Assembly (NCBI GenBank): GCA_041649675.1 | Contig: JBAZMQ010000001.1 | Location: forward strand, 64,792-128,791 | DNA from: Patescibacteria group bacterium | Lineage (GTDB): Bacteria > Patescibacteriota > Patescibacteriia > Buchananbacterales > UBA6539 | DNA length: 64,000 nt | Reading direction: 5' to 3' | In this document: positions 1 to 64,000 of the stretch, piece after piece | Position numbering within the stretch: the stretch's first letter is position 1 | How the letters are laid out: every line of letters starts with the position of its first letter | The notes under the pieces: generated by a model | What the model saw: the letters and a program-made list of their open reading frames with translations, nothing else | The model's database searches: none | Told to the model about the DNA's origin: nothing | Translations under genes and position numbers: made by a program

Positions 1-2
1 CT

Positions 3-107
3 TATTTCCACGGTTTGCCGGGTGATGAGGTGGTAATTATTGTGCCGCAGGAAGGAAAAAGCAAATGGGCGGCCGTAGAGAATGTTATTAAAAACAGTAG
101 TCGTTAG
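3..107 (+). CDS. 3' end of an upstream gene (partial, frame 3, ...GLPGDEVVIIVPQEGKSKWAAVENVIKNSSR*)
   Basis: Open frame from the window edge to TAG at 105-107; no identification possible. Confidence 0.25.
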   Translation, partial: YFHGLPGDEVVIIVPQEGKSKWAAVENVIKNSSR

Positions 108-114
108 TTAGGCA

Positions 115-996
115 CTAGACATTAGGCCCTAGCTTTATAACTAAAATTCGGTTTAGTCCGGCTAAATCTTTTTTTATTTCTACCTGATAATTTGGCAGGT
201 ATTTTTTTAATAGTTTTTGTAGCTTAGTTTTTTGCCTTGGATCAAACTCAATAAAAATAAATTTTGGTTTTTGCTTTCGTTTGGCAATTTGTTCAAAGAG
301 TTGATGATAGAGATAAAGCCCATTTTCTTTGGCAAACAAAGCATTTTTTGGCTCAAATTTCAGAGCCGCTGTTTGCATTGAGCTATTATTTTTCCATTGT
401 GGCCAGCCATAAGGCAGGTTGGCAATCAGGATATCAATTTTTACGTTTTTAAGCGGTTTTAATAAATTGCCATGTAAGAATTTAATTTTAACTTGGTGAG
501 TTTTAGCATTAAGTTTAGCCACCTGCAGAGCTAGTTTAGAATTATCAGTAGCAAGGTAGCTTATAGCTTTTATCTTATAGCTTTTAGCGAGTGAAATGAT
601 TATACAGCCCGATCCGGTTCCGATATCCGCGACAGATAATCTTTCGTCTCTGATTCCTGATCTCTGATCTCTGATCTCTTTAATCACTTCTTCAACCAAT
701 AACTCCGTCTCCGGGCGGGGGATTAGGACGCGTTTATCAACCAAGAAACTTAGCCCAAAAAATTCTTTTTGTTTTACCAGATAGGCAATTGGTTCGCCTT
801 TAGTTCGTCTGGCTGCTAACTTACTTAGTTTTTTGAGTTGGAGCTTGGTCAGTTTAGCCTCTGAATGAGAATATAAAAACTCTTTTGGTTTTTTAATCAC
901 AAAAGACAACAAAACTTCCGCGTCTAAGGCTGCAGTTTTATTTTTTTTAGCCTGTAACTTTTTGGTAAATATTTTTAAAGCTTCTTGGATTGTCAT
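115..996 (-). CDS. prmC: Release-factor glutamine N5-methyltransferase (PrmC/HemK family)
   Basis: 293-aa ORF downstream of prfA, the conserved prfA-prmC neighbourhood. Rossmann SAM-binding stretch DIGTGSGCI and an NPPY-like motif (ANLPY). Confidence 0.75.
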   Translation of the reverse strand: MTIQEALKIFTKKLQAKKNKTAALDAEVLLSFVIKKPKEFLYSHSEAKLTKLQLKKLSKLAARRTKGEPIAYLVKQKEFFGLSFLVDKRVLIPRPETELLVEEVIKEIRDQRSGIRDERLSVADIGTGSGCIIISLAKSYKIKAISYLATDNSKLALQVAKLNAKTHQVKIKFLHGNLLKPLKNVKIDILIANLPYGWPQWKNNSSMQTAALKFEPKNALFAKENGLYLYHQLFEQIAKRKQKPKFIFIEFDPRQKTKLQKLLKKYLPNYQVEIKKDLAGLNRILVIKLGPNV

Positions 997-1007
997 ATTA
1001 CTTAATT

Positions 1008-1036
1008 TGACTAAGGAAAGAATAATTTCTAAACTG
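1008..1036 (+). promoter_or_regulatory. Candidate sigma70-like promoter TTGACT-17-TAAACT
   Basis: TTGACT at 1008-1013 and TAAACT 17 nt downstream, ahead of the GGAGG SD and ATG at 1082. Confidence 0.3.
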
Positions 1037-1081
1037 ATTAAAAGTCATTAACCGAAAGTAAGATTAACCGGAGGAAACGTT

Positions 1082-1444
1082 ATGTTAAAGAGGTTCTTTT
1101 TAGTGAAATGGTTTCTTGGTTGGTATAATGCCAGGTGTTGTGTTTGCGGCGGGTTTTCAATTTGGCCGTTTAATCGGCTAAGTCAAACCAATACGGCCAG
1201 CAAGTACAATCCGCGAGGGAAAGCAGTTTTAATTCATTCTGGCTGGTGCGCTTCTAGGCATCTGCGCTCAGCAAACCATGGTTTTTGCTGCGTTTGCGGC
1301 GGTGACCATGGTCGCTTGGGGTACGTTGATGGCAAGAATGAATACAACCCTGACGGGCAGTTGCGCTCGGTTCATGGTGGGTCCTGTCTTGTTCAGTACG
1401 TGGTCAGCTACTTTACCGGATTGGTTTTTTCCGACCGTTGGTAA
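1082..1444 (+). CDS. Orphan Cys/Trp-rich 120-aa ORF inside a GC-rich insert between prfA and prmC. It carries a duplicated CCVCGG motif and may instead be a structured ncRNA.
   Basis: Perfect SD (GGAGG, 7 nt spacing) before the ATG at 1082. Composition is far more GC-rich than the flanks. The ORF contains an extended -10 (TGGTATAAT, 1121-1129). The region ends in a strong intrinsic terminator (1483-1509). Confidence 0.3.
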   Translation: MLKRFFLVKWFLGWYNARCCVCGGFSIWPFNRLSQTNTASKYNPRGKAVLIHSGWCASRHLRSANHGFCCVCGGDHGRLGYVDGKNEYNPDGQLRSVHGGSCLVQYVVSYFTGLVFSDRW

Positions 1445-1482
1445 AAATTTTGGGCAAAAAGCCGTGTTTGTTCTCTAGTGCG

Positions 1483-1509
1483 AGGTGATTTTTGATCACC
1501 TCTTTTTTA
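1483..1509 (+). terminator. Rho-independent terminator (GAGGTGATttttGATCACCTC + T6)
   Basis: A 9-bp perfect stem followed by TTTTTTAT on the plus strand; the prfA stop codon (minus strand) overlaps the T-run. Confidence 0.7.
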
Positions 1510-2550
1510 TTGGTCTAATTCAGTGATTTTATCAATAATTGGTTGAATTTCTCCGTCCATAATGACAGCGATATTGTGCCAGCTTTCTTTAATCCGATGA
1601 TCCGTTACCCGGTCTTGAGGAAAATTATAAGTCCGGATTTTTTCGGATCGGTCGCCCGAACCAATTTGTGATTTTCTGGCATCGCGGCGTTCCTTGTCCT
1701 TTTTTTCTTGCTCCGAAGCCAGAAGGCGAGAACGCAAAATTTGCATCGCTTTATTTTTGTTCTTAATTTGTGATTTTTCATCTTGGCAGGTAACAACAGT
1801 GTTAGTCGGGATATGAGTAATCCGAACGGCTGAATCGGTGGTATTAACGCTTTGGCCGCCGTGGCCGCCGGAACGGAAAACGTCAATTCGTAAATCTTCG
1901 GGTTTTAATTCAATGTCAACTTCTTCGGCTTCAGGCAAAACAGCAACAGTTGAAGCCGAGGTATGAACCCGGCCGCTTTTTTCGGTTTCGGGTACGCGCT
2001 GGACTCGATGAACACCGCTTTCGTATTTTAAATTTTTAAACGCTTGGCGGCCAGAGATTTCAAAAATTATTTCTTTAAATCCGCCAATACCAATCCGACT
2101 AGCATTTAAGATGTTAGTTTTCCAGCCTTTTTTTTCGGCATAGCGCGAATACATCCGAAATAACTCAGCGGCAAACAAAGCGGCTTCGTCGCCACCAGTG
2201 CCGGCCCGGATTTCCATGATGATATTTTTTTGGTCCATCGGATCTTTGGGCTTTATATCCTGGTTAATTTCTTTTTCTAAATTAACCTTAAGATCAGTCA
2301 GGCTAGTAATTTCTTCTTGGGCAATTGAAACAAGCACATCATCAGAGTCATCTAATATTGCGCTTTGAGCTTGGGCTAATTGTCTTTCGGTTCTTTCTAG
2401 CTCATCAATTTTACTAATAATTGGTTCTAGTCGGCTGAATTCCTGCGAGGCAGTTTTTAATTTTTGGGTATCATTAACAATCTCGGGATTGGTTAAATCC
2501 AATCCGAGCTGAGTGTATTGTTTTTTTAAATCAATAAATTTTTGGTCCAT
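1507..2550 (-). CDS. prfA: Peptide chain release factor 1
   Basis: 347 aa with a GGQ motif ([22 protein letters not shown]). The RF1-type tripeptide region reads [15 protein letters not shown], i.e. PET where PAT/PVT is usual. Confidence 0.95.
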
Positions 2551-2652
2551 AAGTTTAGAGTTTAGGTTGCTAGGCCCTAGGCAGTTAGGTGGGCAATGCC
2601 TAATTTTGGCATAACAAAAACTCCCTTTTTGGGGAGCTTTGGTTATATTGAG

Positions 2653-2946
2653 CTACTCTTCGCTTGATTTTTTGGTTGATTTTTTCTTGGAGTCAGCTTT
2701 TTCCTTTTTTGCCTTTTTGCCTTTGCGAACACTGGAGACGGCTTCTTTTTTGGATAAGCGTTCCTTGAATTTTTCTACCCGTCTGGCTGAGTCAAGCAAC
2801 TTTTGTTTGCCGGTATAAAAAGGATGACACATTGAACAAATTTCAACATGAATTTCGGGCAAAGTTGAGCCAACATTAAAGGAGTTACCGCAAGCGCAGA
2901 TAATCTTAGCGTTTTGATGATATTGGGGATGAATTTCTTTTTTCAT
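2653..2946 (-). CDS. rpmE: 50S ribosomal protein L31 (zinc-ribbon form) with a Lys-rich C-terminal tail
   Basis: [10 protein letters not shown]...CACGNSF...[10 protein letters not shown] is the L31 signature with both Cys pairs. The likely true start is the internal Met at 2946, not the ORF-track start at 3027. Confidence 0.9.
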
Positions 2947-2957
2947 AGGATATAATA

Positions 2958-2995
2958 CTAATCTACGAATTAATGCTAATCTACGAATATTCGTA
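2958..2995. promoter_or_regulatory. Candidate operator upstream of rpmE: two direct repeats CTAATCTACGAAT, the second overlapping a perfect 14-bp palindrome TACGAATATTCGTA
   Basis: The repeats sit at 2958-2970 and 2976-2988 and the palindrome at 2982-2995. They lie immediately upstream of a TATTAT -10-like box that abuts the rpmE ATG (leaderless-like). Confidence 0.4.
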
Positions 2996-3065
2996 TGTGT
3001 AGCTTTGTGTCCACATACTATTGGCATATATTAGCATTATATCTTGATTTTGGCAAGAGTGGCTA

Positions 3066-3476
3066 CTAATTGTTATTATGCAGACCCTTGGATCGCTTGG
3101 TAATGATATAAACACCAACGACGCTGGTATAAACAACGGCTAATTCGCCGGGAATTTTGAATCTACCCTCGGATAATGGAGCCGTTACGGCAAAAAGTAT
3201 CACAATAACTGTCCAAACGATGACAAACCCTTCACCTAAAAATTTGGAGATAAAGTTATCTTTCCAGCGGGTAAATTCTTTTTCACCGGCATAAAGTCCT
3301 AGAATGGCCAAATAAATTATGCCAATGGTGGCGGCTGAGCTGTTGTAGCGGCCGCCGGAAAAGAAATCCAAGGAAAAGAGAAAAATTGTTACCACCGTCC
3401 AGACATTTAAAATTAGTTTAAATATTCGGCGGTTGGTATGATCAGCAAAATATCTTTGGTTATTATTTTTTTTCAT
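3066..3476 (-). CDS. Small integral membrane protein (3-4 TM), function unknown
   Basis: Hydrophobic segments and a basic N-terminus; no recognisable motif. Confidence 0.5.
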   Translation of the reverse strand: MKKNNNQRYFADHTNRRIFKLILNVWTVVTIFLFSLDFFSGGRYNSSAATIGIIYLAILGLYAGEKEFTRWKDNFISKFLGEGFVIVWTVIVILFAVTAPLSEGRFKIPGELAVVYTSVVGVYIITKRSKGLHNNN

Positions 3477-3671
3477 AAATTTTCCTTTTTTTATTGTAGC
3501 ATATTTTTTAAACTTACCAAATTGACAATCAGTATTTAAGCAATTATGCTGTTAAATAGAAAGGGACAAAAAATTGAACCTTAAAAATTAGTAAAATTAG
3601 CCATTAAGTTTAATTGGATAAGTGATTTGGTCAGAGTATAGCATGATATAATTGGTGAAAGGATCAATCGT

Positions 3672-4379
3672 ATGAATTATCACATGAAACGTTCAGAAGT
3701 GAATTGGGTAATTAAAGAAACATTGAATTGGTGGAAAGAGTCAGGCGTTGCTTTGCCGCCTTGGGCATTTTACAGTCCGGAGGTCTGGCGCAGGGAAGTT
3801 GATGCCGGACACGTGGACATTGATAAGATGATTAAACGCGGGCAGGGCTTGTACCTCTCCAACTTTCCAGTGTCCGGGGTGAGAATGAGTCCCAATTTTT
3901 CTCATCAGGGGACGTTATCGATTACAGTGGAAGATACGGGACTTAAATTCTTGTATCAACGGCAAAATCAGGCAATGCTGCTCCATAAGCACCTAAAAAA
4001 GGAAGAAACGGTTAGCGTTATTGGCAACAGTACAGTTGGTCGGTTGGTGGTACGTTTGTACCGCCCCAATGAATCCGATGGTTCGCCGAATTATGGCGGC
4101 GAAGCGCTTGTGAAAGTCAATAATCTTCCTCGTACGGTGAATTTTAAACAAAGAGTTTCGTTGGCGCCAGGCGAATCCATTACTTTTCCTGCCGGGGTTT
4201 GGCATCATTTTTACGCCAGTGCTGATGGTGTCTCTTTGCAGGCAGTATCATCTATCCATGAAGGTACTCCTGGTGATGACGACACCTTTATGAATCAGAC
4301 GGAAAAGTTTATAGCAATTGAGCCGGATGTGCCGCCGGAGTATTTGCTCGGCAATGAGCTCAAGCTGCTGGTCAGGTAG
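3672..4379 (+). CDS. Cupin-fold protein, D-lyxose/D-mannose ketol-isomerase-like (paralog 1)
   Basis: 235 aa with WHKH..E...G and PAGVWH motifs typical of cupin sugar isomerases; family assignment is from memory. Confidence 0.45.
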   Translation: MNYHMKRSEVNWVIKETLNWWKESGVALPPWAFYSPEVWRREVDAGHVDIDKMIKRGQGLYLSNFPVSGVRMSPNFSHQGTLSITVEDTGLKFLYQRQNQAMLLHKHLKKEETVSVIGNSTVGRLVVRLYRPNESDGSPNYGGEALVKVNNLPRTVNFKQRVSLAPGESITFPAGVWHHFYASADGVSLQAVSSIHEGTPGDDDTFMNQTEKFIAIEPDVPPEYLLGNELKLLVR

Positions 4380-4397
4380 GGAGGGAAACAAGCAATA

Positions 4398-4442
4398 AAC
4401 ACCTTTTTTAAGCAATTTGTTTTTAAAAGGTGTTATTTTTTG
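4398..4442 (+). terminator. Intrinsic terminator after cupin paralog 1
   Basis: AACACCTTTT...AAAAGGTGTT hairpin plus a T-run. Confidence 0.65.
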
Positions 4443-4607
4443 ATTTTTTATGTTGATTAATTAAATTTGACTTTTATTAGCCAATTTATTAAACTAGCAG
4501 ACAGAATGGAAGAAAGAGTCGAACCTTAACAAATAGGCGAAAAAAGTCATTAGGTTCGATTATCCAATGGTTTAGGCGTAGTATAACTGGTGAAAGGATG
4601 GATACAC

Positions 4608-5318
4608 ATGGAGCATCACATAAAACAATCAGAAGTAAATAGGTTGATTCAAGAAACCTTGGGGAGGTGGCAAAAGCTCAAAGTCAGCGTGCCGCCCTGG
4701 GCAGCCTACAGTCCGATGGACTGGCGAAGGCAAATTGAAGAAGGCAAAGAGGGTTTGGACATTTCCGAAATGGTCAAATGGGGTCAGGGTTTGGACATTT
4801 CCAACTTTCCAGCATTAGGAGTTAAGCCTGACTTCAGTCAATGTGGCCTGGTGCTGATCACGGTGGAGAATACTTCCGAATATTGCCATAAGCTGATGTT
4901 TCAGCGGCAAAACCAGGAAACACCCTGGCATAAGCACGTAAATAAAAATGAAACAATTGGCGTTGGGGCCAGCCGCTGGGGCAAGCTAGGCATCAGTTTG
5001 TACAATTCCAACGAGATTGATGGCTGTCCGGATTATATGAAATCGGTCCGAGTGAAAGTCAACGGTTGTTGGCGTACAGTGAAGGCTGATAATCCAGTTC
5101 AACTGCAGCCGGGTGAATTCATTACGCTACCAGCCGGAGTCTGGCATCGGTTTTTTGCCCTTTATGACGATGTCTCTTTGTGGGAAGTCTCGGCCCACAA
5201 TGACGACTTTGACGACAATAAGTTCTTGGTGCCTCGGGAGAGGTTTATGAAAATTGAGCCGGATGTGCTACCGGCATTTGTGCTTTGCAATGATCTGCAT
5301 AAGCTGTTACCCGTCTAG
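4608..5318 (+). CDS. Cupin-fold protein, D-lyxose isomerase-like (paralog 2, tandem duplicate)
   Basis: Collinear homolog of 3672-4379, including the same SD context (GGTGAAAGGAT) and terminator. A start at 4608 matches paralog 1 (MEHHIKQSEV vs MNYHMKRSEV); the ORF track starts at 4590. Confidence 0.45.
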   Translation: MEHHIKQSEVNRLIQETLGRWQKLKVSVPPWAAYSPMDWRRQIEEGKEGLDISEMVKWGQGLDISNFPALGVKPDFSQCGLVLITVENTSEYCHKLMFQRQNQETPWHKHVNKNETIGVGASRWGKLGISLYNSNEIDGCPDYMKSVRVKVNGCWRTVKADNPVQLQPGEFITLPAGVWHRFFALYDDVSLWEVSAHNDDFDDNKFLVPRERFMKIEPDVLPAFVLCNDLHKLLPV

Positions 5319-5334
5319 GGGAGGGAAGAGTTAA

Positions 5335-5382
5335 AAACACCTTTTTAAGCAAGATTTTCTTGGAAAAAGGTGTTATTTTTTT
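5335..5382 (+). terminator. Intrinsic terminator after cupin paralog 2
   Basis: AAACACCTTTT...AAAAGGTGTT hairpin plus T7; a duplicate of the 4398-4442 terminator. Confidence 0.65.
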
Positions 5383-5419
5383 ACCTCTTGACACCAATTT
5401 TTTTTATGGTATCATTAAA

Positions 5420-5446
5420 TTAGCACTCATTGCTAAGGAGTGCTAA
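5420..5446. promoter_or_regulatory. CIRCE operator (HrcA binding site) TTAGCACTC-N9-GAGTGCTAA
   Basis: A perfect match to the CIRCE consensus 10 nt upstream of the hrcA ATG; the hrcA SD (AAGGAG) overlaps the right arm. Confidence 0.9.
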
Positions 5447-5455
5447 TCCGAAATT

Positions 5456-6160
5456 ATGAACGAAAGACAGCAGGATTTACTGCAAATTATAATTTCTCAA
5501 TATATCAAAACCGCCCAGCCAGTCAGTTCTAATTTTATTACCCAGGCCGGCAGTTTTGATTTGTCGTCAGCCACGATTAGAAATGAAATGGCCGATTTGG
5601 AAGACCAGGGCTATATTTATCATCCGCACACTTCGGCTGGGCGGGTGCCAACGGAAAAAGGCTATCAGTTTTTTGTTAGTAATTTTTTAAGCGACAGTAA
5701 GTTAAGCAAAAAGCAGCAGGAGTTTTTGGATAAGTTAGTTGGTCAATATAAAACGTTTGAACCTTTGGCGCTTAAGGAGTTGGCTAAAGGAATTTCGGAG
5801 TTTTGCAACGGCGCGGTTTTTGTTGCGTTTTCTGACAATGATTTTTATTATACCGGTATTTCTAATTTGTTTTCTCAGCCCGAATTTGCCGAGCAAAAAG
5901 TCGTTTATAATTTAAGTCGAGTAATCGATCATTTAGACTTGGTAATTAATAAAATATTTGACGATATCGATTCGCAAGTTGAAGTTTTAGTTGGCAGCCA
6001 AAATCGGTTTGCCAAAGATTGCAGCTCAATTATGACAAAATACCAAGCCAAGAATGGCTCTGGTCTTTTGGGAATTTTAGGGCCATTGAGAATGGATTAT
6101 CAAAATAATTTTAGTTTAATTAAATATAGCCAGGGGCTGATTAATAGATTAGGAAATTAG
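5456..6160 (+). CDS. hrcA: Heat-inducible transcription repressor HrcA (short form)
   Basis: N-terminal wHTH region LSSATIRNEMADLEDQGYIYHPHTSAGRVPTEKGY is the HrcA signature; first gene of the dnaK operon and preceded by CIRCE. Confidence 0.85.
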   Translation: MNERQQDLLQIIISQYIKTAQPVSSNFITQAGSFDLSSATIRNEMADLEDQGYIYHPHTSAGRVPTEKGYQFFVSNFLSDSKLSKKQQEFLDKLVGQYKTFEPLALKELAKGISEFCNGAVFVAFSDNDFYYTGISNLFSQPEFAEQKVVYNLSRVIDHLDLVINKIFDDIDSQVEVLVGSQNRFAKDCSSIMTKYQAKNGSGLLGILGPLRMDYQNNFSLIKYSQGLINRLGN

Positions 6161-6224
6161 CTTGTAGCTTTTAGCTTGTAGGGCTCTGCCTAAAAGCTAT
6201 AAGCTAACAGCTAACAGCTATTAT
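6161..6224. repeat. AGCT-rich palindromic intercistronic element (copy 1), hrcA-grpE spacer
   Basis: tagcttgtAGCTTTTAGcttgtagggctctgccTAAAAGCTataagctaacagctaacagctatt; shares a ~35-nt right half with the 9620-9698 element. Confidence 0.5.
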
Positions 6225-6725
6225 ATGCAAGACCAAGCACAATCACAAAACAATGAAATTAATATTGAAGAATTAAAGGCTGAGCTAATCTTAGCCCAAA
6301 AAAAAGCTGAAGAGCATTTGGACGGTTGGCGCCGAGCAAAAGCTGATTATTTAAATTTGAAAAAGGAGAGTGAAAGCCGGCAGGGTGAATTGATCCAGTT
6401 TGCTAACGCGGCCTTAATTGCTCAGTTATTACCGATTTTTGATCATTTTAAGTTGGCTTGCCAGCACGTACCAAAAGATGATGCCAAAAAAGATTGGGTA
6501 GTTGGGTTTTTTCACATTAAAAAACAGTTTGAAGATTTTTTAAAAAATTTAGGCATTGAAGAAATTAAAACAGTCGGTGAGAAATTTAATCCGGAATTTC
6601 ACGAAGCAGTAGTTCACGAAAAAATGCAAGGTTTTGAAGCAGATGAAATTTTTGAAGAAGTAAAGTCCGGTTATCTGTTATATGGCAAAGTTGTAAATCC
6701 GGCAAAAGTGAAAGTGGCAAAATAA
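6225..6725 (+). CDS. grpE: Nucleotide exchange factor GrpE
   Basis: 166 aa; coiled-coil N-terminus plus a GrpE C-terminal domain; operon position. Confidence 0.85.
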   Translation: MQDQAQSQNNEINIEELKAELILAQKKAEEHLDGWRRAKADYLNLKKESESRQGELIQFANAALIAQLLPIFDHFKLACQHVPKDDAKKDWVVGFFHIKKQFEDFLKNLGIEEIKTVGEKFNPEFHEAVVHEKMQGFEADEIFEEVKSGYLLYGKVVNPAKVKVAK

Positions 6726-6732
6726 ATTTTAT

Positions 6733-6845
6733 TTTGTCATTCTGAGGCCAAGGGCCGAAGAATCTCATACGATATTCATTGGTGTGAGATTCTTCATCCC
6801 GACTACCTGACTTAAATAAAAATAGTCGGGATTCAGAATGACAGA
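6733..6845. other. ~110-bp multi-hairpin structured element (outer 11-bp stem TGTCATTCTGA/TCAGAATGACA enclosing three inner hairpins)
   Basis: Nested inverted repeats: GGCCaagGGCC; GAAGAATCTCA...TGAGATTCTTC; ATCCCGACT...AGTCGGGAT. The last stem recurs at 58420-58445. Confidence 0.5.
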
Positions 6846-6870
6846 TAGTATTTAACAAATTAATCCAGCT

Positions 6871-6900
6871 TGTCTCGGGGATTTCCGAGAAGCTGTCAAG
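6871..6900 (+). promoter_or_regulatory. Hairpin immediately upstream of the hsp20 SD (candidate RNA thermometer/attenuator)
   Basis: cagcttgtctcgg-ggattt-ccgagaagctg ends about 4 nt before the AGGGAG SD. Confidence 0.3.
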
Positions 6901-6913
6901 GGAGAATAAAATT

Positions 6914-7327
6914 ATGACCTTAATTAAATGGACTCCGTTGGTTGAACCGTTTGAAGATATGGAGCGGTTTGTCAATCGGTCAGTAATGAATGGCTTCACT
7001 CCAGCTATTGACGTTTATGAAACTAAAGACAACGTGGTGATTGAAACGCCGCTAGCGGGCATTGATCCAAAAGATGTAGAAATTGCCGTGGAAAATGATG
7101 TTTTGACGATTAAAGGTGAAACCAAGAAAGAATCAGAAGTTGATGAAAAAAATTATTATCGCAAAGAAGTGGCGCGCGGCAGTTTCTTTCGTTCCGTGGC
7201 CATGCCTTCGCGCGTGGTAGCGGACAAAGCCGATGCCTCGTTTGCCGATGGAATATTAAAGATTACCATTCCCAAAGCCGAAGAAGCCAAACCAAAAACC
7301 ATTACGGTTAAGGTCAATAAAAAATAA
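6914..7327 (+). CDS. Small heat-shock protein (Hsp20/alpha-crystallin family)
   Basis: Alpha-crystallin domain (IDVYETKDNVVIETPLAGIDPKDVEIAVENDVLTIKGE...GILKITIPK). Confidence 0.85.
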   Translation: MTLIKWTPLVEPFEDMERFVNRSVMNGFTPAIDVYETKDNVVIETPLAGIDPKDVEIAVENDVLTIKGETKKESEVDEKNYYRKEVARGSFFRSVAMPSRVVADKADASFADGILKITIPKAEEAKPKTITVKVNKK

Positions 7328-7360
7328 TAATTAATATATAATAAATAATCAAAAAATATT

Positions 7361-9247
7361 ATGCCAAAAATTTTAGGAATTGATTTAGGAACCACAAATT
7401 CCTGTATGGCCATTATTGAGGGTGGTGAGCCCAAGGTGTTGGAAAACGCCGAGGGAGCGAGAACCACGCCATCAGTGGTGGCAATTAATAAATCCGGCGA
7501 AAGATTGGTTGGCCAAATTGCCAAGCGCCAAGCCGTAACTAACCCGGAAAACACTTTGTATTCAATCAAGCGGTTAATTGGCCGCAGATGGGAAGAAGAG
7601 GAAGTCCAAAGAGATTTGAAATTGATGCCATTTAAAATTGTTAAAGCGGGCGATGGTGTTAAGGTTGTGTTAAATGGCAAAGAATCTACGCCTCAGGAAA
7701 TTTCGGCTATGGTTTTGCAAAAGTTGAAAGCAGACGCAGAAAGTCGTTTGGGTGAAAAAATCACTGAAGCGATAATTACTGTGCCGGCCTATTTTAACGA
7801 TGCTCAGCGCCGGGCAACCAAAGATGCCGGGGAAATTGCCGGTTTGAAAGTTAAACAGATTATCAATGAACCAACCGCCGCGGCTTTAGCCTATGGGTTT
7901 GAAAAGAAGAAAGGCCAAAAGATTGCGGTTTACGATTTGGGCGGCGGGACGTTTGATATTTCCATTTTGGAAATTTCTCAAGATACCGTTGAAGTTAAAT
8001 CAACCAACGGGGATACTCATTTGGGCGGCGATGATTTTGATCAAGTTTTGATTGAATGGATTATTGCTGAATTTAAAAAAGATCAAGGCATTGATTTAGC
8101 TAAAGACAATTTAGCTTTGCAACGGATTAAAGAATCAGCCGAAAAAGCCAAAATTGAACTTTCCACCGCTCAAGAAACGGAAATCAATCAGCCGTTTATT
8201 ACCACTGATGCCGGTGGGCCAAAACATTTGGTTTTGAAATTAACTCGTTCTAAATTGGAAGAGTTAGTTGGCGAATTGGTTGAAAAAACCTTAGAGCCAT
8301 GCCGTAAGGCAATTGCTGACGCTAAGCTGGACGTGAAGGATATTGAAGAAGTAGTGATGGTTGGCGGAATGACTCGTATGCCTTTGGTTTTAAAGACCGT
8401 AGAAAAATATTTCGGCAAAAAACCAAATATTTCGGTTAATCCCGATGAAGTTGTCGCTTTGGGCGCAGCGGTTCAAGCTGGCGTTTTGCAAGGTGATGTT
8501 AAAGATGTGTTATTGCTTGATGTTACGCCGTTAACTTTAGGCATTGAAACCATGGGCGCGGTGGCTACCCCTTTAATTGAAAGAAATACCACCATTCCAA
8601 CTTCTAAATCACAAGTCTTTTCAACCGCTTCCGATAGCCAGCCCTCAGTTGAGATTCATATTTTGCAAGGTGAACGGCCAATGGCTCATGATAATAAAAC
8701 TTTGGGTCGGTTTATGCTAGACGGTATTCCGCCTGCTCCCAGAGGTGTGCCGCAAATTGAAGTGACGTTTGATATTGATGCTAATGGTATTTTGAATGTC
8801 TCGGCCAAAGATCGCGGAACCGGTAAAGAACAAAAAATTACCATTACCGCTTCGTCCGGACTTTCCAAAGACGAGATAGAAAAAATGAAAAAGGAAGCCG
8901 AAATTCATGCCAGTGATGATCAAAAAAAGAAAGAATTGATTGAAGCAAGAAATATGGCTGATACTTTGATTTATTCAAGTGAAAAAGGTGTTCGCGATGC
9001 CGGTGATAAGATTACTGATGATATTAAAAAGGATATTGAATCTAAGGTTGAAGAATTAAAGAAAATCAAGGATAGCGAAGATTTAGAAAGTATTAAACGC
9101 CGGACTCAGGAATTGAATGATGCGGCTCAAAAAATCGGTGAAGCAATCTATAAAGCTCAGCAAGCAGCCCAACCAGGCCAGCCAACGGGCAGCGAAGCTA
9201 AGCCGGAAGAAGGCGAAGTAGTTGACGATAAAGGTGACAAAAAATAA
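7361..9247 (+). CDS. dnaK: Molecular chaperone DnaK (Hsp70)
   Basis: 628 aa with canonical Hsp70 motifs ([27 protein letters not shown]). Confidence 0.97.
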
Positions 9248-9254
9248 CTATAAT

Positions 9255-9325
9255 TGAATCAGGAATTATGAATAAGGAATCAGGATCGCAAAGTTCCTGA
9301 TTCCTATTTCCTGATTCATAATTCA
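9255..9325. repeat. GAATCAGGA-repeat hairpin cluster after dnaK (partial terminator/attenuator)
   Basis: GGAATCAGGA-tcgcaaagt-TCCTGATTCC perfect 10-bp stem nested in an outer gaattatgaat/attcataattc repeat. Followed by TATTT only, which allows read-through. Confidence 0.45.
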
Positions 9326-9331
9326 AAATTT

Positions 9332-9619
9332 ATGGATAAGCAATTACCGGAAAATCAAATTCAAATTCGTGATAGCTTTGCCGGTGGCGAATATGCCAAC
9401 GCCATGTATGTCAGTCACACCAAAGAAGAGTTTTTATTAACTTTTCTAAATATTGTGCAACCATCCGGTCGGGTAGTGGGAAAAATTATTGCCAGCCCCG
9501 GCCACTTGAAAAGAATTATTCGAGCGTTGGATGAAAGCTTGAAAAAATACGAAACAACGTTTGGCAAAGTTCAGGAAGCTGAAGCGCCAAAAAGTGAAAT
9601 TGGATTTAAAGCAGAATAA
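9332..9619 (+). CDS. Small conserved protein (DUF3467-like) inserted between dnaK and dnaJ
   Basis: 95 aa; family assignment from memory. Confidence 0.4.
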   Translation: MDKQLPENQIQIRDSFAGGEYANAMYVSHTKEEFLLTFLNIVQPSGRVVGKIIASPGHLKRIIRALDESLKKYETTFGKVQEAEAPKSEIGFKAE

Positions 9620-9698
9620 ATAAGCTTACAGCTGTTAGCTTATAGCTTTTAGTTAAAATCTTTCTAAAAGCTAACAGTTATAAGCTACAAGCTATTCT
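9620..9698. repeat. AGCT-rich palindromic intercistronic element (copy 2), before dnaJ
   Basis: taagcttacagctgttagcttatagcttttag...ctaaaagctaacagttataagctacaagctattct-ATG; related to 6161-6224. Confidence 0.5.
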
Positions 9699-10805
9699 AT
9701 GGCAAAAGACTACTACAAAATTCTTGGAGTACCCAAAAGTGCCTCAGCCGATGAAATTCGGAAGGCTTATTATAAATTGGCCCACCAGCATCATCCGCAC
9801 AAAGGCGGCGATGAGGCTAAAATGAAAGAAATCAATGAAGCTAACGCGGTTTTAGGTAATGCCGAAAAAAGAGCTCAGTATGATAAATATGGTCAGACCT
9901 TTGAGCAAGCCAAGTCTCAGGGCGGGGCAGGGTTTGGTGGCTTTGGTGATTTTTCCGATTTTGCTTCCGCTTTTGGCCAAAATCAAGGTCAGGGTGGAAG
10001 TTTTAATTTTGACTTTGGTGATATGGGTGATATTTTTGGTGATTTATTTGGAATGGGCGGCAGGCGATCAAATCGGTCAGGCGGCAGAAACGCTGGCGCT
10101 GATATTCAGGTTGAATTAACGATTGAATTTTTGCAGGCAGTTTTTGGTACCGAGACCAATATAAATTTAAATAAAGACGTTGTTTGCCAAAAATGCAGTG
10201 GCAGTGGCGCTGAACCCGGAACCAAAACTGTAACTTGCAAAACCTGTAGTGGGACCGGCCAAATTATTCGTAACGTTGGTTTTGGTATTGGCTTTCCCAG
10301 TGCTTGTACGGAATGCTTAGGCAGCGGTAAAAAGGCGGAAAAAGAATGCAGTCAATGTCGCGGTAAAGGTACAACCAAGGAAACCGAAAATATTTTAGTT
10401 AAAATTCCAGCCGGTATTGATGACGGCCAATCAATTCGGTTAAGCGGTAAGGGTCAGGCTGGCCAAAAAGGTGCTAGCGCTGGAGATTTATATTTGAGAA
10501 TTAAAGTCATCCCTGACTCAAGGTTTAAACGGAAAGGTTTTGATATAAAAACTAAAGCTGAGATATCTTTTGTCAAAGCGGCTTTGGGCGGTAAAGTTGA
10601 AATTGACACTTTAGATGGCAAAGTTGATTTAAAAATTCCCGAAGGGACGCAAAGCGGCAAAGTTTTTCAGCTTAAAGGCAGGGGAGTGCCCCATTTACAA
10701 GCCAGAGGCCGAGGTGATCAATTAGTTGAAGTAATTGTTAAAACGCCGACCAAATTAAACCGGCATCAGCGTGATATTTTGAAAGAGTTGGATAATGAAT
10801 TATAA
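9699..10805 (+). CDS. dnaJ: Molecular chaperone DnaJ (Hsp40, type I)
   Basis: J-domain with HPD (AHQHHPHKG...), a G/F-rich region and four CxxCxGxG zinc-finger repeats. Confidence 0.95.
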   Translation: MAKDYYKILGVPKSASADEIRKAYYKLAHQHHPHKGGDEAKMKEINEANAVLGNAEKRAQYDKYGQTFEQAKSQGGAGFGGFGDFSDFASAFGQNQGQGGSFNFDFGDMGDIFGDLFGMGGRRSNRSGGRNAGADIQVELTIEFLQAVFGTETNINLNKDVVCQKCSGSGAEPGTKTVTCKTCSGTGQIIRNVGFGIGFPSACTECLGSGKKAEKECSQCRGKGTTKETENILVKIPAGIDDGQSIRLSGKGQAGQKGASAGDLYLRIKVIPDSRFKRKGFDIKTKAEISFVKAALGGKVEIDTLDGKVDLKIPEGTQSGKVFQLKGRGVPHLQARGRGDQLVEVIVKTPTKLNRHQRDILKELDNEL

Positions 10806-10855
10806 TTACTGTGAGGGGTGAATAAAATTCTATTTTTGATTCATAAATTTAGTTT

Positions 10856-11503
10856 ATGGTAATCAACTCTGACTTTGCCACCGCCACGGCCTTGAATGTG
10901 ATTAATGTTTTTTCCAATCAAGTAGCCGATACGGCAAACCAGGCTGCCTTTTCGGGCAAAGATTTGTGGTTTAGCTTTTTAGGCATCAATTGGGTAACAC
11001 CAACTTGGGATTTGATTATTTTGCTTTTTTTAATCATTAGTGTTTTAATTTATAGCTTTACCTTAGGCCGCGATCGAATCGTGGCAATTTTAATCAGTAC
11101 TTACCTGGCTTTAGCCGTTACCACTAATTTGCCATTTATGGATAAATTGGCTGCCTGGTTAAATCAAACTCACATTTTTGGTTATCAAATATCAGCCTTT
11201 CTGATTGTTTTTGCAGTTTTGTTTTTAATGCTTTCGCGCAGTACTTTGACCCAAATGATTAGCAATTTGTCGGGCAGTTGGTGGCAGGTAATAATTTTAT
11301 CCTTACTTCAGGTCGGATTATTAATCAGTATAATTCTTTCGTTTTTGCCGCCCTCAGTTTCTAATTCGCTTTCCGATTTTACCAAAATTATTTTTACTAG
11401 TGAGCTAGGCAAGTTTTGTTGGATTGTTTTGCCAATCCTGGCGTTGGTATTTTTTCAGCGCCGGGCCAATAGGTTTGATTTTTCTAAATTTGACTTAGAT
11501 TGA
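10856..11503 (+). CDS. Integral membrane protein (about 5 TM; CvpA-like?)
   Basis: Hydrophobic profile only. Confidence 0.4.
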   Translation: MVINSDFATATALNVINVFSNQVADTANQAAFSGKDLWFSFLGINWVTPTWDLIILLFLIISVLIYSFTLGRDRIVAILISTYLALAVTTNLPFMDKLAAWLNQTHIFGYQISAFLIVFAVLFLMLSRSTLTQMISNLSGSWWQVIILSLLQVGLLISIILSFLPPSVSNSLSDFTKIIFTSELGKFCWIVLPILALVFFQRRANRFDFSKFDLD

Positions 11504-11526
11504 TTTTTTGTTTAAAGTGTTTAACT

Positions 11527-12096
11527 ATGAGTACAAACCAATTTGGTTTAGTTGATTTGGAGTCAGTTAATCCAAAGATAAAAATTGACATTCGTTACGC
11601 TAGCCAAGATAATTTCACAAAGAAAAAACTCTATTCTAGCGCCAGATGTTTTTTACAAAAATCAACGGCTCAAAAATTAAGTGATATCCAAAACAAGCTA
11701 GAAAAGCAAGGATTAGGTTTAAAAATTTGGGATGGCTATCGGCCGCTTTCAGTTCAAAAAGAATTATGGAAGATTATGCCTGACGAGCGTTATATTGCTA
11801 ATCCCCAAACTGGTTCGGATCACAATCGAGGGATTGCCGTTGATTTAACCTTGGTTGATTTGCAGGGCAAGGATTTACTGCTGCCAACGGAATTTGATAA
11901 TTTCAGTCCCAAGGCTCACCGAAATTGTTTTGATTTAACCGAAGAACAGATTAAGAATCGAAAAATTTTGGAAGATATTATGGTCAAAAGCGGTTTTATT
12001 CCTTTTCCGACTGAATGGTGGCATTTTGCCGATAGCGAAGGTAAGGATTTACCAGTTTTGGATATTGATTTTGTGGCCCTATCGTCTAGCGGCTAG
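11527..12096 (+). CDS. D-alanyl-D-alanine dipeptidase-like peptidase M15 (VanX/DdpX family)
   Basis: IDIRYASQDNF, DGYRP...LW, SDHNRGIAVDL and EWWHF motifs. Start taken at the internal Met (ORF track 11500). Confidence 0.7.
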   Translation: MSTNQFGLVDLESVNPKIKIDIRYASQDNFTKKKLYSSARCFLQKSTAQKLSDIQNKLEKQGLGLKIWDGYRPLSVQKELWKIMPDERYIANPQTGSDHNRGIAVDLTLVDLQGKDLLLPTEFDNFSPKAHRNCFDLTEEQIKNRKILEDIMVKSGFIPFPTEWWHFADSEGKDLPVLDIDFVALSSSG

Positions 12097-12149
12097 GACA
12101 TCAGGTTCTCATCCTGAAAACCGGGGTCCGATTCCCCGTGGGGCTACCA
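12075..12149 (+). tRNA. tRNA, Glu-like (anticodon CUC by manual fold), with encoded CCA
   Basis: Manual cloverleaf: acceptor GGCCCTA/TGGGGCT, D-arm TCGTCTAGCGGCTAGGACA (Glu-type), anticodon stem TCAGG/CCTGA with loop TTCTCAT, T-arm CGGGG-TCCGATT-CCCCG, then A + CCA. Two oddities: C at position 55, and the first 22 nt overlap the 3' end of the upstream CDS. Confidence 0.6.
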
Positions 12150-12153
12150 AAGG

Positions 12154-12188
12154 GAACTACTTAGTGAAAAAGTAGTTCTTTTTGTTTT
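12154..12188 (+). terminator. Intrinsic terminator after the tRNA
   Basis: GAACTACTT-agtgaaa-AAGTAGTTC followed by TTTTTGTTTT. Confidence 0.7.
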
Positions 12189-12311
12189 AGTTAAGAGAAG
12201 AAATCGAGTTTGCCACTTTAAAATCGTGGTGGTAAACTTAAAATTGATTAAAAACATTAAATTTGCAATAATTTAAACGATTTGAGTTGAGTTTGTCGCC
12301 AATGCCGGTCG

Positions 12312-13157
12312 ATGAACTATAAATATACTATGTCGGATTTAACTGCTATCGAAAAAAGAAAGCTTGAAAAACATTTTCAAATGGGAGGTGGGGTAGTTTG
12401 CAACTTTTCTAATAGAACTTTTGCAAATCAAGTTTTAGATTCTATTGGTTTAGATGTATATGTTGATAAATATAAAATTTTTGGTGAATCAAAGGCTAAT
12501 CGATTGAGGGCTCTCTGGAAGATCGAGAATAACTATACGATATCAAAACTTCTTATTGGCATTTTAGAATATTGGAAAGCAGAGCGGACTTTACTAAGTG
12601 TTGATGAAAGTATGTGGAGCGAAGCCTTTAACCCTGAGCTACATGAAGAATGTTTAAAAATAGCTGAGCGTTTAAAAAATAATACTGCGATGGGAGATTT
12701 AGATGCCTTAGAACAATATAATCTTGATGATAATTATGAATTATTAACTGATTCGATAAAGACAAGCATACTTAAAGATAAACCCGATCAAGCGATTGAT
12801 AGAATGCATACGTTTACAATAAAACGTATGCGCTTACTTTGTGACAAACACAATATTAAATATAGTAAGGATACTTTTCTCCATACTTTATTTGGTAACT
12901 ACGTGAAATTTTTGGAGGAAAATAAATTGATTCAATCAGAAATGTCATTAAGAATTTTGAAATCGTCAATTTCTATCTTGGACGCCTTTAACTCCGTAAG
13001 GAATAGCCATAGTTTAGCGCACGATAATGAAATTTTAAATAGAAATGAAAGTATACTAATTTTTAGTAATATTTTTAGTCTTATTAAATTTATTGATGCT
13101 ATAGAAGAGAGCTCTTCCAGCAACACAACTAATGAGATTGAGAATATCCCTTTTTAA
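12312..13157 (+). CDS. Abi-like protein with C-terminal HEPN-type motif (putative abortive-infection/toxin RNase)
   Basis: 281 aa, very AT-rich. C-terminal R-x6-H (VRNSHSLAHDN) resembles the HEPN Rx4-6H motif. Sits in the island next to the recombinase; its 3' end overlaps the recombinase 3' end by 29 nt. Confidence 0.45.
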   Translation: MNYKYTMSDLTAIEKRKLEKHFQMGGGVVCNFSNRTFANQVLDSIGLDVYVDKYKIFGESKANRLRALWKIENNYTISKLLIGILEYWKAERTLLSVDESMWSEAFNPELHEECLKIAERLKNNTAMGDLDALEQYNLDDNYELLTDSIKTSILKDKPDQAIDRMHTFTIKRMRLLCDKHNIKYSKDTFLHTLFGNYVKFLEENKLIQSEMSLRILKSSISILDAFNSVRNSHSLAHDNEILNRNESILIFSNIFSLIKFIDAIEESSSSNTTNEIENIPF

Positions 13158-14553
13158 TAAATTGTAGTTCGTCATCATAATCAACTCCATCAGGCGTAAC
13201 CCTGATGTTTTTTAATAGACTATCTATCAGCCTGCGCTTTTGTTCTCCGTTGGCTTGCTGGTAAGCGTGAACGGGATCACCCAGCAGACTGGCTAATTCT
13301 AATTTATGATTTAACCCACCGTCATCATTTGGATTAATTCTTTGCAACTCACTTTCAAGCTCAGCTATATTCTTGGCGTACTCGGCCCGCTTCAGGTCAA
13401 ACATATCTCTGGGAATCTCGCCATCTATATTTTTATCAATCAGCTTGCTTAGCCTTAATCTGGCTTGCCCGATTTGAAGAACAATTGATTCCTTCTTTTG
13501 AATCATGGCCAAGGCTAATGATTTTTTGGTTTTATGAGCTTGCTCAATCATCTCATCGACTTGGTCGGGCGTGAACCGTATCTTTGTTAATTCGTCTAAT
13601 ATCCAAGTCTCAACCAACTCTTCCTTTATAGGCTTCATGCTGCACAATTTATTACGGCAGTAGTAATAGTGGTATTTATGCTTTGATGTCGTTGACCGCA
13701 AGCGCTTTCCACAGAGACCGCAACTCAGAATATGGACAAATTTGTATTCGTTGACTTGCAACTTAGGTATTGCATGCCGTTTTTTGACGGCCTGTACTTT
13801 GCTATAAAGTTCTTCCGAGACTAATGGCTGATGTTGCCCTTGAAAGATCTGCCCCTTTACCGTGACAAAGCCCAGGTAATATTTATTATTCAAAAGCGTG
13901 CAGAGCTTTGTATATCTCATTTTATTGCCGAAACTACTCCGTAAGCCTTTGTTAAACATAATGGTCTCTAAATCAAGCAGTGAATATTCGCCAGTGGCAT
14001 ACAGTTTGAAACATTCCGAAATAAGCGGACCCATAATCGGATCCACTACACGTATGCTCTTGCCGCCCTTTACATAACCTGTCGGCACATTGCCGAATGG
14101 CGAATAACCCTGACTCAGCCGTTTGTACATGCCCTCTTTTACCCTGGTACTCAAAACACGAGTGTCATTTACCGCCATGACCGCTTTAACGTCAGCCATC
14201 AGCCTATCGCCGTTACTTTTGAGCTGAATGTTTTCCCGGCTTAGATGGATTTCCAAACCCTCGTCCATCAAATTACTGATTATCGCCCAGTCACGAAAGT
14301 TCCGACTGCTTCGGTCGACATCGTGAAAAATAATACCGGCAATATCATTCCGTGATTCAAGGTCGCCGATCATCTCGTAGAATTTTTTGCGTTTGGCAAT
14401 TTTTGATGCGCTCTGAACTTCCCGAAATTCTTTGGCAATGACAAGACTGTGACTATTCGCGTATGCGACAATAGCTTCACGTTGGGCATCCAAGGATACA
14501 CCGTCCCTTTCCTGCCCCTTTGAACTGACTCGATAATAGCTGAAATATTTCAT
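13129..14553 (-). CDS. Large serine recombinase (resolvase/invertase N-domain plus recombinase and zinc-ribbon/coiled-coil C-terminal domains)
   Basis: N-terminus YYRVSSKGQ..DGVSLDAQ with catalytic Ser and conserved R/D; 474-aa length; Cys cluster (CGLCGKRL...YYCRNKLC) typical of LSR zinc ribbon. Confidence 0.85.
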   Translation of the reverse strand: MKYFSYYRVSSKGQERDGVSLDAQREAIVAYANSHSLVIAKEFREVQSASKIAKRKKFYEMIGDLESRNDIAGIIFHDVDRSSRNFRDWAIISNLMDEGLEIHLSRENIQLKSNGDRLMADVKAVMAVNDTRVLSTRVKEGMYKRLSQGYSPFGNVPTGYVKGGKSIRVVDPIMGPLISECFKLYATGEYSLLDLETIMFNKGLRSSFGNKMRYTKLCTLLNNKYYLGFVTVKGQIFQGQHQPLVSEELYSKVQAVKKRHAIPKLQVNEYKFVHILSCGLCGKRLRSTTSKHKYHYYYCRNKLCSMKPIKEELVETWILDELTKIRFTPDQVDEMIEQAHKTKKSLALAMIQKKESIVLQIGQARLRLSKLIDKNIDGEIPRDMFDLKRAEYAKNIAELESELQRINPNDDGGLNHKLELASLLGDPVHAYQQANGEQKRRLIDSLLKNIRVTPDGVDYDDELQFIKKGYSQSH

Positions 14554-14634
14554 CGTCGTTGTAATTTGATTATATGAGACAAGCGTTTGATTTCGAATGA
14601 TTTCTGACTATTTCCTGTATGTTGACCGATATTC

Positions 14635-14685
14635 TCTGCATCTCAGTTTCCCGTAACCTTTAGGTTACGGAAACTGAGATGCAGA
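14635..14685. repeat. 51-bp near-perfect palindrome (24-nt arms around TTTA) immediately upstream of the serine recombinase gene
   Basis: TCTGCATCTCAGTTTCCCGTAACC-ttta-GGTTACGGAAACTGAGATGCAGA; single 1-nt bulge. Confidence 0.8.
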
Positions 14686-14697
14686 ATTAGATTACGG

Positions 14698-15639
14698 CTA
14701 CGTTAGCCGATAAAAATGTTTTCCCTTGACCCCGACTTCCTTCTCAAGTTTTTTATCCTTAACCATCCGATCAAGCAATTCATCTGTAGCCGACTCGCCA
14801 ATTAAACTTTTTACAGATTCAACTAAATCCTGTCTTGATTTGATCCCGTTATCTTTTATCTCTTCGATAATTTTTGTCCAAGCCATGTCATTCTTGTCTT
14901 CCTCCTGCTTTGTCGTTCCTGCATAACTAAATTTTACCGATTTGTCAGATTTATCAATTTTTAACTGGAACGTATCCATCTCTTCGGCGATTCTTAATTT
15001 GCCCTGAGTAACTTCGATAATGGTTTTTTTATTACGTGCGGCAACCATTAAATGACAATCCACAGCAGCCAAAATATCCGACGACCCTCTTAGGTTAATA
15101 TTTGATTGACCACGTTCGTTACCCTTTCTTAAATGGTGGGTAATTATTACAGTAACTCCTAAGTTTGTAATCTTGTTAAACAGCGAAAAAACATCCGACA
15201 CCTGTCCCGCAATATTCTCATCTTTGCCGTGGATTCTAACAAAGCTGTCAATACATACGAGCCTAATTTTTTTAGCTTTTATGAACCTTAGTAAGTCTTC
15301 TTCGTCTTCAAGTTTATCAATCCGAAACCCATGTTTACTGGAGATGTGAATCACTCCCTTATTTGTCATGTTGACTAACTTGAACCGTTCCTTCATAAAA
15401 CTTAAATTATTTTCCTCATCGATTATCAGCACCTTCCCTTTTAAACAGTCAAATTGGTCAAATAGTTTTTCACCAAGTGAAACAGATTTTGCAATTTCGA
15501 TCAGTATCCAGGTTTTAAAGTTTCCAGGATGGCCAGACAGAATTGTGATTCCTTGGGCAGGAATTAAATCCTTAATTAACCATTTCGGTGCTTTTAGATT
15601 TTTGCGCAATAATTTTGCGACTGCTATAGTATGTAACAT
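14698..15639 (-). CDS. RecA-like/AAA_25-type ATPase (RepA-like replication/primase-helicase loader of mobile elements)
   Basis: Walker A-like GHPGNFKT, Walker B VLIIDEEN, and a C-terminal winged-helix-like tail; family assignment from memory. Confidence 0.55.
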   Translation of the reverse strand: MLHTIAVAKLLRKNLKAPKWLIKDLIPAQGITILSGHPGNFKTWILIEIAKSVSLGEKLFDQFDCLKGKVLIIDEENNLSFMKERFKLVNMTNKGVIHISSKHGFRIDKLEDEEDLLRFIKAKKIRLVCIDSFVRIHGKDENIAGQVSDVFSLFNKITNLGVTVIITHHLRKGNERGQSNINLRGSSDILAAVDCHLMVAARNKKTIIEVTQGKLRIAEEMDTFQLKIDKSDKSVKFSYAGTTKQEEDKNDMAWTKIIEEIKDNGIKSRQDLVESVKSLIGESATDELLDRMVKDKKLEKEVGVKGKHFYRLT

Positions 15640-15981
15640 ACAAGTTTAGATTATTGAGATTAATTAGAACGACTAAAACTAAAACTAGCCAGGCCCATCT
15701 CGGCAATTAAAAAACATCTCGTCATAAATTTCTAAAATAACGTCTATATATTCATATGATATTTTTTGCTGTTGCTTGTATTGCATAAAAAATAAACAAA
15801 AAAAGCCCGCAACAGCATATGAACTAAGTGTTCACACACTATTGCGGGCTCCTTACCGCTTCTGACCATCACTCGCGATGGATTTTCCTACAAAAATGTA
15901 GTACCGTCTTTAATTTTTAATATTCAATTTAGTCACCTTACACCTTATTTTAAAAAAAGTCAAGACTAAGCCTGTGTATAA

Positions 15982-16476
15982 TTATTTTAATTTTAATAAA
16001 AAATCTACAATAAATTTTACAAAAGGCTCACTTTTTTCCTGGGCAAATTTTTTGGCTTTACGCTCATCTTCAATAAAAAGGGAATCTCGTTCTATTGGAG
16101 GTTGTCCAGTTTTTTTATCAATAATTAATTGATTGAATCGATCAATCTCATCGGCATAATCATAAATACCGTCTACGGCTATACTGTTATATGTTCCACA
16201 TTCACAGATGGCAGCCATCTCTTCATATTTAACAACTAATGTGGTTTTATTCCCAACTTTCATTTTTGCTCGACTACCGTGTATATCTGCAACAATCATT
16301 TTTTTGCAATTAGAACAAACCCAAGTTTCAATTCCAGCCTCAGGGTTAATCTGTATTCTACCGTTTGTTATAATTTCATTTGTAGGCCTTGCCTTATTCG
16401 CCTCTTCAAGTGATCCAAAAATTTTGATTTTTTCTTGGTTGATAGAATCTAGTAATTTTTTATTCATGTAAGTCAT
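15982..16476 (-). CDS. Hypothetical protein with Cys4 zinc-ribbon-like motif (CSNC...CECG)
   Basis: 164 aa; no family recognised. Confidence 0.4.
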   Translation of the reverse strand: MTYMNKKLLDSINQEKIKIFGSLEEANKARPTNEIITNGRIQINPEAGIETWVCSNCKKMIVADIHGSRAKMKVGNKTTLVVKYEEMAAICECGTYNSIAVDGIYDYADEIDRFNQLIIDKKTGQPPIERDSLFIEDERKAKKFAQEKSEPFVKFIVDFLLKLK

Positions 16477-16848
16477 ACAGTTTAAATTAAATCTACCTTT
16501 ATTTTACACAAAAAAATACCGTTTTGTCCAAACGGAGTCAAATTCAGTCGTATTTTACAAGTTTACCCCTTGGCGATAGGGTAATTCTTTTTTTACTATA
16601 TGCGGCTCTAAATCGTCCGTTTTAACATCCTAGCGCCGTGATTAAACTCGAACTGGCTGTCAATAACGCTAGCCTAAAGCGATCTGAAATTATGAGTTTA
16701 AATACATATAGAGCTTGCCCCGAAATAGCATAGAGAGAATTTAAAGAATATTTTGATCAATTTTTGAGGCTGCAACTGCTATGCTTCGAATGATTTGATT
16801 TAAAATAATCGACAATTTCAGACGTAAAGTATTTGAAGGCAAGTAGTT

Positions 16849-17061
16849 TTACTTTGGCTGAATCATTTCCCAAAGATACTGTTTCTCTAGCTCCAGCGAT
16901 TTTATTTTTGCGTCATGCAGCATTTCCTGATTTTTGATTTCAACATCAATAGCTTCTAGTCGTGCCATTACCTCCAAAAATTTATCCGGATTAACCCCTT
17001 TCTTCGCTCGCTTCTTTCTAAGATGTTTAACGTCCGCTCCTTGAACTTTTTTATTTGTCAT
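16849..17061 (-). CDS. Small basic coiled-coil protein (70 aa), unknown
   Basis: Lys/Arg-rich N-terminus and heptad-like C-terminus; could be a DNA-binding regulator. Confidence 0.3.
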   Translation of the reverse strand: MTNKKVQGADVKHLRKKRAKKGVNPDKFLEVMARLEAIDVEIKNQEMLHDAKIKSLELEKQYLWEMIQPK

Positions 17062-17072
17062 ATTGTGTTCGA

Positions 17073-17591
17073 TTATTTATATTTTCTTATACAGTCTACT
17101 TTACAGACACTTCTTTGGGTACCAGTTAAATTATTATCACTGCATTCATTTATGCAATCTTCGTATTTTGATTGAACCGATATATATTTTTGTCTTGATA
17201 TATATTTAATCGAGTAAACAATGCCGATCAATAATGTTACTACGACTATAGGCACAAATATACCAATAATAAATTGTTTATTAATCGAAGTAGTTTTTAT
17301 ATTACCTAACTGCGGTCTACTTTGTTTAGTCGCTTTCCATATCGATTTAATTATAAAATATAATCCTAAAATATTCAGGGCAAAGGCGATAAATGATGCA
17401 CCACCCCCGACCAGATATCCAACGTAATTACAAACAATAATTAACCCAAAACCAATAGCTAATGATAACAAAAGATTGTCGGTTGTTTTTTCGACAAATT
17501 TTGGTTCTTTCATAGAGTTAGTTTTAAAAAAATAATTAATATTGTTGTAATCAAAAAACCCACCGCTAGGGCGGTAGCTTGCGCTACCCAT
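17073..17591 (-). CDS. Membrane protein (3 TM) with Cys-rich C-terminal tail (CINECSDN...CKVDCIRKYK)
   Basis: Hydrophobic profile; the likely start is the internal Met (MKEPKF). Confidence 0.4.
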   Translation of the reverse strand: MGSASYRPSGGFFDYNNINYFFKTNSMKEPKFVEKTTDNLLLSLAIGFGLIIVCNYVGYLVGGGASFIAFALNILGLYFIIKSIWKATKQSRPQLGNIKTTSINKQFIIGIFVPIVVVTLLIGIVYSIKYISRQKYISVQSKYEDCINECSDNNLTGTQRSVCKVDCIRKYK

Positions 17592-17609
17592 ACTCCTTTC
17601 GGAATATGA

Positions 17610-17657
17610 CCTGGTTAAGGGATACCCTAAACGATGGGATCTATGTCCTTAACCAGG
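17610..17657. repeat. Inverted repeat CCTGGTTAAGGGA...TCCTTAACCAGG (13-bp arms, ~23-bp spacer)
   Basis: Located between the divergent membrane gene and gajA. Confidence 0.6.
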
Positions 17658-17810
17658 ATTTTCAGCCATGCCCCACAAATGCAAGGTTTAGGCTGGTTTG
17701 ATTGTACCCATTAATATTAATCTTTTTGCTAAATTTTGTAAATATTCGCTTGATTTTTGGCGTAAAAGGAGCTAATGTAAATTTAAAGCTATAAAAAATA
17801 ACCAATAAAT

Positions 17811-19724
17811 ATGAAGATTAAAAGACTAAAAATTGAAAATTTCCGATCAATTAAATCCTTGGACATTGAATTGGATGACACTTCGGTTTTTATCGGCGCT
17901 AATAATGCTGGTAAGTCTTCAATACTGGAAGCAGTACGAATTGCTTTATCTCGAAGATGGGGTCAACAAGGGACTGGGTTTACTGAGGATGATATTCATT
18001 TAGTTAACGATAAGATAGATCCTCGGAATGCGCCACCAGTAAAAATTCGTTTTGAGTTTGAAGAAGGATCATCGGGAGAATGGCCTACGGACATGGTGGC
18101 TGAACTTGAACAAATAATGACTCTTACGCCCACAAATTTAAATAAAGTTACGTTTACGATATCTTATATATGGAATCCCGAAAAGGAGTTGTTTGAAACA
18201 ACCTGGCAATTCCTGAATTCATCGGGAGATCCATTCCCGTCGGCTAGTAGATCAGTTAACTTCTCTGGATTTTTTAATTATATAATTTTTCTTTGGGTAG
18301 GTGCTTTACGAGATGCAGATGATGAGTTTACATCACATTCACGTAATTGGGGTGGTCTTTTGAAATCCATTAAAATTCCAAAAGAAATCGAAGAGGAGAT
18401 AAAAAATGATCTCGATGTTCTTGATGAAAAATTACTTCGGGCTGATCCCAAATTTTTGCAGATATCAGAAACCATTGGAAAAGCAACTGAAATTACTATT
18501 GAAAATGGTCCTGGTTCTGCAAAAATTCGTATGCTGCCAATAAATGTTTGGGATATGATTACACGAGCTGGTATAATTCTTAAAAATGAAGACTTGCGCC
18601 CCTGGCTTCCGCTTAATCATCATGGTCAAGGCCTTCAAAGTTTATCAATTATTTTTCTGTGCCATGCTGCAGCGGCTCAAAAACTTGTTGAGAATAATTT
18701 TGGTGCTGAACCCATATACGCAATTGAAGAGCCGGAAGTTCATCTACATCCTCAGGCTGCTCGTACTTTATGGTCCAAGATGACTGAAATTGCTGGGCAA
18801 AAATTAATAACAACTCATTCGCCTTATTTTGTTCAGAACGTGCCACTCCATAGCCTTAGAGTTGTTCGTTTGCAGGATGATTCTACTTCAATTTCATTTT
18901 TACCAAAAAAGATTGAGTCTGATATACCGTGGACAGAAGACGTTGAAAATTTTGTTAAAGGAGCAGGCAGAAATTATTTTAAATTGAATAAGCTAACCAA
19001 CTCAATTGATGCCATTCAAAGTTTTGATGAAAATATTATGAATGATTTAGTACATTGCTGGAAAGTAGATAATGACGACCTAATATCGAATAAAATAAAA
19101 GAATTACGACGTAAGTCTAGCGTACTTGTCTCAGAAGAAGAAGAAAGAAATTTATCTTTTCAAGGAAGACGTATTCGTGGAGAAATATTTTTTGCACGTT
19201 TTTGGGTTTTGGCGGAAGGGGTATCTGAATATTTGTTACTCAAAGCCATTGGTGATGCTTATGAATTTGATTTAGATCAATATGGTGTAGCAATTATTGA
19301 TTTTCAGAATAATGGAAGGCCAGATATCTATGCAGCTTTAGCAGAGGCTTTTAAAATCCCGTGGTTTATGATTACTGACGGCGATGGTGCTGGAGAAGCC
19401 ATGAGAAAGCAACTATCAAAAAGAGGATTTGATGCTAAATATCTTCAAGAACATTCTGATTTTTTGCAATCGCCAAATACTCTTGAGGCTCAGCTACTTG
19501 CTGATGGAAATGGACCTCTACTTAGAAAAATTATTGCAGACACTGGTGATACTAGTGCATTGACATGCTCAGTTGATGATTTTAAAAATAAACTTAGCAA
19601 TAAAAAAACTCCCTGTATGAGTCGTCTCGCTTCATTAGTCTCAAGAGATATAACTCTCGCAAAGAAAATGCCAGAAAAATTTATTTCAATAATTGAAAGA
19701 ATTAAATCTGACCATCAATTATGA
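17811..19724 (+). CDS. gajA: Gabija GajA-like OLD-family protein: N-terminal ABC-type ATPase plus C-terminal Toprim nuclease
   Basis: N-terminus KIENFRSIKSLDIEL..VFIGANNAGKSSILEAV (OLD/AAA_15-like P-loop). C-terminus Toprim_OLD-like (VLAEGVSEYLLLKAIG...IIDFQNNG...ITDGDGAG with E and DxD). The TGA stop overlaps the ATG of the downstream helicase (ATGA). Confidence 0.75.
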   Translation: MKIKRLKIENFRSIKSLDIELDDTSVFIGANNAGKSSILEAVRIALSRRWGQQGTGFTEDDIHLVNDKIDPRNAPPVKIRFEFEEGSSGEWPTDMVAELEQIMTLTPTNLNKVTFTISYIWNPEKELFETTWQFLNSSGDPFPSASRSVNFSGFFNYIIFLWVGALRDADDEFTSHSRNWGGLLKSIKIPKEIEEEIKNDLDVLDEKLLRADPKFLQISETIGKATEITIENGPGSAKIRMLPINVWDMITRAGIILKNEDLRPWLPLNHHGQGLQSLSIIFLCHAAAAQKLVENNFGAEPIYAIEEPEVHLHPQAARTLWSKMTEIAGQKLITTHSPYFVQNVPLHSLRVVRLQDDSTSISFLPKKIESDIPWTEDVENFVKGAGRNYFKLNKLTNSIDAIQSFDENIMNDLVHCWKVDNDDLISNKIKELRRKSSVLVSEEEERNLSFQGRRIRGEIFFARFWVLAEGVSEYLLLKAIGDAYEFDLDQYGVAIIDFQNNGRPDIYAALAEAFKIPWFMITDGDGAGEAMRKQLSKRGFDAKYLQEHSDFLQSPNTLEAQLLADGNGPLLRKIIADTGDTSALTCSVDDFKNKLSNKKTPCMSRLASLVSRDITLAKKMPEKFISIIERIKSDHQL

Positions 19725-21616
19725 CTTCGAATTTTGATGAATCGTTTATTGAACTTAGTCCAATTCAACGTGATGCCGTTAACTGGGGTGATGGCGCTCT
19801 TTTAGTTCTTGCTGGCCCCGGCGCAGGGAAAACAAGAGTTCTTACTACCCGCATTGCCAAATTAATTTCTGATAATCCTGAACGAAAATTTAAGATCTTA
19901 GCATTAACATTTACCACCAAAGCTGCATCCGAAATGCATGATCGCGTAGAGACGCTAATACCTGGAGTTGTTGATAATAGAACATTTATCGGAACATTCC
20001 ATGCTTATTGCACTCAAATTTTACGGCAGCATGGTTCTCATATCAACATTCATCCTGATTTTAGCATATTTTCCCAAAGAGAAGATCAGGAAGCTCTTCT
20101 GCTTGATGCAATTAATTATTCAATAAAGCAAGGGAAAAAATTCTCAATTGATGACGTAAAATTGCTGGACACAATAAAAATTTTGAAATCTCGTTTAATT
20201 GTTCCTGAGAAAACATTACTAAATATTAACAACCCACATCTCAAGGAGGTATACGAACTATATGAGCAAGCATTGAAGAGTGAAAATGGAATAGATTTTG
20301 AAGGGCTCATCTTGGAAACTTGCAGATTACTCGCAAAGATGCCCGCAATTTCAGCCAGAATAAGACAATCATATCCCTATTGGCTGATTGATGAATTTCA
20401 GGACACCTCACCATCTCAGTATTGGCTCTTACATTATCTTGCCGGCGATCAATTTAAAAATATTTTCGTCGTTGCCGATGACGATCAGATAATTTATCAT
20501 TGGGCAGGTGCTAGTTATAGGCAGATAGAAAAATTTAGGGAAGAATATAAACCAGAGCTTATCCAACTTGTCGAGAATCATCGATGTCCACCTGAAATTG
20601 TTGATATGGCAAATCAATTAGTTGCTTATAATACCCAAAGAACACCTGACAAAAAACCCACAACTCCTGGAAGAGATATTCCTTTAGACGCCGTGCAAGT
20701 GAAAATTTTCGGCAATGATAGGGATGAATATGCGTCAATCTCCAATGCTATTTATTTACAAGGGGAGGGATCCTGGGGAAAGACAATAATTTTAGGCAGG
20801 ACAAAATCATTACTTGAATCTATGATAGAAAGTCTCAAATTAAAAGGTGTAAGGGCGGTGATATCACAAAGGAGAGACAATTTTATCTCACCGCAATTTA
20901 TTTGGTTGCAAGCAATGATTGATCAAATAATCCATCCTACCAATAAACGTATTTTTAATATTTTTGCATATGCGGCCAATAGGGTATGTGGCCTAGAATT
21001 CGACCCAATACTATTAATTGCCGAAGCAGAATCGGTGAGCAAAAATTACATTGAACATTGGTCAGAGATAGTCATGTCGTCCGATAATGATGTGGCAAAA
21101 AAATTGGGATCTTTAATTCAACAGCTCATCCAATCTAGGCAAAGTTGGAAAAAAATAGTCAAGGATGCTATAAGTACCTTACTTGAAACTGGTCGAGTTA
21201 CACAGGATGCCGTCAGTGACGCGGATGATGATTATAGAGCTTGGACCGCATGTTTAAGAGAAATTCAATCTGAAATTGGTCAAGACTTAGATCTTTCAGA
21301 TGTTGTTCAGGGAATAGCTCTCCGTTCAAAAGAACCTCCAATTGTACCTAATACGGTGACGCTCATGACAATACATGCAGCCAAAGGGCTTGAATTTGAA
21401 ATTGTGTATATCATCGGACTCGCAGAAGGAGAAATGCCATCCTGGCAAAGTTGTAAAAAGGGAGATACCTCACCTGAAATGGAGGAGGAGCGTAGAAATT
21501 GTTTTGTTGCAATTACCCGGACACAAGAAAAACTTGTGTTATCTTCTTCTGGGGTTTATAGGGGATTTGAAAAAAAATCATCCCGTTTTTTAAAAGAGAT
21601 GAAATTAATCTCATAG
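19721..21616 (+). CDS. gajB: Gabija GajB-like UvrD/PcrA/Rep-family SF1 helicase
   Basis: Walker A AGPGAGKTRVLT, motif II DEFQDTSPSQY, and a C-terminal helicase domain (TIHAAKGLEF...). Translationally coupled to gajA. Confidence 0.75.
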   Translation: MTSNFDESFIELSPIQRDAVNWGDGALLVLAGPGAGKTRVLTTRIAKLISDNPERKFKILALTFTTKAASEMHDRVETLIPGVVDNRTFIGTFHAYCTQILRQHGSHINIHPDFSIFSQREDQEALLLDAINYSIKQGKKFSIDDVKLLDTIKILKSRLIVPEKTLLNINNPHLKEVYELYEQALKSENGIDFEGLILETCRLLAKMPAISARIRQSYPYWLIDEFQDTSPSQYWLLHYLAGDQFKNIFVVADDDQIIYHWAGASYRQIEKFREEYKPELIQLVENHRCPPEIVDMANQLVAYNTQRTPDKKPTTPGRDIPLDAVQVKIFGNDRDEYASISNAIYLQGEGSWGKTIILGRTKSLLESMIESLKLKGVRAVISQRRDNFISPQFIWLQAMIDQIIHPTNKRIFNIFAYAANRVCGLEFDPILLIAEAESVSKNYIEHWSEIVMSSDNDVAKKLGSLIQQLIQSRQSWKKIVKDAISTLLETGRVTQDAVSDADDDYRAWTACLREIQSEIGQDLDLSDVVQGIALRSKEPPIVPNTVTLMTIHAAKGLEFEIVYIIGLAEGEMPSWQSCKKGDTSPEMEEERRNCFVAITRTQEKLVLSSSGVYRGFEKKSSRFLKEMKLIS

Positions 21617-21686
21617 ATAATAATGATTTATTGTAAAAATTAAAATTTCGGCCAATTAACAAATGATTTATAAGGTTCAATTTATA

Positions 21687-21715
21687 AGTTTGCCACTCAT
21701 TACGACAAGCTCTAC
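21687..21715 (+). repeat. Direct repeat A (AGTTTGCCACTCATTACGACAAGCTCTAC)
   Basis: About 25/30 identical to 25466-25495. Confidence 0.6.
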
Positions 21716-21877
21716 TTTAGTGATTGTGAGGTAGAGGCACGCTTTCTCCTTAGTTTACTCCAACCGAGGAGTAAACTGACCTACACATAAGAGTAGGAAT
21801 TTAAAGTATATTAGTATTTTTTTCTTAATTTACCAATCGCAATTTATAGGTCGCTTACCAGGCGATTTTTTAGTTTA

Positions 21878-21921
21878 ATAAAAAAATCCCTGCAGTCTTG
21901 TTTGGTACAAATCTGTAGGGA
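21878..21921 (-). terminator. Intrinsic terminator of the GH16 lipoprotein gene
   Basis: On the minus strand: TCCCTACAG...CTGCAGGGA followed by T7. Confidence 0.6.
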
Positions 21922-21941
21922 AAATATAATCAAAGGAACGG

Positions 21942-24218
21942 CTAGTTGACTGCCGGCGGTTTAATGAAGAACTGCTGGCCGATCGGGTCACGGCTATTTC
22001 CTAGGAAATAGGTTTTGACAAACGACAGTTCTTTGGTGTCACTGTCATAGCGCAAGACTTCTATTCCCTGGTGATCGAGGCTGCCATTATTGTAGTTGTA
22101 GGCGCTGCGAGCATAGACCAGACCGTCAGGTCCGACCTTGACGTAGTAGGCGCCGTACTGGGCATAACGGCTGACAACCGCATTGTCGGCAAAGCTATAG
22201 ACGGCAATTTCACCTTTACCATAGTAGGGATTGCCACCAGCTCCAATAAAGGCAAGGCTGCTGTCTGGCAAGAAATCAACTGCACCGGCAAAATCACCTA
22301 GGCCGGAGTAACCGAACTGGTGTTGGAAATTATGCAGGTCATAGACGCTGACCGAACCCCGTGCAGAGGAGTAGCTGGTTTGGAAGAAATAGTTGCCTAA
22401 CGGGTCAGTCAGGGCGAGGTGATGTCCATAGCTAACCGGCATAACCGAGGCATTCAGCGTATCCGTGGATAGATCCACCAGATTCCAGCTACCGTTTTCC
22501 ACTTGAGATAGTGTGCCATTATTCAAGCGGACGGTGTTGTAGCCGCCATCCACGTTAATAGGGAAGTTGCTATCCACAAGTGTTCGGGTCGTAATGTCGT
22601 ACTTGTTGTTTTCTAAGTAGCAGAACCGACTATCGGCCGAAAACAACGGCAGGTAATACGAGGTAGTCTCGTCTGATGCATAATACAAATCATTAGTGCT
22701 GATGGATGCGGGGAAAGGCAGAGGATCGCCGTTTAGCGTGTGATCCGAAGTCTGATAGACATTCCCTTTGACGTCAACAACATATTGCCCGTCAGGTGTT
22801 CCGGCTAGCATTATCACTTCGGGCAAAGCACCCCAGATCACGCTCTTAGTTAGATTAACCACCAGTGTGGCCGACAGGTCCTCGGTGGGCATATAAAGCA
22901 GCTCATCTTGGGTTGTGGTTAAACTTTGATCACAGGTGATTTTGTAAGTGATTGAATTACCCACCTTGTTGCCGGAATCATCTTGCCCTTGCAAAACGAA
23001 CTCATTGGTTCCGGGTTGTAGGGTGGCTAAGTAGAGAATCTTGCCGTAGAGGTCGGTTTTATCAGTAGGGATGACTTGGTCGCCAATTTGTACTTGGGTA
23101 ACCCGCCAGTCAAATACGGTTGTCAAGGGATAGCTGGTCAGATTGGTCGTCACCTTGATTTCGTCGGGCCAATCGGGTGGAGTTGGCTGAAAAGCAAACC
23201 CCGAAATCAGAACTGCCTGGGTCGCACCATTGCTTGGCGGCTTACCTTCAAACTGCCACAAGTTCAAGTGGACTCTTTCCTCGCCGGGCGTTGGCACAAG
23301 CGGACCTTCATATGACCATTTTTTAATCAAGGTGTCGGGATCTGTGGGCGGACTATCAAGATATTTACCTTGATAAGTGCGCATTTCCACTTTGCCCGGA
23401 CTCCAGATCAGGTAAGTGGTGATGTCGGCGTTTATGTCCTGGTGGAACCGATTACAGTTATCCATACCTACGAGACATTGGCCACAGGGTGGAACGGCGT
23501 ATTGGCAGTTGTTTTCGTCTGCGGCGTTGCCAAACTGACTGAATTCAAAGAAATCAATTTCCCGGTTGTTTGGGTCGGTGTCAGTATCATCCCACAGGAA
23601 AATACCGAAAACCAAATAAGAATCAGACGCCAGGGCGGGGTAGTGTTTCTTAAGTTGAACAATATACACGCCGTAGCCAAACGATTGGTCAAGAATTACT
23701 TCACTTGACTGCCATTTGCCGTCCTGTTCTTTGACTGCCAAATGAAGAACGCCGCTATCATCAACCCAGGCATTCTTTGGACTATACGAATTTGGTCCAG
23801 GACCAACCGGCGAAGGGTAACACTTTTTGGTCCACGGCAATCCGGAAAAATCAAACGCTAGGTTTTCGCTTTCGCATTCGTCTTCGCCCTCGCCTTCACC
23901 GCTTGGGATAACCATCAGCGTGGCTACGTTAGAATAGACACAGCCGGCTGAATTTTTGGCAAATGCCCGGTATTGTCCCGCATCATTTTCAGTGACAACG
24001 GGAAGTGATAGAATTTCTCCACCGGCATCGGCAACTATGATGTCATCTTTCAACCAGCCGATTGTTTCGGCGTTTTCAACTCCGACGCTAAACTGAACAT
24101 TCGCGCCGACGCTGACCGTCTGTGATACTGGCTGCTCGATGATTTTTGGCAGTTGAGGACAACCGGCCAAAAGTATCATTGCCGCTACAATCACAATCAC
24201 ATTCCATTTGCTTTTCAT
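21942..24218 (-). CDS. Secreted lipoprotein with glycoside hydrolase family 16 (beta-glucanase/laminarinase-like) domain plus Ig-like and beta-propeller-like regions
   Basis: Lipobox LLAGC; GH16 catalytic motif E-I-D-F-F-E (REIDFFEFSQ); (GE)n linker PSGEGEGEDECESE. Gene is markedly GC-rich relative to its neighbours. Confidence 0.55.
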   Translation of the reverse strand: MKSKWNVIVIVAAMILLAGCPQLPKIIEQPVSQTVSVGANVQFSVGVENAETIGWLKDDIIVADAGGEILSLPVVTENDAGQYRAFAKNSAGCVYSNVATLMVIPSGEGEGEDECESENLAFDFSGLPWTKKCYPSPVGPGPNSYSPKNAWVDDSGVLHLAVKEQDGKWQSSEVILDQSFGYGVYIVQLKKHYPALASDSYLVFGIFLWDDTDTDPNNREIDFFEFSQFGNAADENNCQYAVPPCGQCLVGMDNCNRFHQDINADITTYLIWSPGKVEMRTYQGKYLDSPPTDPDTLIKKWSYEGPLVPTPGEERVHLNLWQFEGKPPSNGATQAVLISGFAFQPTPPDWPDEIKVTTNLTSYPLTTVFDWRVTQVQIGDQVIPTDKTDLYGKILYLATLQPGTNEFVLQGQDDSGNKVGNSITYKITCDQSLTTTQDELLYMPTEDLSATLVVNLTKSVIWGALPEVIMLAGTPDGQYVVDVKGNVYQTSDHTLNGDPLPFPASISTNDLYYASDETTSYYLPLFSADSRFCYLENNKYDITTRTLVDSNFPINVDGGYNTVRLNNGTLSQVENGSWNLVDLSTDTLNASVMPVSYGHHLALTDPLGNYFFQTSYSSARGSVSVYDLHNFQHQFGYSGLGDFAGAVDFLPDSSLAFIGAGGNPYYGKGEIAVYSFADNAVVSRYAQYGAYYVKVGPDGLVYARSAYNYNNGSLDHQGIEVLRYDSDTKELSFVKTYFLGNSRDPIGQQFFIKPPAVN

Positions 24219-24474
24219 GACTCAACTCCTTGTTTTTGAGATCCTATTACAACCAAACCATCAGTCTAAGCCCAGTGCCTAGCTGATGTTTTAATTTTCT
24301 ATGAAAGGTAGCTAATTTTCAAAGAGCCACCTCCAATAATTTAGCTTATTCTTACGGCTAAAATCTGTCAAATTACAAAATTCATGACATAATTATTCTA
24401 AAAATCAGGAGGTTTAAATAATCTAGAGGATATAGGTGCCAGCACCATTATTAGTATTATGATTAGAATCAGAA

Positions 24475-24501
24475 AAATCCCAGCTTATCTGGGGATTTTT
24501 T
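24475..24501. terminator. Bidirectional hairpin (AAATCCCAG-cttat-CTGGGGATTT) flanked by A- and T-runs between divergent genes
   Basis: Seen directly; no annotated gene ends here. Confidence 0.5.
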
Positions 24502-24695
24502 ATTAAAATTTTATTGTGGTTTTTGTTTTTTTAAAGAAAATGTTATAATATGAAAAATAATGTAATAAATGACCGTGAAACAAACACCTTGCTCAATTTT
24601 TATAAAGACTACTGGTTTAGTTTTTTTTATTTTTACTTATTGCTAGCAATCATCCAATAGCAGCTCAGGCGACTGGCGGGGTATAATAATAGCAT

Positions 24696-25454
24696 ATGAC
24701 ATACGCTAAAAAAGTTTTGCCAATAATTAGATCAGCGGGCAAAGAATTATTGAAATATTACGGTAAGATTAAAATTTCTAGACAAAAAGGGAAATTAGCT
24801 CATACGGTTGTCACCAAGCTTGATTTAAAAACGGAAAAGTATCTTGCCGCCAACTTGCACAAAATTTATCCGACCATTGATTTTTTTGGTGAAGAATTTG
24901 GCGGGAAAAAGAAGGCTAAAAGATTTTGGGTTGTTGATCCAATTGATGGCACAGCGCATTTTATACGCGGTGTTCCTTTTTGTACTACCATGATTGCCCT
25001 TATTGATTCGGGCAAAGTAATTTTTTCTATAATCAATAATTTTGTGACCGGTGAAATTTTTTGGGCTGAAGTTGGCGAAGGCGCTAAGCTAAACAACAAG
25101 CCAATTCATGTAAGTAGCCGTCAATTGGTTGATGGCTATTTGACCTATGAAATAAACCTTGATAAAAAAGAAAATCTTGATTTATTTCTTGATTTGAAGA
25201 AAAAAACCATGCTTTTTAAAACGGTTACTTGCGGTTATGAGTTTGGTTTGATTGCTAGTGGTAAAATTGAAGGCCGCATTGCCTTGGATCCATATGGTGA
25301 TGATTGGGACTATGCGGCTGGGTCATTGCTGGTAAGCGAAGCCGGTGGCCAAGTAGTCAATATTGGTAAAAATTCTTATAGCTACACAGACCATAATTTT
25401 ATCATGGGTAACCCCACTGTCTGTAAAGAGATAAAAAAACTTTATCATATTTAA
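24696..25454 (+). CDS. Inositol monophosphatase family protein (SuhB/IMPase-like)
   Basis: WVVDPIDGT metal-binding motif and WDYAAG; TATAAT 8 nt upstream of the ATG with no SD (leaderless-like). Confidence 0.8.
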   Translation: MTYAKKVLPIIRSAGKELLKYYGKIKISRQKGKLAHTVVTKLDLKTEKYLAANLHKIYPTIDFFGEEFGGKKKAKRFWVVDPIDGTAHFIRGVPFCTTMIALIDSGKVIFSIINNFVTGEIFWAEVGEGAKLNNKPIHVSSRQLVDGYLTYEINLDKKENLDLFLDLKKKTMLFKTVTCGYEFGLIASGKIEGRIALDPYGDDWDYAAGSLLVSEAGGQVVNIGKNSYSYTDHNFIMGNPTVCKEIKKLYHI

Positions 25455-25465
25455 TTGTAACTTTT

Positions 25466-25495
25466 AGTTTGCCACTCATTGCCACAAAGTTCTAC
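25466..25495 (+). repeat. Direct repeat B (AGTTTGCCACTCATTGCCACAAAGTTCTAC)
   Basis: Matches repeat A at 21687-21715. Confidence 0.6.
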
Positions 25496-25537
25496 CATCA
25501 AATAATCTAAACATTGAATATTAAGTAAGCAATTCTA

Positions 25538-25720
25538 GTGCCAATTTACATTGATAAAAATAAATGTCCGCAAAATCATGCTTGTCCGGCCATAAAGGTA
25601 TGCCCGGAAAAAGCTTTGTCGCAAAAAGGTTTTAACGCACCCCAAGTTGATAGGGAAAAATGCCGGGAGTGCGGAATTTGTTCAAATCTTTGTCCCAAGG
25701 GCGCTTTGCAGCTTCGGTGA
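25538..25720 (+). CDS. Small 4Fe-4S ferredoxin-like protein (GTG start)
   Basis: Two Cys clusters, CxxxCxxxCP and CxxCxxCxxxCP. Confidence 0.55.
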   Translation: MPIYIDKNKCPQNHACPAIKVCPEKALSQKGFNAPQVDREKCRECGICSNLCPKGALQLR

Positions 25721-25796
25721 TTAGCGCATTAAAAAGGTATTACAATTTTGTCGTTTGAATCGCCTAAGCGGCGGTTTTTTGGTATACTAAAATCAT

Positions 25797-26879
25797 ATGA
25801 AAATTATTACTAACCCCATTGAATTGGCAAAAAAATTAGTCAGTATTAAATCAGAAAGCGGCAATGAAGAGGCGGTGACCAAGTTTATATTTAATTATTT
25901 AGCAAGCATTGGTTTAAAACCTAAATTGCAAAAAATTGAAAAGAATAGAAACAATGTTTTTGTAGTCGGCCAGGGACCAGTGCTATTTAATTGCCATATT
26001 GATACCATTCCAATTGGCCAAAAAACTAGCTGGCAGCATAACCCGCTGGGCGAAATTAAGACGGGTAAATTATTTGGCCGCGGTAGCTGCGACACAAAAG
26101 GTAATGCGGCTTGTATTTTGTCAGCCTTAGCAAAAAATCCGAGCCGAAATGTAAGTTGCTCGTTTACAGTGGGCGAAGAAAATACCATGGTTGGCGTTAG
26201 GCAATTAATGAAATTAAGAAGAACTAACTTAAAGCAGATTAAATATTGCGTTAACCTTGAGCCAACCGAATTAAAAATTATCAGCGCACACAAGGGCAGG
26301 ATGTTTTTTACGGTTTTAGCCAGCGGAAAAGCAGCACACGGTTCCGTACCCAGCCAGGGTGATAATGCCATTGTAAAATTAGCCAATGTTACTTTATCAA
26401 TAAATAAATTTGCTACCAGCTTGAAAAAAATAAAACATCCAATTCTGGGAAATCCAACTTTGAATATCGGAGTAATTAAAGGGGGAGTAATGGCTAATAT
26501 TGTACCGGACAAAGCGGAAATTGAAGTTGATGTTAGAATTTTACCGAATCAAGGAATTAAGCAATTTATTGCCAATTTTACTAAGGCCGCCAAACCAGCC
26601 AAGGTAGAATTAATTTCTTATCTTGATCCCGTGGAATTAAAAATCAATTCCGATATTATTGAAAAGATGAAATTAATCCTTAAAGAATTAGGCTTAGAAT
26701 CTAAGTCGCAGGGGATATTTTATACCACTGAATTCAGTGAACTAAAAAAACATAATATTCAAGGTCTGATTTTTGGCGCCGGCAGTATTAATCAAGCCCA
26801 TATGATTGATGAATATGTCAAAATTAAGGAATTGCAACTCTGCCATCAGGCGCTGGGTAAACTAATTAAAATTGTTTAA
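25797..26879 (+). CDS. M20 family metallopeptidase (ArgE/DapE/CPG2-like deacylase)
   Basis: HIDTIP and GRGSCDTKG motifs with a dimerisation-domain insert. Confidence 0.7.
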   Translation: MKIITNPIELAKKLVSIKSESGNEEAVTKFIFNYLASIGLKPKLQKIEKNRNNVFVVGQGPVLFNCHIDTIPIGQKTSWQHNPLGEIKTGKLFGRGSCDTKGNAACILSALAKNPSRNVSCSFTVGEENTMVGVRQLMKLRRTNLKQIKYCVNLEPTELKIISAHKGRMFFTVLASGKAAHGSVPSQGDNAIVKLANVTLSINKFATSLKKIKHPILGNPTLNIGVIKGGVMANIVPDKAEIEVDVRILPNQGIKQFIANFTKAAKPAKVELISYLDPVELKINSDIIEKMKLILKELGLESKSQGIFYTTEFSELKKHNIQGLIFGAGSINQAHMIDEYVKIKELQLCHQALGKLIKIV

Positions 26880-26906
26880 CATTTCACTTAGATTTATTAA
26901 ATAATT

Positions 26907-27545
26907 ATGGCGGCCAAAGAACTAATTCAAAAATTACTTGACTTGCAAAGCGCTTACGCCAGTACTTATCGCAGCGCTGCCACGGCCGAAAGAATGAAGC
27001 ACGTTTTGTCTCACTTCAAAGACGTTGATTTTTTGGCAGAAAAAAATCGTGAGCCATTGATTGAACATGTTGGTCATTTGCCAATAATTGCCAGTTTTCT
27101 TTATCCGTATATTGAACACAAAAAAGAAATCAATCTCGGCCGGGTATTAATTATGTTGGCGATTCACGATATTGGCGAAACAGTAACTGGGGATATTCTT
27201 ACGTTTAAAAAAGAAAAAGCGCATAATTTGAAAGAAAGCAAGGTGGCCAAAAAAATACTGCCAAAAGAGTATCTGCCTTACTATGAAGAATTTGAGTTAA
27301 GAGAAAGTTTTGACGCCAAATTTGCCAAAGCGATTGATGCCCTGGCGCCGGATTTGCACGAACTGTCAATTCCTAAAGTTTCCAAAGCCAGATTTAAAGC
27401 CCTGGGTTTTAACAGTGAAATAATTGAAAAAAAGAAAACCATATATTTTGTCTGGGATAAAACTTTAGCTGAAATTTTTAAAGTGATAATTAAGGCGCAT
27501 CAAAATATTGAGCTTGGTAAACCGACTGGATTTAAAACAAATTAA
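26907..27545 (+). CDS. HD-domain phosphohydrolase (YfbR-like 5'-deoxynucleotidase family)
   Basis: H...LAIHDIGETVTGDI motif. Confidence 0.6.
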   Translation: MAAKELIQKLLDLQSAYASTYRSAATAERMKHVLSHFKDVDFLAEKNREPLIEHVGHLPIIASFLYPYIEHKKEINLGRVLIMLAIHDIGETVTGDILTFKKEKAHNLKESKVAKKILPKEYLPYYEEFELRESFDAKFAKAIDALAPDLHELSIPKVSKARFKALGFNSEIIEKKKTIYFVWDKTLAEIFKVIIKAHQNIELGKPTGFKTN

Positions 27546-27642
27546 TTTATTAGTCATTTTGAGTTTAAAAAAACTCCAATTTATTAATTTCCAATTTATT
27601 GGAGGGTTTTTAATAAAAATAAGTGGAAGTTTTTTGTTCCAC

Positions 27643-28332
27643 TTATATAGATCCAATAATCGGCAAAAGATCGGCCATGTTTGAAATAATAGGGAAATGC
27701 GGCCCCCGTCCTGACGCCGCCATTCTAAGACGCCGCTTGGAATAGTAACCGCCGCTAATGGCTACTGTTTTCATGCCTAGCTGCCAGCCAATTTCAGTTT
27801 CCTCCGGGCTGTCTCCGACGATGAAACATTTCGCAGGATTATATCTGCCGTCAGCAAGGAACGCAGACATCTTTTCCAGCTTATTTCTTTGCACCATTGA
27901 AGTCTGGCCGGCGGTATTAGCCAGGACAGCGGAAAAAGAATGTTGCAGCCGCCACCTCTTAAGCTGTGCTTCAATACCCCATTTGGTGTGATTGCTCAGA
28001 ATTATAGCGGGTATTGATTCTGTTTCAAGGTAGGAAAGAACTTGACGGACGCCCTTTCTGGTTCGCAGTTTGCAAACTCTGGGTTCATAGAATCCGTGAA
28101 AAACCTCACCCATTCTTTCCGGCTCAGATTCGAGTTGTTGCCTATTACAGCCATGAAGTCTGTAAAATTCTACGGCCGGAATAATAATCGTTCGACGGTA
28201 CTCTGAGAGTGAAGGCGGATTGCCTCCAAAGGCAGTGATAACAGCGTCATCCGCTTCCTTGCAGGCCTGCGTATCGGCTATAATCGTTCCATTAAAGTCA
28301 AAAGCAACTAATTGAACCTTGTTATCTGTCAT
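27643..28332 (-). CDS. HAD-superfamily hydrolase
   Basis: LVAFDFNGT (DxDGT-like motif I) and a C-terminal GDSPEE-like motif IV; GC-rich gene. Confidence 0.6.
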   Translation of the reverse strand: MTDNKVQLVAFDFNGTIIADTQACKEADDAVITAFGGNPPSLSEYRRTIIIPAVEFYRLHGCNRQQLESEPERMGEVFHGFYEPRVCKLRTRKGVRQVLSYLETESIPAIILSNHTKWGIEAQLKRWRLQHSFSAVLANTAGQTSMVQRNKLEKMSAFLADGRYNPAKCFIVGDSPEETEIGWQLGMKTVAISGGYYSKRRLRMAASGRGPHFPIISNMADLLPIIGSI

Positions 28333-28508
28333 CGGACAGCCTCCTTATAGACAATTTGTTCAAACAACAAAATCAATATAAAATATTAACATAGTTTTTT
28401 AATATCGTCAATCGGAATCCGTAAGGCAAGTTTTATCACTCATTAAGACAAGCTTTAAGTAAAAAATCCCCAGACTTATTTTGGAGATTTTTTATATAAA
28501 ATATTTAG

Positions 28509-29204
28509 TTATTCAGTTTTAGCGGTTTGAAGCAATAAGGCTTTGGTCCGTGGGCCAACTGTGCCGTAGCCAGTACTTGATTCGCTGCCTTGGCAAACAA
28601 TTTTTTTGGCGCACTGAAAGCGTTGTAAGGCTTTTTTAGTCATTGAACCAAAGGTAGTTGATTCTTTACCGGCAGAACCAGGGCCGGATTTGGCAACAGT
28701 AAAACCGGCGTTATTAAGAATTTGTTGCAGGGTTTTTACTTGCGAATTAGTATCGCCCAGTTTCAAATTAAGCGTCAGGACCGGGTTAGTATTTTTAACA
28801 CAACCAGCCCAGGGTTTGGTTCCTGAGTTATCGTATAAATTTTTAGCGTAAGCTAAGTTGCCATCAAGGGTGTAGATATCCATGCCTAAGCTGCTGGCAA
28901 AATCAGCATGAATATTTTCGTCAATTTGAAAGACGCCGACATATTGGTGATTGTGTAGCGGCGTGCCGTTGCTAGTATATTGGCGAAAACCGGATTCACA
29001 TTTGGCAATGGAGATCATGGCCGGTATTTGGGCAAAATATGAGCGCACAGCAGCTTCGGTTTGGACTAATGTGGGCAGGGTAGTTGTGGCTGTGGTCGTT
29101 GATGTATCGTCTTGAGCCATGGCTTGGGTGGACAAAATTGTAAATAAAAAAATAGCACTTAATAAGGTGCACCAATTGGTAATATTTTTATTTGTTCCTT
29201 TCAT
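28509..29204 (-). CDS. Secreted cell-wall hydrolase-like protein (transglycosylase/lysozyme-like N-domain plus C-terminal peptidoglycan-binding domain)
   Basis: Signal peptide; IAKCESGFRQ...GVFQI (Rpf/transglycosylase-like) and a PG_binding_1-like C-terminus (TLQQILNNAGFTV...KKALQRFQ). Confidence 0.45.
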   Translation of the reverse strand: MKGTNKNITNWCTLLSAIFLFTILSTQAMAQDDTSTTTATTTLPTLVQTEAAVRSYFAQIPAMISIAKCESGFRQYTSNGTPLHNHQYVGVFQIDENIHADFASSLGMDIYTLDGNLAYAKNLYDNSGTKPWAGCVKNTNPVLTLNLKLGDTNSQVKTLQQILNNAGFTVAKSGPGSAGKESTTFGSMTKKALQRFQCAKKIVCQGSESSTGYGTVGPRTKALLLQTAKTE

Positions 29205-29296
29205 GTTTAAATTTTACCTAAAATATATCAATTTAGCAATCACTTGCTTGGTAATTATTTTGCTTCCAAGTCTTTAGTGAGGTATAATAATTTGGT

Positions 29297-30115
29297 ATGA
29301 ATTTATTTAAAACCAACAATTTAAGCGAGATTAATAATCTGCAGCAAGAGATTATTGATGAATTCAGTTCGGAATTAACCCAGGATAAATATTTGGAAAT
29401 TGGCCAAAAAGGTTTGTGGCAAAGCGAGGAAATTTTAATTGATAAATATTTTGCCAAAAATTCCAGCGTTTTGGATGTTGGCTGCGGCAGTGGCCGGACA
29501 ACGCTGCCTTTGTTTCAAAAAGGCTATCAAGTGATTGGCGTTGATCTAACGCCTAAAATGATTGAGTCGGCCAAAAAAATTATTACTGCCAAAAATCTGA
29601 ATATTGATTATCAAATCGGGGATGCAACGAAATTAGAGTTTAAAGACAATTTTTTTGACAATGCGATTTTTGCCAATAACGGCTGGACGCAAATTCCCAG
29701 TCAAGCAAAAAGACAAAAAGCCTTAGACGAAATTTACCGGGTCTTAAAGCCGAGTGGTTATTTTATTTTTACCACTCACAAAAGAAATTATTCCCTTTCC
29801 CGGTCAATATTTTGGGTCGGCCAATGGATAAAAGTCTATATTTTAAAACCTTTAGGTTATAATATTAAAGAGATTGAATTTGGTGACCTCTTTTTCCAAA
29901 GAAATGTGAGTGGTAAAAATTTAGACCAAAAGCAGTTTATTCATATACCTAGTGTTGGTGAAGTTAAAAGACAAATTAAGCGGTCTGGGTTTAAATTAAT
30001 TGAAACTGTATTGATGGGTGAACTTTCGTCCAGTGATGCCGCCAGTCGGAGAAGTACGTTGACTAAAAGTGATGATGCTAATAAATCACCGGTCTTTTAT
30101 GTTTGCCAAAAATAA
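29297..30115 (+). CDS. Class I SAM-dependent methyltransferase
   Basis: VLDVGCGSGRTT motif I and motif II DLTP. Confidence 0.7.
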   Translation: MNLFKTNNLSEINNLQQEIIDEFSSELTQDKYLEIGQKGLWQSEEILIDKYFAKNSSVLDVGCGSGRTTLPLFQKGYQVIGVDLTPKMIESAKKIITAKNLNIDYQIGDATKLEFKDNFFDNAIFANNGWTQIPSQAKRQKALDEIYRVLKPSGYFIFTTHKRNYSLSRSIFWVGQWIKVYILKPLGYNIKEIEFGDLFFQRNVSGKNLDQKQFIHIPSVGEVKRQIKRSGFKLIETVLMGELSSSDAASRRSTLTKSDDANKSPVFYVCQK

Positions 30116-30678
30116 TTATGTCAATTTTTAATATATTGCTTATTGCTTTTTCTTTATCGTTTGATGCCGTTGCGGTGGCCATGGCCAATGGCGCCAAGCA
30201 CATTAAAATGCCTTTGGCTAAAGCATTAAAAATTGCCTTTTTCTTTGGCCTTTTTCAGTTTTTGATGCCTATTATTGGCTGGTTTATTGGTGTTAATTTG
30301 CTAGCTTTAATTTCTGGAATTGATCACTGGGTGGCTTTTTTACTTTTAGCCGGCATTGGTGTTAAGATGTTGTTTGAATCGTTTAAACCCGTTGAAGAAA
30401 GACAGATTGATATTCATGGCTGGAATATTTTAATCTTGCTTTCCATCGCCACCAGTGTTGACGCTTTAGCCATAGGAATCACTTTTGCCATTTTGCCAGT
30501 CAATATTTGGTTGGCCGTGACCCTGATTGGGCTAGTAACTTTTATCATGTCAATTTTGGCAATTTACATTGGCAAAAGATGCGGTGAAATTTGGGGGAAA
30601 AAATCAGAAATTGTTGGCGGCTTGATTTTAATTGCTATTGGTTTTAAAATTTTATTAAGTCACATATTAATCAATTAA
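30103..30678 (+). CDS. mntP: Putative manganese efflux pump MntP (DUF204 x2)
   Basis: 191 aa, 6 TM, two DUF204 repeats (SLSFDAVAVA / SVDALAIGITFA). Confidence 0.65.
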   Translation: MPKIIMSIFNILLIAFSLSFDAVAVAMANGAKHIKMPLAKALKIAFFFGLFQFLMPIIGWFIGVNLLALISGIDHWVAFLLLAGIGVKMLFESFKPVEERQIDIHGWNILILLSIATSVDALAIGITFAILPVNIWLAVTLIGLVTFIMSILAIYIGKRCGEIWGKKSEIVGGLILIAIGFKILLSHILIN

Positions 30679-30685
30679 TCTATCT

Positions 30686-31348
30686 ATGAAGAAATTAATT
30701 ATTTTATCAGTCCTTGGTTTAGCCTTGGTTGGTTGTCAAAAAAATACAAATTTAACTCAAGAAATTAACACTAATCAATCTGTCTTGAATCAAAATCAGG
30801 CAGTTAATCAAAATGTCACTATGCCGTCAACTCAAACTAGTCCGACTCCAGATAAAGATTTAAGCAATATTACTAAAGCCATTATTAAAACCAATTTAGG
30901 CAATATCACGGTTGAATTCTTTAATCAAGACGCACCCAAAACTGTGGCTAACTTCGTTAAACTAGCTAGTGCTGGATTTTATGACGGGACAAAATTTCAT
31001 CGAGTAATAAAGGATTTCATGATCCAAGGTGGCGATCCGTTAACTAAAGATGATAGTTTAAAAAATAGTTGGGGAACGGGCGGGCCAGATTATCGGTTTG
31101 CCGATGAAATTAACAGTCATAAATTAGTCAGAGGGTCGCTAGCCATGGCTAATTCCGGACCGGATACCAATGGCTGCCAATTTTTTATCGTTACCGCTGA
31201 ATCTACGCCTTGGCTGGACGGTAAGCACACCAATTTTGGTCAGGTGGTGGCGGGTCTGGATGTAGTTGATAAAATTGAAAATATAAAAACCCAAGGCCCG
31301 GATCGGCCAATTAGTAATGTAATAATTGAGAGTGTTGAACTTAAATAA
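30686..31348 (+). CDS. Cyclophilin-type peptidyl-prolyl cis-trans isomerase (lipoprotein)
   Basis: FHRVIKDFMIQGGDP and MANSGPDTNGCQFFI signatures; lipobox LVGC. Confidence 0.9.
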   Translation: MKKLIILSVLGLALVGCQKNTNLTQEINTNQSVLNQNQAVNQNVTMPSTQTSPTPDKDLSNITKAIIKTNLGNITVEFFNQDAPKTVANFVKLASAGFYDGTKFHRVIKDFMIQGGDPLTKDDSLKNSWGTGGPDYRFADEINSHKLVRGSLAMANSGPDTNGCQFFIVTAESTPWLDGKHTNFGQVVAGLDVVDKIENIKTQGPDRPISNVIIESVELK

Positions 31349-31423
31349 ATAATGGCAATCGCCTAGCAGAAAAGAAGAAAAAGGTGTATAATTTATTGGT
31401 AACAGTCAATAATTAATTAGCAA

Positions 31424-32209
31424 ATGATTGAAGTAAAAAATTTAAGCAAAAAATTTGGTAATTTCACGGCAGTTGATAATATCTCATTTAACGTTAATAA
31501 AGGAGATATTTTTGCTTTTTTGGGTCCAAACGGGGCAGGCAAAACCACCACTATTAAAATGCTTACCACGTTGCTTTTGCCAACCAGTGGCCAGATTCTA
31601 ATTAACGGTCATGATCCGGTTAAAGATCAAAATGCCGTACGCCATTCTTTTGGCATAGTTTTTCAAGACCCGAGTTTGGATGACGAGCTAACAACTTGGG
31701 AAAATATGGAATTTCACGGGGTTTTATACAATGTACCCAAGAAAATCAGACGAAAGAGAATTGAAGAAATGTTGAAATTTGTTGAACTTTGGGACCGCAA
31801 GGACGAACTAGTCAAGAGATTTTCCGGCGGGATGAAGCGACGCTTGGAAATTGCCAGGGGCTTAATCCATCACCCGGCAATTTTATTTTTAGACGAACCG
31901 ACTTTAGGGTTAGATCCGCAAACCAGAAATCATATTTGGAATTATATTAAGGAATTGAATAAGACAGAAGGCATGACGGTATTTTTTACGACTCATTATA
32001 TGGAAGAAGCTGACAAGTCAGCCGGCCAAGTAGCAATTATTGATCACGGTAAAATTATTGCTCTGGGTAGTCCAAATCAGCTAAAGGAAAAAACTAAAAA
32101 ACCATCGCTGGAAGATGCATTTTTGGATTTGACCGGCAAAAGTATTCGGACCGAAGAGGTATCAACTCAAGATCGGATGAGAGTAAACCAAAAAATTTGG
32201 AGGAGATAA
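31424..32209 (+). CDS. ABC transporter ATP-binding protein (ABC-2 type)
   Basis: Walker A GPNGAGKTT, signature FSGGMKRRL, Walker B ILFLDEPT. Confidence 0.85.
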   Translation: MIEVKNLSKKFGNFTAVDNISFNVNKGDIFAFLGPNGAGKTTTIKMLTTLLLPTSGQILINGHDPVKDQNAVRHSFGIVFQDPSLDDELTTWENMEFHGVLYNVPKKIRRKRIEEMLKFVELWDRKDELVKRFSGGMKRRLEIARGLIHHPAILFLDEPTLGLDPQTRNHIWNYIKELNKTEGMTVFFTTHYMEEADKSAGQVAIIDHGKIIALGSPNQLKEKTKKPSLEDAFLDLTGKSIRTEEVSTQDRMRVNQKIWRR

Positions 32210-32213
32210 TTAT

Positions 32214-32960
32214 ATGAATACAATATATATTCTTTGGTTAAGACAACTTAAAAGATATTTTCGATCAAAAGCCAGAATGATTGGATCGCTTGGCCAGCCG
32301 CTTTTATTTTTATTAGCTTTGGGATTTGGTTTTGGACCAATTTATCAAAAAGCCGGGCAGGGGAGTTATTTGCAGTTTATTGGTCCGGGCGTAATTGCCA
32401 TGGCAATAATTTTTACGGCAATTTTTATGGGGATTGAAATAATTTGGGACCGGCAGTTTGGCTTTTTAAAAGAAACTTTGGTCGCGCCAGCTTCCCGGTT
32501 TGAAATTATGATTGGCCGAACTTTGGGTGGCGCTACGGTGGCTGGTTTGCAGGGGGTAATTGTTTTTTTATTGACTTTGGTTGTTGGTTTTCGCCCAATC
32601 AGTTTGGCCTTGCTGCCTTTGGCGTTGGTTTTTGTAATTTTGATTGCTTTGGTTTTTACCGCTTTTGGCACGGCCATTGCCACTCAGCTGCAAGACATGC
32701 AAGCCTTTCCAATCATTATGAATTTTTTAATCATGCCGATATTTTTCTTGTCCGGAGCCTTATTTCCAATTGAAGGTTTTCCCGAACCAGTGGTAGCCGT
32801 AATGCGGCTTAACCCTTTGCTTTATGGCGTTGATGGTCTTCGCGGGGCGCTGATTAACGGAGCCCATATTGGTTTAGTAACTGATTTTTCAATTTTAGCC
32901 GTTATTACTGTCCTTCTTTTAGGTCTTGGTGCTTATCTTTTTTCAAAAATTCAGGTCTAG
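32214..32960 (+). CDS. ABC-2 family transporter permease
   Basis: 6 TM; adjacent to the ABC ATPase. Confidence 0.65.
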   Translation: MNTIYILWLRQLKRYFRSKARMIGSLGQPLLFLLALGFGFGPIYQKAGQGSYLQFIGPGVIAMAIIFTAIFMGIEIIWDRQFGFLKETLVAPASRFEIMIGRTLGGATVAGLQGVIVFLLTLVVGFRPISLALLPLALVFVILIALVFTAFGTAIATQLQDMQAFPIIMNFLIMPIFFLSGALFPIEGFPEPVVAVMRLNPLLYGVDGLRGALINGAHIGLVTDFSILAVITVLLLGLGAYLFSKIQV

Positions 32961-33144
32961 TTAGCTAAAATTTTTTATTATTTTTTACCAATTTCTATTA
33001 TCAGGAAATTGGTTTTTTAAAATTTTTGACCATTGACAAACATTCAAAAATCTGTTAAGAATAGCGTACGAGTTGAACCTTGACAACTAAGCTAAATTTC
33101 GCAAAAGGCGATTATTAGCTTTGTTAATAAAACAGGAAACCAAA

Positions 33145-33178
33145 AAAAAGAAAAAGAAAGAAAAGAAAGGAAGGAGGT
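33145..33178 (+). repeat. Polypurine (A/G) tract
   Basis: aaaaaaaagaaaaagaaagaaaagaaaggaaggagg, upstream of the giant surface protein gene. Confidence 0.9.
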
Positions 33179-33298
33179 GGACCGACACCAAAATCGGTTT
33201 TTTTGTGATGTTGTAATGTGTTAGTCATAGGCTTCAATATTAGGTTGGGGCTTTGGTTTAAAATTGGCAGATCTCAAATAAAGGAAAGGTATTGTGCC

Positions 33299-36200
33299 AT
33301 GAAGAATCGAGTATTGTTGACACTGTTGGTGCTGGCGGTTGTTTTATTGGGCGTTGGTTGCCCTAATTCGGAACCAGAGTTCTCCGTGCCCCGTTACGAC
33401 GCGGCCGGAAACTACCTTGGAACAATGGCACTGTCCAGCTTGGACGTTGTCCAGGATCCACAGGTGGTTTTAAATCCGCCAGACAACCAGATTATCCTGA
33501 CGGCAAAAAACTTCGCGCTGGAGCGAGCGTATGGAGAATTTACCATTTGGGTTAGTAAAGAATACCCAGAGGTGGAACTTTCCTTACAGCTCTTTGGCCC
33601 TAAGAAGGCGGAAGAAGCGGAAAAAAATCTGAGCCATGAGCAGTTGGCAGCATTATCAATATTTGCCAATGCGATTGGGATGGGCCAGCATTTTTCAAGC
33701 TGGACTGATTTTATTCAGGTCCGCAATGGTACAGTCACCGCGACTATACCATTTCCCGAGTTGGTTGTCCGGATGACGGTTATCCGACTTGAATCGGCCT
33801 CAGCTACCAATAGTGATGCTGCCTTTGTCTTTTCCAACCCCTTGCCGTTTGATGAAGGGGAAGGTGAAGAAGGTGAAGGCGAAGGTGAGATTGAAGGCCA
33901 AAATGAAGGCGAAGGTGGAACCGAAGGTGAGATTGAAGGTGAAACACCGGATAATTGCGGCGGCGGAGTCGCCACCATTTCAGTGACGTTCAAACCGAAT
34001 GTCGCACTTTTCAATCTGACCTCACCCACTCCAGCCACAAGCGTGATTGAGTTTGATGTGGCTGGTATGATCGGCGCCAATCTCGCTGCGGCCAGCTACG
34101 TTATTGGTGCAGACACCTTGGTTTACGGACCAAAAGATCTGCAGCCGATTGTTAACTGTTCGGCAAAACTTTTGGTCTGTGATAACCAGAATGATGCAAA
34201 TCAAATTGCAAGTATTATCGTTATATACGACAAGACCAAAGTGCCGACGCCGGCTGGTGGTTTGCCTTCTCTTGGACAGTTGTCGGGCGAAGTCAAACGT
34301 TTGACAGTTGCTTATACCACCAGTAAGTCAATCACCATTGATAAGGCGCCTGGGATTGATGACGCGGACGGAATTGTCTGCGGCAGTGTTTCAGGAGCTA
34401 TTCCTGCGGGTGCCAAAGTGGCAGTACGAACCAAAATCAATGGCAACTGGAAACCATTTCCGCCGTTTGTGGAAGTCGTGAATGGCAAGTGGTGCCACAA
34501 TATCTATGTCGCGACAGGCGACAACCGGTACAGCGAGATCGAAGCCTGGCTAATGGCAGCGGACGCGGACTTTCCGTGGACCGATGCCAAAGCCGACGAT
34601 GTGCCATTGGCGACAACCGTTTACAAGCGGGTGCCGTCAATCAGCATCACTTCATTTCCGCGACCCGGCACCGGCGATCCCGAAATTGTGCGCGTGGATA
34701 CAATCGTATCCGACGCCAGTAAGTACAAATGCGTGATCGAGGCGTTGACAATCGTGGATGGCCACCAGCAATGGGTGATTCAACTCACCAGCGGACAACC
34801 GTTATTGTCGCTTGACGCTTTCAGCCAAGCCGCCGGGACTGTTTCCACTTACCGCGTGCTCAAGTATTGGGCCTGGTTGGTGGAGTATCCGTTGCCCGGG
34901 GCAATTCCTCAGTGTACGGATATCGGTATTGATTGTCTGGGTGAAACGCCGCCATCGGTTCCCGGCTGGGTAGCCTGGAACTGGGTTGGTCTTAACCCGG
35001 CTATTGATACCACGCCACCGGTTATAACCCTCTTGGGTGACAATCCGGCAATCGTTGACGTGTTTACGCCGTGGGTTGACCCGGGCGTTACGATCACGGA
35101 TCCTGATGACGGAGACCTGACAGCAAACCTGGTTGTGACCGGCGCCGTTAACACGTCTGTTCTGGGAACCTACATGGTTCATTACAACGTTTCAGACGCA
35201 TCAGGCAATCCGGCAACGGAAGTGATTCGGACAGTCGTGGTCGTTGATCGCGGTTTTCCGGTGATTACGTTGCCCGTTAGCAGCCCGCAAAGCTGGGACG
35301 TTGGTGTGACATACGTTGCTTCTGTGGCAACGGTTACGGACAACTACGACACCGGCCTTACGGCTCAAGTGGTAGTCAGCGTTGATACGACCAAGCCGGG
35401 ATCAGGCAGTGTAACCTACACGGCCATTGATTCCAGCGGTAATACGACCACGGTTATTTTGGTCGTCAATGTCGTAGACAATACACCGCCAGTGATTGAG
35501 CCAATCGCCGACATAACCATGCACCAATGGGATTTCCAAACAGTGCAGTTGACGGCCACGGACAATATCCCAACCGGGTTGGTTTGGAAGTCGGTCGTTT
35601 CGTCTGACCCGTTGTTGGAACTCGACTTCACGCAAGACGGCTTGGTGCGCTTGTATACACATGATGTCGCTGGTGTTGCTACGGTTACGGTGACCCTGGC
35701 TGATGCCTCGGGTCTGGAAACCATTGCGATATTCCAAGTCACGGTTTGTGAGTGTCAGGGCCCGTTGATTGAGGTTCTCCAGTCGCCGTCATATGGCACT
35801 TGGGACAACCTGCTGGTTAAAGTGACTTGCTACAATCCGAATGACCTGGTGCTTTTCACGCAAGTTAGCGTGCCCAGTGACCTGGAAGCAATATTGCCTC
35901 CCAAACCCGCCGGCCCTTGGTGGCCCAAAGATAATTGGGGCCTTGCCGGTCTTAAGGTGATCGATCCGATCACTAAAGAGGCAAATATTCAGGTGGCCAC
36001 CGGTGGGTTTGACAACACTGCCAACGCAATCAGTGTGGCGGCGGTTCAGGCGGTTGTTAATGGTGTTCCTTTGGCGGCAAGCGATTTGCCACCGGGTAAC
36101 GACTTGCAGCAGGCGTACATTGGTATCGAGCCGTTCCAAATCCGCGGCACATTGAATTCCTTGTTTATAGACAAGACCCCGAAGATCGTTCCGCTTTTCG

Positions 36201-36841
36201 TTTCGCCATACGGTGATCCGGAAGGTCGGGTGGACTTCGCGGTTACGTCGATTGACCCGGAGCTGTTTGACATCGTCGTTGATGTTTGGGCTGATGGCTT
36301 GGCTGAAGAGTCCTGGGGATTTGGTTGGCGCGCGAAGCCGAGCTTTGATATGCCAATCACCCAAATCGATTCCAGTAACCAAGGAACCGTGGATATCACT
36401 ACGGGTCCGGGTGATGTTTCTGCCACCGCGGTAAGCATTACCTTGAGATGGAAAACCGATTTCTTCCCGCCTTTGTATGGCCAAGTCGGTATTGATGGCT
36501 CTGATCCTTCCGGGCCGTTTATCCCTGGTGCAGTCGTTCAGAAGTTGATTTGTCTGGACCTGGACGGAAGCGGCACGTTTACCGGACCAGCCTACACCTT
36601 GACCATGGACGTTGTCGGCCAAGGTACGGTTGAACCCGGTTATGGTGATCACCATTATCCGGAAGTTATTCCCGCGGGTCAATTTGGTACCAATATCCTG
36701 GTTCGGGCAATACCTGACCCTGGATGGTATTTATTACGCTGGGAAGGTGCAACAGCGAGTGAAACGGATCTAACCTCCGTTGCGCTCGTTAATGAGCCAA
36801 CTCAAACGATAAGAGCGGTGTTTGCGGAGGAGACACCGTAA
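33299..36841 (+). CDS. Giant secreted/lipoprotein surface protein with repeated Ig-like (DUF5011-type) domains and a (GE)n acidic linker
   Basis: Start taken at the internal Met with lipobox LLGVGC (ORF track 33218). Repeats of the type P.ITLLGDNP..V......DPG.T..D..DG.L (DUF5011-like). Strongly GC-rich relative to the genome, giving many antisense phantom ORFs. Confidence 0.55.
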   Translation: MKNRVLLTLLVLAVVLLGVGCPNSEPEFSVPRYDAAGNYLGTMALSSLDVVQDPQVVLNPPDNQIILTAKNFALERAYGEFTIWVSKEYPEVELSLQLFGPKKAEEAEKNLSHEQLAALSIFANAIGMGQHFSSWTDFIQVRNGTVTATIPFPELVVRMTVIRLESASATNSDAAFVFSNPLPFDEGEGEEGEGEGEIEGQNEGEGGTEGEIEGETPDNCGGGVATISVTFKPNVALFNLTSPTPATSVIEFDVAGMIGANLAAASYVIGADTLVYGPKDLQPIVNCSAKLLVCDNQNDANQIASIIVIYDKTKVPTPAGGLPSLGQLSGEVKRLTVAYTTSKSITIDKAPGIDDADGIVCGSVSGAIPAGAKVAVRTKINGNWKPFPPFVEVVNGKWCHNIYVATGDNRYSEIEAWLMAADADFPWTDAKADDVPLATTVYKRVPSISITSFPRPGTGDPEIVRVDTIVSDASKYKCVIEALTIVDGHQQWVIQLTSGQPLLSLDAFSQAAGTVSTYRVLKYWAWLVEYPLPGAIPQCTDIGIDCLGETPPSVPGWVAWNWVGLNPAIDTTPPVITLLGDNPAIVDVFTPWVDPGVTITDPDDGDLTANLVVTGAVNTSVLGTYMVHYNVSDASGNPATEVIRTVVVVDRGFPVITLPVSSPQSWDVGVTYVASVATVTDNYDTGLTAQVVVSVDTTKPGSGSVTYTAIDSSGNTTTVILVVNVVDNTPPVIEPIADITMHQWDFQTVQLTATDNIPTGLVWKSVVSSDPLLELDFTQDGLVRLYTHDVAGVATVTVTLADASGLETIAIFQVTVCECQGPLIEVLQSPSYGTWDNLLVKVTCYNPNDLVLFTQVSVPSDLEAILPPKPAGPWWPKDNWGLAGLKVIDPITKEANIQVATGGFDNTANAISVAAVQAVVNGVPLAASDLPPGNDLQQAYIGIEPFQIRGTLNSLFIDKTPKIVPLFVSPYGDPEGRVDFAVTSIDPELFDIVVDVWADGLAEESWGFGWRAKPSFDMPITQIDSSNQGTVDITTGPGDVSATAVSITLRWKTDFFPPLYGQVGIDGSDPSGPFIPGAVVQKLICLDLDGSGTFTGPAYTLTMDVVGQGTVEPGYGDHHYPEVIPAGQFGTNILVRAIPDPGWYLLRWEGATASETDLTSVALVNEPTQTIRAVFAEETP

Positions 36842-36982
36842 TTGCTATTTGTGTTCAGCCCTTAGATTGTTTAATCTGAGGGCTTCTTTTTTTACTTAAT
36901 AAACCTAAAGAGGGCATTTTTGTTGTTTAATTTGACAAAGTATTCAAAATATGATATAAATTAGATAGCTTAAAACTTAGCT

Positions 36983-38821
36983 ATGAAACAGCGCAAAAAG
37001 GACAAAAAAATAAAATACGTTGACTTGCGCCAGATTGATACTGATCATGATGGTCTTTCTGATTATGACGAAATCAATGTCTATGGCAGTGATCCAAATA
37101 ATTCCGATACGGATAATGATGGAATTGATGACGGTGATGATGTTAAGCAGGGTTTCAATCCTCGGACGGAAAATATAAAAAATCTTTTTATACCTAGACG
37201 GAGCAATAAATATCAGCCGCAGATTTTAAGACCAAAGCGTTTGGTTTTTTATAGTTTCAGCGCGGTTTTAATGAAATTGATTATTATTGCTTTTGTTTTT
37301 TTCGTTCCCATTACCGCTTTTTTAACGCCAGATATTTTAAGCCAGGAAAGTAAAAAAGTAATTGAATTGACAAATAAAATTCGGGCGTCGTTATCAATTT
37401 CTATTTTGAAAGAAAATAGCACTTTGGACCAGGCAGCAATTAATAAAGCTCAAGATATGTTATTGCAGCAGTATTTTGCTCATGTCGGCCCAGATAAAAA
37501 GAATTTAACAGATTGGTTAAGTTTAGTCGGTTACAGCTATGACATTGCTGGTGAAAATTTAGCCTTGGGTTTTGCTAATGCTTCTGATGTGGTTAATGCT
37601 TGGGCTAAAAGTAAAACTCACTATGCCAATATGATTGATCCGGATTTTTCGGAAGTCGGGGTGGGCATGGTTAGCGGTACTTACACTGGCCATGATACGA
37701 CCTTGGCCGCTCAATATTTTGGTGCGCCAAGAGCCAGCGCGCAAAATAATACCGTGACTAAAGCCACTGCTACTCCAAGTCCGGCCCCAAAACCGGCAAC
37801 TCCAGTGGCAGTTAAACCAGCGTCAACTACTCAGCCAGCTTCAGTAGTAACCAAGACTGAGGGGGATAAGAAAGTTGCTTTAGCAAAAATTGATAATACA
37901 CCAAAAAAATTGATTCCCACTCCGGTTGTGGCAGTTGCCCCAAAACCTCAAGGAGTAGTAGTGGCTGCGCCAACGGTTGCCACCTCTACGTCGGCGGTGG
38001 TAGAAAAGAAAATAGCTTTGGCTGTTCCGGTTTTGATAACGCCAGCTAATAACGCCTTAGTTAATCAAAAAGAAGTTCAGTTAGAAATTTCGGCCCAGCA
38101 GGCGCAAAAAGTTTTGGTTTATAATAATTCCTTAGAAATTGCAGCCAGCAATGCTTTAAATAATGGAATTATTAATTTGGCCGTTCAATTAAACGAAGGT
38201 GAAAATAAAATTAATATTAAATCTTTTCGCGGCTTGGAATTTAAGGTCTCGCCCCAATACAACATTAGCGTTGATACGGTTTTGCCGTCAGTTGATATAG
38301 AAAAAAGCAAAGTGATAGTTTCTGAGCCAACAGTTGGTGATGAAAGAGTGGTAAAAGTAACAGCCTATGTTAGCTCGGATGTAAAAAAAGCTTATGCTAC
38401 CCTGGCTGATTATAAAATTGATTTACAGCTGACTAAAGATGATTTAGGAAAAGATGTTTGGAGCGGGCAAACGATTATATTTAATTACAGTGATAGCAAA
38501 CTTTTTAATACAGTAGTTTTACCAAATATCACGATTGAAGATCAGGCGGGTAATATTTCTACTTATGATATCTCTTGGGATAAAATTATACCAGTTAATC
38601 CATCTCTTTTAAAACAATACTTTTTTATCAAAGACTACCCCTTAAGTAAAAATGTTAATCTATTATTTGATATTTCAGGTTGGTTTTATAAATTTATTTT
38701 GACCGTAGCAATTATTTCTTTGCTACTTAACATATTCATTCAAATTAGACGGCAGTATCCTAGAGTTATACTTTCAACCTTGGGTTTTATCTTGCTGTTA
38801 GGTATTTTAATAGTCGTTTAA
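36983..38821 (+). CDS. Surface protein with N-terminal Asp-rich Ca-binding-like repeats, a CAP/SCP (PR-1-like) domain, a Pro/Ala/Thr-rich linker and a C-terminal TM anchor
   Basis: DTDHDGLSDYDE / DTDNDGIDDGDD repeats; the CAP domain segment HYANMIDPDFSEVGVGMV. Confidence 0.55.
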   Translation: MKQRKKDKKIKYVDLRQIDTDHDGLSDYDEINVYGSDPNNSDTDNDGIDDGDDVKQGFNPRTENIKNLFIPRRSNKYQPQILRPKRLVFYSFSAVLMKLIIIAFVFFVPITAFLTPDILSQESKKVIELTNKIRASLSISILKENSTLDQAAINKAQDMLLQQYFAHVGPDKKNLTDWLSLVGYSYDIAGENLALGFANASDVVNAWAKSKTHYANMIDPDFSEVGVGMVSGTYTGHDTTLAAQYFGAPRASAQNNTVTKATATPSPAPKPATPVAVKPASTTQPASVVTKTEGDKKVALAKIDNTPKKLIPTPVVAVAPKPQGVVVAAPTVATSTSAVVEKKIALAVPVLITPANNALVNQKEVQLEISAQQAQKVLVYNNSLEIAASNALNNGIINLAVQLNEGENKINIKSFRGLEFKVSPQYNISVDTVLPSVDIEKSKVIVSEPTVGDERVVKVTAYVSSDVKKAYATLADYKIDLQLTKDDLGKDVWSGQTIIFNYSDSKLFNTVVLPNITIEDQAGNISTYDISWDKIIPVNPSLLKQYFFIKDYPLSKNVNLLFDISGWFYKFILTVAIISLLLNIFIQIRRQYPRVILSTLGFILLLGILIVV

Positions 38822-39040
38822 ATTTCAATAAGGGGAGGGGAAAATGCATTCAGCTAAAACTCATACTTTTAAATATTAGTCCCAGCTTTTATGGCTGGGT
38901 TTTTAGATAAATTGTTAGTCTTGACTTTTTCGTTAATTAATGATAGAGTATAATGATTTAATAAAGTAAATAATTTTGCTTTATTAAGCTAAAATTTTAT
39001 TATATTCAAGCTATATTTAATTTAAATTTATATTAATTTT

Positions 39041-39994
39041 ATGGCAAAACTGATTTCAATTATTATTCCGGTTTATAACGAACAAGATAATATTTTTTTA
39101 ATTTATCAAGCGTTGGTTGAGCAGTTCAAAAAATTAGGTAGTCAGTATGATTACGAAATTATTTTTGTGAATGACGGCAGTACGGATAAGAGTTTGGAGC
39201 AGATTAATCAATTGTCGCAAAGGGACTTAAAAATAAAGTATTTGGAATTTTCCCGTAATTTTGGTAAAGAGTTTGCCACCAGCGCTGGTTTAAAGTATTG
39301 TCTTGGCGGTGCCGCTATTCTGATTGATGCTGATTTGCAGCACCCGCCAGAAATTTTGTCACAATTTATTACTAGGTGGCAGGCTGGGGCAGACATGGTC
39401 ATCGGAGTTAGAAAAAAATACCAAAGCGCTAATTTATTTAAGCGTTTAACCTCAAGCTTATTTTACCGGATCATGAATTTTATTAGTGGCACTAAAATTA
39501 CGGCTAAAGCGACTGATTATCGTTTAATTGATCGTAAGGTAATTGATGAATTTAATCGTTTGACCGAGCATAACCGAATCACTCGGGGGTTGTTGGATTG
39601 GCTGGGCTTTAAAAGGGATTATGTTTATTTTACCGCCGGCAAAAGGATTAATGGTAAAATTTCTTATAACAAAGTTAAGCTTTTCAAGCTGGCGGTATCA
39701 GCTTTAGTTACCCATAGTTTATTGCCACTAAAAGTTGCTGGCTATCTGGGGCTGATTATTATTGTATTTTCCGGGCCACTGGGATTTTTCATTTTTATTG
39801 ATAAATACATGATCAATGATCCCTTTGGTTTTGCTTTTTCCGGACCAGCAATTTTGGCAGTTATTAATTTGTTTTTAGTTGGAATTACTCTAAGTTGTTT
39901 GGGGTTGATTGCTTTGTATATTGGTAATATTCAAACCGAAGTGATGAATCGGCCACTTTATATTATTAGGGATAAAAAGAACATCACTAAATAA
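39041..39994 (+). CDS. GT2 polyprenyl-phosphate glycosyltransferase (GtrB/ArnC/DPM1-like, C-terminal TM helices)
   Basis: IIIPVYNEQDNI, DGSTD and DADLQHPPE motifs plus two C-terminal TM segments. Confidence 0.8.
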   Translation: MAKLISIIIPVYNEQDNIFLIYQALVEQFKKLGSQYDYEIIFVNDGSTDKSLEQINQLSQRDLKIKYLEFSRNFGKEFATSAGLKYCLGGAAILIDADLQHPPEILSQFITRWQAGADMVIGVRKKYQSANLFKRLTSSLFYRIMNFISGTKITAKATDYRLIDRKVIDEFNRLTEHNRITRGLLDWLGFKRDYVYFTAGKRINGKISYNKVKLFKLAVSALVTHSLLPLKVAGYLGLIIIVFSGPLGFFIFIDKYMINDPFGFAFSGPAILAVINLFLVGITLSCLGLIALYIGNIQTEVMNRPLYIIRDKKNITK

Positions 39995-40833
39995 TGAATG
40001 AACAATCCTTAAAACCTAAAGTTTCCGTTCTCCTGACTGCCTATAACAATCAGGCTTATATCAAACAAGCAATTGAAAGTATTTTAAATCAAACATTTTC
40101 TGAATTTGAATTTATTATTATTGACGACGCTTCAACTGACAACACTTGGGCAATAATCAGTGACTATGCCGCAAAAGATTTGCGAATCAGGATATACAAA
40201 AACGGTTTGAACTTAGGTATAAGTAAAAATCGAAATAGGCTTATTAGTTTGGCTCGAGGTGAATATATTGTTTGGCAAGATGCCGATGATATTTCTTTGC
40301 CCAACCGTTTAGCCAATCAAGTTAGCTTTATGCAGAGCCAGCCTGAAGTTGCTATCAGTGGTGGTTACCTTCAATTTTTTAATGAAACTCAAGGTAATTT
40401 AAGCATCAGAAAATATGCTGTTGCTGATAAGGAGCTACGGGCAAAAATTTTTCGTTATTCGCCCCTAGCTCAACCCTCAGCAATTGTTCGCAAAGACGCC
40501 TTGGTAAAAATTGGTGGCTATGATGAAACTTTAGCCGTAGCCGAAGATTTGGATGTTGTTTTTCGGATTGGCCAAGATTATAAATTTGCTAATCTAGCCC
40601 AAGTCCTAGTTTTGTATCGTCAGCAATCACAGTCAATCACTTTCAAAAAACTTAAAATTTTGGAATTAAATACTCTGAAAATTAGGTTTCATTTCGTGAG
40701 GAATAAAAGCTATAAGCCTAATTTTTTTGATATTTTGTACAATTTGGGCCAATTTTTAACGCTTTATTTATTGCCGGCCAAATTCAGAGTTAAAATTTTT
40801 GATCGTTTCAGGAATCAAAAAATTTATGGATAA
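39994..40833 (+). CDS. Glycosyltransferase family 2
   Basis: VSVLLTAYNNQAYIKQAIESILNQTF, DDASTD and a DxD motif. Confidence 0.8.
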   Translation: MNEQSLKPKVSVLLTAYNNQAYIKQAIESILNQTFSEFEFIIIDDASTDNTWAIISDYAAKDLRIRIYKNGLNLGISKNRNRLISLARGEYIVWQDADDISLPNRLANQVSFMQSQPEVAISGGYLQFFNETQGNLSIRKYAVADKELRAKIFRYSPLAQPSAIVRKDALVKIGGYDETLAVAEDLDVVFRIGQDYKFANLAQVLVLYRQQSQSITFKKLKILELNTLKIRFHFVRNKSYKPNFFDILYNLGQFLTLYLLPAKFRVKIFDRFRNQKIYG

Positions 40834-41659
40834 AATTTTGCCAAAAATTTCAGTTATCATGCCGTTTTATAATGCTAAAGATTTTTTGGCCCAAGCGGTT
40901 GAAAGCATTTTGAACCAGACCTTTGCCGATTTTGAGCTGATAATTATCAATGACGCTTCAACTGATAACTCCGAGCAAATTATTCAGCCATTTTTAGCCG
41001 ACAAAAGGATTGTTTACGTAAAAAATGATAAAAATCAGGGTATTGTTAATAATTTAAATTATGGTTTAAAAATTGCTAAAGCGGAAATCATTGCTCGGAT
41101 GGACGGCGATGATGTTTCTTTACCCACTCGGCTAGAGGAACAATTTCAGTTTTTATTGGAAAATCATAATATTGCCGCGGTTGGGTCATTTGTCAAAATT
41201 ATTGATGAAAATAGCCAAGAAATTGATCAGCGGACAAAACCAATTGATCCCCAAGTTATAAAAAATAATTTAATAATTTATTCACCACTGGTTCATCCGG
41301 CCACCATGTTTCGTAAATCAATCATTTTGCAGGTTGGGGGATATAGAAATCAGTATTTATATGTTGAAGACATTGATTTATGGTATCGGCTTGTTTATTC
41401 TGGATTTAAAATTTCCAATGTTAGTAAATTTTTATTGGGCTATCGTTATCACAAAAACTCTACGGCCAATCAGGCAAAAGCCAATGCTAAGAGAGCCTTC
41501 AAATTAAGAATGGAAACTATTAAACGGTTCAGATTAAAGATAAGTTTTAAACAGTATTTATTAATTTATGCTCAGTTAATCGCCGGACTTATTCTTTCTG
41601 GTCGCCAGCGGCAACACTTAGAAGGCATATACAAAAAGATTGTTTATCATGATAAATAG
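40826..41659 (+). CDS. Glycosyltransferase family 2
   Basis: ISVIMPFYNAKDFLAQAVESILNQTF, NDASTD. Start taken at the internal Met MDKIL (ORF track 40799). Confidence 0.8.
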   Translation: MDKILPKISVIMPFYNAKDFLAQAVESILNQTFADFELIIINDASTDNSEQIIQPFLADKRIVYVKNDKNQGIVNNLNYGLKIAKAEIIARMDGDDVSLPTRLEEQFQFLLENHNIAAVGSFVKIIDENSQEIDQRTKPIDPQVIKNNLIIYSPLVHPATMFRKSIILQVGGYRNQYLYVEDIDLWYRLVYSGFKISNVSKFLLGYRYHKNSTANQAKANAKRAFKLRMETIKRFRLKISFKQYLLIYAQLIAGLILSGRQRQHLEGIYKKIVYHDK

Positions 41660-44072
41660 AAAACAAAATTTTATTTTTCGCAACTGGCATTGGCTGGTAT
41701 TTTTATTTTTGGCTTTTATCTGCCTTGCCTTTTTGCTATTTCAGCGAGGCATTTGGGCTTTTGCCGATAGCGGTTTTTATTACCAAAATATTTTAGAAGC
41801 CAAAAAAATTGCTTTTGCCAAACTGGGACAATTTGCCAATACTGATGGTTTTTATTTGGGGTTTGATAACTCAGCTCAAAGTTTTTCCCATTTAATTATT
41901 TCTTTTTATCAAGTTTTTTTAACCTCAATTTTTGGTTCTGACTTAGGCCAAATAATTTATTATTTTGTTTATTATTTCCTCTGTTTTTATTTTGGTCAAA
42001 AATTATTGAAGAAATTATTTTTTGAGCTAAAACCAAACCAGATCAGGCTCGGGGCTTTGTTTTTGACTTTTAATCCTTTTTCGCTTTTGCTTACCACTTT
42101 ATTTACCATTAGCTATATCTATCCATTATTTATTATCTTTTTTTATGCTTTATTAAACTACCTGGATAAGGGTAAAACTTTGAATCTGCTCTTGGCGGTA
42201 TTTTGCAGTCTTTATCTGTTTTCTTATTTACGTTTAATTCCGATTGTTGGTTTAACTTTTTTATTCCTGGTTTGGATATTTTACGACCGAATTAATTTTA
42301 ATTTAAAACGGCTTTTGATTTTGGCTATTGTTGTATTTTTATGTATTAGCCCGTTTCTGGTTGGCAATTTTCAATTCTTTGGTAATTCAAGCGATGTAGT
42401 GAGCAATTACAAAGATTCGTTTAGCAAATATCAACCGGCCAATTATAATTTTAAACAGTCTTTTGTCAATTCTTTAACTAATCCTGGCGGTTTTACCCCT
42501 TCAGCTCTCAGTTTTTTTTATAATAATCGGGGTATTCCTGGGTTTGCCGATAATTACGCGCAAAATAATACTTTTGAATTTTATAAATTTATTCAATTGC
42601 TGTTTAACGTTTTGTTGTTAATTGCAGTTTTGTTCTTTTTGAAAGACAGAAGGAGTCTAAAAATTTTTATTACCCTTTGTTTTGTATTATTTTTAAATAC
42701 CTTGGGTAATTTTTTTAGCTTAGATTTTTTTAATGAAGCTAATAAAACGGTTTTAATTTTTTTGTATAACGACTATGGCTTTTTACAATTTGTTCAAAGT
42801 TTTTTATTAGCCTTTCTTCTAGTAATTTTGTTTCACTCTTTCCAAAAAAAATCAATTAATCATTATTTCAATGGCTTGATTTATTTTATAGTCATTAGCT
42901 ATTTAGTTATCAATGCTTTGCCATTTTTGAGTAATCATTATGGTTTTAAAAAGATTAATTATATTCCCAATGATTACAAACAAGAACTTTTTACCGACAC
43001 TGACTATGATTTTTCTGAGGCAACAATTTTTGCGCCTTATCATTGGCTGCACTTTAAATGGTCGCCATACTTTTTAGATTTGAATACGGCTACTTACTCA
43101 AAGTACAAAAGTTTATTGGTTCCTAATCTAAGATTTATTAATGGTGATTTAGCTAAATTTTACAACCAAATCTATAATAATTTTGACAAGGATCAATTTC
43201 AAAATCTAGCCATTTTTAATGTCAAAAGTATTTTTGTCTTCAATGATGTTTTAGATGCCAATAAAAATATTGATACTTATGAAGTTATTAATATTGAAAA
43301 TGCTGCCAAAAATCTTGAGCTGGCGCTTAGAAGTCGCAGTGATGTTTACCTGGCCAATGATTATTCAAATTTTAGTCATTTTAGATTTAACAGTGCTGAT
43401 GATTATGACTTTTTTATTTATTCGCCTAAAAAATTATTTAATCTAAATTTTGATAATTTTTATAATACAAAATTAGATTTATCCGTTCGGCCCCTGGTTT
43501 TTAATCAATCAAATTTCAATGTGGTAAATTTAATTGACGAAGGTGTTTGGTTAAACAACAGTCCAACAATTGATATTAAGGCATTTAGCAACAATCCAAA
43601 CAAGTACTATCTAAAATTGACTAACTTAAATAAAAATTTGCCGTTCTTGGTCCAATTTAACCAAATGTTTTCGCCGGCCTGGCGAGTCTATTTTACCGAT
43701 CAAAAAGAATGGGATAGTCAAAATTGTCAATCGGGATTTAAAACTTTCAAGCTGACTGGCAATAGCCGTTGCTTGGTTGACGGTTTGGCCGCAGATTATG
43801 ATGATTTAAAATTAATTAATAAAAAATATCTAAAACCCCAGAATCATTTTGTCGGCAATTTGGTTGGCAATGCCTTCCTTTTTGAACCCCAAGATATTAG
43901 CAGCCAAACTAATAAAACCGGCGAAATTTATTTGGTTATTTATTTTCAAAAGCAACTCTATTATCTTATTTGTTTAACCATTTCTGGCTTAACATTTTTC
44001 GTCTTAATTGTTTTGAGTTTATTTCAAGTTTTTAGACAAAAGAAAATCGGTAAACATTATGAAAAGAAATAA
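41640..44072 (+). CDS. Large polytopic membrane protein (about 13 TM plus a large C-terminal extracytoplasmic domain), GT-C-fold glycosyltransferase-like
   Basis: Topology only; sits in the glycosylation locus downstream of a GtrB-like gene. Confidence 0.4.
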   Translation: MFIMINRKQNFIFRNWHWLVFLFLAFICLAFLLFQRGIWAFADSGFYYQNILEAKKIAFAKLGQFANTDGFYLGFDNSAQSFSHLIISFYQVFLTSIFGSDLGQIIYYFVYYFLCFYFGQKLLKKLFFELKPNQIRLGALFLTFNPFSLLLTTLFTISYIYPLFIIFFYALLNYLDKGKTLNLLLAVFCSLYLFSYLRLIPIVGLTFLFLVWIFYDRINFNLKRLLILAIVVFLCISPFLVGNFQFFGNSSDVVSNYKDSFSKYQPANYNFKQSFVNSLTNPGGFTPSALSFFYNNRGIPGFADNYAQNNTFEFYKFIQLLFNVLLLIAVLFFLKDRRSLKIFITLCFVLFLNTLGNFFSLDFFNEANKTVLIFLYNDYGFLQFVQSFLLAFLLVILFHSFQKKSINHYFNGLIYFIVISYLVINALPFLSNHYGFKKINYIPNDYKQELFTDTDYDFSEATIFAPYHWLHFKWSPYFLDLNTATYSKYKSLLVPNLRFINGDLAKFYNQIYNNFDKDQFQNLAIFNVKSIFVFNDVLDANKNIDTYEVINIENAAKNLELALRSRSDVYLANDYSNFSHFRFNSADDYDFFIYSPKKLFNLNFDNFYNTKLDLSVRPLVFNQSNFNVVNLIDEGVWLNNSPTIDIKAFSNNPNKYYLKLTNLNKNLPFLVQFNQMFSPAWRVYFTDQKEWDSQNCQSGFKTFKLTGNSRCLVDGLAADYDDLKLINKKYLKPQNHFVGNLVGNAFLFEPQDISSQTNKTGEIYLVIYFQKQLYYLICLTISGLTFFVLIVLSLFQVFRQKKIGKHYEKK

Positions 44073-46248
44073 ACGAAAAATTTATTTTAAATTAGTAATT
44101 GCTTTATTGGTGCTTACTTTTTTGGCGTACCTAGTTTTTTTATTGGCCGCTAAACAAATAAATTTTTCCGATCAGGCTTATGTTGCTAGAAATATTTCCC
44201 TAGTTTTTACCGACCAAAATGTATCAGCCCAAGAGCCAAAATTGGATTTTTTAATTGCTGATTTAAAAAATATCAGCAAAACCGTTTCAAATTCAGTGGT
44301 GGTTCAAGTCAATCCCTTTGACCAAAGTAAACTGATCAATCTTTTATTGTCACAGGCTAATAATATTTATATAGACATATTTACTAATAAAATTGCCAAT
44401 AATCTAAGCCAAGCAACTTTTACCAATAAATTTAATATTACTTTGCCCTTTGAAGTAAGGTCTTATTTAACAAAAGATAATGACCTTAAAATTATTTACA
44501 ACAGGGAAACTAGGTTAGTTAAATTAATTTTGGCTGGACAAAATTTTCAGATTAATGATTCAATTCTTAAGCTTAATGATTTGACGGTTTTTCAGATTGA
44601 TAATATTGATCGTGATTCTATCATCCAGATTGGCGATTTATTTATAGATTTAAGCAGCTACAAAAATAATTTAGCAACATCAATTGCCAACTTGCTTAAT
44701 GGCAATGTTAAAAATTACAAAGTTGATAGCCTTAATTTATTGGCTAAAAATAATTTTTCTTTTGAAACTGGCGCTTGGACTAGCCAAGTAGCTGATTGTA
44801 GCGCTTACCTCGGCGGACAGCCAGCAATTAATATGTCACTGGAGAATGATGCGACGAATGGCAAAAAATCACTGGCCCTGACTGCGCAAAATCATTTTGC
44901 CTGCAGCTATTTTACTTTTCCTGTTAATTTAAATAAAAATAAAATTTACAAACTTTCTTTTGATTACAAAACCTTGAAGGGTAATAAGATTCAGTATTAT
45001 TATAATCTAAAAAATACTGTTAATTTAGTGCAGGAAAAATTTGGCTCAATAAAAACTCTTGATAGCAGCTGGCATAATTTGGTAACTTTTATCAAACCAG
45101 AAATTGATTTGGCCAATCGCTTCAGCCTTTATTTTTATGCACCATCTGATGGTTCAGAGACTTTAACTGATTTGTATGACAATGTTGCCCTTGATTCCTA
45201 TGGGTTGGTAAAAGAAATTCCGGTTTCTGGCTTAAACTTTCCTAAGAATTACGGCTTGGCAAATTGGTTAGTTTTAGCGCCTGGCCAAAATAGTCTTAGC
45301 TATCTAAGCTTAAGCACAAATCTATTAAACAATTTTAATTATTCATTTGAGCAAGGTTTTTGGACAAAACAAGTTCAGGATTGCAGTAATTATTTGCCCG
45401 GGCAGGCGAGTATTGGCATGTCTCTAAAAAATAATGGTACGAATGGCAAAAAATCACTAGCTCTGGCTTCACAAAATCATTTTGCCTGCAGCTATTTTAC
45501 TTTTCCTGTCAGCCTGCAGCGCGACAAGCTTTACGTACTCTCATTTGATTATAAGACTGTAGCTGGCAACAAGATTCAATATTACTATAATTTGCAAAAT
45601 GATTTATGGCAGCAGCAAGAAAAATTTGAATCAGTTGAAAGCTCAAATGACAGCTGGAATAAGTTTGAAACCATAATTAATCCTCAAATTGAAAACAGCA
45701 ATAGTTTCAGTCTTTATTTTTATGCGCCGTCTGACGGTTCAAAAACTTTGATTAATCAATATGATAATGTGAGACTGCAAGAGTTTGCCCCAAAAGAAAT
45801 TTATTCCTACTATTTGTATGCTCAACAAAACCTGGCCAAGCCTTTTAGCTTAAAGTCAATTGAGACAATCCAGCTTAACCGTTGGCAAAGCCGAATTAAG
45901 TTAACTGCGGCCAAAGGTTCGCTACTGCTAGTTTGGCCGCCGGCATATAATTTGAGCGCCAAGCTTTATCTTGTTCAAAATCAACAGGCTAATTGGTTAA
46001 ATCAGTTGGCTAATCTAACTAAACAATCAATTAATGACAATCTGCATTTTCAGGTTCAAACTGACAGTAATGGTTGGTTGCTAAATATTGATTCTTTGTG
46101 CCAAAACTCAAAGGTTTGCCAGAAAAATTTAGACGGAACTTACGATGTTTCTTTGCTAGTGCAAAATGATTTTTATAAGTTTAGCTATTTATTTTTTTGG
46201 CTCACGCTAACAATTTTAGTTCTGGCCGCAATTTATTTTAATTTATGA
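44059..46248 (+). CDS. Membrane-anchored protein with two tandem carbohydrate-binding-module-like domains (CBM4/9/22-like)
   Basis: Two ~150-aa repeats (FSFETGAWTSQVADCSAYLGGQ... / YSFEQGFWTKQVQDCSNYLPGQ...) with stretches of near-identical DNA. Confidence 0.45.
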   Translation: MKRNKRKIYFKLVIALLVLTFLAYLVFLLAAKQINFSDQAYVARNISLVFTDQNVSAQEPKLDFLIADLKNISKTVSNSVVVQVNPFDQSKLINLLLSQANNIYIDIFTNKIANNLSQATFTNKFNITLPFEVRSYLTKDNDLKIIYNRETRLVKLILAGQNFQINDSILKLNDLTVFQIDNIDRDSIIQIGDLFIDLSSYKNNLATSIANLLNGNVKNYKVDSLNLLAKNNFSFETGAWTSQVADCSAYLGGQPAINMSLENDATNGKKSLALTAQNHFACSYFTFPVNLNKNKIYKLSFDYKTLKGNKIQYYYNLKNTVNLVQEKFGSIKTLDSSWHNLVTFIKPEIDLANRFSLYFYAPSDGSETLTDLYDNVALDSYGLVKEIPVSGLNFPKNYGLANWLVLAPGQNSLSYLSLSTNLLNNFNYSFEQGFWTKQVQDCSNYLPGQASIGMSLKNNGTNGKKSLALASQNHFACSYFTFPVSLQRDKLYVLSFDYKTVAGNKIQYYYNLQNDLWQQQEKFESVESSNDSWNKFETIINPQIENSNSFSLYFYAPSDGSKTLINQYDNVRLQEFAPKEIYSYYLYAQQNLAKPFSLKSIETIQLNRWQSRIKLTAAKGSLLLVWPPAYNLSAKLYLVQNQQANWLNQLANLTKQSINDNLHFQVQTDSNGWLLNIDSLCQNSKVCQKNLDGTYDVSLLVQNDFYKFSYLFFWLTLTILVLAAIYFNL

Positions 46249-47096
46249 TAAAAACAGTGGAAAAAATAATTGATACTTTAGTCAGCGGCTTGGTAAAGTC
46301 TAAAAAAGATATTTTAAGTCGCAAGTGGTTTTTGTTTCTGGTTTTGGCTTTATTCATTGTTTTGTTTCTCAGTTTCGGCTTTGATTTAGCCTTGGTTTTG
46401 GTGTTGATTTTGATTTTTTGGTTTTACCAATGGGATAGCAGAATTTTACTTTTTCCCGCTGGGATTTTTTTGGCGGTTGGTTTGATTTCTATGGTTTATC
46501 AACAAGACGATTTAGCCCGTTTGGCGGCTAGCTATATTTATTACTTCTTTTTGGCAGTTGGTGTTTTACAAATTCAAAAATTGAAAGAGCCTAGAGAAAA
46601 ATTTTTGAAGGCAAACGATCAGATTGACGATTTATTAATTCCCTTGGCCAATCAAGCCAATTTAGCCAAAAGAACTAAAAAAATGTTTTGGTCTTACAAC
46701 CAAGATGGTCTGCTAATCTCCGGGGTAAATATTTTAATAATTTGCGGCTATTTGCTATTTTTTGGCGCTAATTGGCCAAACCAACAAAACTATTATCAAT
46801 TTATCGTACTATTGTTAATCCTTTTGATTGTCAATTCGTATCTTTTCTTTGAAAAGCAGGATAGTAAAACCAAATGGTTAAGCAAAAAAGCAATATTGAA
46901 ATTTTTTGAAAATAGAAACAATGTTTTATTACTTTTGATTAATGTTTCAATTATCAGTATCTATCTGTTGTTATTTGGTTTTACCTGGCCCAGAAGCGGC
47001 AATTATGGCCGCTTTTTGGGTTTGGGTTTTTTCTTGCTAGTGATTAATGTTATTGCCCTTTTGGATATTTCCAATGAAGATAAAAAATATGATTAA
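46245..47096 (+). CDS. Integral membrane protein, unknown
   Basis: Multiple TM segments. Confidence 0.4.
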   Translation: MIKTVEKIIDTLVSGLVKSKKDILSRKWFLFLVLALFIVLFLSFGFDLALVLVLILIFWFYQWDSRILLFPAGIFLAVGLISMVYQQDDLARLAASYIYYFFLAVGVLQIQKLKEPREKFLKANDQIDDLLIPLANQANLAKRTKKMFWSYNQDGLLISGVNILIICGYLLFFGANWPNQQNYYQFIVLLLILLIVNSYLFFEKQDSKTKWLSKKAILKFFENRNNVLLLLINVSIISIYLLLFGFTWPRSGNYGRFLGLGFFLLVINVIALLDISNEDKKYD

Positions 47097-48771
47097 AACA
47101 ATAAAAGAAAACAGCTTAGCAATTTTGTTTTTCTTTATCGCTGCGGCTTTGATAATCTGGCAGCTGTTTTTACCCGGTTACGTTTTAACTTTGGATATGG
47201 TTTTTACGCCAAAAATAAAAATATTTTTGGCTAGTGGTGAGTTTTATAATAGCCTACCTTTTAAGTATTTGTTGGCCGCTGTCAATTATTTATTGCCCGG
47301 CTGGGTTATCCAAAAAATTGTTTTTCTTTCATTATTTTTTTCAATTGGCTATTTGGCTTATTATTATTTACCGCTGCCAAAAAAGAATTTTGCTCCGTAC
47401 TGGGCTGGCCTGTTTTTTTTGGCCAATCCTTTTGTCTATGAAAGATTTTTGGCCGGAAATTGGCTGTTACTTTTTGGTTATGCCGGCTTGCCATTTTTTA
47501 TCTATTATTTGCTGAAATTTTTTCAGCAGCCAAATTGGCCAAATAGTCTTGGGCTAGTTTTTAGCTTACTGCTAATTGGGCTTTTTTCTTTGCATCTGTT
47601 TACCATGGCAATCATTTTATTTTTTGGTTTGACAATTTATAAATTAATCAAAGCCGGGGTGGCTAAAAAAATTGATTTGGTCAAAAAAATATTTGTAAAA
47701 CTATTAATTGTTGGCATCTTAACTTTTTTGTTTAGTAGTTACTGGTTAGTACCATATTTTTTAAACGCCCAACAGTCAGTTATTAATAATTTTAATCAAG
47801 AACAATGGACAGTATTTAAAACGGCAACAAATTCCAGTTTAGGAACGACCTTAAATGTTTTGAGCCTTTACGGTTATTGGGGGGAAAACCAACCCTGGGC
47901 AAATTATTTTTTGTGGCCAAGGGCCAATTTTATTCCTTGGTTAATAATTGCAATCTTACTTTTTTGCCTGGTAGTTATCGGTTTTTGCCAAGGGCGAAAA
48001 AGTAAAAACAGGGAAGTCACTGTCATTTTTTTGGTTGTTGGTTTGATGGGTTTTATTTTTTCCTGTGGGCTTAGCGATACTATTTTTAAAAGTTTAAATT
48101 TATGGCTTTTTAAACATATCTGGTTTTGGCAAGGATTCCGTGATAGTCAAAAATGGACCGCTTTTTTAGTTTTAAGTTACGTATTTTTTGGCGCCCTGGG
48201 GGTTGATGCCATCTTAGATTTTGCAAAAAGAAAAATAAAACCAGCGGTAAAAATTATTTTGATTATATTGTTTACCATTCCGGTTTTATACACTTATACA
48301 ATTTGGGGCGGCTTTGGCCGGCAGCTACAGCCAGTTTGGTATCCCAATAGTTGGTCTGAGGTGAACAAAATTTTAAATCAGGATCGGGCCGGGGATTATC
48401 AGGTCTTGTTTTTACCCTGGCATCAATATTTATCTTTTAAATTTAATCAGTATTTAATCATTCAAAATCCGGCTAAAGATTATTTTGATCAACCAATAAT
48501 TCAAGGAGAAAATATGGAATTAGGCGGCGTTTGGGGTCAGGGCCAAAATTTATTAGTTCAAAAAATTGAAGACATTTTAAGGCAAAGCAGTGATGAATCT
48601 CAGCCGGAAACACTAAGAAAGCTGGCTTTGGAGGGGGTAAAGTACATTATTGTAAGCCATGACTTAGAAGGAATGAAACAGGCCATTAATTTTATTCCTG
48701 TTGAGTCAGCTGAACTAAGGCAAGTTTTTGATGCTGAGGACTTGACTTTGTATCAAATTATGTTAAGATAA
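47047..48771 (+). CDS. Polytopic membrane protein (about 12 TM plus C-terminal domain), second GT-C-like candidate
   Basis: Topology only; alternative starts at 47074 or 47089. Confidence 0.4.
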   Translation: MLLPFWIFPMKIKNMIKTIKENSLAILFFFIAAALIIWQLFLPGYVLTLDMVFTPKIKIFLASGEFYNSLPFKYLLAAVNYLLPGWVIQKIVFLSLFFSIGYLAYYYLPLPKKNFAPYWAGLFFLANPFVYERFLAGNWLLLFGYAGLPFFIYYLLKFFQQPNWPNSLGLVFSLLLIGLFSLHLFTMAIILFFGLTIYKLIKAGVAKKIDLVKKIFVKLLIVGILTFLFSSYWLVPYFLNAQQSVINNFNQEQWTVFKTATNSSLGTTLNVLSLYGYWGENQPWANYFLWPRANFIPWLIIAILLFCLVVIGFCQGRKSKNREVTVIFLVVGLMGFIFSCGLSDTIFKSLNLWLFKHIWFWQGFRDSQKWTAFLVLSYVFFGALGVDAILDFAKRKIKPAVKIILIILFTIPVLYTYTIWGGFGRQLQPVWYPNSWSEVNKILNQDRAGDYQVLFLPWHQYLSFKFNQYLIIQNPAKDYFDQPIIQGENMELGGVWGQGQNLLVQKIEDILRQSSDESQPETLRKLALEGVKYIIVSHDLEGMKQAINFIPVESAELRQVFDAEDLTLYQIMLR

Positions 48772-48846
48772 TAAACTAATTTAGACTATTAATAAATTGG
48801 CTTGAATTCCTAAGAAATGAGCTAAATCATTGATTTCTTTATCTTT

Positions 48847-50643
48847 ATGTTTAAAATTATTAAAAAAGCAAAAACTAATATTATTTTGAGTATCTGTGCT
48901 ATCGTCTGTATTGTTTATCTTTCAGGCCATTTAGGCTTAGGGCAATTTTTACGCAATCACTTAGCTTTTGGCTATGGTGGTGGCGGCGGGGCTGTGATTC
49001 TGCCAGAGATTGTTGCTATCAACAAACCTCTATATATTCCAACCGAATTTCGTGGTGGCAGGCAGTTTAGACAGCTTGATGGCGTGTCGGTTACCCTGGA
49101 AGTTCCACCATTAGTGACTTCTGGCTATACCATGTTTGATACCGAAATTACTTCAGTTAACTCCAGTAACAGGCCTTGTGTTGAAGGAAACTTTGTGTTG
49201 GCCGATAAAGTATTTACCATTATTGCTAATGATGTTGACGGACACGAGGTCACCAGTTTTCCTCGCGGCTTAACTGTTTCTCTAACTCTGGCTAATTTAC
49301 CAGCCGATACGTCTAACGTTGGTATCTATTATTTGAATAATAACAGCCAGTGGGTTTTAGGCCAAAAAGCCATTTTTGATAATGTTAACAATCGGACATC
49401 ATTTCAAATTAAAGACTTGGGCGTGATTGCCTTAATCAATGCCCCGGGCTTACCCCGGGTAATTGAAGCCGGTAGTCAATGTTCAGTTAGGCCTCAAGTT
49501 TTGGGTATTAAGCAATATTCTGAAGGCACGCCGCTAAGAACTTGTGACGGTGAAACCTATATAGTTTCAGGGACAAAAATTATTAAGCAAGTAAAAAAAC
49601 CGCCTTTAACGGCAAAAACCTTTGAAGGCAAAACAATTTATGATGTTGACTTTTCCGTGATTGTTGAGCTCAGCGGCCAAAGGTATGATGGCAAAAATTA
49701 TAAGAATGGCGATCTTTTAAGGACTTGCGATTGGAAAATTTACCGAGTGGAAAATCAAAAATTACGTCATATTGGCACCTGGCAAGAATTACATGAAAAA
49801 TATGAAGGTCAAAAAATTAATAACGTTGACTATTGGGTAATTGCCGATTATCAACAATTACCGGTTTTAAGTCCTAGTCAGCAAGTTTTGGGGGTTAAAC
49901 AGTATGCTGACGGTTCGTTGATTAGGACCAGTGACGGCCGAATTTATATTATTGAAAATCAATCAGCCAGATACATTAGCAGTCTTGATGAGCTTAAAAA
50001 GTATGCAAATCAAAAAATTTATAATGTTACAAGTGATGTTGTAATCCAATACAACCAGCCGAATGTTGAATATAATTCAAATAAGGTATTGGGAGTTAAA
50101 TTTTATGCTGATGGTACATACTTAAGAACTCGGGACTGGAAGGTGTACGTAGTGGAAAATCAAAAAGCCCGGCAAGTGGCCACCATGATTGCTGGTTCTC
50201 AGGATTACTATTTGGGCCAAAAAATCTATGATGTTGATTATGGCGTTATTGCTCAATATACAACTCAGCAATCTTCAGTCGCTACTCAACAGGTCTTGGG
50301 GGCAAAAAGTTATGCCAACGGTACACTTTTGAGAACTGCCGACGGTAAAGTTTACATCGTGGATAATCAAAAAATTAGACCGGCTGATCAAGCTGATTTA
50401 CAAAATCGGGGTAACAGCAAATTATATGATGTCAATTACGATACGATTACTAATTATGGTGGACAGTCAGTTTTAGGGGTTAAGCTTTATGCCGATGGCA
50501 CTTATCTTAAAACCCCAGATTGGCGCTTATATGTAATTGAAAACCAAAAGGCAAGATATATTGATACGATTGCTGCCAGTCAAATATCATATAATGGCCA
50601 ACCGGTGTATAACGTTGATTACGGAGTTTTGACACAGTATTAA
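48847..50643 (+). CDS. Secreted repeat protein with about 7-8 tandem ~55-aa repeats (VLGVKxYADGTLLRTxDGKVYVVENQKARxI)
   Basis: N-terminal TM/signal; repeats are visible directly in the translation; family not recognised. Confidence 0.5.
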   Translation: MFKIIKKAKTNIILSICAIVCIVYLSGHLGLGQFLRNHLAFGYGGGGGAVILPEIVAINKPLYIPTEFRGGRQFRQLDGVSVTLEVPPLVTSGYTMFDTEITSVNSSNRPCVEGNFVLADKVFTIIANDVDGHEVTSFPRGLTVSLTLANLPADTSNVGIYYLNNNSQWVLGQKAIFDNVNNRTSFQIKDLGVIALINAPGLPRVIEAGSQCSVRPQVLGIKQYSEGTPLRTCDGETYIVSGTKIIKQVKKPPLTAKTFEGKTIYDVDFSVIVELSGQRYDGKNYKNGDLLRTCDWKIYRVENQKLRHIGTWQELHEKYEGQKINNVDYWVIADYQQLPVLSPSQQVLGVKQYADGSLIRTSDGRIYIIENQSARYISSLDELKKYANQKIYNVTSDVVIQYNQPNVEYNSNKVLGVKFYADGTYLRTRDWKVYVVENQKARQVATMIAGSQDYYLGQKIYDVDYGVIAQYTTQQSSVATQQVLGAKSYANGTLLRTADGKVYIVDNQKIRPADQADLQNRGNSKLYDVNYDTITNYGGQSVLGVKLYADGTYLKTPDWRLYVIENQKARYIDTIAASQISYNGQPVYNVDYGVLTQY

Positions 50644-50761
50644 ACTTTTAGATAGTAAAATGACGTCACTCTAACCGGTGACGTCATTTTTTGTTTTTAA
50701 CATTGAATTTTTTATAGAAAAATGCTATAATTAAGTTATAACTATTAAAAATGTTTTTGTT

Positions 50762-52465
50762 ATGAAAAAAGTTATAAAATCAAAGATATTCTGGGCAATA
50801 ATTATTATTTTGCTCGTTGTTGGCGGCTTGGCTTTCCAATTCTTAGGCAAAGGTAAAGAGGTTAAATATGACACGCAATTGGTTAAATTAGGTGATGTAG
50901 CTCAAACGGTTACGGCCACCGGCCAAGTCAAATCAGCTTCAGAAATTGAATTAAATTTCAAAAATTCCGGGCAAATTAGCGCCATTAACGTTAAAGTTGG
51001 CGATGCCGTAAAAGCCGGGCAAATTTTAGCTACTCAAAAAGCTGCCGCCTTGCAAATTAATATCACTAAATATAGCAATGAATTGGCTCGGGCCAAGGCA
51101 AATTTAGCTAAAGTAAAGACCGGTGCTACTAAAGAAGATATTGCCGTTTATCAGGCCGCCCTTGAACGTAGCCAAGCTGATTTAGCTAGCGCTCAAACCA
51201 ATTTGGAAAATACCAAATCCACTTATCAACAAGCTTTAGATAACGGCAAGCAAAATATAATTATTGATGTCAGTAATTCAATCAGCAAGGCTAATATCTC
51301 TCTGCAGCGAATTAATGACACTTTAAATTACAAGGGTAGTTCTAGTAATTTAATCACTTACAATTCTACTTTGCGCGATCAAGTTAATAATGAATATACA
51401 ATTGCCACCAGCCGGGTTGGTCAAGCTCTGACGGCTTATAATGCCATTGGTACTAGTAATGATGATGCTAAAATTGATTCAGCCGTTGACCTTATTTTAG
51501 CTACTTTGATTCAAGTAGATGCCGCGGTAAATGATCTTGGGCAATTACTAAATTATGCTGTTGTTAATTCAACTTTAACTCAAGCTGAATTGGATGCTTT
51601 AAAAACCGCGGTGAATACTGACAGGGCAACGGCTGATAGTAATGTTAGCGCCATGCAGGACTCAAAACATGATTTGGAAGTCGCGAGACTAAATTATCAA
51701 ACTGAAGTGGCTGATGCCCAGGATGCGGTTAGAACAGCGGAAAAAAATTTGGCCAAAGCCGAAGCTGATTTGCAATTCAAAACTGCACCAGCTAGGCCCG
51801 AAGATATTACATTATATGAAGCCGCTGCGAGAAATGCCCAAGCCGATTTAGAGTTAGCAATTGATAATTACAATGATACTATTATTAAAGCGCCAATTGA
51901 TGGCGTAATTACCGAGGTTAATTACGAAGTTGGCGAGCAGGCCGGGTTCAGTCAAACTGTTTCCGGAAATGCAGTAATCAAAATGTTGGCTAATCAAAAT
52001 TATGAAATTGAAGTTAATATTCCCGAATCTGATATTGCTAAATTAAATTTAGGTGATAGTGTTGATATTACCCTGGATGCTTTTTCCCAAGATGATATCT
52101 TTGCTGGCAATGTGACGGTAATCGAACCAGCCCAAACCAAGATTCAAGATGTAGTCTATTATAAAGTTACAGTTATATTTTCTGGTGAGCAAGCAGAGAA
52201 TGTTAAAAGTTTGATGGCCAAAATTAAGCCAGGAATGACGGCAAATGTTACTATTAAAACGGCTAAGGTTTCTAATGTTTTAGTTATTCCTTTGCGGGCG
52301 GTAAAGGAACAAGATGGTAAAAAAACAGTCCAGATTTTAGAAAATAGTTTACCAAAAACAGTTGAAGTCCAATTGGGCTTAAAAGGTGATGAAGGGCTAG
52401 TTGAGGTTAAAACCGGTTTAGTCCAAGGACAAAGTGTAATTACCTATACGCCCGGAGCTAAATAA
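50762..52465 (+). CDS. HlyD-family periplasmic adaptor / membrane-fusion protein
   Basis: N-terminal TM, long coiled coil and a beta-barrel/lipoyl-like C-terminus. Confidence 0.55.
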   Translation: MKKVIKSKIFWAIIIILLVVGGLAFQFLGKGKEVKYDTQLVKLGDVAQTVTATGQVKSASEIELNFKNSGQISAINVKVGDAVKAGQILATQKAAALQINITKYSNELARAKANLAKVKTGATKEDIAVYQAALERSQADLASAQTNLENTKSTYQQALDNGKQNIIIDVSNSISKANISLQRINDTLNYKGSSSNLITYNSTLRDQVNNEYTIATSRVGQALTAYNAIGTSNDDAKIDSAVDLILATLIQVDAAVNDLGQLLNYAVVNSTLTQAELDALKTAVNTDRATADSNVSAMQDSKHDLEVARLNYQTEVADAQDAVRTAEKNLAKAEADLQFKTAPARPEDITLYEAAARNAQADLELAIDNYNDTIIKAPIDGVITEVNYEVGEQAGFSQTVSGNAVIKMLANQNYEIEVNIPESDIAKLNLGDSVDITLDAFSQDDIFAGNVTVIEPAQTKIQDVVYYKVTVIFSGEQAENVKSLMAKIKPGMTANVTIKTAKVSNVLVIPLRAVKEQDGKKTVQILENSLPKTVEVQLGLKGDEGLVEVKTGLVQGQSVITYTPGAK

Positions 52466-52470
52466 GGTTT

Positions 52471-53574
52471 ATGCCATTTAAAAAGTACTTCTTCGGCTTA
52501 AAGAATTTTGATTGGCTGTTATTTGGTTCGGTTTTGTTATTAATCTGTTTTGGCTTGGCGGCAATATATAGTATTGCCATTAGTTCAGATAAACCCGATT
52601 TTGTTAATTTTAATAAGCAAGTAACCTTTGCCATCTTAGGCTTATTTATTTTATTTTTTCTTAGTTTTTTAAACTATCGGTTGTGGCAAGACTTTAGTTA
52701 TTTAGCTTATACTTTTACGGCAATTTTATTAGTGGCCGTAGTTTTTTTTGGTAAAACTATCAGAGGCACTACCGGCTGGTTTTCTGTTTTAGGTTTTAAT
52801 TTTCAGCCAGTTGAATTGGCAAAAGTTGCCTTGATTATGTTTCTGGCCTGGTTTTTGTCACAGAAAGGAGAATCAATCAAAGAGCTAAAGAATTTTTTTA
52901 TCGCCGGTGGGATTGCCGGTTTTTATTGTCTCTTAGTTTTAATGCAACCGGATTTTGGTTCAGCCGTAATTCTGTTTTTAATTTGGTTATTAATGATGAT
53001 TTTTGCCCAAGCGGACAAAAAACATTTGGTGGCCTTATTCATTTTGTTAATTTTAGCCGGTGTGATGGCCTGGTTTTTCTTTTTGCAACCTTATCAAAAA
53101 GATAGAATTTTAACTTTTTTAAGTCCTCAAGCCGATCCTTACGGTCGGGGTTATCATGTTAGACAAGCTATGACTGCCGTTGGCGCCGGTGGCTTATTAG
53201 GTCAGGGTTTAGGCTTTGGCTCTCAAAGCCAGTTGAAATTTTTGCCGGCCAGCCAAACCGATTTTATTTTTGCCGTTATTGCCGAAGAACTTGGATTTTT
53301 TGGGGTTGGTTTAGTTTTCTTTTTTTGGTCAATAATTTTATATCGTTTAGTTAAAGCGGCAAAATCGGTTAAAGACAGCTTTGCTTTATTTTTTATTTTG
53401 GGTGTTTCGGCAATGTTTTTTTGCCAAATCATTATCAATATTGGTATGAATATTGGTATCGTTCCGGTAACTGGTATTTCTTTGCCGTTTTTAAGTTACG
53501 GCGGCAGTTTTTTAGTTTCTAGCCTAGCTTTAATTGGAATTGTTGAAAGTATGATAACAAAAAACCAAAATTAA
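52471..53574 (+). CDS. SEDS-family peptidoglycan polymerase (FtsW/RodA)
   Basis: PVELAKVALIMFLA, LQPDFGSA and FIFAVIAEELGF motifs. Confidence 0.85.
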   Translation: MPFKKYFFGLKNFDWLLFGSVLLLICFGLAAIYSIAISSDKPDFVNFNKQVTFAILGLFILFFLSFLNYRLWQDFSYLAYTFTAILLVAVVFFGKTIRGTTGWFSVLGFNFQPVELAKVALIMFLAWFLSQKGESIKELKNFFIAGGIAGFYCLLVLMQPDFGSAVILFLIWLLMMIFAQADKKHLVALFILLILAGVMAWFFFLQPYQKDRILTFLSPQADPYGRGYHVRQAMTAVGAGGLLGQGLGFGSQSQLKFLPASQTDFIFAVIAEELGFFGVGLVFFFWSIILYRLVKAAKSVKDSFALFFILGVSAMFFCQIIINIGMNIGIVPVTGISLPFLSYGGSFLVSSLALIGIVESMITKNQN

Positions 53575-53630
53575 TAATTGCAGCTAGATTTGACAAAAAA
53601 TGGATAATTAGCTATATTAGAGTATAACTT

Positions 53631-53966
53631 ATGGAGGAAAAAATCTTTAATTTATTTAATAATACACCGACTTTGATTACCCACTGTCCAGTTTGCAATG
53701 TGCGTTATAACCCTCTGGAAGCTAAAGTTTTGGAAGAAGGGGATAATGCTCATTTGATTTATATCAAGTGTAAGGTTTGTCGGGCAGCGATTTTGGCCTT
53801 AATTATTACCAATAGTTTGGGTGTTAGTTCGCTAGGCTTGATTACGGATTTAGATACTGATGATGTTTTGAAATTCAGATCAGCTAAACCAATCAGTTGT
53901 GATGATGTAATTGAAATTCATCAACTTCTCAGTAAACAAAAAGTATTAATTGATTGTTTTGAATAA
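53631..53966 (+). CDS. Small zinc-ribbon protein (CPVC...CKVC), unknown
   Basis: Cys4 arrangement. Confidence 0.35.
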   Translation: MEEKIFNLFNNTPTLITHCPVCNVRYNPLEAKVLEEGDNAHLIYIKCKVCRAAILALIITNSLGVSSLGLITDLDTDDVLKFRSAKPISCDDVIEIHQLLSKQKVLIDCFE

Positions 53967-53990
53967 ATTTAATAATTAAATAAATCTAAA

Positions 53991-54644
53991 ATGACTTTAA
54001 CTTTAAATGTAAAAACCAGAGTTCAAAAAGCTAAAGCGGTTGCCCAGCTAAGAAAAGCGGATAAAATTCCGGCGGTTTTATATGGTCACAAAATTAAACC
54101 TTTGAATTTATCTATTGCTTACTCTGATTTTGAAAAACTCTACCGCCAGGCTGGTGAAAGTACTTTGGTTGATTTGATTGTTGATGACGGTAAACCGGTC
54201 AAAGTTTTAATTCAAGATTATCAGCTTGAACCAAAAACTAATCGTTTTATTCATGTTGACTTTCACCAAGTGAGAATGGACGAAAAAATTCACACTGAAA
54301 TTGGACTTAAATTTATAGGTGAAGCCCCGGTGATTAAAGAAAAAGGCGGAATGATGGTAACTAATATTCATGCCGTTGAAGTCACTTGTTTGCCCCAAGA
54401 TTTAGTTCATGAAATTGAAGTTAATATTTCGGGCTTAAAAACTTTTGACGACGCAATTCATGTGGCCGATATTATTGTGCCAAAAGGCATAACCATTCTT
54501 AATGTCCCAAATGACGTTGTAGTCTTGATCCAAGCCCCGAGAACCGAAAAAGAATTGGCCGACTTGGAATCTAAACCGGAAGTTAAGGCCCCGATTGAAA
54601 CCGAAGCCGTTGCCGAGGGTGGTGAATCAGAAAAGTCGGAATAA
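53991..54644 (+). CDS. rplY: 50S ribosomal protein L25 (general stress protein Ctc form)
   Basis: LNVKTRVQ...IPAVLYGHK...FIHVDFHQV; long Ctc-type C-terminal domain. Confidence 0.85.
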   Translation: MTLTLNVKTRVQKAKAVAQLRKADKIPAVLYGHKIKPLNLSIAYSDFEKLYRQAGESTLVDLIVDDGKPVKVLIQDYQLEPKTNRFIHVDFHQVRMDEKIHTEIGLKFIGEAPVIKEKGGMMVTNIHAVEVTCLPQDLVHEIEVNISGLKTFDDAIHVADIIVPKGITILNVPNDVVVLIQAPRTEKELADLESKPEVKAPIETEAVAEGGESEKSE

Positions 54645-54790
54645 GCTAAGAAATTTTTGTCACTATTAGACCCCGATTTAACCGGGGTCTTTATATTTAT
54701 TAAGTATTAGTCAAGGGGCAAATTTAAAGCCATTTTTTTGGCCCAGATCATCTTGCCTAAACGGTAAAAATGAGTTAATATTTAGTTACT

Positions 54791-56407
54791 ATGTCCTTAA
54801 CTTTATATCGAAAATATCGGCCCCAAAGCTTTAAAGAAGTGGTTGGCCAAAATCACATCAAAACTACTATCCAAAGCGAGTTGGAAACCGGCAATATTGC
54901 CCATGCTTACTTATTTTCCGGACCCCGGGGTTTAGGTAAAACCACAACGGCCCGGCTTTTGGCTAAAGCGGTAAATTGTTTAAAGCGAAAAGAGGGAACC
55001 AGCGAACCTTGTAATGCCTGTGATTCTTGCAATGAATTAATTGAAGGTCGGTCTTTGGATATCATTGAAATTGATGCTGCTTCCAACACTGGCGTTGATA
55101 ATGTCAGAGAAAATATTGTCAATAATTCCCGCTTTACGCCAACTAGCCGCAAATACAAAGTATTCATTATTGATGAGGTTCACATGCTTTCAATTTCGGC
55201 TTTTAATGCTTTGCTTAAAACGCTAGAAGAACCGCCGGCTCATGCCATTTTTATTTTAGCCACCACCGAAATCCATAAAGTCCCGCAAACAATAATTTCG
55301 CGCTGCCAGCATTTTGATTTTCGTAAAGTTTCTCAGCAGGAAATTGTCGGTCGCTTGGGTTTTATTGTTGGCCAGGAAGGCCGGATTGTTGACAAGTCAA
55401 TTTTGGAAAACGTCGCTTACTATTCCGAAGGTTGCATTCGTGATGCTGAAAGTCTTTTGGGACAATTGTTATCTTTAAGTGATAAAGAAATTACCGTAGA
55501 GCAAGCAGAATTAGTTTTACCACGCTCTCATTTTGGTTTAGTTTTAGAACTGATTGAAAATTTAAATAAAAAAGACGTAACCGCTTGTCTGACTTTGATT
55601 AATCATTTGGTTTCTGAGGGAATTGATTTGGAAAGATTTGCCGCTGATTTAATTGAAGTTTTAAGAAAAATTCTTTTGATTAAAGTCAGCAGCCAGCTTG
55701 GCCAATTTAGCAGTGGTTTAAGCAAAGATTTGGAAAAAAGAGTAACTGAGCTTTCCGGCCAAATTTCTTTAGAACTTTTGATTAAAACGATTGAAATAAT
55801 GTTGGCCAAGAAACAAGAGTTAAAGTATTCGGATATTTCCCAGCTGCCGTTAGAATTGGCAGTTTTAGAAATTATAAAAAACCAGCCAGAAATCAAAAAG
55901 GATGACAATAATGATTTAGGCGGGTGGGGGAATCAAAGTCAAACCGGTGAAACTAAAGAAAAGCCAAAAGAAACAAGCCGACCGATTTTAGCTGACAAAA
56001 CTGATAAAGCCCAAGAAACCAAGCCAAAAAAAAATTTGGCCAAGGTAAAAATTACAATTGAGCAGATTCAGGATAAATGGCAAGATATTTTGGTTTGTTT
56101 AAAGAAATATAATCAAAGTCTGGCTTCAACTTTAAAAATTTCTCAGCCTTCAACGGTTGGCGAAGACGGAGTATTGGAAATTTGTTTTAGGCACAAATTT
56201 CACCAGCAACGGATTAATGATTTAAAAAATAAGCAAATTTTAGAAAAAGTTTTAGCCGAAGTTTTGGGTCAGGATTTAATCATTAAGACAATAGTGGTTA
56301 AAGATTTGCCTAATCAGCAACGAGAAATCCAAACTTTAGGGCAACCAGAAGTTGATAATTCTTTGGATGATATTTTGAGTAATTTCGGCGGGCAGGTAGT
56401 TGATTAA
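54791..56407 (+). CDS. dnaX: DNA polymerase III subunit gamma/tau
   Basis: AYLFSGPRGLGKTTTAR, Cys4 zinc module (CNACDSC), DEVHML, SRCQHFDF. Confidence 0.9.
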   Translation: MSLTLYRKYRPQSFKEVVGQNHIKTTIQSELETGNIAHAYLFSGPRGLGKTTTARLLAKAVNCLKRKEGTSEPCNACDSCNELIEGRSLDIIEIDAASNTGVDNVRENIVNNSRFTPTSRKYKVFIIDEVHMLSISAFNALLKTLEEPPAHAIFILATTEIHKVPQTIISRCQHFDFRKVSQQEIVGRLGFIVGQEGRIVDKSILENVAYYSEGCIRDAESLLGQLLSLSDKEITVEQAELVLPRSHFGLVLELIENLNKKDVTACLTLINHLVSEGIDLERFAADLIEVLRKILLIKVSSQLGQFSSGLSKDLEKRVTELSGQISLELLIKTIEIMLAKKQELKYSDISQLPLELAVLEIIKNQPEIKKDDNNDLGGWGNQSQTGETKEKPKETSRPILADKTDKAQETKPKKNLAKVKITIEQIQDKWQDILVCLKKYNQSLASTLKISQPSTVGEDGVLEICFRHKFHQQRINDLKNKQILEKVLAEVLGQDLIIKTIVVKDLPNQQREIQTLGQPEVDNSLDDILSNFGGQVVD

Positions 56408-56429
56408 ATTTTAGATTTTATTCGGCCTC

Positions 56430-56520
56430 AGAGCTCGGGGATCGCCCGCCTACGCCTGCGGCTTCGGCGGGCAGGTCTAACTTGACCTGCTGTAGATTGG
56501 AAGGGTGGGGAAGTGTTTAA
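56430..56520 (+). other. GC-rich structured intergenic element (two stable hairpins) whose 5' part duplicates the first 11 nt of the adjacent tRNA
   Basis: CTCGGGGATCG (also the start of tRNA-Gln); GCCCGCC...GGCGGGC stem; GCAGGTC-taactt-GACCTGC hairpin. Confidence 0.4.
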
Positions 56521-56546
56521 AAAATTTATATCTCTTGTGTCCACTT

Positions 56547-64000: not shown

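What the first reader, a model, noticed from the sequence alone, without database searches (positions are those of the whole stretch)
17811..21616. Complete Gabija-like (class 2 OLD + UvrD) operon
GajA-like protein (637 aa): OLD-type ABC ATPase N-domain plus Toprim with conserved E and DxD. GajB-like protein (631 aa): SF1 helicase with Walker A, DEFQD and motif VI. The genes are translationally coupled by an ATGA overlap. Both proteins are about 60-140 aa longer than the Bacillus prototypes as I recall them (GajA about 578 aa, GajB about 494 aa); the extra length may be lineage-specific insertions.
Basis: partly seen in the sequence, partly recalled or inferred. Interest (0 to 1): 0.5.

Follow-up and report, generated by a model that had tools for sequence, protein, structure and literature searches.

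The report
Ordinary Gabija defence operon in CPR bacterium
This is an intact two-gene Gabija anti-phage system (an OLD-type ATPase-nuclease plus a UvrD-like helicase) in an uncultivated Patescibacteria genome; it belongs to a large, already modelled subfamily, so it is a routine find.

Summary
PADLOC Gabija models match both proteins end to end (GajA PDLC00062, E 7e-217; GajB PDLC00114, E 3e-223), and those models are 639 and 635 positions long. More than 1,600 homologues of the first protein are almost all 636-642 aa. So the extra length over the Bacillus prototypes is a subfamily trait, not a local oddity. In GajA it is mainly one discrete ~72-aa module (residues ~365-436) between the ATPase and Toprim domains; it is shared across phyla and absent from a sister clade. 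GajB is simply a full-size PcrA/UvrD-like core, and Bacillus GajB is the trimmed form. The OLD-helicase pairing holds in 75 of 80 representative genomes; four of the five exceptions are truncated contigs. The operon lies next to a tRNA-Glu-associated serine-recombinase element. The mechanism (nucleotide-gated DNA nicking by a GajA-GajB complex) is inferred by homology only. Verdict: a new member of a known kind, low interest. A side observation may deserve its own look: the orphan LOOT RNA just upstream is recurrently linked to large serine recombinases in metagenomes.

The parts
17811..19724 (+). gajA: class 2 OLD-family ATPase-nuclease, 637 aa
   Evidence: ORF. PADLOC GajA PDLC00062, E 7.2e-217, residues 1-632 on model positions 1-635 of 639. 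Pfam AAA_15, DUF2813 and OLD-like_TOPRIM. The AF2 model (pLDDT 79) is closest to Thermus OLD 6p74 (E 4.8e-22) and B. cereus GajA 8x5i/8sm3 (E ~1e-20).
17895..17918 (+). GajA Walker A (G29-ANNAG-K35-S36)
   Evidence: Translation. G29, N31, N32, G34 and K35 are invariant in 27 family members. Aligns to the BcGajA N-terminus.
18726..18749 (+). GajA Walker B / D-loop (E306-E307-P-E309-V-H311-L-H313)
   Evidence: Invariant in the family alignment. Aligns to BcGajA 'LIEEPEISLH'.
18903..19118 (+). Subclade-specific ~72-aa inserted module of GajA (residues ~365-436), between the last ATPase strands and the linker to Toprim
   Evidence: A clean 72-column gap in the sister clade (L013-L025), but present in L006, L007, L009 and L011. 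HMMER anchors give +73 aa relative to BcGajA between the H-loop region and the Toprim Glu. Predicted as a confident strand-helix-strand-strand-helix-helix unit, pLDDT 83-95. No Pfam family matches.
19188..19385 (+). GajA Toprim core (residues 460-525) with E469, G502, D523-x-D525
   Evidence: Pfam OLD-like_TOPRIM, E 9.4e-15, full model. Residues invariant. E469 aligns to BcGajA E379. Also aligns to the Burkholderia/Xanthomonas class 2 OLD Toprim constructs 6nk8/6njv.
19721..19724 (+). ATGA start/stop overlap coupling gajA and gajB
   Evidence: Sequence. A 4-nt overlap is also the commonest junction in related loci (about 26 of about 75).
19721..21616 (+). gajB: UvrD/PcrA/Rep-like SF1 helicase, 631 aa
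   Evidence: PADLOC GajB PDLC00114, E 2.8e-223, residues 9-630 on model positions 5-632 of 635. Pfam UvrD-helicase and UvrD_C. The AF2 model (pLDDT 85) is closest to PcrA 1pjr, E 7.6e-36. Scores far below the NCBIfam equivalog cut-offs for housekeeping PcrA/Rep/UvrD (319 against 911 bits).
21848..21878 (+). Terminator-like hairpin plus T-run downstream of gajB (putative operon end)
   Evidence: Consensus scan only. The 3' intergenic region 21617-21900 folds somewhat better than shuffles (z = -2.9). Function not shown.
17573..17694 (-). Context: LOOT RNA gene (Rfam RF03000), divergent from gajA and 117 nt upstream of it, with its own terminator at 17577..17560
   Evidence: Rfam 93.6 bits (gathering score 46.4), full length. 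Terminator-like site. Not found in four other Gabija loci, but present at the edge of a fifth, L208.
13129..14553 (-). Context: large serine recombinase (integrase) of the adjacent mobile element
   Evidence: Pfam Resolvase, Recombinase and Zn_ribbon_recom. PHROG 95 integrase, E 3.6e-76.
14698..15639 (-). Context: AAA_25 primase/helicase-like ATPase of the element backbone
   Evidence: Pfam AAA_25, E 8.9e-26. PHROGs DNA primase / polymerase-primase families.
12075..12149 (+). Context: tRNA-Glu(CTC), probable integration site of the element
   Evidence: ARAGORN and Rfam. The same layout, with a recombinase 3' end facing a tRNA, recurs in at least 9 other loci.
12312..13157 (+). Context: Abi_C-domain protein between the tRNA and the recombinase (possible second defence cargo)
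   Evidence: Pfam Abi_C, E 5.6e-9. No PADLOC or PHROG match.

Best explanation
The locus is an intact, translationally coupled Gabija (class 2 OLD + UvrD-like helicase) anti-phage cassette in a Patescibacteria (CPR) genome. It lies beside a serine-recombinase mobile element associated with tRNA-Glu.

Shown here: gene 1 encodes an ABC-type ATPase fused to a Toprim nuclease with a complete two-metal site (E469, G502, D523xD525). Gene 2 encodes an SF1 helicase with all core motifs. The two genes are co-inherited as a pair across phyla.

Inferred by homology with B. cereus Gabija: GajA oligomerises through the helical insert in its ATPase domain, and GajB docks onto it to form a large complex. The Toprim nuclease is held off by normal cellular NTP/dNTP levels and is released when phage replication depletes nucleotides or produces DNA ends that GajB senses. 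DNA nicking or cleavage then aborts the infection.

This subfamily differs from the Bacillus prototype in two ways: a ~72-aa extra module between the ATPase and Toprim domains, and a helicase that keeps the full PcrA/UvrD size. Details such as sequence specificity, ATP hydrolysis by GajA, and real unwinding by GajB may therefore differ.
For: - Full-length matches to curated Gabija HMMs and Pfam domains above threshold.
- Catalytic residues invariant in 27- and 28-member family alignments.
- E469 aligns to BcGajA E379, and the E-to-DxD spacing is 54 aa against 53 aa.
- The predicted GajA fold is closest to solved OLD and GajA structures. The predicted GajB fold is closest to PcrA/UvrD/Rep.
- ATGA overlap.
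- The pair is conserved in 6 of 6 inspected homologous loci, surrounded by R-M, Abi, TA, TIR and integrase genes. It is also conserved in 75 of 80 species-representative loci, where GajA and GajB identities fall in parallel.
- The helicase is not a housekeeping PcrA/UvrD/Rep.
- The published definition equates class 2 OLD with GajA (PMC10568477). The mechanism of the prototype is taken from PMC10781630, PMC10681800 and PMC8136825.
Against: - No experiment exists on this subfamily. By sequence it is distant from the only well-studied Gabija: BcGajA scores E 1e-12 even with a profile, and the match is mostly N-terminal; BcGajB scores E 1e-12. GajA is actually nearer to the class 1 Thermus OLD (E 8e-28).
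- The published class 2 OLDs from Burkholderia and Xanthomonas behave differently from BcGajA: they are non-specific nucleases, and ATP has a negligible effect on cleavage (review table). So nucleotide gating cannot be assumed here.
- No clear sigma-70-like promoter or Shine-Dalgarno sequence was found upstream of gajA.
- The class 2 helical insert in Toprim could not be verified, and the region after the Toprim Glu is about 32 aa shorter than in BcGajA.
Confidence: 0.88

Rival explanations
1. A class 1 (stand-alone) OLD nuclease that merely happens to sit next to a housekeeping PcrA/UvrD helicase. On this reading there is no two-gene system.
For: By sequence the OLD protein is closer to the class 1 Thermus OLD (6p74) than to BcGajA. 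It also matches DUF2813, the E. coli YbjD-type domain. The helicase is closest to PcrA.
Against: The genes overlap by 4 nt. The same pair recurs in 6 of 6 inspected loci and in 75 of 80 representative genomes, with parallel divergence of the two proteins. The helicase scores 319 bits against a cut-off of 911 for the PcrA equivalog, and it lacks about 95 C-terminal positions of that model. Both proteins match Gabija-specific HMMs end to end.
Confidence: 0.03
2. A DNA-repair or mobile-element maintenance module (nuclease plus helicase serving the adjacent serine-recombinase element) rather than an anti-phage system.
For: The operon lies next to a recombinase/primase-like backbone. One close relative also has a serine recombinase directly adjacent. 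The helicase retains a full-size PcrA-like core. An archaeal OLD family with a non-defence role exists (PMC12796447, listed).
Against: Most homologous pairs sit among classical defence genes and without this recombinase. None of the 120 LOOT-pattern loci (24 of them with a serine recombinase) carries a GajA homologue, and only two have weak GajB-like hits. The family is the one used by PADLOC to call Gabija.
Confidence: 0.06
3. Another OLD-like or ABC-Toprim defence system, mis-filed as Gabija: PARIS (AriA/AriB), Septu (PtuA/PtuB), a retron-associated class 3 OLD, or a class 4 OLD.
For: The ATPase domain gives secondary hits to AriA (E 2e-38), PtuA and the retron Eco8 effector. A structured RNA (LOOT) lies just upstream.
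Against: Those hits cover only the ATPase domain and are far weaker than the GajA match (131 against 720 bits). Toprim is fused here, whereas PARIS has it on a separate protein. There is no HNH partner and no reverse transcriptase in the neighbourhood. LOOT is not a retron ncRNA family and is absent from most homologous Gabija loci.
Confidence: 0.02

Closest known systems
Bacillus cereus VD045 Gabija (GajA 578 aa / GajB 494 aa; PDB 8SM3, 8J4T, 8JQB, 8X5I)
   Same: Two-gene operon. GajA is an ABC ATPase with a helical dimerisation insert plus a Toprim domain with Glu, Gly and DxD (E469/D523/D525 against E379/D432/D434). GajB is an SF1 UvrD-like protein with Walker A, DExQD and motif VI. The GajA fold match has E ~1e-20.
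   Different: Only about 13-17% identity in structural alignments. Relative to BcGajA, GajA here has about +17 aa in the ATPase insert, +73 aa (the discrete 365-436 module) before Toprim, and about -32 aa after the Toprim Glu. Relative to BcGajB, GajB here has about +42 aa in the 1B region and about +76 aa in 2A/2B. BcGajB is not among the top 50 structural matches. BcGajB lacks the UvrD gating helix, GIG motif and separation pin (PMC10681800); whether this GajB keeps them was not resolved.
Class 2 OLD nucleases of Burkholderia pseudomallei and Xanthomonas campestris (PDB 6NK8, 6NJV)
   Same: [quoted passage not shown] The Toprim core aligns (residues ~445-530 to positions 2-89 of the constructs, E ~3e-8 with the family profile).
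   Different: Only the isolated Toprim regions are solved, so no full-length comparison is possible. The class 2 helical insert in Toprim was not verified here.
Thermus scotoductus class 1 OLD (PDB 6P74)
   Same: The best sequence and fold match of the first protein (E 8e-28 with the profile; Foldseek E 4.8e-22). Same ATPase-insert-Toprim order.
   Different: TsOLD is a stand-alone gene of 528 aa. The window protein has a conserved helicase partner and about 70 extra residues between the ATPase and Toprim domains (window 373-457 against TsOLD 347-363).
PcrA / UvrD / Rep housekeeping helicases (PDB 1PJR, 2IS6, 1UAA)
   Same: Collinear over 1A/1B and 2A (10-323 to PcrA 10-322; 539-616 to PcrA 552-626). 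26-29% identity, Foldseek E ~1e-35.
   Different: Fails all NCBIfam equivalog cut-offs. The 2B region (~324-538) does not align by pairwise HMMER. The C-terminal ~95-100 residues of PcrA are missing. Always paired with an OLD nuclease.

Membership tests
Gabija (GajA/GajB) = class 2 OLD + UvrD-like helicase | Protein 1 is an OLD-family protein with an N-terminal ABC-type ATPase (Walker A, signature-like motif, Walker B, H-loop) | tested here: met
   Pfam AAA_15, AAA_21 and SMC_N-type hits. K35, H271-GQGLQSL, E306/E307/E309 and H336 are invariant. Fold match to OLD/GajA.
Gabija (GajA/GajB) = class 2 OLD + UvrD-like helicase | C-terminal Toprim domain with invariant Glu, Gly and DxD (BcGajA E379, G409, D432/D434) | tested here: met
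   Pfam OLD-like_TOPRIM, full model. E469, G502 and D523/D525 are invariant. E469 aligns to E379. Prototype residues taken from PMC10781630.
Gabija (GajA/GajB) = class 2 OLD + UvrD-like helicase | Adjacent, co-oriented UvrD/PcrA/Rep-like SF1 helicase gene (the feature that defines class 2) | tested here: met
   ORFs and ATGA overlap. Pfam UvrD-helicase and UvrD_C. Definition taken from PMC10568477.
Gabija (GajA/GajB) = class 2 OLD + UvrD-like helicase | Full-length match to curated Gabija profile HMMs for both genes | tested here: met
   PADLOC PDLC00062 (720 bits, 1-635 of 639) and PDLC00114 (741 bits, 5-632 of 635).
Gabija (GajA/GajB) = class 2 OLD + UvrD-like helicase | The pairing is conserved among homologues (co-inheritance) | tested here: met
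   6 of 6 inspected loci. 75 of 80 representative-genome loci, with 4 of the 5 exceptions being truncated contigs.
Gabija (GajA/GajB) = class 2 OLD + UvrD-like helicase | Helical insert within the Toprim domain that distinguishes class 2 from class 1 OLDs | tested here: inconclusive
   The model has helices after the DxD (H526-538, H542-548, H558-636). However, the region after the Toprim Glu is about 32 aa shorter than in BcGajA, and no residue-level superposition was possible with these tools.
Gabija (GajA/GajB) = class 2 OLD + UvrD-like helicase | GajA tetramer plus GajB forming a 4:4 supramolecular complex | not testable with these tools
   Only single-chain structure prediction is available. 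The dimerisation-insert region (166-189, 221-272) is the low-confidence part of the model.
Gabija (GajA/GajB) = class 2 OLD + UvrD-like helicase | Nucleotide-inhibited DNA nicking and protection against phage | not testable with these tools
   Needs experiments. Known only for Bacillus-type systems (PMC8136825 and PMC10781630).
Class 1 OLD (stand-alone) | A single gene with no helicase partner | tested here: not met
   A helicase gene overlaps the stop codon, and the pairing is conserved.
Housekeeping PcrA / UvrD / Rep | Score above the NCBIfam equivalog cut-off | tested here: not met
   pcrA 319 against 911 bits; rep 276 against 951; uvrD 260 against 1144.
Retron-associated class 3 OLD / PARIS / Septu | Reverse transcriptase plus ncRNA (class 3), a separate Toprim protein AriB (PARIS), or an HNH partner PtuB (Septu) | tested here: not met
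   None of these partners is in the neighbourhood. Toprim is fused. Scores against AriA, PtuA and Eco8 models are far below the GajA score and below the NCBIfam cut-offs.

The most novel reading that the evidence does not exclude
The Gabija pair is cargo at the edge of a family of tRNA-integrating serine-recombinase elements in CPR bacteria, and the orphan LOOT RNA is a conserved, functional component of those elements (for example, it controls or assists recombination or replication of the element). In addition, this Gabija subfamily, with its extra 72-aa module and full-size PcrA-like helicase, would work differently from the Bacillus prototype (for example, with genuine unwinding or translocation feeding the nuclease).
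Probability: 0.2. Interest if true: 0.5.

Novelty: new member of a known kind. Interest (0 to 1): 0.15.

Why it matters
In itself it matters little. Gabija is among the commonest defence systems, this subfamily already has dedicated PADLOC models, and defence systems in CPR bacteria have been catalogued (PMC12259885).

Two modest points are useful:
- The best-studied Gabija (B. cereus) is an atypically compact representative. Across phyla the typical pair is about 560-640 aa plus about 600-645 aa, and the helicase looks much more like PcrA/UvrD than BcGajB does. Conclusions drawn from the prototype, such as "GajB cannot unwind DNA", may therefore not generalise.
- The locus gives a concrete example of Gabija next to a small serine-recombinase element in an ultra-small genome.

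The LOOT-recombinase linkage seen in passing could give a functional handle on an orphan RNA family.

Tried and rejected
- Direct repeats that could mark att sites between 11.9 and 25 kb: only short AT-rich chance matches. Serine recombinases need none, so the island borders remain undefined.
- PADLOC, PHROGs and NCBIfam on the small island ORFs, the Abi_C protein and the 758-aa neighbour: nothing useful beyond the integrase and the primase-like ATPase.
- Pfam on the inserted GajA segment alone, with E up to 10: no family.
- hmmalign occupancy of the insertion across distant OLDs: discarded as an artefact, because the C-terminal halves were trimmed into insert states. Replaced by pairwise BLASTP and MAFFT.
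- phmmer of the GajB C-terminal segment against PDB: no BcGajB anchor, so the 2A/2B excess is located only approximately.
- Literature on LOOT: nothing beyond its listing and a covariation remark. The supplement of the original description is not held.
- A crude second-motif filter for LOOT was too strict. Replaced by covariance-model searches.
- Homology-breakpoint test for whether LOOT moves with the recombinase: suggestive but not decisive at 67% identity.
- Synteny-based search for an empty site: no LOOT locus carries homologues of the window's flanking genes.


Full report
**Observation.** The second ATG overlaps the first TGA stop (…caattATGActtcg…).
- Protein 1: Walker A G29-ANNAG-K35-S; an ABC signature-like H271-GQGLQSL; Walker B/D-loop IEEPEVHLH (E306, E307, E309, H311); H-loop H336; Toprim E469-G; D523-G-D525.
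- Protein 2: Walker A AGPGAGKT (K37), DEFQD (224-228), motif VI VAITRT (R600).

All of these residues are invariant in alignments of 27 and 28 family members at 49-68% identity.

**Family assignment.** PADLOC's Gabija models match both proteins over their whole length. GajA PDLC00062 gives E 7.2e-217 (residues 1-632 on positions 1-635 of 639). GajB PDLC00114 gives E 2.8e-223 (residues 9-630 on positions 5-632 of 635). The next non-Gabija models (AriA, Old, PtuA) are several-fold weaker and cover only the ATPase domain. Pfam gives AAA_15, DUF2813 and OLD-like_TOPRIM for protein 1, and UvrD-helicase plus UvrD_C for protein 2, all above the gathering scores.

**Source and family size.** The exact proteins are on record from an NCBI MAG named 'Patescibacteria group bacterium' (contig of 173,776 bp), annotated only as 'AAA family ATPase' and 'ATP-dependent helicase'. 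The same locus also appears in an independent Logan assembly. More than 1,600 GajA-like proteins with E <= 1e-10 were found, and the listed ones are almost all 636-642 aa. The GajB-like proteins are 627-641 aa. The nearest relatives are only 65-68% identical and include Candidatus Uhrbacteria and Pedobacter.

**Relation to solved structures.** By sequence the first protein is nearer to the class 1 OLD of Thermus scotoductus (6p74; E 9e-17, or 8e-28 with the family profile) than to B. cereus GajA (E 1e-12 with the profile). The AF2 model (pLDDT 79, pTM 0.77) matches TsOLD (E 4.8e-22) and BcGajA (8x5i_D E 8.6e-21; 8sm3_A E 1e-20) about equally well. Retron-Eco8 OLD and Septu PtuA come behind.

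The profile alignment pairs window E469 with BcGajA E379, the catalytic Toprim glutamate. The distance to the DxD is 54 aa, against 53 aa in BcGajA (E379, G409, D432/D434 per PMC10781630).

The helicase is much nearer to PcrA/UvrD/Rep (phmmer E 1e-68; Foldseek E 7.6e-36; 26-29% identity) than to BcGajB (E 1e-12; not in the structural top 50). It nevertheless fails every NCBIfam equivalog cut-off for the housekeeping enzymes (pcrA 319 against 911 bits) and lacks about 95 C-terminal positions of the PcrA model.

**Where the extra length is.**
- GajA. HMMER anchors against BcGajA are 1-70 to 1-68, 288-362 to 269-343 and 462-486 to 370-394 in profile numbering. That gives about +17 aa in the ATPase insert, +73 aa between the H-loop region and the Toprim Glu, and about -32 aa in the C-terminal part. 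A MAFFT/BLASTP comparison with the nearest shorter clade (GajA 562-576 aa, 27-36% identity) shows a single clean 72-column gap covering window residues ~365-436. The segment is present in Pedobacter, a betaproteobacterial MAG, Polaromonas and a Planctomycetia MAG. In the model it is a confident small strand-helix-strand-strand-helix-helix unit (pLDDT 83-95) with no Pfam match.
- GajB. The anchors 20-96 to BcGajB 6-76 and 214-299 to BcGajB 152-238 place about +42 aa in the 1B region and about +76 aa in 2A/2B. Against PcrA the protein is collinear (10-323 to 10-322; 539-616 to 552-626). So this helicase has the ordinary UvrD/PcrA core size, and BcGajB is the reduced form. BcGajB is reported to lack the gating helix, GIG motif and separation pin of UvrD (PMC10681800).
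- Across 80 species-representative genomes, class 2 OLD proteins run about 540-670 aa and their helicases about 540-670 aa. So 637/631 aa is unremarkable.

**Is it a two-gene system?** In six inspected homologous loci the ~637-aa OLD gene is always followed by a ~633-aa UvrD-like gene, usually overlapping it. The neighbours there are AbiH, R-M, toxin-antitoxin, TIR, Mrr, PLD-SNF2 and integrase genes. In a scan of one genome per species, 75 of 80 OLD loci have a UvrD-like gene immediately downstream on the same strand. Four of the five exceptions are contigs that end there. The identities of the two proteins fall together (59/63, 43/48, 32/38 %…). [quoted passage not shown]

**Context.** The layout reads as follows:
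- tRNA-Glu(CTC), 12075-12149
- Abi_C protein, 12312-13157
- large serine recombinase, 13129-14553 (-); PHROG integrase, E 4e-76
- AAA_25 primase/helicase-like ATPase, 14698-15639 (-)
- three small ORFs
- LOOT RNA, 17573-17694 (-), with its own terminator
- gajA-gajB
- 325-nt spacer with a terminator-like hairpin
- a 49%-GC lipoprotein gene with Ig-like and GH16-like features (-)
- housekeeping genes

gajAB has the local GC content (~36-37%). No att-like direct repeats were found, so it remains open whether gajAB is inside the recombinase element or just beside it. One close relative (62% identity) also has a large serine recombinase directly adjacent.

**Mechanism.** The following are shown by sequence or prediction: the domain composition, the intact catalytic sites, translational coupling and co-inheritance. 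The following are inferred from the Bacillus system (PMC8136825, PMC10781630, PMC10822852, PMC10681800): GajA oligomerisation through the ATPase insert, GajB docking, nuclease inhibition by physiological NTPs, activation on nucleotide depletion or DNA-end sensing, and DNA nicking leading to abortive infection. The review's table shows that the Burkholderia and Xanthomonas class 2 OLDs are non-specific nucleases on which ATP has a negligible effect. The regulatory details therefore cannot be transferred with confidence to this distant subfamily.

**Novelty.** This is a routine member of a known system. Dedicated HMMs for this very subfamily have existed since 2023. Defence systems in CPR bacteria, including their relatively high density, have been surveyed (PMC12259885). 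Interest is low.

**Side observation.** The Rfam LOOT RNA next to the operon is an orphan family. A conserved-core pattern scan of metagenome contigs gave 120 loci. A covariance model built from 17 verified copies called 77 strong full-length LOOTs, 13 weak or partial matches and 30 non-LOOT chance matches.
- A homologue of the window's serine recombinase (22-34% identity) occurs in 21 of 77 LOOT loci, in 3 of 13 weak loci, and in 0 of 30 chance loci (161 kb of control).
- Among LOOT loci with at least 3 kb of flank, 9 of 25 have one on the 5' side and 6 of 29 on the 3' side.
- The recombinase's 3' end typically faces a tRNA gene (Asn x4, Glu x3, His, Asp). LOOT lies beyond the recombinase's 5' end, in either orientation, 0.2-6.7 kb away. 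The window follows this layout.
- A further Gabija locus of the same subfamily (L208) has a full LOOT at the island edge next to grpE-dnaK, with no recombinase within the 20 kb held on LOOT's 5' side.
- In related copies, recombinase, spacer and LOOT align as one block. For the L190/L195 and L123/L195 pairs the block ends about 23 nt past LOOT. At about 67% identity this does not distinguish an element-borne RNA from a host RNA gene that is an insertion hot spot.
- I found no mention of this linkage in the searchable literature.

Noticed in passing
window 17573-17694 (-); loci L088-L208: The orphan Rfam LOOT RNA (93.6 bits, with its own terminator at 17577..17560) lies 117 nt upstream of gajA. 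In metagenomes, 21 of 77 verified LOOT loci carry a large serine recombinase within about 7 kb, against 0 of 30 chance-match control loci. The usual layout is tRNA / recombinase / ... / LOOT, as in the window. The data do not decide whether LOOT is an RNA carried by the element or a host RNA gene that acts as an insertion hot spot.
   Followed up: partly
L208 19833-19962 (+): A second Gabija locus of the same subfamily (GajA 59% identical) also has a full-length LOOT RNA (Rfam 78.8 bits). It lies at the edge of its defence island, directly next to grpE-dnaK, and no serine recombinase lies within the 20 kb held on LOOT's 5' side.
   Followed up: partly
window 12075-17591: A small mobile-element backbone lies next to tRNA-Glu(CTC): an Abi_C-domain protein, a large serine recombinase (PHROG integrase, E 4e-76), an AAA_25 primase/helicase-like ATPase and three small ORFs with no family match. 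No att repeats were found, so the element's borders are undefined.
   Followed up: partly
window 21942-24218 (-): A 758-aa ORF has 49% GC in a ~36% GC region. It has a lipoprotein-type signal (…LLAGC), an N-terminal Ig-like domain (weak Pfam and PHROG 'tail protein' hits) and a GH16-like EIDFFE motif. It is probably a surface protein, possibly acquired horizontally.
   Followed up: partly
window 33218-36841 (+) and ~59000-60000: Two further high-GC patches (53-54%) occur in the low-GC window. The first coincides with a 1207-aa ORF. No rRNA or other Rfam family was detected there.
   Followed up: no
window 21617-21941: The 325-nt non-coding spacer after gajB contains a perfect 10-bp hairpin (about 21752-21777) and a terminator-like hairpin (21848-21868). 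It folds moderately better than shuffles (z = -2.9). It could be the operon's 3' end or an element boundary.
   Followed up: partly
L004 and L087/L208, upstream of gajA: In two unrelated contigs the Gabija pair is immediately preceded by the same two large genes: a PLD-SNF2 helicase of about 1050 aa and an Eco57I-like methyltransferase of about 1200 aa. These abut gajA, which suggests a recurrent larger defence cassette.
   Followed up: no
L003 358-707 and 11296-11359: The Uhrbacteria Gabija locus carries DUF3800-V and DUF3800-IX RNAs next to a DUF3800 gene. This is another set of orphan RNA motifs in a CPR defence neighbourhood.
   Followed up: no

Follow-up and report, generated by a model that had tools for sequence, protein, structure and literature searches.

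The genes at positions 39041-50643 of the window, by which we mean the whole 64,000-nucleotide stretch of DNA analysed here, probably form an operon whose products glycosylate a cell-envelope glycan outside the cytoplasm by way of a lipid-linked sugar. In the proposed mechanism, a GtrB-type enzyme would charge polyprenyl phosphate with a sugar taken from a nucleotide-sugar donor at the inner face of the membrane, and the lipid-sugar would be flipped outward. At the outer face, two paralogous GT-C proteins of the AftD/MmpA type are predicted to transfer the sugar to an acceptor, most likely a polysaccharide. The first of them (GT-C 1) would work with a separate protein bearing two CBM_4_9-like modules, enzyme and modules being a single polypeptide in other CPR genomes, as in AftD, and the 283-aa protein would serve the second (GT-C 2) as a small, conserved subunit in the membrane. 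Cytoplasmic assembly of the lipid-linked or backbone glycan probably falls to the two soluble GT2s. The overall logic of the operon is ordinary; its gene set is conserved but unannotated and provides an independent clue to the function of MmpA.

Organization of the operon

The stretch 39041-48771 contains seven ORFs, all on the plus strand (Table 1), and consecutive genes overlap by 1-14 nt when three starts are revised according to the NCBI gene calls and the orthologues (40826 replaces 40799, 41649 replaces 41640, and 47089 replaces 47047). The longest ORF of gene 3 begins at TTG 40799; its orthologue in the related locus L001 has 277 aa. Since related genomes show the same gene order, the arrangement is not a product of chance, and the gene cluster proposed in a first-pass annotation is confirmed. 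The genes listed in that annotation are all present, but the list was incomplete, the 283-aa polytopic membrane protein having been left out. Two terminator-like hairpins enclose these genes plus the downstream gene for a 598-aa repeat protein, and the 219-nt gap 5' of gene 1 contains a promoter-like site. Judged from the gene overlaps and the flanking hairpins, 39041-50643 is a tightly packed putative operon of a tiny, uncultured Patescibacteria/CPR (Buchananbacteria-like) cell, and the terminator evidence indicates that the 598-aa gene is co-transcribed with it. Surface-protein genes are syntenic in L001. CAP-domain and Ig-like proteins are encoded upstream of the operon, also in synteny.

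Table 1. Features of the predicted operon and its boundaries (positions in the window)
Feature	Position	Strand	Evidence or remark
Terminator-like hairpin, 5' boundary	38881..38899	+	7-bp G+C-rich stem then T run; closes upstream CAP-domain gene
Promoter-like site, TTGACT-17-TAGAGT, TG upstream	38921..38949	+	Consensus scan only; sites of this type not enriched over shuffles
Gene 1, GtrB-type polyprenyl-phosphate sugar synthase, 317 aa	39041..39994	+	GT2/GT-A domain plus two C-terminal TM helices
Gene 2, soluble GT2 glycosyltransferase, 279 aa	39994..40833	+	PF00535, E 1e-35; TM helix absent
Gene 3, soluble GT2 glycosyltransferase, 277 aa from ATG 40826	40826..41659	+	PF00535, E 5.5e-36; TM helix absent
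GT-C glycosyltransferase 1 (putative), 807 aa (810-aa protein in longer call)	41649..44072	+	GT-C fold, two structure-comparison methods
Bitopic outer-face protein, 729 aa, two CBM_4_9-like modules	44059..46248	+	Internal duplication, family-level CBM_4_9 matches
CBM_4_9-like module 1 of 729-aa protein (aa 224-387)	44728-45219	+	Duplication
CBM_4_9-like module 2 of 729-aa protein (aa 419-581)	45313-45801	+	Duplication
Polytopic membrane protein, 283 aa	46245..47096	+	N-terminal module (~125 aa, three TM helices) conserved as partner of GT-C 2
GT-C glycosyltransferase 2 (putative), MmpA-like, 560 aa (574-aa protein in longer call)	47089..48771	+	GT-C fold, two structure-comparison methods
Signal-anchored repeat protein, 598 aa, last gene of operon	48847..50643	+	Five repeat copies by motif, each ~60-69 aa
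Terminator-like hairpin, strong, 3' boundary	50657..50690	+	14-bp stem plus T run

Sequence comparison shows that the enzyme class of gene 1 is that of the GtrB-type lipid-sugar synthases. The protein matches PF00535 (E 1.4e-32) and, in the PDB, GtrB sll0501 of Synechocystis (5EKP; E 8e-68, full length, residues 5-311) and ArnC (E 2.5e-30); it has a DAD motif at residue 96 and TM helices at residues 235-253 and 271-289. Among the NCBIfam models, PgfS scores best (222 bits) and ArnC reaches 117 bits, both under their cutoffs. With the GtrB/ArnC matches and the two TM helices, gene 1 supplies the membrane-linked GT-A (GT2) polyprenyl-phosphate-sugar enzyme of a multi-component glycosylation system, and the earlier GtrB/DPM1-like call was right. 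So was the call of two cytoplasmic GT2s, as genes 2 and 3 match PF00535 and are without TM helices. Both carry DxD motifs and match the haloarchaeal AglG model weakly, and gene 2 is EpsE/TuaG-like with scores below the cutoffs. A simple three-component scheme does not require two soluble GT2s.

The two polytopic GT-C proteins

Predicted models show that both polytopic proteins have the GT-C fold, with conserved residues facing outward. The core fold was found in both by two structure-comparison methods, and an extracytoplasmic active site is predicted for these polytopic transferases. GT-C 1 consists of an 11-TM core, an outer domain of alpha/beta plus beta-sandwich structure and a C-terminal TM anchor, and the C-terminal soluble domain of the 810-aa protein measures about 340 aa. 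GT-C 2 has an 11-TM core and a C-terminal outer domain of alpha/beta type, the soluble domain of the 574-aa protein being about 155 aa long. The best structural match of the 810-aa protein is AftD (596 residues aligned), on the basis of a model of moderate confidence with pLDDT <50 in some outer loops. For the 574-aa protein, AftA and AftD head the structural matches, AftD in second place; both are glycan-acceptor enzymes.

The curated family cutoffs of Pfam and NCBIfam are reached by neither GT-C. PF11847 (GT-C_AftD) gives no match to either protein at E <= 0.1, and its gathering score is not attained. The 574-aa protein aligns with NCBIfam MmpA (NF053599) at 178.8 bits (E 1.7e-52), residues 31-571 covering profile positions 7-497 of 543; since this score is under the equivalog cutoff of 210 bits and the alignment is near full-length, the protein is a homologue of MmpA, not an equivalog. 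The 810-aa and 574-aa families align with each other by hhalign (prob 94, E 1.4e-7), and by such profile comparison the two proteins are distant paralogues within one superfamily. The N-terminal domain of long CPR fusion proteins aligns with the 810-aa family (prob 99.4, E 8e-22) and with the 574-aa family (prob 100, E 1e-40), and one of these fusions (L013:4286-8176), which carries CBM_4_9 as well, passes Pfam GT-C_AftD with 80.3 bits against a cutoff of 26. Because the 574-aa protein aligns with MmpA and both proteins are profile-level homologues of GT-C_AftD-passing CPR proteins, the two GT-Cs belong to the AftD/MmpA lineage as divergent representatives that carry no annotation. Therefore, the first-pass annotation was supported in calling the proteins GT-C-like, as regards the fold, and partly right only in proposing a new GT-C family, which was too strong.

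An invariant Asp just after TM1 (D40 in the 810-aa protein, D36 in the 574-aa protein) is common to all three families and corresponds by position only to D41 of AftD, the mycobacterial arabinofuranosyltransferase (PF11847; PDB 6W98/6WBX), in which this residue of the first outer loop is essential. Other invariant polar residues lie in the outer loops of both GT-C families, and 57 diverged sequences show no variation in the EL1 Asp or at many outward-facing polar positions. WWDxG or a similar motif is absent from both proteins, and the STT3 and PMT families of Pfam are unmatched; the conserved motifs LPWHQY / APYHW stand at the position of WWDxG, where the outer domain begins. The missing WWDxG motif and the missing STT3 match speak against identity as an oligosaccharyltransferase (STT3/PglB/AglB, GT66).

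Partner proteins and related loci

The 729-aa protein has one N-terminal and one C-terminal TM anchor, and its two modules are 62% identical (E 2e-68). The first module scores 19.6 bits against PF02018 (CBM_4_9; E 0.0013), borderline with respect to the cutoff of 25.9, and a score of 27.4 against a cutoff of 27 was obtained with PF22637. CBM_4_9 is matched by 16 of 30 homologous modules (best E 2.2e-10), and the weak PDB profile matches of the protein are all CBMs; hence the tandem-CBM call receives support at the family level, the window's own copy being borderline. The C-terminal module (beta-sandwich plus TM) is homologous to its counterpart in the 810-aa protein (prob 95.9, E 5.7e-9). In other CPR genomes, GT-C, CBM modules and a C-terminal TM helix occur in single proteins of 950-1350 aa, and two such fusions, L012 and L022, pass PF02018 with 31.5 and 32.1 bits. 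Because the CBM modules are fused to GT-C in those genomes, they point to a glycan acceptor and away from pilin or an S-layer protein; of the acceptors named earlier (S-layer, pilin or wall glycopolymer), the glycan is favoured.

The 283-aa protein matches no family in Pfam or NCBIfam, the GtrA and Wzx models included. In about 45 loci, its N-terminal module is either encoded immediately 5' of the 574-aa homologue or forms one polypeptide with it, and these fused proteins measure roughly 720-790 aa. Neighbours of the 574-aa homologue were counted in the 48 loci that extend 9 kb or more upstream of it: GT2 (31 loci), a CBM module (27), a GtrB-like protein (25), GT4 (21) and a Wzx-like protein (18). 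In distant versions of the cluster, a PG_binding_1 protein adjoins the homologue. No flippase (GtrA or Wzx) was found within the 64-kb window, and no initiating phosphoglycosyl transferase either there or in any inspected version of the cluster; a flippase gene may lie at another site of the genome.

The repeats of the 598-aa protein start at aa 224, 353, 420, 489 and 548, the last four 59-69 aa apart. Amino-acid repeats had thus been recognized correctly, but not their period, given as 55 aa; no repeats exist in the gene at the DNA level. The protein has no relative in Pfam or the PDB and about 20 full-length homologues, confined to close relatives, whereas the repeat is found in other CPR surface proteins too. 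Most loci keeping the GT-C core are without the protein, and our tests lend no support to the suggestion that it is the acceptor.

Comparison with known systems and alternative explanations

The known paradigm combines a GT-A lipid-sugar synthase, a flippase and a GT-C, to which a separate protein that binds the acceptor is added in some cases (PMC8035078). Multi-component systems such as GtrA/B/C, CsbB/GtcA/YfhO, GacI/J/K/L and PgfS/PgfM share with the present operon the membrane-tethered GT2 polyprenyl-P-sugar synthase and the outer-face polytopic GT-C, and the separate acceptor-binding partner suggested there is comparable to the CBM subunit. In contrast to these systems, the operon lacks a GtrA or Wzx flippase, has two GT-Cs of the AftD/MmpA lineage in place of one of the YfhO or PMT_2 type, and has in addition two soluble GT2s, the CBM subunit and the small membrane subunit.

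GT-C 1 resembles AftD in its 11-TM GT-C core, its alpha/beta outer domain, its return to the membrane via a further TM helix, an Asp in the first outer loop, equivalent by position, and the association with CBM beta-sandwiches. However, the single-chain architecture of AftD (core, alpha/beta domain, CBMs, further C-terminal TMs) is not seen in the 810-aa protein, whose layout is roughly that of AftD minus the CBMs, which here reside on the separate 729-aa polypeptide; TM13-16 and the ACP-binding module are missing, and only one C-terminal TM helix is present. The probable donor is a lipid-sugar made by the GtrB-type enzyme, as compared with decaprenyl-phospho-arabinose for AftD. The context disfavours decaprenyl-phospho-arabinofuranose as donor and arabinan as acceptor, since a GtrB-type synthase is encoded in the operon and genes of UbiA or DprE type were not seen.

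Protein glycosylation is an unlikely alternative, in which the GtrB-like enzyme would start a lipid-monophosphate sugar or oligosaccharide, the GT2s would lengthen it in the manner of the Haloferax Agl pathway, and one or both GT-Cs would pass it on to proteins of the cell surface, the candidates being the 598-aa protein or the upstream CAP-domain and Ig-like proteins. PgfS, the best NCBIfam match of gene 1, is the lipid-sugar synthase of the adhesin-glycosylation system of S. mutans, and the weak AglG matches of the soluble GT2s, the lack of a phosphoglycosyl transferase, the synteny of surface-protein genes in L001 and the position of the 598-aa gene within the terminator-bounded unit agree with this explanation. 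Nevertheless, both GT-Cs differ from STT3/PglB/AglB and the Agl pathway in lacking WWDxG and an STT3 match, and they lack a PMT match as well; their top structural matches are glycan-acceptor enzymes, and the 598-aa protein is missing from most GT-C-core loci. The CBM-GT-C fusions likewise suggest a glycan and not a peptide acceptor, a line of reasoning also applied to the CBMs of AftD.

It is improbable that the 574-aa GT-C and its small partner serve a Wzx-dependent pathway, polymerising polyprenyl-diphosphate-linked repeat units or attaching them to peptidoglycan. The Wzx-like, GT4, GT2 and PG_binding_1 neighbours in distant clusters fit such a role, and the donors of OST-type GT-Cs are diphosphate-linked; yet a GtrB-type monophosphate-sugar synthase is encoded in 25 of the 48 loci and by the first gene of the operon, and the cluster lacks an initiating phosphoglycosyl transferase and the window a Wzx.

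The relationship to MmpA (NCgl2761/Rv0226c) bears on whether the GT-Cs are enzymes at all. The 574-aa protein is homologous to MmpA over its full length; each has 11 TM helices and, close to the C-terminus, a single outer domain, and each is a relative of the AftD N-terminus. CPR bacteria are not known to have a mycolate pathway, and the trehalose-mycolate phenotype of MmpA is inapplicable here because the host is without mycolic acids; tmaT (acyltransferase) and mtrP (methyltransferase), neighbours in the MmpA locus of Mycobacteriales, are absent from the operon and its flanks. A non-catalytic role as membrane scaffold or lipid-delivery factor, as first proposed for MmpA in its naming paper (membrane anchor or scaffold; PMC8698533), is very improbable: the only named sequence relative is indeed an 'MmpA family trehalose lipid delivery protein', but the missing mycolate pathway, the invariant EL1 Asp and outward residues, the genomic coupling to a lipid-sugar synthase and CBMs, and a recent preprint suggesting that MmpA may be a glycosyltransferase all speak against such a role. 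The MmpA literature contains no demonstration of catalysis by this nearest named relative.

Returning to lipid-linked glycosylation of an envelope glycan, we tentatively raise the possibility that the AftD-like and MmpA-like pair, the GtrB-type synthase, the CBM unit and the small membrane subunit constitute an ancient, Patescibacteria-wide module building an undescribed wall-associated glycopolymer; in the literature, we found none described for these organisms. If this were true, mycobacterial MmpA (Rv0226c, reported to be essential) would by homology itself be a polyprenyl-phosphate-sugar-dependent glycosyltransferase and not a lipid-delivery scaffold. In Mycobacteriales, mmpA and aftD belong to one conserved locus, according to a recent preprint; in CPR genomes, an MmpA-like gene and an AftD-like gene stand side by side.

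Organization of the operon and its surroundings

The operon combines a GtrB-type lipid-sugar synthase with a pair of GT-C-fold proteins that face outward and belong to the AftD/MmpA lineage; CBM-type modules and a small membrane protein are tied to them by gene fusion. Every ORF listed in the first-pass annotation, which had described 39041-48771 as an extracytoplasmic glycosylation locus, is present on the + strand; the list had missed a 283-aa polytopic membrane protein. Starts at 40826, 41649 and 47089 are favoured by the gene calls in databases and by how long the orthologues are; with these starts, the seven genes of this stretch overlap by 1-14 nt. The gene for a 598-aa repeat protein follows that for a 574-aa protein after a 75-nt gap. 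Because terminator-like hairpins occur only at both ends, with no comparable + strand hairpin between them, and a promoter-like site is found shortly before gene 1, the eight genes likely form one transcription unit. In L001, a locus of a related genome, a conserved 36-aa ORF separates gene 1 from the CAP gene; it was sought in the window and not found.

Proteins identical to those of the operon are recorded at NCBI as 'hypothetical proteins' (WC508_00555 to WC508_00575, on a contig of 173,776 bp); the closest relatives are from Candidatus Buchananbacteria. The source, a Patescibacteria (CPR) MAG, has a low G+C content (about 33-38%). The remainder of the window encodes housekeeping functions (RF1, PrmC, HrcA, DnaK, DnaJ, FtsW/RodA, DnaX and L25) and a small mobile/defence island. 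The probable integrated island also contains two unassigned ORFs, and an AAA_25 gene is also present in L001, just past the glycosylation cluster there. In the Gabija anti-phage system, GajA (AAA_15 and OLD-type TOPRIM) and GajB (UvrD helicase) match the PADLOC models with 720 and 741 bits.

Features of the operon and of the surrounding region
Feature	Position	Strand	Remark
D-lyxose-isomerase-like cupin genes	3672-5318	+	two adjacent paralogues; PF07385, E 3.6e-29 and 4.5e-44
Integrated island (probable)	12075-17694		
tRNA gene	12075-12146		adjoined by the island
Abi_C protein	12312-13157		island
Large serine recombinase	13129-14553	-	island
AAA_25 protein	14698-15639	-	island
LOOT RNA	17573-17694	-	Rfam RF03000, 93.6 bits; just upstream of the Gabija genes
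Gabija system	17811-21616	+	complete
Surface-protein gene	21942-24218	-	758 aa; Ig-like domains
PG_binding_1 protein	28509-29204	-	231 aa
ABC-2 pair	31424-32960	+	ATPase and ABC2_membrane permease; ~6 kb upstream of the operon
Surface-protein gene	33218-36841	+	1207 aa; Bact_surface_Ig-like domains, Gly/Glu-rich stretch
CAP/YkwD-domain gene	36983-38821		
Terminator-like hairpin	38881-38899	+	after the upstream CAP-domain gene
Promoter-like site	38921-38949		
Transcription unit (likely)	39041-50643		eight genes
283-aa protein	46245-47096		
598-aa repeat protein	48847-50643		
Terminator-like hairpin	50657-50690	+	after the 598-aa gene

Enzymes and partner proteins

As the GtrB-like call had proposed, the product of gene 1 (317 aa) carries two TM helices C-terminal to a GT2 domain. 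It aligns over the full length with three enzymes of known structure, namely Synechocystis GtrB (5EKP, E 8e-68), ArnC (E 2.5e-30) and, with a weaker match, the Dol-P-Man synthase of an archaeon; its top NCBIfam match is PgfS (222 bits, under the equivalog cutoff). It is a polyprenyl-phosphate glycosyltransferase, whose sugar specificity is not readable from sequence. Genes 2 and 3, previously taken for two cytoplasmic GT2s, indeed encode soluble GT2s; these are of the EpsE/TuaG type and have DxD motifs.

Structure models were built for the 574-aa protein (560 aa from M15) with an alignment of 57 sequences (pLDDT 93.1, pTM 0.93) and for the 810-aa protein with 17 sequences (pLDDT 77.3, pTM 0.80); in the latter model confidence is good for the TM core and for most of the outer domain, but not for some loops. 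A GT-C core is present in both. It was recognised by fold comparison only; at the sequence level, the PDB yielded no GT-C, either for the proteins taken singly or for a profile of the 574-aa family. The earlier proposal of a new GT-C family was right as to the fold and too strong as to novelty, as both proteins are homologous to the AftD/MmpA lineage and are accurately described as a divergent, unannotated branch of it. Helix counting with the positively charged N-terminus placed inside yields 11 TM helices; facing outward are the C-terminal domain, the first loop and the loops that follow TM7 (a long one) and TM9. The 810-aa protein then re-enters the membrane by one further C-terminal helix, resembling TM12 of AftD.

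Almost from end to end, the 574-aa protein aligns to NCBIfam NF053599 ('MmpA family trehalose lipid delivery protein'; E 1.7e-52), with 178.8 bits against a cutoff of 210 bits. By hhalign, the 810-aa and 574-aa families (prob 94, E 1.4e-7, 359 columns) are distant paralogues. In other CPR genomes the position of the 810-aa gene encodes a 950-1350-aa protein, the N-terminal domain of which matches both the 810-aa family (prob 99.4, E 8e-22) and the 574-aa family (prob 100, E 1e-40). One of these long fusions (L013:4286-8176) passes Pfam PF11847 GT-C_AftD with 80.3 bits and contains CBM_4_9 in the same protein. Neither GT-C of the window reaches a curated Pfam or NCBIfam cutoff, and both fall outside PF11847, NF053599 and the OST family as formally delimited; both are publicly annotated as hypothetical. 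In addition, Pfam and NCBIfam scans of the 810-aa, 283-aa and 598-aa proteins gave nothing. An OST identity was rejected, as there is no WWDxG motif and no STT3 match.

The 810-aa, 574-aa and long-fusion families have in common an Asp six residues past a Gly just beyond TM1 (D36 in the 574-aa protein, D40 in the 810-aa protein). They also share N-P-F, FRDSQK or an equivalent, an IKYII..D strand, and an outer domain opening with LPWHQY or APYHW. The essential residues of AftD include K39, D41, E251, K361 and D474, which surround its outer cavity, and judged by position D36/D40 may be equivalent to D41.

The 729-aa protein has one N-terminal and one C-terminal TM helix, and between them two modules 62% identical to each other (E 2e-68). 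The duplication in the tandem-CBM call is real. Against CBM_4_9 the window's own modules are borderline, but among 30 homologous modules 16 match it (best E 2.2e-10), and every one of the weak matches from PDB profile searching is a CBM. The long CPR proteins carry one or two copies of the module after the GT-C domain in the same chain. The 729-aa protein ends in ~130 aa, comprising a beta-sandwich and a TM helix, that share homology with the C-terminal end of the 810-aa protein (prob 95.9, E 5.7e-9). These relations are most simply explained by division of an AftD-type protein into a GT-C subunit and a CBM subunit in the Buchananbacteria-like lineage. The 283-aa protein begins with a conserved 3-TM module of ~125 aa without family match, encoded directly 5' of, or N-terminally fused to, the 574-aa homologue in about 45 loci. 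Such fusions were seen in several Parcubacteria, at L011, L013 and L014 (about 792 aa) and in the database homologues P0020, P0031 and P0038; N-terminally extended homologues of about 720-760 aa occur in L051, L059 and L071, and an 884-aa form in L075. The 729-aa and 283-aa proteins are thus predicted partners of the GT-Cs.

The repeats of the 598-aa protein, put at 55 aa in the first-pass annotation, are actually spaced by about 60-69 aa. They exist at the protein level only, the gene containing no DNA-level tandem repeat beyond a trivial 16-nt one. The family is narrow (about 20 full-length matches). Short segments with the repeat are found as well in CPR surface proteins that differ in all other respects (P0296-P0304), several with precomputed, putatively Ig-like Pfam domains, which suggests a reusable surface or wall-association module without family assignment.

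Distribution in the CPR and relation to MmpA

A search of 1.84 billion proteins gave 5,680 representatives (clusters at 50% identity) of the 574-aa family at E <= 1e-3 and 1,185 at E <= 1e-30, nearly all labelled 'hypothetical'. The 810-aa family is narrow, with 19 database matches. A pattern-seeded scan of one genome per species detected 80 loci, essentially all labelled as Patescibacteria lineages (including Paceibacterota, Magasanikbacteria, Moranbacteria, Gracilibacteria, Saccharimonadales and WWE3) or unclassified MAGs; this sets no bound on the family's range, because the seeding patterns come from a CPR alignment. The operon is one version of a cluster found in many CPR lineages. Close relatives keep the full order of Ig-like surface protein, CAP protein, GtrB-like, GT2, GT2, 810-, 729-, 283-, 574- and 598-aa proteins. 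Of the eight loci inspected in detail, about half show a common distant order: Wzx-like, GtrB-like, GT4, GT2, another enzyme, long GT-C-CBM fusion, small membrane protein, 574-aa homologue, small secreted protein (PG_binding_1 in L003, directly 3' of the 574-aa homologue) and CAP protein. Neighbours within 10.5 kb upstream of the 574-aa homologue were counted in the 48 loci whose upstream sequence spans at least 9 kb; these contained GT2 (31), a CBM module (27), GtrB-like (25), GT4 (21), a second GT-C (20) and Wzx-like (18) neighbours.

To our knowledge, the cell envelopes of CPR are almost uncharacterised. Literature searches on CPR/Patescibacteria found no description of GT-C enzymes or a wall glycopolymer, and nothing relevant on envelope glycosyltransferases.

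Structurally, the operon resembles a split, simplified AftD plus an MmpA-like paralogue. MmpA (NCgl2761/Rv0226c), a mycobacterial protein reported essential, has reported homology to the first 11 TM helices of AftD (PMC8698533), and a Foldseek remark in a 2026 preprint holds that it may be a glycosyltransferase. In Mycobacteriales, aftD and mmpA lie in one conserved locus with putative glycosyltransferases; similarly, the AftD-like and MmpA-like genes of CPR stand side by side, adjoining cytoplasmic glycosyltransferases. The CPR cluster offers an out-group context for MmpA. Should the pairing be ancestral, this context speaks for MmpA being a transferase that depends on a lipid-sugar.

Possible function and alternatives

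The operon probably carries out lipid-linked glycosylation of an envelope polysaccharide at the outer face, in the manner of a three-component glycosylation system. The synthase would load a sugar onto polyprenyl phosphate, and the lipid-sugar would be flipped outward by a protein not identified in the window. The GT-Cs would then pass the sugar on, the acceptor being a polysaccharide of the envelope that the CBM subunit holds, while the soluble GT2s may make the backbone or a lipid-linked oligosaccharide. This scheme is biochemically testable, as AftD/MmpA-type GT-Cs occur with a GtrB-type donor synthase, and it names a lipid-sugar donor, a CBM-held glycan acceptor and two accessory subunits backed by gene fusions. 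Its logic is well known, so the finding extends rather than overturns existing knowledge; the system type is expected, and the interest lies in the wide conservation in an uncharacterised phylum and in the MmpA link.

Protein glycosylation is an unlikely alternative that retains some appeal. The clusters inspected lack an initiating phosphoglycosyl transferase, the composition recalls the Haloferax Agl pathway, gene 1 has PgfS as its top NCBIfam match, and surface-protein genes are syntenic; however, WWDxG is absent, CBMs are fused to the GT-C, and the top matches are enzymes with glycan acceptors, all of which speaks against it. A polymerase or ligase acting on diphosphate-linked repeat units, suggested by the presence of Wzx, GT4 and PG_binding_1 genes nearby in distant loci, is weakened by the GtrB association and seems distinctly improbable. 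Least probable of all is a non-catalytic scaffold or lipid-delivery role, as originally put forward for MmpA, given that outward polar residues are invariant and that the proteins are coupled to a lipid-sugar synthase.

The ABC-2 pair upstream of the operon is of a type resembling polysaccharide or teichoic-acid exporters. It was considered as the glycan exporter of the system and rejected, since it is not syntenic in L001. The gene for the 1207-aa surface protein and the CAP/YkwD-domain gene next to it are syntenic with the glycosylation operon in that locus. In addition, both surface-protein genes of the window have a G+C content of 0.49-0.53, against a background of 0.33-0.38.
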